Counted from the stretch's first letter, positions 1-64,000 are shown. The stretch is 64,000 bases of DNA from Lingula anatina (GCA_051362555.1 CM120642.1:29078001-29142000), one strand, 5' to 3'. The notes: a model not told the origin generated them from the letters alone. Program-made: numbers and translations.

Positions 1-299
1 AAATAATATACATGTTTCTGTTCAATTAACATTCATACCTATTAGTAAGAAACACCAAATAACTCAACAGATAAGAAACAGTAATGACCCTTTCATACTT
101 CAGTCCTAAATACTATTAGCCTGTTATAATGAACAATGCACACGCCTGTCAATGATAGTAAAAACAATAAGGGCAACCAGGTACATAAAAGCAAAAAAAT
201 ATATACATCTTGAAAGCCTGACTGTCTCACCCTCACATAAATCATACTATTTATGACACGTTTTATAACCAAAAATGATTGATGATAAGCATGCGAACC

Positions 300-433
300 T
301 GTCTGACATCAAGACCTGGTCAACCTTTAGTTTTTGCATCTTCCTTTTAACTTTTTATGAGCTATTTTTATTTGTCTGGCATCAAGACCTGGTCATCCTT
401 TATTTTTTGCATCTTTCTTTTGACTTTTCATGA
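300..433. repeat. Tandem duplication, ~73-bp period, 2 copies (ALG8 intron 7)
   Basis: gtctg(a/g)catcaagacctggtca... starts at 301 and again at 374. Confidence 0.85.
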
Positions 434-769
434 GAAAACAATGAGCACTCCTTTCAGGAAATAAAACCAACACTCTGTTCATCATCCATAATGCTTTTCA
501 GTAAAATGAATTTTCAAAAACGTGCAAGTTACTATTAACTTGTTCCTTTAAATGTATTCTTGTTTATTATCCTCTACAGTTTAGAACTTGATGAAATAAT
601 AACCTATTATAATTGTAGGGAGAATATAGTAGTGGTCAGTAGGGGTCAAGGCAAGTGTGGGACGCAGGCGTGGTCTATAGTATAGACTGAGGAAGGTCCA
701 GACAGATGACCAACATGGTCAACAGAGTCATGGAGCTAGACGGAATGGGTGCATGAATTCTATGTGCTG

Positions 770-950
770 TGTTTAATAAAGTGCTGATTATTGGAACATA
801 AGGTATTTTTATTTGAATAAAAAAAAATGTATAATAATGTGCTGATTATTGAAACATAAAGCATGTTTATTGAGATAAAAAACTAACCATGTTTAATAAA
901 ATGCTGATTATCGGAACATAAAGTATTTTTATTTAAATAAAGAACTAACC
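770..950. repeat. Degenerate tandem repeat, ~60-bp period, 3 copies
   Basis: The unit core tgctgattat(t/c)g(g/a)aacataa recurs three times at ~60-bp spacing. Confidence 0.8.
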
Positions 951-1591
951 AAGATAAATATCTTCCCAAGACCAAAGCCAAAAAAAATTAACTTTCATCA
1001 AGGATCCACAGATACATTAAATGCCAAGAAAAAATACAGAGTACCTGAGGGTCTCCCAGAAACTGAGTCAGAAACTTTGCAACTGTTGACACTATATAGC
1101 CAGACAGAAGGGAAATGAAGAAAGTATCCTTAATGAGCATTTGTCAATGTACCAAAATAAACAGTATTTCAATGTCATGAGTGTGACACTTAAGGGAACT
1201 AGAAAATCTATTACTCAGAAGAGAATTTGATACAACAAATTAAATGAACAAGTAAGCGAACTAAGTGATGTAGGAAAAGCGCTAGTTGAAAAGAAGTGAA
1301 GAAAGTAGAAGAACCTGTAAGACATTAAACTTCTAAATTAACACTGTTTAATATTTCAATAAGTTCTTCTCCAAATAGATTAATCTTATTCCTCCACTTT
1401 TGAGACAAAAGCCAGTGATCATTTTATGTCATCAATATTTTTTTCACTTATCTTTTCTCTCTCTCTCTCTCTCTCATTTACTCACCCAAAATCAAACAAC
1501 TATTGTAAAGTCTATTTGCTATAAGTAAGGTGTCTCCACTATGTCAGTATGTCCAGCTTTAGATCCTTTCACAGCAATATAAGATACTCAC

Positions 1592-4500
1592 CATGGCAAT
1601 GAACGGCCCAAAGGACATCCCACACACCATGACAACCACAGTACCCAGCTTGAACAGGCGCAGAGGAGAAAAAGAGGTCCATAAGATGCTGCCATCTGAA
1701 AGAATGTTTCAGAAATATTAAAATACTAGATCTGTATTCACTCACTCAAAATAAACAATGCTGGTATGTGTATATAACATATAAAACATTAGATTTTCAA
1801 TGCACTGAATTCACTTGTTTACAATATTCCAAATTTTCTTTTACAAAGCTAAGGCAATAGTGGTATTTTCGTTTTCTACATTTAGTAAGTAAGTCTTTTT
1901 TTGCAGCACGTTCTATAAGGATGATTGTTTTTATATCCCTTGCTCCTAATTTTTATAGAAATAGATAGATAATATGGTTTTGTCATTGAGGTCACAATTA
2001 TCCAATGAGAAAATAAAAACAAATTGTTTTTATCCTTCTTAATTCTGAAAGCAGAAATGCTTATTCAACACTCCCTCCGCACAAAAAATATCCATACCTT
2101 GGAAAAAATATGTAAATGCTTTATACCTTTTGCATTCTGGAAGCAGTGTGACCTCAGTAAGTATACAAAATAAGCTGGTGCCACATACAGGAAGATATGT
2201 TTGAAGTTGAGTAATGTTGCAAATAATAAAGCTGCCTCCAGATTGCGACCCTACAAAGATCAGTAAAAGCAACATACTACCAGCAGTACAGAAGTCAATG
2301 TAAGATATTGGCAATAAACAATAGAACACTTTAAAACATCTGAAATGACTTCATGAAAATGCCCAGAGTAAAGCACCTGCCATGTCCATTCTAGCTCTTG
2401 TCTGAAGGTAATTTTTTGGACTTCAAATAAATATTGAAATTTCCCATCTTACTAGGGACTTAATATTCACTAAATTCATTCCATGAGAAATTTAGCAACA
2501 CTAATGCAAATCTTTCACAAAAAATTCTACAAACATTTATTAAGCTTTTAAATTAGAAATATTCAAAAACTTACCTCATATATTCTTACTACAGACAGCA
2601 TCAAGATCCCAAACAGGAACCCATTGTACTGAAAATGAATATCTGTACATCATCTTAAGAAATGCTAATATAATTTTTCTCTAAAAAAATTAACTTTCAA
2701 TTGCCAAAAGGAAAAAAAAATATCCATTTTAAGATGCAACCAGTTCTTCACATCCTCAATTGTTTCGAGTCAATTTTGAGATTTTAACCCTAGGCTTTCA
2801 CCTAAAACTTCTTAAGCTGAGTTACAAACAATAAACTACATTTGTGCATAAAATGGTAAATACAGGAGTAGCTGAAGGAACAGTTGGATATGACAATGGG
2901 TGAGAAAATGAGAGAAACAGAAATAAGGAGAGAGAGAGGGGGAGGGAAGGATAAGGAAGCAAGATGATAAAAAATCATTCATTTTTTTTTAAAGGATACG
3001 ATCAACAATGAGGAGTCCAAAGTTTCCAATCATAAGGACAGCCAGAGAGAGCACAGAATTGGAGAAAACATCTCCCTCTGGACTCCTTTTCACAGGACGC
3101 AGACATTTCTCACAGAACCTTGAATAAAGGAAATGAAAAGCTTTTGATAATTTTCATACATTTTATTTACAATAAATCATCAAGTAGACACAAGGAAGGA
3201 AATAATTAATCTGTCAGGAAAATAAAACTATTAAAACACATTAACATCATTAAAATTAATATTTCTACTTGAGGTTTTGATTTGTAAAAAAACTCAAACC
3301 TATGCAAGGAAAGCTAGGTAATTTAAAAATATATTTTTTTGCCTATTGTTAGTATGCATGCAACATATTGTCTCATATTTCACATTTTTTGTAATCACAA
3401 AGTACCTTTTAGTATAGATTGATGAAAAAGCACCTTAAATAGTAACGATACCAAAATAAATGTCTATAAGAAGCTTTAAATGCAATTCTTAACTTCCATT
3501 GTGTACTTGCACTTTTTCTTAATATTCACTTACTCTTTTACAGCATAGATGTAAACAAAATCTGTAATTATGACAGAAAATCTCTGGAACAAAACTGTGG
3601 CATGGCTTGCATAGTTGAGGTTTTTTATCACCACCATCTGTGGGTCCACATATTTGGCTATATGAGAGAGCAAAAACTCAAACCAGGCAAAGAAGGGAGG
3701 GTAATCCAATGTCCATTCTGATGTGGCCTAAACAGATTAAAAAGATCTCAAGCATTGTAATTCTAAATAATAAGATGTACATTATCACTGAAAAAAAGCT
3801 CTTTTGTGGTATTTTGAATTGTTTCAAAGACCCACCTTACCAGAAGACTTTACTTCAAGATATGCTCATTAAAAATATAACACTGTGAAACACACTAAGT
3901 ATTAAGTCATTGCTACAGCAATCCATTTCACAAAATAATAGACAATTTACTTTCACCATCTCTTGAACCATTATTCTTACTGAATGCCTAGTTTTAATTC
4001 TGTTAACTTTGACAATTATACAAAAATACTCCAAACATACCTCATAGTACCACTTTGACAATGGCAAACTATTGGTTACTGCTAACCAATTACGATGGAC
4101 CTCAAAGTCAGTAGAGTGACTGAAAATATAATTTCAACAATGTGAACACAATGACTGACATATCTTGTCATAGTGCATGCCCCACTTTTAAAGTTAATAC
4201 AATGGAGGATTTACAAATCTGTAAAGATTTCTTGGTTCCTCTGGGTCAGTATTCTGATGTTTAGTAAACTGGAAGATGTTTTGGCAACTTGAAGAGGTGA
4301 GAGGTAAAATGAAAATCTGAGAGCTTTTGCAGCACAGGGGGCATGCTAACTGACTATCATTAAATTTACGGTTATGTGAAACTATTAAGCACATATCAGA
4401 TATACACAGCCATTGTCAGTCACATGCACTAGAAACAGACAGGTCTAGGCGAAGGGGACACCCTCCTCCCTTCATTGCCTTTGTCACAATACATGTTCTT

Positions 4501-4777
4501 AAGCCCTCAGCACGAAGTTTCGAGGAGTAGCACTACCATCAAATGTTTCTGCAGGTATATGTGGCGCTTGAAAAAAAGCTTCCAGATAAGCCCCTTTCCA
4601 CACACACACTCGGACTCACTCCTGAAACTTGCTTGTTCTGAGCCTGATATGATGCTTACAGATACACTTTGTGGTCACTGTATTGTATGTTACTCGGGTT
4701 TTAAATACTCACTAAGTTGGAATAAGAAGAATTTTCACAGCGGTAACAAAAGCCGCAATGCCCCACACATTTTGCAT
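1592..4777 (-). CDS. ALG8: Dolichyl-P-Glc:Glc1Man9GlcNAc2-PP-Dol alpha-1,3-glucosyltransferase ALG8, exons 1-7 (partial; gene continues beyond left edge)
   Basis: Exons 4777-4713 ([22 protein letters not shown]), 4119-4041 ([26 protein letters not shown]), 3727-3534 ([17 protein letters not shown]...), 3118-3000 (...[10 protein letters not shown]), 2642-2575 ([12 protein letters not shown]...), 2250-2127 (...[25 protein letters not shown]), 1695-1592 ([18 protein letters not shown]...GPFIAM). All introns are GT-AG and phases join in frame. The motifs are the hallmark ALG8 motifs. Confidence 0.97.
2643..2999 (-). other. U12-type (minor spliceosome) GT-AG intron 4 of ALG8
   Basis: Donor reads GTATCCTTT (reverse complement of 2991-2999), the U12 consensus. 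A branch-point-like TTTCTTAAG lies about 10 nt before the AG, with no polypyrimidine tract. Confidence 0.9.
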
Positions 4778-6832
4778 TTTCGGCAGCACACGTGGGAATG
4801 TGTATATACTATCAACCGATAATGCACATGACGTCACTTCCTCAAAAGACTACGTCAGTACAACTGCACTAAACGGTGACTAAACACGGTACGTGTAGTA
4901 GGCCTACTGTGTATGTTTAGATATCTTAGATTATGTACTCAGAATTATCTAACAAGGTAGAAATTGCATTTCACTTTTATTGGGATACTGCCATGACATC
5001 TGGGTGCGATAAACTTTGGAGGGTAAAACTCGGACGTCAACGATCACGATCTACATGTAAAACCATATCCAAAACCCAACGGAAGTTTGAGAAGATGGAC
5101 ATGATAACATAATTTTTTTCTACATTTATTGATTTTTATTCATTTCTGTCTTTGATTTAATAAGCTAAATAAAGAGAGGGACCAACGTAGATTTAATGGA
5201 AATAACAAAAGAAAAACGTACCGGTAGGCTACGTGTACGTACACATGTAGGCTACATGTACATGTGCATGTACGTCACATGCTTCCCTGTTTCATCACGA
5301 AACAACTTACGTCATCAGATTAACAGTTAAAGTTTGCAAGCACCTTCCTGCATGTATTAATACATGAAAAAACAATGTCATGCACAGATATCCTGATTCC
5401 TATCCATAGAAAGCTTAAAATATTTTCGAACCCACATAGAATTTATCGCTCTTTGACTCAGTTCTTTCAAATAGGCATACGGTTGGTCATTTTTCTTCGA
5501 AATTCAGTAAATATAGATATCTTGCTGTTTCTTCGTTTAATTAACCCACTTCCTGACACTTCCGAAATCCGGATACCGGCCTGCACATATGCCTACTGTA
5601 TACGTAGAAGCCTAAGGGCCAATATACTGACCATTGATATCCGTATTGAAATTAGGCCTACCACAGAGCGATAGGGGCCTATCTGCTGTAGCCCAATTAA
5701 ATCAAGCAAGAATATAGGCCTACAGAATATGTAAACCTCTTTCCTACACGGCAGATGTATGTAATAATACAATACCTTCATGTTGTGCGTTGTTCAAGCA
5801 ATGTACAAAAACCGAACACTTCAAGAGAGAAAGAAAGATAAAAGGGAACTTTTATCCACTCGCAAACACAAACTCATTCAGTCACGCACCCACCTACTCC
5901 GACATTCACTCACATAGCAACAATTCTAAGATTTTTTATATAAATCTTAGTTGAATGAATTTTCATCTGAAGAAGCCACGGCAGAAAAAGTTAAATGGTA
6001 TGTGACTGACTTAAATGTTGATCCTCACCGCAGTTTGAGGAAAGTGCCCACCCCGGGAACAGACGTGGGTCCCCCAAAAGCAGTTTCAGAGCCGAGAGAA
6101 GTGCCCGCCCCGCGAAATGCTCACAAGACAGCGGGTTATTTTAATTGATGGGGAAGTAAAGATATGAGCGCCGGGCAAAAAAAATTAAATATGTGACATA
6201 AATATGGTAAGTAAAACAAAATTATTCACCGCGTGCAGCATTGTTTATACACAGAAACCGTTGATGCGGTAAATACACTGTATGTGTAATAAGTACGTGT
6301 ATAGTGATAAATTACATGTAAGTAATGGGCGAGAAAAAAATAAAGAGAAAATATTCATAACGAATGTATCAAGTGCTTTTTGAAGATGTCTGCACAGCAA
6401 AAAATAAATAAATAAATAAATAAACTTGCTTTTAGGAATAAACAAACTTGCACTTAGGGTATCTTTACGCGACGACAAACTTTGGGTCCTAAACATTTTC
6501 ACTGCCGATAAAAAGATTAGAACTTGTAAAACCTACAATAACAACGATATTCTATATTGTAAGCTCTCCGGTAAGTACTCCGTGAACTACATTGATTTGA
6601 TTGGTATTTTACAAATATAGATAAATGAATAAATAGAAATAAATAATGTCACTAGCAACGCAAAGACATCAAGAAGGTGGAAGGAGCTGTGTCAAAGATT
6701 GAAACTACCTGTGTGATTTCAGTTTATTCAGTTTGTTCTTTCAAAATGCACTTATTTTAATTTGCAACTCTATAGTACCTAGCAATAGCAACTTTCTTGT
6801 AATAGAAGATAATTAAATAACCTCTCTCTTCC

Positions 6833-6835
<3 letters not shown>

Positions 6836-6901
<66 letters not shown>
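6836..6901. repeat. Compound microsatellite (CT)n(CA)n
   Basis: Directly visible. Confidence 0.95.
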
Positions 6902-6902
<1 letters not shown>

Positions 6903-8081
6903 TTACTTAATTCCTTCTTTCACTCTCATCTCATTCTCCTTCCGACCCCCACCCCCCACCCCTTCATCCCTCCACCAACCCCCGGTAGTAGAGAATCATA
7001 CAACGCAAGCGATGGGTGATGTTACGATTTTGGGGAGCGTCCAAAATCATTTAGTTTCATGGTCTGGTGTTGCACAGTCATCCCAACACCACGAGATGTG
7101 TAATAATGAACACCTTAGGCCTGTCTTATATCGAGTTCATTGACAATTATCTTATGCTCACAGACCTTTCTCTCATTATTATGTACATGTACCGGTATAT
7201 TATTAAAATATTCGTGTACAGTGGCAATGGCACGCGAGGTCAGAAGCTTTGCTTTGTACATGAAGACTGATGACGTCAGCAGCTGTTTAATAAACAGAGA
7301 TGTTTTAATTGAGTCTTCAAATCGCCCAGATATCCGAACCCAGCTTGGTATTTTCAATCTGCCACACCACCTGCCGCAAGATGCGGCTTGCATCAGCTCT
7401 TCATTCACTACAGTGGAGGTGTGTCCCTAATACTGCGCTCTGATTCGCTGCTCTAAATGACAAGAGGGTCGCGCCCCGGGACAAAAAACCACAACCTTTC
7501 TTTGTAAGCGCATTCCTGATTACCATCAGTTCCATGGCCATTTCCTCGACGTCTAGACAATTTGGACGGTTTAACCGAGTGCTAGTCTCGCTTGAATAAA
7601 AATATATGTCGAGCTGTTTGGCAGGTAGCCAAAAAAGAGGCTTATTGGACGTGTAATGTCGCTTTTTGCGGTGCTGCGGCAGGTATGTGTCCGACACGGA
7701 AGCGTAATTTACTACAATCATACAGTCTTATTGGATTTTAGATGAGCGCGTGATAACAATGTCTCTGTAAATTAGGAGTTATAAAACATCGACGTATAAT
7801 AATGTCTTGATTTTAGTATGTTCTTTCTGGACGCCTTATAATATTGTGTTATCAGGGAGCGAACTCTAACTATGACCTAATTCCTTTTAGAAAGTAAATA
7901 CCAATGACTCTTGTATTTTGTAACAAAGTGAAGGTAGAGAATGGAATTAATAAAGCCTTACTTGCACGCTGTAATTTTGAAGGGAACTTATGAAACTGTC
8001 CCACATTTTAGCATGCTCCGGAAATAAGGTTATTGGGTGCAAAGTCTGTAATGTAACTTTATGCCATGTTTACTAACAGTG

Positions 8082-8115
<34 letters not shown>

Positions 8116-8135
8116 TGGAGGAGGAGGAGGAGGAA
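8082..8135. repeat. (GA)n followed by (GGA)n microsatellite
   Basis: Directly visible. Confidence 0.9.
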
Positions 8136-10721
8136 GAAACTATAAAACTAAAATGACATGTCTGATCAATTCATTCTCCTCCTCTGAAAAACAAAACTAT
8201 CTGTATAAATAAAATATCTACCTCTCTTGTATTTGACCGACTTAAAGCAACCAACAGACAATGAATATCTGTGTTTTTTTTACAAACTTATACAACAATG
8301 AAGTAGTTCATCACACAATACGGAGTCATGCAATATTTAAATCATCATTTTTTTCTGTTTATCAAAATGAAAGTTTTCAGGGTTAAATTCTATTAAAAAC
8401 ACGACTAAAGGTAAATTGTTTGTTAAAGACCTATAAACGTACCGGTATTTGTAATATAAAAGACAGTATCGCTTTATGATACAATAGATTTATTTAGAAA
8501 GCAGGTCTACTGCAGGGTATCTACGTACATTCTTTTCAATCAGTTATCAAAGAAGTTTTAAAATGTGTCAGCCAATATTACCATTTCTTATAGTAACTCT
8601 CACGAGTCGATATCGTGATCGATACCTGATCTGGTTAGCTTGTGTATTGATTCTGTCACGTGTTACTTAAGTTTTCAGCGACATATTTTCTCTTATTTCA
8701 ATAAAAAGTGATCTAGTTCTTACATAAGCTAGACCGTCAAGTGCCAGTGAATATGAAGATGTCACCTCCAGGTTTACATAATCTTGTAATGAACAGTAAA
8801 ATTTCTGAACTTTTATCTGTTTGTTACCCCAAAATAATTACATGCGCTAAACATGTGAGAGCTACACATTCTTGTATAGGTGCCAAAAATGATGACACGC
8901 GTAAAACGTACCGATCACACCTGCTTTTGGTCTAAAAAAAGTGATAATAAAAGGCGCCAACATCGCCCAGCTACGTTCGGGTCAAATATTCACTACTGTT
9001 GGCACGTTTTTCATTGTTTTTAAACCCAGACTGTGCCTTATCTGGACTTAATCGAAGGAAATATGCGAATCTGTTCACCTCTGTCGTAAAACAAGGTAAA
9101 GATATGGCGACAGTTGGTGGAAAGTTCACCGACTGATCTTTTCTGTTCTCACGCCTTCAAACTTTACTTTGGACTAGCGCCAAATTCGACAGAAATCCTT
9201 TGTTCATCCTTCATACTTAGGAGTCGTTTGCAGGGCAAATGCAATTTGAACTAATTAACTGTCGTTTGAAGCTTATATAGTTATCTAATAACTAGGCAAA
9301 TTAGCTTTTACAATATTCAACTTGGATGAACCAAATGTAAAGTTCTGCTCAGCGCATTGGAGGACATGGATTGTTGTACATTTTACTGACCACAAACTGT
9401 GAGTGAATCACATAAAACTTTTGCAGTTATTTTACATGAATGTCCCTTTCCACACATTACTTTCAGATCATTTTAACACTCACCAAGCCGTAACGAGCAA
9501 AAAAATCGAATTAGAAAGGATGCTTGAAAAAATGGATTAATAAGCGCTGTCGTTTATCTATTATGCTAGGCAGTAAGATCAACTAACTTGTTTTATTGAT
9601 TGCAAATGCAATTAAGCTCCCGTCAAATGTTTCGTTAACGAAGTTATTGAGCATAAGAAAGCTTAGACTTATTTTCTCGTGCAAGCAAAGTGAGACAGAG
9701 AGGGGGAAGTTTTCGCATTACTCAAAAGTTAAATGCCTTTAGAACAACAAATGTGGTAAGGGATTACAAAAATACGATGGGATAAGAATTTAAGACGAAG
9801 TGCTTTGAAACAACAATGTTTCTACAAGTGTGCCAAACATGAAATAATAACCTCTGTTATTGACGTATGTAAAATGCAACTGGCGTGTTTGGAGACTCAC
9901 CGCAGTTTCAGTAATTGTTATAAGTGTGAAATATTGTCAACTACACAGTTCTTCACAAAGTAAGTTTTTTTTTTCTTTTTCATTTATTTATTTATTTATT
10001 TATTTATTTACTTTTCGGATCCATTTGTCTTTAGATGCTGATTGGCAATACTTGTATGTAATCAATGGCACGATAAACAATAAATATACTGATACGTATT
10101 ACTGAAGCCCGGTGTACCGTGTGACTGCATGCAGTTCTGGTAGCCGTGAGAATGCTGCATGCCACACTGATGTGTCTATCCAATCGTCTCAGGTAAAGCT
10201 CAGCACTAAGCTGCTTATATTAACTTCGGTGCTCTACTCATTGGCGTTCTTTTACTTTATTTATTAATTTATATATTATTGTTGTATTTTTACAGTAAAT
10301 AGATTGTACAACACAATTCAGATCCCTAGCTTCTGAATTAATGTCAAGTAAATTAAAGTCTGGTTACGAGTTTTAGCATCAAAACGGTTTGGGTTTTACT
10401 TCTCTTTAAAGAAATACGTAAGGGGGTCGACTTTTGCTCTTTGCGTGTTATTTCGAATCTGTATCAAATGAAATAAGTCAATTCATAAGACAATGCTGTC
10501 AGTTTTTTTCCGTGTTTTCTCTCTCCCTGTTGTTAATTAAAAACATGTTCCCCTTGTCCTTTTTTAAAGGAACACAGTGTGAAATTATTTGAGATACCGG
10601 TACTGTACATGCTTCATCCAAACAGATGTTGATTTCACTTTCGATACGTGTCTCTTGAGAAACTCGACTTTCCTAGATCAATATTTGAATCCAGTTCGAT
10701 TTGAAGAAAATCCATTGTCAC

Positions 10722-10944
10722 CAGGGGCGGATCCAGGGGGGGGGGGGGGGTCCAGGTTTTTTTTTAAGAATGACAGGCCCTTTGGTATTTTAGAGTGCGA
10801 ACGGTGCCATTGGTTCGATTTAAAACTATGATTCAGCTGGTCAAAATTCCAATTTCACGAGGGGACTATTGGTGTAATTTTTTTCAGAAACTGAAGGAGG
10901 GGTAAGGACCCGCCTAACACCCCACCCCCCTAAGTCCACCACCG
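10722..10944 (+). mobile_element. Non-autonomous DNA element of the CAGGGGCGGATCCAGG family
   Basis: Starts CAGGGGCGGATCCAGG and ends in a degenerate inverted copy (cccccctaagtccaccaccg). Internal sequence is shared with the copies at 45401 and 48970. Confidence 0.75.
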
Positions 10945-11209
10945 GCCATCTCTGACCTTTAAGAGGGCCCTGCGCGTGTTCTCAAATTAAAATATTTTAA
11001 TTCAGTTTAAATGTTTAACTGTGGTTTAAAACTGCAGTAGCAAAACTCTCAGACTCACGTACCCGTTGCAGTTTACGTTGTTTAGTTCTGTGCATTGTTT
11101 CATCCATTTCACTCTTTTGTATAAGGGTCTTTGTGTGTAGGCCCCCTATGTGTTTGTGTTTCATTTATTTCTTTTCAACCTGTACCTTATTGAAGTTTTG
11201 CAATGGAAA

Positions 11210-11240
<31 letters not shown>

Positions 11241-13299
11241 AAAACTCACATAATTCAACCATTTATACCTTGAGACTGATCCTGATTCCAGTAATGTCGT
11301 CTCCACTATAGATTAGAGAACGTCCACGTTTAAGAAAAAACAGAAAGTTGAGAATATACATGTAGATCATTTGATAGAAACTTAGCTCATTTATGAGAAT
11401 GCATTTTCTTTGTATTCACTTTTTGTGTAACAGGTATTTAGCTTTTGTACTGTTGCACTAATGACGATGGTGTTTTTTACAGTAATTAATATGACTTGAA
11501 TAATTAAACATTAGGACTGATAAGAGGGAACAAACATAATGATCTCAGTTTTCTCCTTGTTAAATATTAAAATATTATCTAATATCATATGCAATCCGGC
11601 TTCTCTGCAATCTCAATTAAAATTCAGTATTTTACAGAACATAAATCACTTCAAAGAAAAAATTCTCATTGATTATGAAACACTTCTTCATATTTCGAGG
11701 AGGTTCTTCATCGTAAAATATGAATCATTTGACGGGTATACATGTACAGACACAGGTAAATGCAGTCATGAATTCAAGACAGACAGGATATTAAGGAATC
11801 AAAATTTTAAATCTTGAAATAGCTATGATGCCAAATCTGTGATAAACCTTTGGTAAATGTTACACAAAATTAAGGAAAAGGAACAAGGAGACGTCTGTGC
11901 TAACCGACTAATAATTGAGCACGCCACGCCCTAACGGGCTTTCTTTTCTTGAAGGTTGAGTCACTTCTTTTCGTATCTTCCGTTAGGTCTAATATAATAG
12001 TACATTTGCACCGTGTGTCTTGTTTGTGTTTTTTAATAGTGCATTTGGTCAAAAAGATAGTGTTCATCATTATAGTAGCCTCAACAGGTGGGATTCTGAG
12101 TTAATGGAATTTTTCTACGACTTTGAGATATCTACTGTAGTAAATAATACATATAAAGGGTGGGTTCCACACGTTGACTGGCATAATAAAAATGATAAAT
12201 CTGTTGTCTTGTAATATTATACTATCATATACGGTCAAAACACTGTTGAACAAGTAGCAAATTATGGATTGCTGTCAGAAAATTGTGGAAGACGAAGGTC
12301 TTTTGACAAGAAAACGAATACCGCTGCGTTTTTTTTTTCATGACAATTTTATTTGTAGACTATTTCCCTCGTTCTAAAGTTATTTAATGGAAAGGGGTCG
12401 ATGAGAGTTTTCGCTGGTCCTTGATTTCCTGGCCCAGTGCCATCGACTTAATGTATAAAAACAAACACAAACAGGTGATAATGATTAGGCCGGGAAATAG
12501 ATCACCACTTGAGTAAGTGCGAAAAATTATAACCACAACCACTAGTACAATGTATGAAGAAGGACTGCTTGTCATTGTGTGTTGGGGGTACCTGTGCCAG
12601 GGCGACAGATTGATTTTCCACGGATATTCAGAGATATGCCTATAAATAAATAAATAGACGGTCATTTTGGTTTTCGGTCGATTCAGTAAAAAATGTCCAC
12701 GATAATAACTGTGGCCCTGGTAGAGGGTATGTTGGGAGAGGGGGCACACCATTCTTCCCCACCCGCATATCTTGCTATCTTCATCTGACACAGTCTATGT
12801 AACGTATTTCAGAGTGTGAAGTTAAACTCAGCGTAAAAAAAATAACAAAAATAAAAGTTTCCCAAGCCAAATACATACAGGGTATATGACACTTCTCGTG
12901 AACTGTTTTACGTAAATATCTCAATCAAGCGCAGATAGATTTTGATTATTCGTAATGTGAGAAAGAATTTCATGCGTCTATGATATTTATGTTTCCTCTT
13001 TGAAGTAGAGCGCAAGACAAGATTTTCGGAGTTTCATCACATTTCTGACGTCAAAATTGTAAAGTATTAATCACATCAGCATGTCCAGTACAAGTCGTAC
13101 AACGCTTATAATTGAGATTAGATCGAACATGAACTTACGCACGTCAATAGGAAATAGATAATAAACCCACCGAGAAAAGAACATAATAAAGTATAATCCG
13201 TGACCCATTTCACGATTTACCTTTCTCTTCAACAAAAGCAATTGTCGTGTAATGTCAAAGACGGACTTTCTCACCGACTAAAGGTGTGTGAATGTGTGG

Positions 13300-13430
13300 C
13301 TCTTTTGTCACGATCTGATTGGCTGATGCGTGGAGGCGTGTATGGCAACCAACCAATCAAATCGTCACCTACTGACCCAGCCCAATAAAAGCGTAAACAT
13401 AAGCACGAGGTTGGATAGCACTATAAACCC
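13300..13430 (+). promoter_or_regulatory. Putative promoter of GH13 gene A (three CCAAT boxes and a TATA-like element)
   Basis: ATTGG at ~13318, CCAAT at ~13354 and ~13382, TATAAA at ~13422. These lie just upstream of an exon with ATG 13570 and a consensus G|GTAAGT donor. Confidence 0.55.
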
Positions 13431-13569
13431 CACACAAGAAGAGCAACGTTATCGCAAAGTGACAGCTATAAGTATCAGAAGATCGTGCCTTGAGATCTCT
13501 TCACTCAAAGAAGGCATCTAAAAGAGAAAAGACTGAGACAATATCCATACAAATAAGCAAATCGACGAA

Positions 13570-21254
<7,685 letters not shown>

Positions 21255-22380
21255 TTGATCTATTTTTTTTCTTCGTCACTTCATTTTACATCACTAGTAC
21301 TCAATCGTTAAAACATTTCCATTAGATCTCATGCTCATTTCCTTTCATCACATTCCTTGTTATGTTTTTTTTTTATCTTCACATATCTTCTTAATCTCTC
21401 TAATGGAGTGAAGGCAACTGTGTGTTGAACATACAGTGCACAGCATATTTGTCTCAAAGAAACGTGTCAAGCTAATATCTCATTGTTCAAGACATCGTTT
21501 AAGAGAAGCTCAATTTTATCAGGTTGGTGATTTATGAACTTGCTTATTATGACCTTAGAGGATTGTTTATCTAATGTATGACCTGATATGCTCTGAGATT
21601 GGTGGAGCTTTAAGTTCATTCGGTTGTAAATGACCATGGTCAAGTTTCACATTGACATTAATTGTACATATATTTATATCTATTTACGCATTAACGACTG
21701 TGATTTGTTGATAATATTTTTTAACAGTTGAAATAATTGGTGGATTTAACCATGGCCATTTTCTCCTGTTGTCCATGCCATGTACAATGTAAATATCTCA
21801 CTGGGTTTCTGTATCAGCATATATATGGTGCTATTAACCCAAAAGCACTGGAATCTAGTGTCGGTGATCAAGTGCCAAATCGTAAATTGTTATAACATTG
21901 ACGAGTAATTCTTTGGTACTTAAGTAATCATGTAATCAGATATTTTACTATTGACAAAGTCACGTATATTTTAAATTATTGCAGTACACGTTTTATGTTA
22001 TAATTAAACTGTTGTTTTGTTGACTAAATTAAAAATTTTATAATTGAAAAATCACGTTTTAGTTGTTTTTATCTTAAAAGTCTGATGCGCCATTCGTAAT
22101 TAAAGCATGAAATGGCGCTTAGTTCCTGGAGCGATATAGTCCCAACTTGATCGGAAGATGGACAATAAGTAATCGTATAAACAATGTGAAATATAGAACA
22201 TATCTTTTAATATTTCTGTAATACTGCGGTACACTGCAAACTGATGACAATCCGATAGTAAAAAAATTATTAAGGATGCTGCATGCAGGCTTCATCCACA
22301 AGTGTGACTAAATATTTCCACCACATTCCAATCTACCCCATAATATCACAAAAAAAAATTACAAACTTATTACTAATCTG

Positions 22381-22420
22381 CAGGGGCGGATCCAGGATTA
22401 TTTGAAGAGGGGATCCGCGT
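22381..22420 (+). mobile_element. Truncated CAGGGGCGGATCCAGG-family element
   Basis: caggggcggatccaggattatttgaa is identical to the 5' end of the element at 45401. Confidence 0.65.
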
Positions 22421-22644
22421 ATTCAAAATTAATAAGTTTCTAACAACATAAAAAATTGAGATTGATGGATTTGTTTCAATTATCCCCCCGTTCTATATAT
22501 GTGAACTATGATGGCCAAAGGCGATACTCAGTATCCAATTTAACGTGGATTTTATTTTTTTCGGGCAAGTGAAAGAGTACGGCATTACTTGAAAAAATTA
22601 TGCATATTTCTCTGGCAAATGTATGTACCGTAAATTTTTACATT

Positions 22645-25541
22645 TTAATTGTCCTGTCGTTCAGGATAAAATCGTATAACTAACCCCTGGGCAGGAGCCA
22701 ATTCAATTACTTTGAAATCGACACGAGTTTCTAGGGCGAAGGCATCATTTTCGAAATTCCCCGTGTTAACTTCGACCACTCCATGTGAAGGAAGCCGCAG
22801 GTCTTCTTCTGTGAAATCTATGGACGATTTTTCTGTGCCAAAATTGATCATGACAAGGTAACTCGGTTCGCTTTCATAAGAACGAATGAACGAATAAATG
22901 TGCTTATTGATAAACCGTGACTTAAAGGTCCCTCGGTGAAAAGATGGCTGATCGCGCGTCTTGGCCAGAAAGCGGAATCTCCGCAAAACTGATTTGCCGG
23001 CATCGTCCGCCTTTTGGGTTGCCACGCTTAGCATTTGGCTGTCTGGATGGATATGTCCGATTTTTTCTTTAGACTGGGTGAATCCAGCATTTTCGCTGAT
23101 GTCCCATAACATTGGGGATTCTTTCCCTCCTGGACCTGCAATGGCATTATTCTGACCCAACTCATCACCAAAATACACCACAGGCGTGCCCGGCAAGAGC
23201 ATAACTAACATATTTATCGCAGTAGCGAAATTGCGTCCCAATCGAGTTACCATTCTCTCGTTACCATGGTAACTGGTCACCCAGTTTGGCCATTTGCCAA
23301 CTGGCATAGTGGTCATCCAACTCTCCACAATCCGCCCGATGCACTGACCACCGCAGGAACGCCCAACTTTTGTAAAGTCGCGGTTAACGGGCATGTCGGA
23401 TGAATTGTATAGTGCCATTACGCTGCGTGCGTGCTCGTAGTTAGCGTCCGATAACAGTATTTTGGTTTGGCCAGTTTTCTCGCCATATTCGTCCAGCAGA
23501 TGTCTCCAGTGGTCAAGGACCGCCCGTGATTCGGTGATGTTGCTAAGGAAACGGTGGTGCCAGCTTGGACATGGTGTCTGGCGATATGAAAATGCATATC
23601 AATGAACACATATCATTTGATAGAATTAATTTCTTCTTTCCTTCACCATTGAATGAGGAAGAGCAATATTAATTAATTAATCTCACAGATAACGTGGATG
23701 CGTTGTAATGTAAAATTAAGTTAGGAATAGGCCTACAATGCAAAATCAAGTAAGGGATTGCGTTCCACGGTTTGCATTTATCAATATTTAATCCTGAAAT
23801 ATACCTGCATTTCATCCTCGCTTTTTATATTCGCTGTAAGGTCTTCGTGCTCGAATAATCTGTCGACAGCTTGGAGTCTAAATCCGTCCACTCCCTGGTC
23901 TAACCAGAATCTCAAACTTGCCTGAACAAGATTAAAGTAAAGATAGTTACTAATTGCCTCTAAAAACTGATACTTAGTTTAAAGTGATTTTTCACAAACA
24001 GTTATGCTACCAGGTAGGGTGAAGAAATGATTCAGGACATCGACGTTCTAGTCGTTGCCTATCGATATTTCAGCTTTATAGGATATTCTAATCCCTCAAC
24101 CCTCTCCCGTCCAAAAACAGTAAAATCAAAATAAAACTTATGCTGATTTAAAACCTCTTTCGAGAAGACTCATGATGTTTTAGGATACTTTTTGACATTA
24201 TATTAGCCTGTACATCAGTTTGATTGCGATAGTTGAGCTGAAGATAAAATGACAATACCGTCACTTCAGCCACCACATCCGGGTTGCGGTAGTTGAGATC
24301 AGGCAGTGACCGTGAAAACTGATGCAGATAAAACTGTTGACGTTCTTCGTCCCACTCCCAGGCAGAATGGCAGGAATAATCCTTCCAGTCACTTGGCCGG
24401 CCTCGCTTTCCATTTTCGAGTAGGACACCGTCGGACCATATATAAAAATCTTTATATTTCTGACTGCTTTTTCTGCTCGCTTGAAACCACTGGTGCTGAT
24501 CGCTTGTGTGGTTTGGAATAAAATCCAGTATTATTTTCTTGCCTATCAATGGCAGAATAACATTGAATTAATAACAAACCTAATGTAAAAAAAACTTGCC
24601 GAAAATGCTAACATGTGAGGCAATATATTCTTTTTCTTAACAAAAAAGTGAATAGGCATATAATAGAGATAGAATGAATGTATGTTAGAATTGCTTTTAA
24701 AACTTTTAAAACATTTAATTTAAATTGATACATACAGAGCTAATGAAACTCTTCTCTCATCTGCTTTTAAAACGATGTGATTTGAATAAGCCTATATAAA
24801 AAGGAATGTATGTCGCATTGCCCCTGGTTAGATTTAAAAAAAAAACAATCATACTCTGTCGAAAATCAAATTTCAGAGAAGCTTTAATATCTTTCAGTTT
24901 TACAGGTGAAGTCGTGCACTTACCTTTGGCGTGGGCACTCTCTATAAGACGTTTAAAGTCCTGATGTGTGCCTAGCGCGGGGGCAACCTCTGTAAAACTT
25001 GTCACACCGTACCCTGCCCCGCTGCCACTGTGTTCATACACAGGACCCAGCAGGATGGCATTAACACGGATGTAGTCGAAATAGTCCAGCCGGTCAGTCA
25101 AACCTTAAATATAAGCAGAATCATTTTAATGAACACGGGCATAATATGATGATATACATGTATTGAAGTGTTCACCATAATTAATCACTGTAATAAAATG
25201 ATATATGATGATTTCGGAATTAATTTAGCTAATGCGTCAGGCGCGCATTAATTATTTCAATGAGCATAGATAAACAAATGATTTCTTAATGGCTGCAACG
25301 TTTACTTCACGGTTATTTCATATAATATTGGTTTGCTGTTAAAGAGGGACTGCAGACAATAAAAATGTTCACTATTTTCTTAATTGTTTTAACGTTGCCT
25401 TGTATGATAGGTCATTGCATTTTAATACCAGCCTTACATGTCCTCATTTCAGTGTAAGGGCGGGTGCCGAGATAACGGCATATCACGTGCATTGGTAAGT
25501 CAATGAGTTCACATACGGATGAGAGGATGTTCTGGGGAGTG

Positions 25542-25573
<32 letters not shown>

Positions 25574-25766
25574 GGGGGGGTGCTAGGAAGGAGGGTTGTG
25601 GGAGTGGAGGGAAGGCATGTCAATACATTACAAAAAATAGATCAATAGAATATAACCATGACTTTTAATACCTAGAATTTCAGCTAACCTCATTTTAACC
25701 AGATGTTAGAAAATAAATTGCCAGTCTCTCTCTCTCTCTCTCTCTCTCTCAAGCACACTCACACGT

Positions 25767-25832
<66 letters not shown>

Positions 25833-26277
25833 GCACGCATGAATCACGGAACTCGAAGGCAAAACACACACGGACACGCACACATGCACATAAACACACA
25901 CACACCTACATGTACGTGCGCGCACACACACTCAGACAATATGATGATCTCTTACCTTTCAAGTCCCCGACTCCGTCTCCATCACTGTCCTGGAAAAGCC
26001 TGGGCTCCACCTGATAGATAATGGAAGTCTGCCACCATTCTAGTGTTGGCTCGGTTGCGACAGGAAAAAAGGTCACCACGAAGTACCGTGGAATGACCAA
26101 AATCACACCGAGAAGTATTGTCACAAGCACAGACTGCGAAATGAACGAGACGTACTCCCATATTTCCGCGGACAGCGGTTGCGACTTTTTCCATCGAGGA
26201 GCGGGTTTCCATTCGGGCACTTGGTCCGTGCACACTTCGGAGGTGACGGTAGGGGCTTGACGCTGTCGCACGGACAT
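22645..26277 (-). CDS. GH13 alpha-glucosidase-like type II membrane protein, predicted catalytically inactive, ~611 aa (gene B)
   Basis: Exons 26277-25956, 25103-24924, 24542-24259, 23921-23805, 23577-22645 join into an uninterrupted ORF. The 180-nt and 284-nt exons match gene A in length and phase. Catalytic motifs read [14 protein letters not shown] and TSYHG. Confidence 0.9.
25542..25580. repeat. Poly-G tract (gene B intron 1)
   Basis: Directly visible. Confidence 0.9.
25725..25931. repeat. (TC)n/(CA)n microsatellite complex (gene B intron 1)
   Basis: Directly visible. Confidence 0.95.
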
Positions 26278-29200
26278 TTTGATGACCACGCCGCAGCGAC
26301 CAGAGATGTTATACGTGAGATTTGACACACATTGATTGAATTGATCATTCTAAACGGGGGAACCAAAGTCCGTTTACAGAACGATATATTTATTTACTCG
26401 CACTGTGCTAAATAATTCCCTTATCTCTCTGGCCCGACCTGCGGTTGATTTCATAGCATTGTTGTAGCACATCAATCAGATAGGGAGTTGGGTGGAGAGA
26501 GCAGGCTATTTTACATAGGAAATAACGAAACAAACGTGTTTTTATTTATCCATTTATTTTATTATTTATTTTATTATTTTTTTATTTTATTTATTTATTT
26601 ATTTTTTATTATTATTATTTTATTTTTTTTTTTTTTTTTTGAGAATGGTTATGTGTGAGGTAAGCTGTCACCCGAGCGATATATGCCATAACACCTCGAG
26701 CGCCAGCGAGAGGTGTTCATGGCGTATATATTGTGAGAGGGTGACAGTGTATTATTTAACATACATACAGAGAAAAATGCAGTCATTTCATCCTAAAACA
26801 CCCCTAAAACCGAATAAAGTGACCCTATATCACGCTCTAGAGATGTTTTATGGAATAAACTCATCCACGTGCGCTGGTCACCTCCCACCAAATTCTTACG
26901 TAATGTCTGACCAATTTGGTCAATTTTTGCTAAATTCTTGTTGTGGATGTTCAGCTCGCTTGAACAGTATTTAATCCACCTTCGACACTGACCATGCGCG
27001 TTTCAGCTGAGCCACACCTAGCTGGGACTGCTGCGGAAAAAAGGTACCAAGGCCACTTCTTTTTAGTGATAAACAAGGAGCGTCGGACCGGAATTTAGTC
27101 AAATTAATTTTTCAAAAGTGCAAAGTAATAAGAAATGTACATTTTTGTGATATTTCTAACAAAGATGCAGTTTCGGAATATAGTCAAAGTCAGACGGATG
27201 TTTATTACTAGTCCACAGGAGTAATCATTCTACGTTTTGGTGACATTTTTTACTAGGAGGCGGTTTCGGAATATACATGTGCTGGTTTTCAGAGCATTCA
27301 TGTGCTACATGAAATTACAAGTATTTCTGATTAAGAGGAAGAATGAACAGCTTAAAAACAAAAGGTAAATAAAACAACCGTCGTTAAAAAGTTTAGATTT
27401 ACAAATATTTTTGTATGCACGTGTGCCTTAAATGTAAAAAATTCCCGTTTCCAAACCATACCCATATGATATGACTTAGTGTAATAAAATGATAAATAAT
27501 AATTGTTGAACGTGAAAAGTTTATGCTAACTTTTAAGAGTGTGAGAGATTTAAAATTTGTCTAGGTACATAACGCAAGTAAAGTCACTATTTTCTTGATA
27601 CCAAGAAGGTTACATGTTAAGCTCTGTCTTCGGCTTTCAGCATTTTAGAAACCTCGACTGATTTAACCAAGATGTAGTCTAGAAGATTACATCGAGGTTA
27701 TAAATCCGAGTTTTCCGAGAGACGCTACGCAGAAATGTCGAGTGAAGCAAGATATTTCAGGGTAGCGGCTCGAGGTTACCCTCGATCTTCACTGAAGCTA
27801 AGCTAAATGGACAGGCTTCAGTGATCAGCATATCGCCACGGTCACATAACAGCCCTAGGTATGTATACGTTTGAAAGTAGGTAGAATGAGTTTAGTCTGA
27901 TGATTTTTATTTGATATCGGTTGTAATTGTGTGTGGGTGTGGGGGGGGGGGCGTTACTGATGAAGAAAACTAAAATTCTAAATTGGATAATTAGTTGATT
28001 ATGACTAGCTGGGAGCGAGCGCACGTTCGTAGAATGACAAAGTTCTGGTTTACCGGTATGTGAGTTTCGCACATAATTTAATCTCTAGGAAGATTCTGAC
28101 ATCTAATAATCATTTCTATTTGAAGAAAGTTGACTGTATAAACAGAGGGTATCAACTCAGGTGTCAACTTTACGTACCGCCGGTGTGTGCTGCAATAAAA
28201 ATTCCGTGTAATAAGCTTGAAAAACGAAAAAAAAAAAACCAAGTAGACTGGTGCAAGTCTATATAACTAAATATGCCATACGTGCTAGCAGACTTTGACA
28301 AACGTAAGTCTCATATTTCGAATTAAATCAAATTCCATCGATTGAATGTCGTAGAGACCCCGCCAAGTCATTTTTGGTACGTCTCCCTTTGTCATCCACG
28401 GCTGACTGAGCCCTGGCCTTAGCGGGGGTCGAAATGAATGTGTCTCGCACCACAGCCCTATTTTCATCAAGACTGGATCATAAATCATCTCTGAAACCCT
28501 CAAGATTAATCAGCATTTCATTGCGTGGCGAAGTTTTTATAGGTAATTATTGTAATTTGTAGGGTGTTTTGTGACCAGGGTCTATAAATCAGCTCAGCAT
28601 TCATACTGTATTGAGGTGCCGATTAGGTGACAAGGATTTAGTGTCTAGGTTGGCGTTTTTAGCTACAGTACGTGCAGGTCAAAAGAAGGTTTCGAAAAGA
28701 ACGAGACTTTCTTTGCGGTGTTTTTGGTGTTACTATGTGTAGTAATGTCGATCATGGGCACCTATTGCTTCAACCAAAGCAAAAGAGCAAGACTTTTTTG
28801 TGATATTCTGTGTAGTAATGCCGCTGAAAAAGAGATTTTGTGTCAAGAAGTACATCGCAAGTTAATAGAATTTATAAAAAAATTACAATCATTGATACTC
28901 TTTGCTTCAATTAACGCAAAGTATTGATAAGTGTCGAAAAAAACTACAACAAACGCGTAATAAGTGAAGAGTCATGCCATACCATGTAAATTACATCTAA
29001 AAAATCAAATTTTCTGGGATGGGGGTGGGGGTAAATAAAAGCAGTGGTATTTACAACATACATGTTACCGTATGGAGTGCGTAAATTAGTATTTATGATT
29101 CTCGGTTTTGCATGACCCTCTACCACGGCCACAGATTGATTTTTCATTAGATATTCACAGGTATGTCTCTAATTTAATGCTGGGACTTTTGGGTCAGAGA

Positions 29201-31053
29201 AAAGTGTACATAATAAAAATTGTGGCCCTGGTAGAGGGTAATTATGCATGATTTTGCTATTCCCTGTTCAGTCGAGAACGGCATTTGGATATCACTTGAA
29301 ATTACATATCTTAAAATTAAATGTTATTTTCTCTATTTCCTCTTTTACGTCTACGTTTTCTTTTCTCTTTTTAATCAATTTTTTCTATTTTTTTTTTCTT
29401 TTTCCATCTTTTTCCACTTCTCTCTTCTTTTTTATCTCATTTCGATCTCTCCTATTTGTCTTTGAAAGAATACACTATCTTTTGTATATTTTCAGGGACG
29501 CAATCATGCCGATTAATTCCTATAGAAAAAGAAAGGATTGGTATTGTTACGTTACAGTACCACCAGTTGACCTGCCTGACCCATTCAACCTAACACAAAC
29601 AAAAATATGTGTCTCAACCCGAAAAGAGAGCATAAAGACGGGCATACAAATGTCTCGAAAGAAAAAAGTATTTTTTCAACAGGTAAGAATAAAGGATACA
29701 GTGATGCAAATGTTATTTTTGCAAAAGCTTTGTAAAAGGTAGCGTGTTCTACATTGTACAAGTAGCTGAACGGCACCTGTTGTTTCAGATTTCATTTGAT
29801 TTGGTGACATGAATTAAGGGTTACGAGTTCGGAGATGACAAAAGTCAGATCAGTACGAAAACACGGGCTGTAGGCACGGGGGCACTTGGCACTGCGCGTG
29901 GGGGTTGAAAGTTCGACACCAAGACAGATTGCCGTACCTGGAGCTTGTCATTTAGGTAAGTGGTCCTTTTTTTAAGTAATATCTACACTCTAGCAGGGCC
30001 GCAGATAAATAATGTGAACTCTTCTGTGTCATTATTTGTGTCAAAGTAGCCAGAGACATATCTGCGAAGGTCTAGTGAAAAATCAATCCGTGATCCTGGT
30101 AGAGAGTAAAGAACTTCTATGTTCAGTAACAAATTATGGACCATCCCGATTTTGTTGTTCTAAAACGGTAAAAGCATTCAAAATTCATAGGCTCACAAGA
30201 TTATCAACTCCTAAACTGTTATTGAACAGAAGACATGATGATTTTTTCACCTTGTTTTTGGATAACTGGTTCTTGCCAGTGGTCCATGTGACCAAGACAA
30301 TTTCAACTAAAAAGTTAGCCGTGCTATCCTCCCTAACAAAGGTATGATCGATTTCTATTCGTCAAATAATTTCACCACAATTAGTAAATCTGGGAATAGC
30401 AATTGCCTATTGCTGATTATGCAAACCATTTGAGCCAAGAGTAAATAGAATCTCAACCCAAGCCAACGAGTCAACGTTAGACGATTTTTTTCTTTGTCAG
30501 AGTAAAGATTGATTGGTAGCTGATGACTGTTCATCGCGAAATTTGGCAAATATATAGATCGAAACAACCGAAAATAAAAATAGATTTTACGTATGAAAAA
30601 AAGAAGAAAATTTATCTTTTGAATGTAAAGAGTACCAATTGTTAGGAAAGTCAGATTTTCCTTAAGTTTATCATCCTGGGCTTCAGTTTTCAAATCTTTA
30701 GTAAAAATTTTAACATTTTATTTGTAACCACAAACATGCAAAGACTCACTGGTCAGACATTGCGTCACTACATAACCAGTTAGTTTCTGGTAAAAAAAGG
30801 TGTCTGATAAAAACAATTCGTGTGGTGATTTCTATTGACTTTGGAAAAGTTCCCGAACAGGTACACGTAGAACGGCAGTAAACATATGCTCTATATTTAC
30901 TTACGATTCAAGTAAGAGAAAATATACACACAGCAACAAAACAATAAGTTAAATAAACTGCATGTATTCAACTGTTTGCCTAGCCATGTATTCATACTTA
31001 GGTGTCAATAACATGGGTATGACACATGGGTTTGTAACAAAACAAAACAATAA

Positions 31054-31269
31054 GACTGGGTTCCCACAGATTTAGATCGATCCATCTGGATCAACCTAAC
31101 TCCCTGGGGGTTCACGCTTAATTGCCGTCAGCCGAGCGCGCACGAAAGTTAATTACCCCCATACAACTTTTAGTAGGCGGGACAGGCATTTAAGCCGGCT
31201 AAGCTGACAGCAATCTAGTGAGGCTCCCCACAGGGATAGATCGATCTAAAAATCCGTGGGAATGCAGTC
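31054..31269. mobile_element. MITE (~216 bp) with ~30-bp imperfect terminal inverted repeats, TAA/TTA flanks
   Basis: Ends gactgggttcccacagatttagatcgatc ... gatcgatctaaaaatccgtgggaatgcagtc. A second full copy lies at 38204-38418. Confidence 0.85.
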
Positions 31270-34249
31270 TTAGTTGAATAAATTATATGGATTGAATTGT
31301 TTAACTAACCACGTATTCATACTTAGGTTGTCAATAACATCATTATGATACCTGTTTTCATCTAAGAATAAAATGTGAATAAATATTCGGCTATTTGAAA
31401 ATTTAAGCTAAGAGTTTCTGTTTAAACAACACCCTGGCCTCCAAAATCAGCTTACAGTATTTACTTTGAATGATATTAGATTTGATTAAGATGAAGCCTT
31501 TAAACAGAAGATCTAAAGTAAGAATTACGTATAAGTTGTTATTATGTTTTATATCTGCTGATGAAGAAATTTTGTAACACTGTATATGCCTGTATACTGG
31601 TAGCAGCGCCTCTTGAATAACAGCGCCTCCATATAACTCCAACTTGAATGCTTTACGTCTAATTGGATGACGTGCTTATATTAGCATACGCATAATGTTT
31701 TTGCTGAGTTTTAATCTAATTAAATTCAGATTAAATATCAGTTAATCTGTTATCCCAGACTGGTTTAAAAATTATAGCAATAGGTACTACAGAATAAAAT
31801 GTGAATGGATAGACTAAAAGATATTTATAGCATGACAAACATAGAAAGAAGAGACTAACATAAGGGAGAATCCCTGTAGACCAAGGTAAAGAACTGATTT
31901 CGAGTCACGGATGTGTTTGATGAACGGTAAAAATCATTCTTACAAACACGTAGAAACCTCAGTGCTTCTGTGTCTTTATAATGATCAGTTGTTGCTATTA
32001 GAACACGGTATGGTATCTCATCTATGCAGAGCTTTCAGTGTCTAAATATAATCTGCTGCGCGTGATATTCACAGTGTATTAATGTATACGAAGTGTTTTT
32101 TGCCCTCAGTTTATTGATACAACTTCTATTTTTAATCCCAGATTGTGTAAATATATTTTTAGCTGTCCGAAGATCACTGGCTGTAATGTGTTATACTGTG
32201 AACGGCAATTTCATTTAACTTTTTTTTTTCTTTCTTCAAAAGATTATATGAAGAATTTGAGACTACGAAACGCGTGCTTGGATGACCTACTGTGTGTCAA
32301 CTTCCTGCAAAACATGACACTTCCTAAGGACAAATAACATCCATTAATTGTGACCCGAGATTGCACTAAAAAATTATTACAAACGATACCCTAATCCAAT
32401 TAATAAATCGATTCTGATTCTGCCTAAGGGCAAGCAAATTACCTCGAGGGCTCCCGTAACCCGGCTAAGGTTGGGCGATCACAGCTGTGTTTGTTTCATT
32501 ATTCTTGCCATAATATTACATCCTTTGATCCACTGAGTGAACAAGGTAAATGAAATAGTAGGTTAATATTTTAAAGTAGATCATTGTCAACAATTGGCTC
32601 CTTCAATCAACACATAGACATAGCTGGCATTGTATAACAATTATTCGCCCGGCTGATGCCTTTACATTTGAGAAAAGCACAACAATGCACAGGGCCTCTA
32701 AATGCGATATCAAATCGCTGTTCGCATGATTGCTAGCGTTAAATTGTACACATGTTTCGGTCATTCTTATTCTAAATTAGTAATAACAAATTTAAAATGC
32801 ACTAGTTGACACATGACCTTACCGGTCACGTGACCTAGGTAACTGAACGGTCAACTGCGTCACAGAGGTGGCGTTTGTAAAGTAAGCTGTGACTGTGCTT
32901 CGACTCGATCATAATTTTCACTTGCAAATAAATACACAGCCTATTGTCTGTGCTTTGAATTGAAAAGTAGCACTAACCTTTCGCATAGTGTGAAAAAAAT
33001 AAATGCAAAGCTACAACGTCATTTTGATAAATTGTCAATAACATTTAAATATTTTCATTTTTAAATCTTACAAGACTTATGTGGTGTTTTTGCACTGGCT
33101 ACTGGGGACAAAGAAATAACAATGACACTGTAAATAATTCTGGTCTATCGATCTAAATATTGTGTAGACCAACTCTCTCAGCAAACGAATCAATTATTAA
33201 ACCTACCGGGTATGTTATAACATTCATCTGTTATTGTAAACAAATCACCGTACACGACCCAATCCCAGGGACATGCCTTAACCTCAAAGGTTTATTTGAA
33301 GCCAAGGCGCGTAATACTTGGTGGATGTAAACAAAAAATTAAGAATAGCTCATGATGAATGGCGATGCCGCAATTTGCTCCTATTTTTGGTCTTGGAAGG
33401 AGTTAATTTGTTATGAATGATTATTCTTAGAATAGCAAGAGTGCAATCGAGGTGTGAGCGATATTTGCTTAAATACAGGCATGCATGATTGTTTTAAGCC
33501 TCCTGATGACTGCATATTAATATAGTGCTCATATCATTGACGGAACATGAAACAGGAGGTGGGTGACATTAGACTTAAACCTTCTGCAATTAATACGTTT
33601 TATTCGTCCGAGCTTAAACTTTGGCAACTCATTATTTTCTTTTTTCCAAAATGATTGCGCGCCAAGAAAAGGAAAATGAAAAAGATATCCGTAAAATTGA
33701 AATATTTAACGACAAGCTTGTAAAGTTGGAATTTTTTCTTTTTGTTCAGTTTAAGTTATATTCTAATCAGCGCTATGTGGTTCATTAAAAGTTCTTCAAT
33801 TCCAAACTACAGGTTTTGGATCACTTGGTATTTACAAGGACTTCTTTAGTAACGACTTCTTGTGTTGCTTTGTTATTTAAATTGTGTTAAAACGTCGCAA
33901 CATTTTCATATGCCTTCTTTGCTCCAAACGACCAGATTACAGTTAATATGGATGCACTACATGTACGACTGAGCAACCTGGGCGGACTTGTTGTCACATT
34001 TAAGACCAATTTTTCGGTCTAAATTTGTCTTTGTGGGAAGGAAGATAAGGGTCGCACTACAATGCTGGTAATGATGAAGATCGAAAGAAAATATAGCAGC
34101 AGAAAATAAATCAGATGACAAACATAAGTTACTAATTCCTTTTTGTACGCAGTCAAGAAAATCTATTGATTTAGTAAATGGTAACGTTTTATATTTTCTT
34201 TCAGAAACCAAAGTTGGCCCCCCTTGATCCAGATATCCTACAGAAAACA

Positions 34250-35503
34250 ATGGCCTCAAGTCCTCGAGCGTCTCCCCACATGAGGAGAACCAGTCGTCTG
34301 GACAAACTGGAGGCCCAGAACCGCAAATTACGGTCCAAACTGAAGAAAATGGAGAAACGCGTGGACAACGTCGATAATCATCTCAAAGTTCCAGATGAGG
34401 ACTTCAATAATAAAGTAGAAAAACTTTCTGACGCGTATAAAATCTTAACTACAGGGGGATGTGGTGGCCCTGTAAGTACCTCAAATAACAGACAGAATGG
34501 AGTGACAAAACCCGTGGGGGATGACCCTCGTTGGCGACGCTTCAGATCTCGTTCGCCGACTCCATCACACGTTTCTCCACGCAGCCAAGAATCCTTGCCT
34601 GCGGTTTCTCCGCGCCCCGTGTTACCTCCATTACAGACTCAACTTTCACCCGAACAACCGAGTCCGAAACTTCTTCAACGCAGACGACACTCAATATGTC
34701 ACGTGCCTTTATCACATCCACAGCTACCAACCAATCAAAATTCGACAAATGTTGCAAAATCCGAGGATTCCGGTGAGAAATCAGAAGATTCCGAATTATC
34801 CACTAATGGATCGTCTGGTCCTTTACATAAAACCGGTACGATTCACACAGAATCTGCCGTGGAGATTTCGGTCACGGACCTCGCCGCACCTGAACCAGTT
34901 GAGATCATCGTCAGTAATGTTCCCGGATCCGCCCCAGACGGAGAAGAAGCCCCCAAAGATGACATTCCGAAAATCCCTCCTATCCGTAACAGGCGAAGAA
35001 ACTCGATTGCCGTTGGAACTGACCTCAGAAAGTTTCAACAAACTGAACGAAAGAAAGCGATCATACAAATTGAACGAAAGAAATCAAGCTCTTTAGAAAG
35101 ACTAGAATCAATTTGTGAAGAAAAAATGGCAATAGTTCGGCCCAGTTTCCATTCGGGGACAAAAAATGTCCCTTTATTTCTGCACCCCGAGTTCTTTCAC
35201 CTTCTTCAAACGTCGGGTCGGACTCGCGATAAACAAGAGACGGCAGCATCGGCGAATAATCCCGATTTCTTAAAGCCAGCGATTCCCGAGTACCGCATGG
35301 CGTCGAGTTTACGCCCTTCAGATGCCGCGGCGGCCCCAGTTGAAATGCAGACAGAAAAAAAGGGACTGGCGTCTTGGCTGGGGATGTCAAAGAAGTCGTT
35401 GAAAAGAGTACAGGAACGTCAAAGTAACGACCAGGCAGCGGAGGAGAGTATGGCTGCCAAACCCCGGTCCATAAATGACCGAAGAAAATCAGTTCTTTTC
35501 TGA
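34250..35503 (+). CDS. Uncharacterised, largely disordered protein with N-terminal coiled coil, ~417 aa, single coding exon (gene C)
   Basis: Long ORF in AT-rich DNA, preceded by a polypyrimidine-CAG acceptor at 34204. Shares several conserved blocks with ORF 41706-43166. Confidence 0.85.
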   Translation: MASSPRASPHMRRTSRLDKLEAQNRKLRSKLKKMEKRVDNVDNHLKVPDEDFNNKVEKLSDAYKILTTGGCGGPVSTSNNRQNGVTKPVGDDPRWRRFRSRSPTPSHVSPRSQESLPAVSPRPVLPPLQTQLSPEQPSPKLLQRRRHSICHVPLSHPQLPTNQNSTNVAKSEDSGEKSEDSELSTNGSSGPLHKTGTIHTESAVEISVTDLAAPEPVEIIVSNVPGSAPDGEEAPKDDIPKIPPIRNRRRNSIAVGTDLRKFQQTERKKAIIQIERKKSSSLERLESICEEKMAIVRPSFHSGTKNVPLFLHPEFFHLLQTSGRTRDKQETAASANNPDFLKPAIPEYRMASSLRPSDAAAAPVEMQTEKKGLASWLGMSKKSLKRVQERQSNDQAAEESMAAKPRSINDRRKSVLF

Positions 35504-35712
35504 CCAAGTGATGACGTTAATTTCTTTTTACAATTTTATATTTTTGTTTGGTTAAAGTTTTAAACCTCTCGAAACTTATAAAAACATTTGCTTTCTGTGT
35601 GCTTCGCATTAACAATATATTTACGTATGCAGAGCACGCTCCGAATATCTTAATGTGTTAGTACATGTATGCATTTTGCAATTTTTGCATGGATTTATTC
35701 TGATGTTACTAA

Positions 35713-35969
35713 GGCTTCGTTCACATGCAATGTCTATTTTCTAAATTCTATTTTCTATTCGCGCTATCTTATGATCACGGTCTGTGCACTGAATATCCCG
35801 CCGCGTAATTACTGGCAGCGCGAGCCAGTTACTTATAGTAACTTATAGTAACTGGCTCGCGCTGCCAGTAATTACGCGGCGGGATATTCAGTGCACAGAC
35901 CGTGATCATAAGACATGCCGCAAATAGAAAATAGAATTTAGAAAATAGACATTGCATGTGAATGAAGCC
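35713..35969. mobile_element. Palindromic MITE (257 bp), TAA target-site duplication, PIF/Harbinger (Tourist)-like
   Basis: Arms of ~120 bp (GGCTTCGTTCACATGCAATG... / ...CATTGCATGTGAATGAAGCC) are near-perfect reverse complements. TAA flanks both ends (35710-35712 and 35970-35972). Confidence 0.9.
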
Positions 35970-38203
35970 TAAGTTGTGCTTTCATTTTGGCATACGTGTA
36001 TAAAGCTTGCAACGCAATATGAAATATACACAGATGAATGGAAAAATGATCGAGTCTGAACGTTCAAAGCATTTATTATTGATCGATGGTAAACCTTATT
36101 TTTTAGCTGCAGAGTTTTATAACTGAATACATGGATAATGAATTTCGTGCAACTCCAAAATGAATGACCGTTGGTTTATTTTAACTGTAAAAGGACTCGG
36201 AATCAGAGAAATATCAAAATTTGGCCATTCATACTTTTCAGATGTTACTACACCACGTACATTATATGTTTTACAATCTAACTGCAGAAAATCAAGGAAT
36301 AACGCACAGATGAGAATCCTTAAGAGAAATAAAAATCACCTCTTCCTTTCTCACCTCATCGTATTTTCCTCAGTTGTTACCGCCATCTAGCGGTCAAACG
36401 AATTAACGAGCAAGCGTTTTTTTACACATCGAGGTTTTCATTAACTGCTCAAACACTCTGTCAACAGAGTGGGTTGTTCCTCTGCGACTGACTGATAAGT
36501 TCAAGAGCTCGCATTGTTCTTTTTCACGTAAAGAAATGCCTTGTGAAGGAGTTTGATTATTTCCACCCATGCGTGAAAAGTAATTCCCAACTGAGACTGT
36601 TATTTACTGTCACCGTGGCAAAGGCTAGATGATGAAGGGGACCACACGGGGTTTGAGCTCAGGGAACAGCTTAGATCCACATATACGGCAGTAGATCATA
36701 TTGTGTTAGATCAGAGCTAGTTGCAACGCACCACTTGCTCTCCTGTTTTAAGCCAAATGAGTTTGGTCGGCAAGAAGAAAATTAATTGCTCTACATTATG
36801 CAGTGCTGTATAAACTATGAACAGTATAATTAATATGATCTCGAGTTGTATGACAAATGCACTAACAAGCCTTGCATTGGATAAAGGGATTATTTTATGC
36901 AAAGTTACTGCGTGCAAAGTATTGTCGCTCAAAAGATAAAGACATCTGATGACTGCGCTTTCCGCCATCATTTACGTCCTAATCTTTGCAATTCCTTAGA
37001 ATCCCTAATAATAGCAATCACACGTTAGCAGAAAATTAAACAGAGAACCCTTTCAATCTAGAAACCTTAAGGAAGTGTAAATAATCGTGGTATTTAGAGT
37101 AATTTATAATAATAGCCGTGTCACTGTGATATTTGTCCTTTCACGAATAGCCTTTGGACCAATCGTCATATACCAGTATATAGCTATAGGTATTGCAAAG
37201 TTAAACTTGGAGTCAGCTTAAGATGTGATGCAAGTACCCGTTAAAGCTAACAGGAGGCAAATAATTCGAACAAAGAGCCACTGAGTTCATTGGTAATAGA
37301 GGTTGTGAAAGCAGACCGTGTTTCGTCAGCAGCTCAATTTATTTGTGTTTATTATATTTCGATTGCTGTTGAAAATTGGTTACGCTAGAGTGCAAGCATA
37401 ACAAGCGGGTAATATTCATATATATTGATATCTACGTAAGTGATCGAGGCTCTACGGATTTCAAGAGAACTATTAGTCAAGGTGCGGTAGTTAGGCTGGG
37501 TGGAACTAAGTCCGTTTATGTCACAGCAACACGGGATTTTTAAACAAGTTTGAAACCCAAGCTGAATTTGATTTGTTATGGTTCAAGTTTCAATTGTGTC
37601 TTCAAGTTTTTACGGCATTGATTTCAGAAATTTATAGCAATTTTCGAAATGCTATTTGAAGTGGAGTATTTTTCTGGACACAAATGTAATTGTATCTGAA
37701 GATTGGATAGGGGATCGATTTCATCTTATTAGAGGACGAGTTGACAACTCGAGTGTTTGCAGCGGAGTGCTACGGTTTGAAGGACACCAGTCAAAACGAC
37801 GGTTATCTCCGAACTAACGACATCGAGATTTCGACTTCCCTGGCTACAACAAACGCCACTGTACATCTCAGTTGTCAAGTTCCGAATACCAGTAATTCTT
37901 TGGAAGGAAGCTGCGCTGATCGGACCAAATCTTTTTATTAATCAAGGTAAGCATTTATTGGGTAAATACAGCATATTTCATAAGGGTAGTGCAGCGGTCC
38001 AGCGTCCAGTTTCACTTATACATGTAATTTTCATTTAGAAGTACGTACAGCATTCTGACATTCGTTCTCTGATGAATATTCTGTATTTTGGCGTCTTATT
38101 TTTACGAAGTACAATATAAATAGTTCACTGCTCAACATTTAACCGTTTTCTCGGCTGTAATTTATTTCCCCCGTATCACCCCTGTACGAACACTTAACAC
38201 TAA

Positions 38204-38418
38204 CACCCCATTTCCATAGATTAGATCGACCTACTTTAGATCGACCTAACTCCCAGGGGGTTCACGCTAAATAGCTGTCAGCCGGGCAGACACGAAAGTT
38301 AATTACCCCTTTACAGCTTGTAGTAGGCGGGACGGACATTTAAGTCGGATTATCTGAAAGTAATCTAGTGAGACTCCCCGCGGGGATAGATAGATCTAAA
38401 ATCTATGGGAATAGAGCC
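38204..38418. mobile_element. Second copy of the 31054-31269 MITE family
   Basis: Colinear similarity, e.g. ggggttcacgct, cacgaaagttaattacccc, tagtaggcgggac, aatctagtgag, gatctaaaat. Confidence 0.85.
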
Positions 38419-40508
38419 TTAGGGAGGCTATTACGTTATCGATAAGAAAGCTTTCCGTTCTCTAACAGCTAATTAAATCCCCAAACTTTCTCGATCAAGG
38501 CGAGGAGACCAAGCCACACAGTGCCTACCCGGTTAAGAGGGGTCCAAAATACACTGTATGATGTAAGGGACGTTAATTTATACTTTTAAAACAAAGGTGT
38601 TTCTGTCCAATTGTTTTTTGACGAGATATTGTGAACCCTCCATAGTAAACACTAGCTAATTGCTCTGACTTTAGAACACTTAAACAAACTGTTTTTCTGC
38701 AAGGTAATATTTTTTGCTTGTAGCAAGAAACCAAAACTAATCTCTCAACCTAAACAGTTTATTCTGATTACAACAACATTTAAACAAGTCATATTGCACT
38801 TGCGTCAGCGAGTTTAATTTTGATAAAAATACTCAAGTTTCTGGGAATTAGTTGGCGTCACTGACCGTTAAATGTCAATTAAAACTGTATTTCGTATTCT
38901 TTTAATTGCAATTAATTAACATCAATATAAACTGCGCATATCAGTTCAACTGCACATCTGTGGCTGCAAGGTGATGGCTATATAACTCTATATATATTAA
39001 ATGCACAGAATACTGCTAGGCTGTCAGCGTACATGTATTACATGTATTTCTTCAAAAGGCAAAATTATGTGTTTATTTCAAAAGGCGAAAAGACGGTTTC
39101 GCCCCCGTCCCAGTATTGGGCAACTTTTACTGAAAGAAAAGTCATCATACATGTATAAACTGGAGATGTAAAATAACACCTGAAATAAAACTATACTCAT
39201 CGTTGAGATCTAAGAAGGATGAAAACCAGACACCTAACAACACTGACTGCATTGCGTGAGACGTTAGCCTAGTTTGATGATAGAGGAGGATGGGTGGGGT
39301 GGGGGTGGGGGGCTGTGAAAGGGGTGGAATATTTTCACACCGCCCTCCGTTTTCTTGTGTCTGGATTTTAATCGTTCGTGGTAATTTTCTCTATGAATTA
39401 AAGTAAGCTCTTCAAGTAAAAGCGATCTCACAATTCTAATTCTAACTCCGTGCTTGCATCCCAAATCTTTGCCTTTAAACGGACATATCATTTTTAGTAC
39501 CCATAATTTTGGGGAAAATGAGTTTTTTTTTCAAAAGTGGATATTTTTTAAGAACAGTGTCCCCAAATTTCTTCAGCATAAAATCACACATTATGAATGT
39601 CTAGTAGGCAACGGCACTGTTTTCTGTTTTAATCAGCGTAGACACGTACCCAGTATGAGATCAATTTACCCAGTGAAGTGTATGCAAACCCAAATTAGTA
39701 GAAAATAGCCGCCGTAAATAAATGTTCGTACAAGCCGTGACTTTGAATAGCGAACAGTTTTAATGTCATTGGCTCACAACTAACTAACTTCAACCATGTC
39801 CTTAGCGCTCGTGACTGCATGTAATGATCTAAAGTCTGTACAATATTACCCCGGGGGCGTCAATTAAATGTGAAACAATAACAAATCAACGCTCTTGAAC
39901 CCTGCTAAATTGAAGTCTTTTTCTTTTCAATAAAAATTTACAGAAAAAAACACTTGGTTTGTGACTTACTTTCTTTTGTTTGTTTGAAAAATATAACTTA
40001 GATATAAGGGGGTGTCAAGACTGCAGCTAACGCCCTATCTAAATTTCATGTCTTTTTTTCTAAATGTTACAGCGGTGAAAAAAGTTACAACTTATACCGA
40101 CATTCACTCATGTTTTGTCACGTACAGTATAGCATTAACTGGGACTATTCCGATAAAGTTCAAAACAGCATTTTTCTACTTTCTGAAGTTAACCTTACAT
40201 CGGTTTTGTGAAAACTGGCCTGGTTGCGATTTGACATTTGAAACCAGAAAAGAAAGATTTGAACTTTCTGCGCCACGTCAAAACCCCCCACTGAGAAATA
40301 AGTGCTAACAAGGTGTTATTTTTTTTTCGTATTTAACATCAAAGCATTCATTATCAACGGTCAATTTGATAGAAGGAATGTACTTTTAATCAATCTAGAA
40401 TCGTAAAGGCAAAACTAAAAGGGAATACCGTGTTTGTGAGTTATTACTAGAAAGTAACTTTGAATGGTCTGGAACCATTAAAGATTGTATCCCCCCCCCC
40501 CCCCAAAT

Positions 40509-40512
<4 letters not shown>

Positions 40513-40546
<34 letters not shown>
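40513..40546. repeat. (CA)n microsatellite
   Basis: Directly visible. Confidence 0.95.
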
Positions 40547-40553
<7 letters not shown>

Positions 40554-41425
40554 AGAAACAATTTATGCAATCTCTACCCGGACTTCTCCCCTATCTGTAT
40601 AAATTTCTGGAAGAAGAGCTAAACCGTGGAGTTTGGCCTCCAGTTTGAGAGGACAACTTTTTTTGAAAGAGTTAGTGTCAATTTTTTGGCACTCATGGTT
40701 AGATATAATGCAAGCGTATAGATTAAAAAAAAACTCGACTTGAAATCTGTCATAAAATAGTTTTGCTGGTTCAAAGAAAGGATCATATTTGATTGATGAG
40801 GACATTGCATCACACCTGTAAAGTCAAAGTTTATGCTCCTATTCAGCACATATAGACCATCATAGCTCATTATATAGGCATTAATTTCAGATTAAGTACC
40901 CCTTGACAATTGGCTTAAGGTTGCATTACTCTCGAAGTGGATAAAAGACAGGCGGCGTCCCCGTATATTACTTCTGCCAATATCAATAGTTGTTCACTTG
41001 TACTGTTGCACCTCCCTATTCGCATCATGTGCCGCACACCTGTTTTACATTAAACAACCTTTGTGTTTGTTTGCACAGCCTGCCAAAAGTGTCTCTAACG
41101 ACGTGACAAAACTGATTTTACCTTAAGTTCATCTTTAAAGATACAATATACCCGGTATATTTAAGACGGTAGTGTGTACTGCATGCAAACGAAGCATGTA
41201 CAGTAGTACGGTAATTACCCATTAAACTCGAAACTTCTGAAAATTGAGTCGACTTTCTGACGGAAATGAGTATCTGAAACGATAATTCTCTAAAACACAA
41301 AAACACCAGAAAAAGTAATTATAAAGTATTGGAGAATTTCAAGAAATTCGTGTAACTGCATGCGATACCATGACAGTCACTGTTCTGCTATCTGTGTAAG
41401 ATATAGGTTTACCCTTCATAAAAGA

Positions 41426-41535
41426 TTATGACGTCAGCCTTGGATCAGGTTCCATCAAATTTAATGTGACCACACAGTGTACTGTTATGGCGTCAGCCTT
41501 GGACCAAGTTCCATCAAATTTAATGTGACCACACA
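41426..41535. repeat. Tandem duplication, 59-bp period, 2 copies
   Basis: ttatg(a/g)cgtcagccttgga...ccatcaaatttaatgtgaccacaca at 41426 and 41485. Confidence 0.9.
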
Positions 41536-41705
41536 CTACACTTGTTAAAAACTTGCTAGTTACATCATTTGCTGCCCACACATTTTCTAAGACAATAAAG
41601 TAACTTGCAATTAATTCTACTGTAAAGTGTGCTTTTGAAAAATTATTTTTATTATTACTATTTATATTTATTATATTTATTTTATAATTATAGACGTGAA
41701 ACATC

Positions 41706-43166
41706 ATGACGGAGCATAGTGTCACCTCTGAAGAACGCCTAAAAAATTTAGAAAGAAAAAATCACCAATTACAATCAAAGCTGGATAGCCTCTCAGAATG
41801 GGCTAACCATATAGGATCGACCATTTCGCAGGGAAATGTGGATAAAAAGGTGGAGGAATTAGCGGAGACGTATAAAACTCTTGCTGCTAGTGATGCTAAA
41901 AGACAAGCACAGCCTTCAACCGGTACGGGCAGTGGCTCTCCGAAAATGAAAAGCAAACAAACACAAGATCCAAGATGGCGGCGTTTCCATGCTGCAAGCG
42001 CGTCCCCGAATCCCGAAAAATCATCTACAGATGAACAAAGTTCCACTGTACTTTCTGAACAAAAAAACGTAATTTCAACATCAGGATCAACGTCAGATTT
42101 GAAGGATGAAAATCCACAAAAAATACCAGATGTGACGTCACAAGAGACTCAGCCTCAGGGTCCACGTCAAGACAGCCCACAAACCTCGCGTAAGATTGAG
42201 ACATCTCCGCGTCAAGGCCGTGTGGAACCCAAGAAACAATGTTCCGTGGAAATAATCGTTACAGATTTGACAACTGCGACACCTATAGGCCATACTCGCA
42301 ACGGCGGTGTAGAAATTAGAAACGACGAAGGGCAAATGCGTGTAGGCCTACCGGTAAGATCACGACCACGCAGCAATTCCTTTGATGTGGGAGCAGATAT
42401 GAGACGGCTGCAGCGATATAAAGCACAGGAAGCAAAAATGACCGAGGGCACAAAATTGCCCAAATTACAACCTGTTCGTTCTGCATATTCTGAAGGGTCT
42501 GAATCGCTTTTGCATCCCGAATGGTCCAAGCATTCCTCCATGGCAAGCTCAGATACTAGCTATCTTCATGGTGCTACCCAGAGAAGACGGGCAAGTTCGT
42601 TCGGCGGTATCGAGGTGACAAAGTCGCCAGATGCCTTACGTCGCCGACGGCCAGCGTCTGCGTCTGTGTCTGCCAGGCAGCTGGAAGCGATTGAGGCTCT
42701 TGGGGAAACGAAACTGGAACAGATTCGTCCCCACCGAAAATACGGTGCCAGTCAAGCAGGTGCCATTCCATCTCATCTCCACCCTGAGTTCTTTCATCTT
42801 TACTTTCGCGATAATGCACATGGCTGTAGAGACAAAACCAACGACAGTCACTTTGTTAGGCAACGTTCTCATTCAATGGGTGCTTACGACGCAAAAAATT
42901 ACAGACGGACACATCTGCAAAGAAGCAGGGTCGAGATGGACCCAGATCATCATGGCGTGACGTCAGAATCAGCGCCACCTATACCTGAGTGCAGAATTAT
43001 GTCGTCACTTCGTCCTTCTACAGCGGCCAACACGTTTGAGATACAGACGGGAGAACACGGCCTTGCGTCATGGTGTGGACTGAGTAAGAAAACACTGGGA
43101 CGAATACAGGCACGGCACCATAAGAGCATGGACGCCATACCAAATGATACGCACTCACACAAATGA
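41706..43166 (+). CDS. Uncharacterised, largely disordered protein, 486 aa, paralogue of gene C (gene D)
   Basis: Long ORF after an acceptor at ~41693. Shares the coiled coil, DPRWRRF, VEIxVTDL, LHPEFFHL and the C-terminal IPExR..SSLRPS..GLASWxGxSKK block with gene C. Confidence 0.87.
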   Translation: MTEHSVTSEERLKNLERKNHQLQSKLDSLSEWANHIGSTISQGNVDKKVEELAETYKTLAASDAKRQAQPSTGTGSGSPKMKSKQTQDPRWRRFHAASASPNPEKSSTDEQSSTVLSEQKNVISTSGSTSDLKDENPQKIPDVTSQETQPQGPRQDSPQTSRKIETSPRQGRVEPKKQCSVEIIVTDLTTATPIGHTRNGGVEIRNDEGQMRVGLPVRSRPRSNSFDVGADMRRLQRYKAQEAKMTEGTKLPKLQPVRSAYSEGSESLLHPEWSKHSSMASSDTSYLHGATQRRRASSFGGIEVTKSPDALRRRRPASASVSARQLEAIEALGETKLEQIRPHRKYGASQAGAIPSHLHPEFFHLYFRDNAHGCRDKTNDSHFVRQRSHSMGAYDAKNYRRTHLQRSRVEMDPDHHGVTSESAPPIPECRIMSSLRPSTAANTFEIQTGEHGLASWCGLSKKTLGRIQARHHKSMDAIPNDTHSHK

Positions 43167-44816
43167 AATGTTTTTGCTTTGGGAAGTGAGTGTTGTTTTC
43201 AAAATCAGTGCTGGTAGAGCTTGAAAACGGCAACCGAACACCAAATTATACAGTTTTGTGATCTTTTCAAACTCGTCATCGTCATAAAAAGATTGGCATT
43301 TTGCGTTGCTTTAATTTGGATTTCAGAACAGGTAATTTTACTTTCACCCTGTATAATGATAAAACTAAAAAAAATCCATGTTTCTCTTCCCTTTTTGATG
43401 TGAAACAGTTCTCTGGAACAGGTTTACGATCAAGCTGCGAACCACAAAGTGGAGATTCAAGATTCATATTTCAGTGACTGATAGAAAAGTCTACTCTAAA
43501 GCAATTTCAGTTAATGTTGAGACGCATGAAAACCAATATCAAAAGTTGGTTGTGGCTTTATTTTGAGATCTTAGTTCAAAAATTGTCAATCCACTCTGAT
43601 TCAGGGTAAATCAAAAATGTTCCATTTAAACACGGCAGCTGTCGGTCTAGAGAGATAAGACAGTTCTCACTTTTAGAAAAATAATCATGTTTGAGTACCT
43701 CAAATAAGTATGCTGCTGAAACGAGCTAGTGCCTGAATGAAACGTAACCCTGGGCAGGTTTGAGTTAATTTTTCCAGCAAATTGACACACTTTGACATCG
43801 GACATTTCAAACTATATTTAACCTGAGAGATGAAGTAGAAATGAAGCCTCCTCGAAAATAATAAAATAAAATAAAAAACAAACAAACATACCTTTGTGTA
43901 ATGTACTGAATACATCTGTATATCTTTTATTTATAAGAAATAATTATGATAATTAATAATTTTCTACCGGGTGGGATGGGTATGAGAACATACTGTAACA
44001 ATCTGTGTTTCATTGGATTCTTTGTTATTTTTTTGACAAATCCAATGAAACAACATACACCGACTTATGACTTAATTATATGTATGTCTCCTAGTGAATG
44101 ACAGTGGGTGCGTTTTACTTTGTTTCCTCCTATCATTTGCTGATAACACACAGTCGATACTAGACCAATCATCTTGCTTAAATGACATATGTTGTTATTC
44201 TTGTTATTCACAAATCTCATTCAGCTCCTTACAAAGAATCAAAAACTAATTTTTTAAAATAAAAATTACTCGAGCCGACATAAAAGAACACACACAAAAA
44301 AACAACAGAAAATGACAAAGTTGACATGTGCCCCTTCCCTAACTTTTACAATAAATTCTTTCCGTCTATTGTTTCAATTTATTCAGCTAAGCAAGGCTAG
44401 AGTTATGTCTCCTTGAGTCCACCCAGATAAATCTTGCATCTGCCAGCGAACACTTAATAATATACAGCAGCATGAGCAACTGGTAATGTAAAAGTAATAT
44501 ATAAGCAGTAAATATTTTACGTACATAGATCAATAAACACTGCTAGGATTTTATTTACAAGAAAAATGGGTGCCGTTATTAAAGATAAAATCTTTTCGGG
44601 TGTTTCGTATACATAATTAATTCATAATGTTGACTTTAGACATATCAGGGAATAAACAACTAAGTCACGATTAATAGCCTTCACTTCGCAATTCTAACCG
44701 CCATTCTAATTTCAAGAGGGGACCATTAGTGTGATTTTATTTTTACTAAAATCGAAATCCGGCACTGTATAAGATACAAAACGAACAAGATACGAAAGCA
44801 CGATTTTTTTCTTACC

Positions 44817-47301
44817 TTATTTAACAAAATAACGTTGCATTTTAATCTTCATAACAGCCCAGCGTAATAAAACACTGTCTTTGCCATTTCTCCCGGGCAA
44901 ACCGGAGTGTTTGAACCAGAAAAAGCAATTTGACAAACAGTGCCCCGGAACCGCCATCTTACCAGTAAGAGAGACGCCGGTACATGCATTATACCACCAT
45001 CCACCCTTGAACTTCCGGCTACAGTTCTTATTATTGTCATTGTTAAAGGTATAAAATCTCAGGAGGTGATTATACCGCAACTTATCTGTTAGGTTGCCCT
45101 CAGTAGAATGTGATACGTTTAAAAGGTATTGATCGCCTTCCGAACCAATACGGAAGCGTTCACGGATGTTCCAAAAGTAAGTGTCGGTCAGCATGTCCCT
45201 GACTTCGATCATTAAGGAATAGTTTCCCTGATTGGTAAGATGATGAAAAGCTTCCAATCCCAGCCAATGGTCGCGGGCAATGTTACCAAACCCGTTTTTA
45301 TAAGCTTCCCACGACCTGAAATGCATTTAGATACAGCACTATGAGAACATTTTTTTCTTTCCATCTATACCTGTGTCAACCGGCGCTCACCTTTCAACCG
45401 CAGGGGCGGATCCAGGATTATTTGAAAGGGGGGAGGGGTCTGGAACGACAGGCCTCGAATGCGAAGCCGACCATCACCCCTTTGGTGTGGAGTTTGGGGC
45501 CTGCTAAAGGGCCCCGAAATTTTTTGTTTTGAAGAGCAAACAGTGCCTTATGATTCGGTTAAGAATTACGATTTAGCTAGTCAAAATTCTAATTTCAAGA
45601 ATATTGGTGTGATATGTTTTTTAGAAACTGAAGGGGGGGAAGACCCCCCTGACCCCCCTCTAAATTCGCTACCGATCCGGTCTTCACCACTGAGAAGTGT
45701 TAGTACAGATGGAGTACAACAATTAGTTGGAACAAGTTGTAATGCTACGAACTTCATGACCCATACTCAATGTATCGGAGGACAACACAAATATCAATTA
45801 GAGCTGAGCGCTGCTGAAAGGCACTACATTTATCCTGCCTAAAAGCTCGCCGATATCATAAGTATGCCTATGTCATTTATTGAACAGAAACAAAGCTTGA
45901 ACTTTGGTTAAAAATAAGTCACCTTTGGTTCATTATGCACCAATCTTCATTGGCAAATATAACTAGATTCCGCTCAGTTTTTAACTTAATTTTTCTCAGA
46001 ATCATAGTTCATGGGTTTTTCCGTTTACCTGTTGAAGTCTAATTCCGGACCAGTCCTTCGCATAAGAACCGTCCATCCCCGTTCACAATAAACTTGAATT
46101 GCCTTTCTCATGGAATGAACGTGAATCCAAAACACACCACCATCCAAGTCTGAAATGTAACGGAAATTGACCCATGGCTGTTTCTATAACCATCTAACCA
46201 TCGTATTCTCAAATGAGGCAAATCTTCGTGGTGCCCTTTATCCGGGCACCCTCTTACCACCTGTATCGTACATGTAGTTATTCCTATCTATATTCGCCAT
46301 AGTTTTCACTTTTGTTTCTTTTTTTTCACCGCTTATATCTGACTTTACTTCGATATTGCACTACATGAACTCGCCAACATTTCATGTATAAATTCATATA
46401 GAGTTTGACACTGCTTGATTCTTATTTTCCCATTTTTAATATGAATAAAAAAACTCTGGCCACTCACAAAAACAAACATTTGATAAACGCTTTTCCAGTA
46501 TAGGTTTGAAAAATGGGGATTTTTTTGTTTTGAAATTGCACTTCTATAATTATTTCGACCATTGGGCAAGGAAACATATTGAAAAATATTACTTACTGTA
46601 ATCAGCACAGTCCTTTGGAATCTAAAACAAATACACAGAAATACAAGGTTTTATTTGTCCGCCTGATCCTTTGACCAAGAAATAATAAGTTAAACAAAAA
46701 TACAAAATATGTATTGCAATCATGAAACTGGTTCACCCGGCCCTTAACTGAAGTTTGAAACTTTCAATCAAAACACCTAACTTACCGGGTAGAAGACATC
46801 ACACATAAAACAGGCACACATTCGAACGAAAATAGCAGCAGTACGACGAGTTTGTTTTTTTTTTGTTTTTTTTTTGTGCAAAAGTAATATGAAGGCAGAA
46901 GCTCACAAATCCCACGACACCCCCTCCCTTTTGTACGCTCACTATTTTAAAACTTAGCTTGCCACAAAATGCATATGACCTACCTTCATGTAGTAAGTGC
47001 TTTCAGTATCATCAACAAGAGATGTGGAACTAGTGTCGAACTCTGTACCTGTATTCAATTCACATGTCATATCGTCCAATCTCATGTTAAAAGACTTGCA
47101 CTGGGTATTTTTCTCACAGAGATTGGCACACTCAACACTACTGTTCTGCGTCGTTCTGTCCAAAACAGACCCTGACAGATATTTTCCCCGTTTGAATAGG
47201 AACAATCGTGCATTTGGATGCGAATCTTCCTCTGTAATGTGATTCAGAATGCAGACTGTGCTGCTCATAGCTAAGCATATCACCAGTAATCTTCCTAACA
47301 T
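44817..47301 (-). CDS. Secreted PAN/apple + fibrinogen-C (FReD) protein, copy 1
   Basis: Exons 47301-46984 (signal peptide plus PAN core CANLC...CKSFN...CELN), 46621-46597 (IPKDCADY), 46149-46029 (...VYCERGWTVLMRR...DFNR), 45315-44817 (SWEAYKNGFG...HWLGLE...GGWWY). Phases join in frame. Confidence 0.92.
45401..45673 (+). mobile_element. CAGGGGCGGATCCAGG-family element in intron 3 of FReD copy 1
   Basis: Same termini as the 10722 element; absent from the equivalent site in copy 3. Confidence 0.8.
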
Positions 47302-47837
47302 ATCTGATATGGACTTCTATAATATTTTCGGGTTTAAGAATGATTAAACACTCACGTTTTGTCTCCTATACCTCATATACTCATAATACGACTTTCGCCT
47401 TTCTCCAAACCTCTCGTGATTTTGAATGATAGTTTTTTCGAGATTACACGAGTTAAAATCGAAAATTGACTGTTTGTGTCGTTGATTACCATGGCAAAGC
47501 AATTGTATATACTTGGCAAACAACATAATGTTAGCCGAGCAGAAAGCGTGTAACACGTATAAGTCATGTTCGGCCCTTTTAATAAGTATATTTCACACAA
47601 TTATTGATGTTCTCTCGTGGCGGCAAATGAATACGGCGCGATAATTTACGTATGCTTCTGAATGACATTAAATAACTCAAACATTTGCTTAAAGGAGAAT
47701 TTTGGTTTTAGCATAGAAACTAAGTTCCTCCATGTCAAGCTCATAATACTCTCTGTCCCACCCAGAGGTAGCAGGAAAGAACGGAAATATCAAGGTGACA
47801 AAACGCCCTTTTCTACGAGGCAGTTAGGTGCCATTTT

Positions 47838-48078
47838 GACCCACAAAAATAAAGTTAAGTCGATACCATCTCTTTTCATCTCCACCTTGATTTGTTTCAT
47901 AATTGTTTTGTGTTTATGTACAATTTTAAGGCAAAAAAATTCAATAAAACACATTTAAAAAGGGAAAAAAAGGATTGTGATGATCCTTGCTCGACGTCAG
48001 CATTAGCGCCACCTATACCCGAGTGCAAAATTATGTCGTCAGTTAGTCCTTGTGGTGCGGACAACACTTTTGAGATAT
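47838..48078 (+). pseudogene. Decayed fragment of the 3' part of gene D (or a close paralogue)
   Basis: APPIPECKIMSSVSPCGADNTFEI matches gene D APPIPECRIMSSLRPSTAANTFEI. catctccaccttgatttgtttcat matches the HLHPEFFH codons. The homologous region is shortened by deletion and has no 5' half. Confidence 0.8.
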
Positions 48079-48401
48079 TAAAAAAGAACACAGAGATAAC
48101 ACATGTATTTTAATAGAACTCTTATAGCAGCATGACCTACCGGTGAAATCAAGTAGTATGAAGTACATGACCACAAAATAAGTGTATTTACGTACATCAA
48201 TACACACAGCTATGATTATTCTTTAAAGAAATCTATTCTGCCAATTACGACAACCTTTCTTAATTTTCAATCACAAGTTATTCATCATCAAGTCTAGACT
48301 TGGATAAAAATTTCTATCAGATTGATACTGATGTTAGATATAAAATGAACAAGAGACGAAAGCACGATTTTTTTCTTACATTATTTTACAACAAAACCTC
48401 G

Positions 48402-50849
48402 TTATATTTTAATCTTCATAACAGCCCAACGTAATAAAACACTGTCTTCGCCATTTTTACCGGGCAAACCGGAGTGTTTGAACCAGAAAAAGCAACTTGA
48501 CAAACAGTGCCCCGGAACCGCCATCTTACCAGTAAGAGTGACGGTGGTACATTTATTATACCACCATCCTCCCTCAAACTTCTGGCTACAGTTTATATCA
48601 TTGTCATTGTCATAGGTATAAAATCTCCGGAGGTGATAATACCATAACTTATCCGTCAGGTTGCCCTCATTAGAATGCGATACCTTTAAAAGGTATTGAT
48701 CGCCTTCTGAACCAATAAGGAAACGTTCATGGATGTTCCAAAAGTAAGAGTCGGTCAGCATGTCCCTGACTTCGATCATTAAGGAGTAGTCCCCTTGATT
48801 GGTAAGACGATGAAACGCTTCCAATCCCAGCCAGTGGTCGCTGGCAATGTTACCAAACCCGTTTTTATAAGCTTCCCACGACCTGAAATGCACGTATGAA
48901 TGGCAGCACTATCAGAAAAATTTTTCTTTCCATCTATACCTGCGTCAACCGGCGCTCACCTTTCAACCGCAGGGGCGGATCCAGGGTTATTTGAAAGGGG
49001 GAGGATCTGGAACGACAGGTCTCGGATGCGAAGCCGACCATCACCCGTTTGGTGTAGGGTTTGGGGCCTATTAAAAGGCCCCAAAAATTTTGCGGCGTTT
49101 TGAAGAGCAAACAGTGCCATTTGATTCGGTTTAGAATTACGATTTAGCTAGTCACAATTCTAATTTCAAAGCGGAATATTGGTGTGATATATTTTTTAGA
49201 AACTGAAGGGGGGGGGAAGACCCCCCTGACCCCCTCTAAATCCCCCACTCAACCGGTCCTCACCACTGAGAAGTGTGCGCCGGCTGTCACAAGTATAAGT
49301 ACAGGTGGAGTACAACAATTAGTTGGCACAAGTTGTAATGCTAGGAACTTCATGTCCGATACTCAATGTATCGGACGACAACGCAAATATCAATTAGAAC
49401 TGAGTGCTGCTGAAAGGCACTATCCTGCCCAAAAGCTCGCCGATATCATAAGTATGCCTATGTTGTTTATTGAACAGAAGCAAAGCTTGTACTTTGGTTA
49501 AAAATAAGTCACCTTTGGTTCATTATGCACCAATCTTCATTGGGAAACTATGACTAGATTTCGCTCGTTTTTTACTTAATTTTTCTCAGAATCATAGTTC
49601 ATGGGGTTTTCCGTTTACCTGTTGAAGTCTAATTCCGGACCAGTCCTTCGCATAAGAACCGTCCATCCCCGTTCACAATAAACTTGGATTGCCTTTCTCA
49701 TGGAATGAACGTGAATCCAAAACACACCACCATCCAAGTCTGAAATGTAACGGAAATTGGCCCATGGCAATTTCTGTTACCATCTAACCATCGTATTCTC
49801 AAATGAGGCAAATCTTCATGGTGCCTTTTATCCGGGCACCCTCTAATTACCACCAGTGCCGTATTCATTGCTATCTATATTCTCACTAGTCTTCATTTCT
49901 GTTTCTTTCTATCACCAGTTATGTCTGAATTTACTTCAATATTGCAGTACATAAACTCGCTAACGTTATGGATTCATATAGGGTTTGCACTGCTTGATTT
50001 CAATTTTCACATTTTTATATAAATGTAAATAAAAAACTCTGGCCACTTAGAAACGAAAAGTTTATAAACACTTTTCAAGTATTGGATTGAAAAAGGGATT
50101 TTTAAAAATAATTATTTGTATTTTTATCATTATTTCGACCATTGGGCAAGGAATCATATTGAATAATATTACTTACTGTAATCGGCACAGTCCTTTGGAA
50201 TCTAAAACAAATGCACAGAAATACCAAGGTTTTATTTGTCCGCTTGATCCTATGACCACGAAATAAAAGGTTTAACAAAGGTACAAAATACAAAATATGT
50301 CTTGCAATCATGAAACCGGTTCACCCTTAACTGAAGTTTGAAACTTTCAATCAAAACACCTAAGTTAGAAGACATCACACATAAAACAAGCATTCATTCG
50401 AACGAAAATAGCAGCAGTACGACGAATATTTCTTGTACAAAAAGAAGCTCACAAATCCCATGACCCCCCCCCCCCCTTTTGTACGCTTACTATTTTAAAA
50501 CTAATCTTGCAACAAACTGCATATGACCTACCTTCATGTAGTACGTGCTTTCAGTATCATCAACAAGAGATGTGGAACTAGTGTCGAACTCTGTACCTGT
50601 ATTCAATTCACATGTCATATCGTCCAATCTCATGTTAAAAGACTTGCACTGGGTATTTTTCTCACAGAGATTGGCACACTCAACACTACTGTTCTGCGTC
50701 GTTCTGTCCAAAACAGACCCTGACAGATATTTTCCCCGTTTGAATAGGAATAATCGTGCATTTGAATGCGCACCTTCCTCTATAATGTGTTTCAGAATGC
50801 AAACTGTGCTGTTCATAGCTAAGCATATCACCAGTAATCTTCCTAACAT
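48402..50849 (-). CDS. Secreted PAN/apple + fibrinogen-C protein, copy 2
   Basis: Exons 50849-50532, 50201-50177, 49739-49619, 48882-48402; same structure as copy 1. Confidence 0.92.
48970..49250 (+). mobile_element. CAGGGGCGGATCCAGG-family element in intron 3 of FReD copy 2
   Basis: Same insertion site as 45401; caaccg occurs on both sides. Confidence 0.8.
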
Positions 50850-51389
50850 GTCTGAAAAGGGGTTCTATAATATTTTCGCGACTAAGAATGTTTTAACACC
50901 CGCGTTATGTCTCCTATATCCCATATACTCATAATACGACTTTCGCCTGTCTCCAACCCTCTCGTGATTATGAATGATAACATGAGTTACAATCGAAAAT
51001 TGTTTGAATAATTGATTACCATGGCAAAACAATTTTATTTCCTTGACAAACATCATATGTTAGCTGAGCAGAAAGCGTGTAACACGTACAAGTTATGTAT
51101 TCCCTTTTTAATACGTATATTAATGATGATTATCGATGTTCTCTCGTGGCGGTAAATGAATGCGGCGCGATAATTTACCTATGCTTCTGAATGATAATAA
51201 ATAACTCAAACATTTGCTTGTAGGCTAAAAAGGTCTAACTGAAAATTCGGTTTTAGTATTTTATAGTATTTTAGTTTTAGAAACCGAATTCCTCCATGAT
51301 AGGCTTAAAGACTTTCTATAGTTCCCAGAGAAAGGGTGGAAGAATAGGTGTATCGAGAAGAAAAAACACCCTTTTCTACGAGGCAGTTA

Positions 51390-51470
51390 GACCACATTCT
51401 CATACCTAGATCGATCTAGCAAGAGCAACCCATCTCCGAGGGGTTTCTTGCTAAATTATGTTCAGCTTAA
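51390..51470. mobile_element. 5' remnant of the 31054 MITE family
   Basis: ttagaccacattctcatacctagatcgatc...ggggtttcttgctaaattatgttcagc resembles the left end of the 31054 and 38204 copies. Confidence 0.5.
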
Positions 51471-51808
51471 GCGGCTCGGATGTCTGGCACCCGCCAGATA
51501 TCGTGCCAGATATGTAAGCAAAGCTAAAAAATATATTACCTCGTGCCCATCCATTAAAATCTCTCTTCTGCTAGCCAATGAACACATTACACCACCTGTA
51601 CAGCACCATGAGCTATGGTAGTGTACAGGTAATATATATTAAGCAGTATATTTCACATATATCAAATCATACCGCAATGCTTAGATTAACAAATAAACAT
51701 ATATATTATCCTTTACATAAGCTTTTCTGGTGTTTTGTTTATCATAATTCGTTTATATAAATCGATAGTGTTACAAGAGAATTTCGATCTGGACGAAGTT
51801 GACTTTGG

Positions 51809-54206
51809 TTAAGGAGAGGACAAGCATCTTAAGTGTGACTGGCATTCATTCTGCAATAGTTCATCCCTAGCCCTTTTAATCTTCAAAGCAGCCCAGCGTA
51901 ACAAAGTGCTCTCACCGCTACTGCCACTGGACACACTGGTGTGTTTGAACCACCTTAGGCATTTTGACAAACATTCCCCCGGCATCGCCATTTTAGCTGT
52001 AAGCGAGACACGGGTGCAGGTGTCGTACCACCACCCTGCCCCGTACTTTAGGCCACAGCTCTTATTATTGTCATTGTCATAGGTATGAAATCTCTGGAGG
52101 TTATTATACCATAACTTATCCGTCAGGTTGCCCTCAGTAGAAAGCGATAAGTTTAAAACATATTGATCGGATTCCGGACCAATACGGAAACGTTCACGGA
52201 TGTTCCAAAAGTAAGAGTCGGTCAGCAAGTCTCTCACCTCGATCATTAAGGAGTAGTTTCCCTGATTGGTAAGATGATGAAACGCTTCCAATCCCAGCCA
52301 GTGGTCGCTGGCAATGTCACCAAATCCGTTTTTATAAGCTTCCCACGACCTGAAAGGCACGTACGAATGGCAACACCAAAAGAACATTTTTTTCTTTTAA
52401 AACATCTGTACTTGTGACAACCAGCACACACCTGTCAACCGGTCGTCACTCATGAGGTGTTCGCCGGTTGTCACGAGTACAGACAGTGTACAACAATTAA
52501 TCGACACAATTTGTAATGCCACGCGCGTCATGTCTTCGACTCAACGTATCAACCGAGTGCTATGAAAACAACTACATATAGTGACCTAAACTTCATAGGG
52601 TTCAACAGCTTCGGCCTATATATATTACAAGTTTTCCTATGTCGTTTCTTGAACGGACACAAAGCTTGTTGTATGGTGGGTGGCTAAAGTTAAATTGCCT
52701 TTGCTTATCAATCTCCCCAAGCAAAATATCATTAGACTATTATTACTTAATTTTCAAAAAAAAACACACTAGAGCGTGGCATTTTCCGTTTACCTGTTGA
52801 AATTTAATTCCGGCCCAGTCCTTCGCATAAGAACTGTCCATCCCCGTTCACAATAAACTTGAATTGCCTTTCTCATGGAATGAACGTGAATCCAAAACAC
52901 ACCACCATCCACGTCTGAAATGAAACGTTATTTCAGTTCCACGGTTAACACTTTTTAAAAATCTAACCATTGATAGCGCACATCACCATGGTGATCTTTT
53001 TCCCCCCTCTACATGTATCAACTCGTTACTCATTACTCATTACTTACTACATAGTATTTCCATAATTTTTTCACTTATTTTTTTTTCTTTTGTTATCTGC
53101 ATTTACTTATCCGTCTCCACCCTGATATCCCAGGTTTCTGATGTAGTTGAGAAATAGTATACAAAATTGAAGTATGGGCGACACAATGATTTTGTAACAG
53201 ACTTCTTACGTTCCCTGTTGTAAGAGAGTACGCAGTGTAACTCATTTTGCCCTATTTGAAACCATAGATGTTTAAAATGTATATAGCGATTTATAATAAA
53301 GATATGAGACCGCTTGATTACAAATAAAAAACCTATTTCGACCATATTGTACAAGTTTGAAGGGAATTGTATTACTTACTGTAATCAGCACAGTCATTTG
53401 GAATCTAAAACAATAAATGTGAAATAGAAACAGCAAGGATTTACTCGCACGTCTGATCCTATGAATAAAAATAGACAGTAAAAACATGCCGTTTCCAAAA
53501 AGACAAAGCTTGTGTTCCCTCAGCTCACGTTTGAAAATATTTAATAAAACACTCACTAACGAATATAACACATTAGAAAGGTGCACAGTTGCAAAAGGGG
53601 GGTTCTTTTTCTGAAAATGTGGACCTTTTGTCACGAAACCTTAGTTTACCTTAATCAAATTAACAAAGAAAGGACATTTTCCAGCAAAAAGGGGGTTCTT
53701 TCGAACCCCCTCCACCCCAAACCCTCCTGGCTACAGGTCTGCATTCGAACGAAAATAGCAGTAGTATGATGACTTTTTTATTCTTATGGCGGCTAATTTT
53801 TATACGGTACGACCCCCTCCCTTCCGTTTTCTAGGGTCCTCGTTTTTTTTTTATAACCTCATTATGAAATATGTTTATTGCTTACCTTCATGTAGTGCGT
53901 GCTTTGAATATCATCAACAAGAGATGTAGAACTAGCGTCGTACTCTGTACCTGTATTCAATTCACATGCCATATCGTCCAATCTCATGTTAAAAGACTTG
54001 CATTGAGTGTTTTTCTCACAGAGATTGGCGCATTCTACACTACTGTTCTTTGTCATTCGTTCCAAAACGAACTTTGGCAAATATTTCTCCCGTTTGAAAA
54101 GAAAATAATTTATACTTGAATTCGAACTTTCAGCCATAATGTAATTCAGAATGCAAACTGCACTGCACAGAGCAGAGCATAGTACCGATATACGTCTTCC
54201 TGGCAT
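51809..54206 (-). CDS. Secreted PAN/apple + fibrinogen-C protein, copy 3 (most divergent)
   Basis: Exons 54206-53886, 53404-53380 (IPNDCADY), 52914-52794, 52349-51809. Confidence 0.92.
53585..53741. mobile_element. Fragment of an interspersed repeat in intron 1 of FReD copy 3
   Basis: gggggttc...cgaaccccc...ctggctacaggtctg block is absent from the matching intron of copies 1 and 2. Similarity to those copies resumes at cattcgaacgaaaatagcag. Confidence 0.5.
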
Positions 54207-55046
54207 ATCTGAATATCTCTAAGATTTTCATGATTAAGAATAAAACAACTGCTTTAAGTCTATTTTCGAGATTACCCGAGTGTCAATCGAATATTGATAA
54301 TGTTGTGAATTTTTGTGTTGCCGGTAACCATGACAAAACAGCAAAAATGCTTTAGTCCAATATGTATTTTATTTACTTGACAAACAAGATGTATCCATTG
54401 GAGGAGAATGCTGACATATGTATGAAATATGCATGTCGCTTATAATTACTATACCACCTCCCTGATATTGATGTTTCTCATGACAAGGCAAAAATACGGT
54501 GCAGTAATGGGTCTATGCTTTAGAAAAGCAATAATGAATTAAACGATTGGTTTCATCTAACCAATATGCGTCAGACCTTTAAATAGTGAAAAATCAATTG
54601 TCTTCCAAATTTCAGTTTTACACAACGGATGTACGTGCTATTAAAAACTATGAAGAAAAGTTATGGTCTTTAAACACGTTTTCGAGTTCAAGTCTTGTCT
54701 TTACAGTTGCAGGTTCCAGGAGTTTTTATACGGCATATAGGAATGATTAATACTATCCAAGAACGTACTTTCTAGTAATACGTCGTTGAGGTGCATACAT
54801 GTATATCGCGTGGCAACATTGTATTTTCTTCTTTATTGTCATGACAGTCATTTATTAAAAAGTTCATTTATACAGTACATGTTCACATAGATATACCGGT
54901 AACTGTTTTAATATGATGTTTTCCAAAACTGGAAATATTATTGGCAAAAGTTATTTTCATCAGGGTATAAAAAGAAAAAAAAATCATTTTAAAAGGTGGT
55001 CTTCGACCTACGGCAATCAATCCCAACACGCTCTCAAACATAAGCC

Positions 55047-58000
55047 TTATTTAAGCAAGTACTTTGAGGCATATCCCAGAAAAGACGTTCCTTCGTGTCG
55101 GTAACTTTCGTCATTACCAGAGGTGTCTGGCCTCGGCGACGCCGCCACGCGACCAAGTTCGTTAAAACGACTGGTACCTCCCGGATTTAAACTCTTCGGT
55201 GCCCCTGGAATGCATGCGCGTTCGTCCGCAGTCCTTGGCGAACAGCCCGTTAAGCTGGCACCCTCATCCGTTGACAGACCAAATACAGGCGTAGAAGCCA
55301 CACTTGTGACGTCACTACCAGAATCGGAAGCGATGGCCTGAGCGGTGACGTCATCAGCCTGTATGGCGGTCCCCTGTCGTTTGGTAGCAATTTTTGCCTT
55401 GCACACAAGTTTCCCTCGCCCATTATAGAGAGCGGGCCAGATGAAATAGTTTATTTCTCCTGAGGTGCAACCCCACCGATCCTGTAAGAGATTGTAATCA
55501 AATCTAAACGGGGGAAACAAATTGAGATAGGTTCGGAAGACGACATTAAGATAATATGTGTCTCGTTTGATTTTACCGCAATGGCGTATCTGAGACACTA
55601 GATGCTTCTCCAAAGTAAAGTTATGTAAAGTGACGCCTTAGATAACTATAGCTATGCCCGTCAAAAGGCTTGAACCTAGAACTTTCAGGTATCTATATCT
55701 ATTAAGGAACTAAAATTACCCATGCAAAACGGAGAATGTAAATCTATGTGGTTTGCAGCCCCTGTCTTATTGCCCACGTTGTAAATTACACTTCTGCAGC
55801 TTAGGTGACTGTAAGGAGATTAGAAAAAAAGGTCAAACAAACATGCACTGGTGCCAGAAAAGCCATGGAACCACCGATTTTCTTTACCTCATGCACCTCT
55901 TTGTCCATCTTCGCACCACTCCAGTCTAGTTTCATCGGCGGGTCCAGGACCACCATTTTCCAAAACACACGGACACAGTGACGGACAAATCTCTTCAAAC
56001 AGGATGACTTGATGACGTCTTCATTGCACTGGAGACTGGTCCGTAATTGCTCTAACACATCCTGAAAATGGTATGCATGTTACGCTGTTAACATGTAGTG
56101 ACTACTATCAGTGACAACTTTTAAAAGCGTAATCAAACATGTTGTACTAGTTCATGAGCGCTAATATATAAATGTAGTGAATATCCTATGGATATTAAAT
56201 TGAGCAGTGTTCAAAGGATAATAATAACATGTCGCCTTGATCTCTTCCATATGAGCCCATACTCGAAGTCGATTTTGAAGTGGTTGATTACATATCATAT
56301 GTATCATTTTGAATCGATGTACCTGATTTATTTCCTTTAAGTCATGCCGCTCTGTGTTGTTGACCAGGAACTGCCGAATCGTGTGCGATATCCGATCGAA
56401 AAGTTCCTTCTATAATATAAAATGAACATTATCATAAGCGTTCACTGAAAAAATTACGAAGCGCGTTCTAATTTTAAGTGCAGGTATTTTTTTCGTAAAC
56501 ATATATATTTTTGTTAAGAGTTCTAGTGAAATTAATCAAATTAACAGAGTACAAGAGCATAAAAACGGGGTACAGCTCACCTCTTCTTCGCTGTCGGCGC
56601 ATGCGTCTTCCACGTGCCTGGGAAGATTGGCATCTAATGAACTATGCCGACTGTCGGAAGAATGGCTGTGTTTGCCTTCTGAAGACGTGCGAAAACTCCC
56701 ATGACCGTGAAAGGTTTGGTTGAAATTGACGTCTATCGTCGGTACCCTCAAGGAGGCCTTCCACCCCTGCGTATAGTTCTGAAGCGCCTTTTCTGTGCAT
56801 TCATATGACACCTGCACAAAATATTCATTGACACATAAAAACGATGAAAATTTATCACACAATTACGTTGGTAAATTGAGTTTATACTAACTTATGAGCA
56901 AACAAATAGTCCTAGAAACTGATTTACTTACTACTGGATTTTTGCCAGTGGTTTCTGTCACTTATCATGTTTGTCAACACATTTAAAACTTTGCAGAATC
57001 ATGTTGTAACGTAACCATGGTACCGGGATATACATGCACATGCATTACCCATTCAAAAATTACTTATTGCAATGTAGTTTTTATATATAATAACTCGGTT
57101 AATTTGATAACAGTGATATTGGGTGAATATAAGTCGAGATTAAATCCCTATGACAACTACATTTGGAACAGTTAAAATATGCTATATTAATGTGATTGGC
57201 ATTGATAAAATTTGACCGCGTGCACAACAATATGGCACGCAGTCTGACAAAATATAGATAACAGATAATAAAAATGGGAAACAACAGTCAAAACTTGAAT
57301 TTATTATATGATTATGGTTTAAAGGCCATTTATCTTAGAAACTCTTTCTAGAATAGTTATTGACGACTTTAGAAATTTATCAGTTGTGAGACTCAAGAGA
57401 ACGAAATTTGTTTAGAACACCAAAAGCCAGAAAATAGCAAACAACAAAGCAGTTTATGATGACTAAATGGAACACGAACACTGAGTGAATTAGACAAACA
57501 CGAAATTTGTAAATGGGTAAAGAGAACAAAGGCGGTCATCCGAATAAAAATAAAAGAAAGTTAATTTGAACGGGAATAGTGTAGCCATTGTCCAACATTG
57601 ATCACTACAAATATCACTTCTACTATTGAAGGACAGGGGGGAGGGGGTTGGGGAGTGGAAACCTCGTCACTTTAAAGAAAGTTACCAAATAAATATCACA
57701 ATTAAAGGCGAGAAAGCGAATCAAAATTTCAAAGTTTACTGTTGAAACCCTACTAACTTTAAAAACAAGCATTTTGGTGTGTCTCCTAGTTGAGGAGTAT
57801 TATTCTTTTTTACGAGAGAAGCCATATTAAATCGTTAGGCGAAAAGACGTTGATGGCACAAAATTCATTTACTCACAGTCACTGCTGTGAACAAAATACC
57901 GATCCCTTCTTCTTCCGTGAATTCAAAGTCGTCTTGCAGTTGGTCCAGAGCTCTGTCGTGCTCTTCCTCGTACAGGTCCATCGTGTACATGTCCACCAAC

Positions 58001-59033
58001 TGGTCAGGGGTCGTGGCCGCAGCCGGTCTGGCAACATTAACGGCGTGCGGGTTTAATTCCCTGTTTATCCTGTGCTGCAATTCGGCCAGCCTAAAATCAT
58101 TTAGATAAACGTAGTGATAATGTTAGTAAACTAGACTAACGCAGTTTTTTTCTTTGTATCAAAAAAGTGTCGTAGAGACATCTAGCATGTCTTCAAGGCA
58201 AAATACTCTGTGACTCCCGTCAACTGTTTCTGACCTACAGACATTAACTTTTTGAATAGCCGTGTATAAAAATGCATGTATACTCGGTAGAACAAAGTTT
58301 TAAAAAACAATCAATAATTTGTTCAGTTCCTGTTATTTTTTTATGACTGCACCTCAACAAAGACTTGCAGTCTAGGGGGGCAATAACAAGAATCAAGAAT
58401 ATTGGGATTGAAATTTGGTGACCGTCCCCTATGACGTTACCTCTTATTTTGCTGTGCCATCTTTGACGTCATGCTTTGATTTCTGGTCGACAAATCACCT
58501 GTCGTCGATCGCAACGTTTGCTCTTCTGTGCTTTTTCCCTCCAGTTGTGAAAGATAAATGTTGTTGGCGTCCTTAAGAGTACTGTTCTCAGATATCTTCT
58601 CACTCAATTGTCTTTGTATTTCGCGAAGTTCTGTCTGTAACTCTCGAACTCTGTAATTCTGTTTGTGTAGTTCTCTTTGGGTATCACTGACAAGAGAAGA
58701 AAGTCCCCCTTTCTTGAAGAAGTGATCGACGTATTTTATATGTTCCACGCAATTCGAACAACCCTTGCACGCCTCTTTCAACTGTTTGTTTGCATTCTTG
58801 ATAATATCACCTAAAACTTTCTTGTGTTTCTGACATGAAGGGGCGTAGGATAAACCAGAATGTTCAGTATCTAACTTGAAATCAAAAATGGCGGACAGGA
58901 GATACCGATTTGAGGTATCTTCTAGGCATTCCACAGTTTTTCCGATAAGTCCGAGCCGCAGATGCGAGAAATGGTGGCTGTCTTGTCCTTGCCTGTGAGC
59001 CACTGAAACCTGCCGTAGGAGTCCCAAGTCCAT
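55047..59033 (-). CDS. Coiled-coil protein with MIEAP/SPATA18-like C-terminal domain, ~577 aa
   Basis: Exons 59033-58441, 58090-57877, 56811-56581, 56409-56323, 56061-55888, 55481-55047 join in frame (GT-AG). Motifs PDQLVDMYTMDLYEEEHDRALD, CVRVFWKMVVLDPPMKL and YFIWPALY...KLVCKAKI resemble the MIEAP-domain pattern. A long heptad region lies in the first coding exon. Confidence 0.82.
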
Positions 59034-59698
59034 CTGCAAATAATTGAAATTAAAAAGTCAGAGATGTTGAGGCCGAGCTAATGCACTAGGATACATGAGA
59101 ACACGTTGAGCGGGGTATATAACACGAAAAGAATGATGTAGACACGGTGGCAAAAAAAAGGTGACTGAGGTGAGAGTCCCAAACCAATCCGAAAACGTTC
59201 ATTGTTCGGAACTGTATCGGGGAGATATAACTAAATGTACATGGAGGTATCATTAAATAATAATTAACTGCGCACATATAGGTAGATGTAATAGGTCTAT
59301 GTCAAACATTAAAAACAGTACAAGACACGAGAGAGTTATGAGTAACAAACGAAACGGTTGGCGTGCTGAGATAGAAATCTGATTAATGTGAAAAATTAAC
59401 GAAAGTTTTTATTGGTTATTTACAGATATGGGATCCTATAATCGTTCAGGGGACGTTTAATATCACTTCTGCACTGATTGAATGTTTATCAATTGAAAAA
59501 CAAACATGAGTCATACTGTTTAATCCAGAGGTCTGTCTATACTTTTGCTATTGGGACTTTCAACCAAGACCCTAATAAAATTATTACCGATCCTAACATA
59601 GATTCTTACGTAAGAAAAGATAATGTTTAAGAGTGTCAACATAGTAGGAATCACGAGACTGAATCACGCGACTTGACATCAACAAGCTTTAACGTTAC

Positions 59699-60679
59699 CT
59701 GTATGACAAGCGAAAGTACGGATCTATAATCTGAGAATTAAATAAAGATGTCTCTTACTTAACAAACGATCTGTGTCCGCTTGGTTACTGTGATCGAAGT
59801 ACGTCCTTTTGTTAATAGCTGCTGTGTTGTCAGTAGTCAATTTTCCCCAACATAGAAATCACAGGCATATTTATGAACGATGATTAAGGTACATGTAACA
59901 TCGATTCCTACGTTGTCGAATCCAAGTTTGTACTTAGTCTGTTTCTTTAGACACTACTTAGAGCATGTTTGACTTTTAAAATGATCCCGATTACTCACCT
60001 TGGATCCTGCTTTATGACATATTAAATTCAGGTCCAATTTGAAGTCAGTTCTCACTGTGCTTTGTCACACGTATTGATACTTGAACTTTATCACGACGAC
60101 CCTATGCTCCGGCCATATCGCATTGATAACATAGATCAGATAACTCACTCCATCTGGGTCACGAATCCCTGACAAATAAACAGCTAAATTGTATTCAAAA
60201 TAAATCTGCCTGTCGTTGCGCAAGACACTCAATTAGGCTAGATAAGACAAGAAACCGATGTGAATATTTAAACAAATTAAGGAAGGTGACATCAAGACAA
60301 AAATTTGACGCCAGCAAAAATCCGCAATAAGGAGGTTCAGCCGATCTGCAGCTCAGCAACACGCCTACATATGAGAAAATGGTTTTTCTGGGGTAGGCGT
60401 CTGTTTGGTAAGCTACTGACAAATTATGTAAATGATTACGTCACCGTTTTTTTTTTTTTGTGCTTGTGTGAACGGGGTCTTCTACACGTTGACTTGTGAC
60501 CAATGCCTTCATCCATATTTACAACAGAGTAAGGGTTCAGCTAGGACAGAGTTAATAGAAGCAATGACTTGTATATATTATTGTCTAGAATATCTCTTTT
60601 ATGGGAGCTACATGGTTAGTTAGGCATGATTTTTTTTATTGGTGTAGATTAGCGCAAGAAGTCTTATGTATACTTCATA
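59699..60679. promoter_or_regulatory. Putative bidirectional promoter region and 5'UTR exons of the MIEAP-like gene
   Basis: Minus-strand donor AAG|GTGAGT at 59999/59998 and a candidate 32-nt UTR exon 59730-59699. The candidate first HSPA12 coding exon starts at 60680 on the plus strand. Confidence 0.5.
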
Positions 60680-63600
60680 ATGATGGATATGTCAGGATTG
60701 TTCCTGTCCAGCGTGTACAGATCTTGGGGTAAGTGTTTCTTTTTTTTTTTTTTTTTTTTGTCTCTTCTATTTTTTTTATTAATGTTTTTTATTATTATTT
60801 GTATGTTCTGTTTGTCTTTTTCCCCTATCTCAGCAAATTGAACCCCAACTGTATAATCTGTATAATTTCAAACTTTGTCCTGCATTATCAGATATCCGGC
60901 CCCCTCTGTTAACGGCAAAACCTAGGGGTGTGGGAAGAAAGTGGAAGATACTGCTACACAATAATTTTAAAACGCTGCTGGCAACTAACACTAAATGTCA
61001 TCAGTTATCTAATTGTTCATCTTTTTTCCGTGTTTTGGCAGCACAGACACGTAGAAAGAGGAGCAGTGACCTATAAATAATAAACTAAAAAAAAAAAGAA
61101 AAGACAAGTAATATGTTTCTCTATTTGAATCTTTTCGTTTATTTATTTATTTATCAATTAATCTATTTTCGTTTTTTTAATCAAATTTTTTTCTTATCAG
61201 CCATATGTTTGTTCATTATAGTAGACAATGAAAGGACACAATCATTTAAAGAAGAGGCTGGACCTAAAGCTGAAACGCCGGAAAACCCTTTCTGTATGGT
61301 AGCGGCTATTGACTTTGGAACCACATTTAGCGGCTATGCTTACTCTTTTACCTCCAACGAAAGCGACATCTATATTAACGCCAACTGGGGAGCAAGTGTC
61401 GGTCAACAGCTCTACCGGACGCCAACTACGGTGTTAATCAGCCCGGATCAATCTGAGGTCAGCTGATGCCCTTTTTTTTTATTAATTCTTTACTTTGGAT
61501 GAAGATAAATTTTGACTGTTTTAAATGATATAGGCCTATTTATTGAATTGAAGATAATGATAATGATCATGCTAGTGATCATGTTCTGCAAGTAGATATT
61601 TGCGAATTTTAATTTTAAAACTTAACTTTTTAACTTTTAAAAAGTACCAATTATTAGGAAAATCTACAGTATATCCTACATAATACATAATATAAATGAA
61701 TACAGTGTATATTGTAATGTGAGGCCAAAGGGAAATAATAATTTTCCAGACAATCATCAATAATCTTATCCTGCAGTTTTACTTACGTAATTGATATGCT
61801 GACGTTTTCTTTCTTATAATTCTATGAAAAATCTACAATCAGAAGTCAAAACTCTTTTTTTATGTTCAAAAGGCATATTTTGGATTCGAAGCGCAGCAGA
61901 AGTTTCTTGAAGAATTAGAGCCAGAGGAGGTTTCAGAGTGGTACCTGTTTGAGCGGTTCAAAATGAAGCTAAATGCAGAATTGGTAAAACATGTTTTTTT
62001 ACCTAAAGATGCTATCGTACTCTACAAAAGATTTGAATTTTATTTAAAAACGGCTATAGTATACTTCATCGTCTGTCAATATTCCATTGCTTGGAACTCT
62101 CCTATACATGTATATGTACATTTACTTTGAAATTAATTTTTATTCAAGGCAATCGTGCAAGCATTGAGATACAGATAAATTTATTTGAGAACCGTATGTT
62201 TCAGGAGATAAACCCCAGAACAACAATGCTTCAGGCCGATAACGGAAAATCTCTCCCTGCTCAAGTAGTCTTTTCCCATGCAATTAGGTTGCTTAAAGAG
62301 CACTTGCTTGAGTCACAAAAACAGTCCGTCTTGGCTACAGAGGTATTGTGGGTGATCACAGTGCCCTCTGTCTGGTCAGATCAAGCCAAAGAGTTTATGC
62401 GGCTATCTGCAATAAAGGTAGGCTACCCAACAAGGCCTTTAGTAGAATCATTTGACCTTAATAGTCCACTAGTATATTTATTAAAAATTTTGGATCAAAA
62501 AAACGTGTCACATATACAGAGTAGAAAAAGTTACATTACAATTCCTCAGATTATTTTGCGGTGACACATATTCTCTCATGCAATTCGGGTACTCCATTAG
62601 TCTTAAAGAATTTTAAAAAATTTACCCTCTCTCTAGGCAGGTATTCCGCGAGAACAGCAGTTAATCGCATACGAGCCAGAAGCGGCGTCTCTGTATTATC
62701 TGAAACAGTGCAAACAGACGCCGCAGAGAAATCCTGCTGGCACCGTGTCGCTTGACATCAACAAACCCGGAGTTACATTTATGGTCGCCGATCTGGGGGG
62801 TAAAGTATTTGCATATAATTCTTCAGGAATAACATACCTCTATGGCTTCTTAATTTATTGACGACTTAAGACACGTAATGAAGCAAGGTCAAAATAAACA
62901 GAAAAAACAAGTCAAGAAGGCCTATTTCAGTTTCACATTAAAAAGGCCGATTAGAGTACAGTCTGACGTAGGCTTCACAGTATTTAATCAATATGTTTTG
63001 GGATAAAACAGGATAATATCATAACTCTCGTTTCCAGGCGGGACAGCGGACATCACAGTCCAAGAGATTGACCGAACTACCTTAAAACCTAAAATTCTGA
63101 GCAGGCCCACAGGGGGACCGTGGGGAGGAGACGCCGTGAATGTGGAGTTTGAAAAACTTCTGGATTCGGTATTTGGAAAAGAAAAAATGGGTATTTGTAT
63201 TATGCATGCTAATGTCATTTCTGTAACATATTAAACCAGTTTAAAATGTGTTTCATTTCATTTAGGTTTCGTTGTGGTAATTTACCATTAAATAAAGGTA
63301 TTCAAAATATTCCGCCAACCATACCCCGTACATGTATACATGTATGTATTTGCAAGATTTTAAAGCAGGGGTTTTTATGACTTTTTATTACTTTCTACAC
63401 TTTTTCATATTATCAATATAATTTCTAGATAAAATGCGGAGATTTGGCCAAAATACCTTTGTAGACTACGAGGTCAATTTCTAATTTTCAGATGGCTTCC
63501 GCGCCTTGCACCCAGATCATTGGCATCGCATCATCAGAGAATTTGAAATCAAGAAACGAACTCTATCGCCAGTCAAGCAAGTTCCAACTCGTCTAGTGTT

Positions 63601-64000
63601 TCCTGCAGGTTTTCTCTCCTATGCTAGCTCTCACCAGATGTCACTTGCCGAATCATGTAACATGTACGAACCAAAAGGAGCTTTAACGTGGAGCATCGAT
63701 AAAATTCGCATTTCTAGTGACGTCATGCGAGGACTTTTCGAGCGTACAATTAAAGCAATTTCCAATCACTTGTTGGAGTTCATAACAACAAATGAGAACA
63801 ATATATCTTTCCTTGTTCTTGTTGGCGGATTTTCAGACTGTCCTTTACTGCAGGAAGCAATTACGGAAAGGTTCAAAGGTCGTTTGAAGGTCATTACACC
63901 AGGCAATGATGGCGGTTTGTGTGTTGTAAAGGGGGCGGTAGTGTATGGACAAAACCCCGCCATATTCAAACAGCGCGTTGCTGGCTATACGTATGGCATC
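60680..64000 (+). CDS. Heat shock 70 kDa protein 12 (HSPA12)-like atypical Hsp70 (partial; continues beyond right edge)
   Basis: Exons 60680-60728 (tentative), 61225-61457 (VAAIDFGTTFSGYAYSF), 61873-61983 (WYLFERFKMKL), 62205-62417 (WVITVPSVWSDQAKEFMR), 62637-62799 (IAYEPEAAS...VADLGG), 63038-63190 (GTADIT...GGPWGG), 63492-64000+ (FEIKKR...LVGGFSDCPLLQ...VVKGAVVYG...YTYGI). These are HSPA12-family motifs. Confidence 0.95.

Follow-up and report, generated by a model that had tools for sequence, protein, structure and literature searches.

A Conserved MIEAP–HSPA12 Gene Pair in Lingula anatina and a Candidate GrpE-Like Partner for a Lidless Hsp70

Results

The analysis of a 64,000-nt stretch of Lingula anatina DNA (hereafter, the window) revealed a divergent pair of genes encoding a MIEAP-domain protein and HSPA12, which belong to a real, conserved two-gene module, the chance neighborhood of MIEAP and HSPA12 genes being largely ruled out. 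We consider it probable that the MIEAP-domain protein is a distant relative of GrpE, predicted to bind HSPA12 and likely acting as its dedicated nucleotide-exchange factor, with the two genes kept as a conserved pair. The adjacency of the genes, taken together with the predicted GrpE-like fold and the predicted binding, thus points to this protein as the likely missing helper that resets HSPA12. The initial annotation had proposed a chaperone paired with a GrpE-like partner; the conserved adjacency, the top but sub-threshold fold rank of GrpE, and the co-folding result support that proposal in part, none of the three corresponding refuting conditions set out there having come true, whereas the failure of the GrpE profile and the absence of the invariant Arg set the protein apart from GrpE proper.

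Organization of the Divergent Gene Pair

The MIEAP gene lies on the minus strand of the window and comprises six coding exons, every splice site being AG/GT. Its spliced product is 100% identical to the L. anatina RefSeq protein XP_013395234.1 (577 aa, hereafter P0001), which exceeds the Pfam MIEAP family cut-off of 27 bits by a wide margin (PF16026, 97.6 bits, E 1.2e-27) and is laid out as a coiled coil (~110–210), a MIEAP domain (226–466) interrupted by an insert of low model confidence, and a tail of low complexity. Exon 1 (58441..59033) encodes the N-terminal helical region and the long coiled coil (aa 1–198), and exon 2 (57877..58090) the end of the coiled coil and the first MIEAP helices (aa 198–269), including the predicted HSPA12 contacts at 214–219 and 234–261. 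A helix and the low-confidence Ser/His-rich insert (aa 270–346) are found in exon 3 (56581..56811), followed by a segment of the helical bundle (aa 347–375) in exon 4 (56323..56409). The last helices and the opening half of the predicted GrpE-like beta head (aa 376–433) are encoded by exon 5 (55888..56061; Pfam MIEAP E 5e-9), and the second half of the head, bearing the WP motif and K461, by exon 6 (55047..55481), which ends in a tail of ~110 low-complexity residues and the stop codon. The WSGAKMDKEVHE..KAKIAT stretch quoted in the initial annotation spans exons 5 and 6, and the description given there of a long coiled coil followed by a helical region agrees with the six-exon splice and with a model containing a bundle and a C-terminal beta head. 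The MIEAP domain was also detected in all 61 relatives of P0001. Word-index homologue searches returned P0001 as the sole match, and a PDB sequence search produced no match under E 0.3.

The HSPA12 gene, on the plus strand, contributes seven exons up to the window end, which together encode the first 478 of the 614 residues of its product (P0003). The start codon is in exon 1 (60680..60728), the phosphate-1 motif IDFGTT and the predicted contact 65–70 in exon 2 (61222..61457), the RFKM motif in exon 3 (61873..61983), the TVP motif in exon 4 (62205..62417), and EPEAA with the start of DLGGGT in exon 5 (62637..62799). Exon 6 occupies 63038..63190, and exon 7 (63492..64000), which continues past the window end, encodes subdomain IIB with the predicted contacts 325–381 and the VGGFS motif. 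The nucleotide motifs of P0003 are all intact (IDFGTT, K, EPE, DxGGGT, and VGGFS at 46, 123, 216, 255, and 419), the protein matches Pfam HSP70 at 1e-13, and its 87 relatives are HSPA12A/B-like where named, the remainder being unnamed. Like HSPA12A/B, to whose animal members it is 25–39% identical over most of the last exon, P0003 ends after SBD-beta, with a profile that ends on the SBD-beta of BiP, and has no alpha-helical lid. It differs from them in forming a long branch that lies apart from the expansion seen in molluscs and joins the coral gene of a pair only weakly (SH-aLRT 84), in an unresolved tree built by a quick method only. A 2026 review (PMC13580251) likewise describes HSPA12 as lacking a lid, calls its function unknown, and gives bivalve HSPA12 gene counts in the tens; no cofactor has been described for HSPA12A/B.

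A distance of 1,647 bp separates the two start codons, confirming the earlier estimate of ~1.65 kb. The intergenic region (59034..60679; 37% GC) is a candidate shared promoter, in which no HSE, NF-kB, or IRF consensus was found. The ATG of the MIEAP gene immediately follows an AG acceptor, and an upstream non-coding exon is therefore likely. For such a 5′ UTR exon, a strong donor on the minus strand at 59999 is a candidate; its distance of 681 bp from the HSPA12 ATG agrees with the earlier suggestion of first exons less than 0.7 kb apart, the 5′ exon itself remaining a candidate. Sequencing runs from the same species, eight of nine of which were mapped, placed few reads here: run X1 gave three reads, including one pair on MIEAP exon 6, X2 and X4 gave none, and four other runs had zero depth over 55001–60400 and 61601–64000, with 96–99% of the reads placed elsewhere diverging from the window. 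Both proteins also have a near-identical second copy on contigs of 212,699 nt, probably an allele or a recent duplicate. These copies offer no independent support, because the second-copy MIEAP protein lacks the head after a frame change at residue 387.

Linkage in Corals, Metagenomes, and Bacteria

The supplementary gene table of Pocillopora verrucosa (PMC7594246), which lists genes up to about g12,550 and in which gene numbers were taken as positions with no strand given, enabled a genome-level count of the pair. Among the listed genes there are 7 MIEAP-type and 11 HSPA12 genes, and six of the seven MIEAP genes are numbered adjacent to an HSPA12 gene (g1442/1443, 2134/2135, 2136/2137, 7806/7807, 7809/7810, and 12445/12446), a pattern in which the pairs have been duplicated as units. 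With tandem clusters counted once, four of five remain linked over the same listed range (binomial 4e-11). The single unlinked MIEAP gene, g997, is also the one that matches vertebrate Mieap. Five of the 11 HSPA12 genes have no annotated MIEAP neighbor, three of them adjoining an unnamed gene.

A coral-type metagenome contig (L015, the same DNA as L016), whose HSPA12 is 68% identical to a Montipora protein, carries a MIEAP exon (E 5e-8) on the other strand. This exon begins 3.2 kb upstream of where HSPA12 starts, which recovers the head-to-head layout, and its splice phases equal those of Lingula exon 2. A candidate first exon, not named by Pfam alone, lies ~0.4 kb from the HSPA12 ATG. The order MIEAP, HSPA12, and carnitine acyltransferase on this contig parallels P. 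verrucosa g9118 (no match), g9119, and g9120. These two records of one DNA stretch are the only ones with a MIEAP exon among the 80 metagenome loci, of which only 13 extend at least 3 kb upstream of the HSPA12 match; fourteen animal-type loci showed no partner exon within 0.8–4 kb upstream, stretches too short to decide. In the high-GC eukaryote-type loci L022 and L017, the tail of a divergently oriented gene is similar (HHalign 65%, no HMM significance), which is noted as a lead. No MIEAP–HSPA12 fusion was found among the 61 MIEAP relatives. Neither HSPA12 nor MIEAP terms are present in the supplements of PMC6208414 and PMC6182001, and the accessible supplement rows of PMC8905726 name HSPA12 and not MIEAP.

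In bacteria, a gene for a coiled-coil, beta-head partner is directly downstream of the HSPA12-like gene in all 18 distinct actinobacterial loci, as retrieved by a profile iterated from the partners themselves, and in 4 of 5 cyanobacterial cases. The HSPA12-like genes are rare, being detected in 0/400 drawn from one phylum, 16/401 from one family, and 4/301 from another phylum. Upstream in the locus L082 are vWA and PP2C genes, and a vWA gene is likewise upstream in L103. The Pfam MIEAP profile found no match in three bacterial genomes with a partner or HSPA12-like gene, and Pfam named none of 15 bacterial partner pieces, the best GrpE head match reaching E 0.27. The pairing is not attributable to chance, because the linkage of the coral clusters and the downstream position of the bacterial partners both exceed chance by far, which answers the question of random adjacency raised at the outset.

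The flanks of the pair are less stable. Its neighbors in the window are PAN and fibrinogen-C genes in three copies, from which an immune role had been suggested; the hint finds no support in synteny, the coral locus being flanked by a carnitine acyltransferase gene, and the fibrinogen neighbors are not conserved and carry little weight.

Relationship of the MIEAP Head to GrpE

Direct comparison of P0001 with GrpE gave little. The GrpE family (PF01025) was absent from the Pfam matches of P0001 at E 10, and the GrpE profile scored −1.4 bits on the head, a value equaled by 38 of 1000 shuffles; the two motifs previously aligned to the GrpE head motifs show no more than a partial resemblance, and the profile does no better than shuffles. 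HHalign of the MIEAP head against GrpE gave 10.6% over 13 columns, covering only the G-x-x-F-D-x-x-x-H piece. The cyanobacterial partners, in contrast, bridge the two. A profile of four of their heads, containing no animal or GrpE rows, scored the P0001 head at 18.2 bits (0/1000 shuffles as high, best 6.7) and GrpE with a median score of 11.5 bits, and HHalign joined these heads to the MIEAP head at 95.7% over 74 columns and to GrpE at 94.8% over 49 columns, with none of 40 block shuffles reaching either score; the boundaries of the bacterial head segments were set after the likeness had been seen. The actinobacterial heads alone did not score P0001 above background (57/1000 shuffles equally high), and their profile reached 32% against GrpE. 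The cyanobacterial bridge makes up a transitive profile link despite the weak direct match.

A structure model of P0001 aa 191–470 built from 59 rows (pLDDT 86, compared with 40 for the single-sequence fold) consists of a helical bundle followed by a beta head at the C terminus. Foldseek against 350,542 chains placed GrpE or GrpEL1 at all of ranks 1–10 (best E 0.021, TM 0.2–0.3), with no match reaching E 0.001, and VIA against 48,161 chains placed GrpE at ranks 1–3 with Z 7.5, 7.5, and 7.2, the next unrelated chain having Z 6.7 and values under 8 being such as can reflect a common arrangement; the GrpE match 4ani_A superposed with an rmsd of 3.6 over 101. A structural match to GrpE had been named among the checks, and the outcome is divided, GrpE being top-ranked in both searches and both falling below the significance bar. 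The viral fold library yielded no match under E 0.09. GrpE is not among the ESM Atlas matches listed, in which the plant GIL1/IRKI C-terminal domain (PF24994) is a structural look-alike of P0001 aa 350–470 (TM 0.63–0.66), taken as a lead only.

Residue-level comparison defines the distance between the families. The Arg that is invariant in GrpE (29/29) aligns with C460 of P0001, a variable column, the R-P-A-x-V motif is absent, and the G-Y of GrpE is replaced by A-L-Y. The G-x-x-F-D-x-x-x-H-like motif is partly kept across the MIEAP rows (F 37/59, D 36/59, and H 28/59). P0001 is GrpE-like and not a member of the GrpE family, because the invariant arginine is missing. Weighing the sub-threshold fold searches and the profile chain together, we regard homology between the MIEAP and GrpE heads as very likely.

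Compared with the GrpE, GrpEL1, and Mge1 proteins that serve DnaK-type Hsp70s, P0001 shares the coiled coil and, in the model, shows a helical bundle and a small beta head, has them as its top structural match, is encoded beside an Hsp70, and is predicted to contact IIB and IB. It differs in failing their Pfam profile, in having WP and K-G motifs and no invariant Arg, in a larger bundle with ~100 extra residues and an insert, and in the lidless HSPA12 as its partner. With Mieap/SPATA18 it has in common the family itself, the invariant WP, and a coiled coil ahead of the domain, but it is far from the vertebrate-like orthologues and is HSPA12-linked, whereas the coral gene g997 is not.

Predicted Complex with HSPA12

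The HSPA12 nucleotide-binding domain (NBD; 38–472) was co-folded with two copies of the MIEAP domain in three runs alongside three controls. The predicted interface passed with a score of 0.61, the best control scoring 0.00. This mark is reached by 51/78 solved and 2/108 mismatched pairs (39/65 and 2/126 in eukaryotes) and also by 7/44 blind neighbors, and a pass does not tell which family member binds. The runs agreed in at least 62% of contacts, with partner pLDDT at least 72. The predicted HSPA12 contacts fall at 325–381, a stretch that an alignment with BiP places in subdomain IIB, and at 65–70 in lobe I, which we take to be subdomain IB by DnaK numbering. Only one MIEAP copy has confident contacts, made by the head (429–463) and the first MIEAP helices (214–261), many of them coming from helices outside the head. 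In MIEAP, conservation is higher at the contact columns than elsewhere in the domain (0.49 vs. 0.38, p 0.001), and in HSPA12 it is lower at these columns than in the rest (0.40 vs. 0.57).

According to PMC4753570, every known NEF acts on IIB, and in the case of GrpE one beta domain is wedged into the cleft. The co-folding pass, which predicts binding of the MIEAP-domain protein to the ATPase domain of HSPA12, may in part merely reflect the solved GrpE–DnaK complexes. In the proposed mechanism, the MIEAP protein would grip subdomain IIB with contacts to IB, holding IIB and the cleft open and releasing ADP from its own HSPA12, whereas positioning of the pair or client choice would fall to the variable coiled coil and tails, and the divergent layout would co-regulate the two genes.

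Discussion

The complex may be real but part of a stress or defense switch, in which the MIEAP protein would be the adaptor, the sensor, or the brake, HSPA12 the ATP-gated effector, and exchange incidental or lost. The patchy spread among large-genome bacteria, the vWA and PP2C genes upstream in L082 and L103, the duplication of coral pairs as units, the divergence of P0001 (at most 38% identity to the best of 61 matches), and the share of the predicted interface borne by extra helices all lean this way. So does the accessible part of PMC7159879, which describes Hsp70 and GrpE genes as accessories of GAP1-N2 GTPase conflict systems in actinobacteria, beside regulatory genes, although HSPA12 is not named in it. 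Against this, the predicted site is the NEF site, HSPA12 retains its nucleotide motifs, and the fibrinogen neighborhood is absent from the coral locus. We judge a switch to be rather unlikely, and the two readings are compatible and not exclusive.

It is improbable that the genes are co-inherited and co-regulated while the MIEAP domain acts on membrane lipids or condensates without touching HSPA12. The C-terminal structured region of human Mieap has been proposed to bind cardiolipin-type lipids in PMC10845071, the accessible part of which does not mention Hsp70, and the coral gene nearest to vertebrate Mieap is the unlinked one; yet the co-folding pass over controls at 0.00, the homology chain to GrpE, and a gene order conserved down to bacterial operons speak against this reading. 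Adjacency of two expanded families by accident, to which the bivalve HSPA12 counts and the rarity of the MIEAP exon in the metagenome loci might lend some weight, is very improbable: it is largely refuted by the coral count and by the 22/23 bacterial loci, and few of the metagenome loci reach far enough upstream to bear on it.

Returning to the exchange-factor reading, aside from subscription papers, bioRxiv supplements, and clan- or structure-linked domain databases, we found no paper that links MIEAP with HSPA12 or GrpE or that describes a fold relative for the MIEAP domain. The accessible part of a GrpE review (PMC12987570) mentions neither Mieap nor HSPA12, and that of PMC12692333 does not mention GrpE. 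What this analysis adds is the occurrence of the pair in animals, a genuine member of the MIEAP family, and a genome-level count. Now that a partner can be named, an interface predicted, and ADP release assayed, the questions of HSPA12 function and of the MIEAP fold become testable, and it is worth testing Mieap with human HSPA12A/B. More tentatively, it is possible that the MIEAP domain, also in Mieap/SPATA18, a p53 target in humans, is an exchange factor derived from GrpE, and that HSPA12 and MIEAP constitute an ancient two-part Hsp70 machine separate from DnaK–GrpE. The two genes would then have stayed paired all the way from multicellular bacteria to animals, and marine invertebrates would have multiplied the pair as a unit, probably for stress or defense. 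If true, a GrpE-fold factor outside organelles would be added to the eukaryotic exchange factors.

Other genes and repeats in the window

Three tandem, mutually diverging genes combining PAN and fibrinogen-C domains occupy 44817-54218 on the minus strand, with their fibrinogen exons at 44817-45326, 48402-48908 and 51809-52396 and their PAN exons at 46954-47316, 50490-50864 and 53862-54218. Two alpha-amylase-family genes (Pfam: PF00128; maltase or SLC3A-like) lie tail-to-tail at 19073-21254 (plus strand) and 22645-26349 (minus strand). The window also holds two long single-exon frames, both on the plus strand (34178-35503 and 41700-43166), which are apparently paralogues; each has a short N-terminal coiled coil, DPRWRRF and HPEFFH motifs are common to both, and Pfam returned no family for either. 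Short repeats at 51395-51456, 53592-53629 and 61138-61177 occur across many unrelated transcripts, with up to ~2,400 reads with loose ends, and are dispersed elements.

Copies and relatives of the MIEAP/HSPA12 pair

Relative to the window, P0002, the second recorded Lingula copy of the MIEAP protein, lacks 34 nt of exon 5 and stops ahead of the beta head; P0090, the HSPA12 paired with it, is complete and carries seven changes. In Saccostrea echinata, a MIEAP protein (P0116) and an HSPA12 (P0022) are both recorded on contigs of 22,588,512 nt. At the high-GC eukaryote-type loci L022 and L017, the tail of the gene divergent to HSPA12 resembles the MIEAP head (HHalign, 65%), and this gene (in L022 at 8598-9986, minus strand) overlaps the region upstream of HSPA12. 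Directly upstream of bacterial operons of an HSPA12-like gene and its partner, we found vWA (and PP2C) genes (L082:3008-4968, L103:787-1392 and L104:793-1398).

Look-alike clusters in the ESM Atlas for residues 345-470 of the window's MIEAP protein (P0001) come, among others, from plants (GIL1/IRKI), ciliates, Mucoromycota and molluscs (unnamed), so the predicted GrpE-like head may be widespread among eukaryotes.
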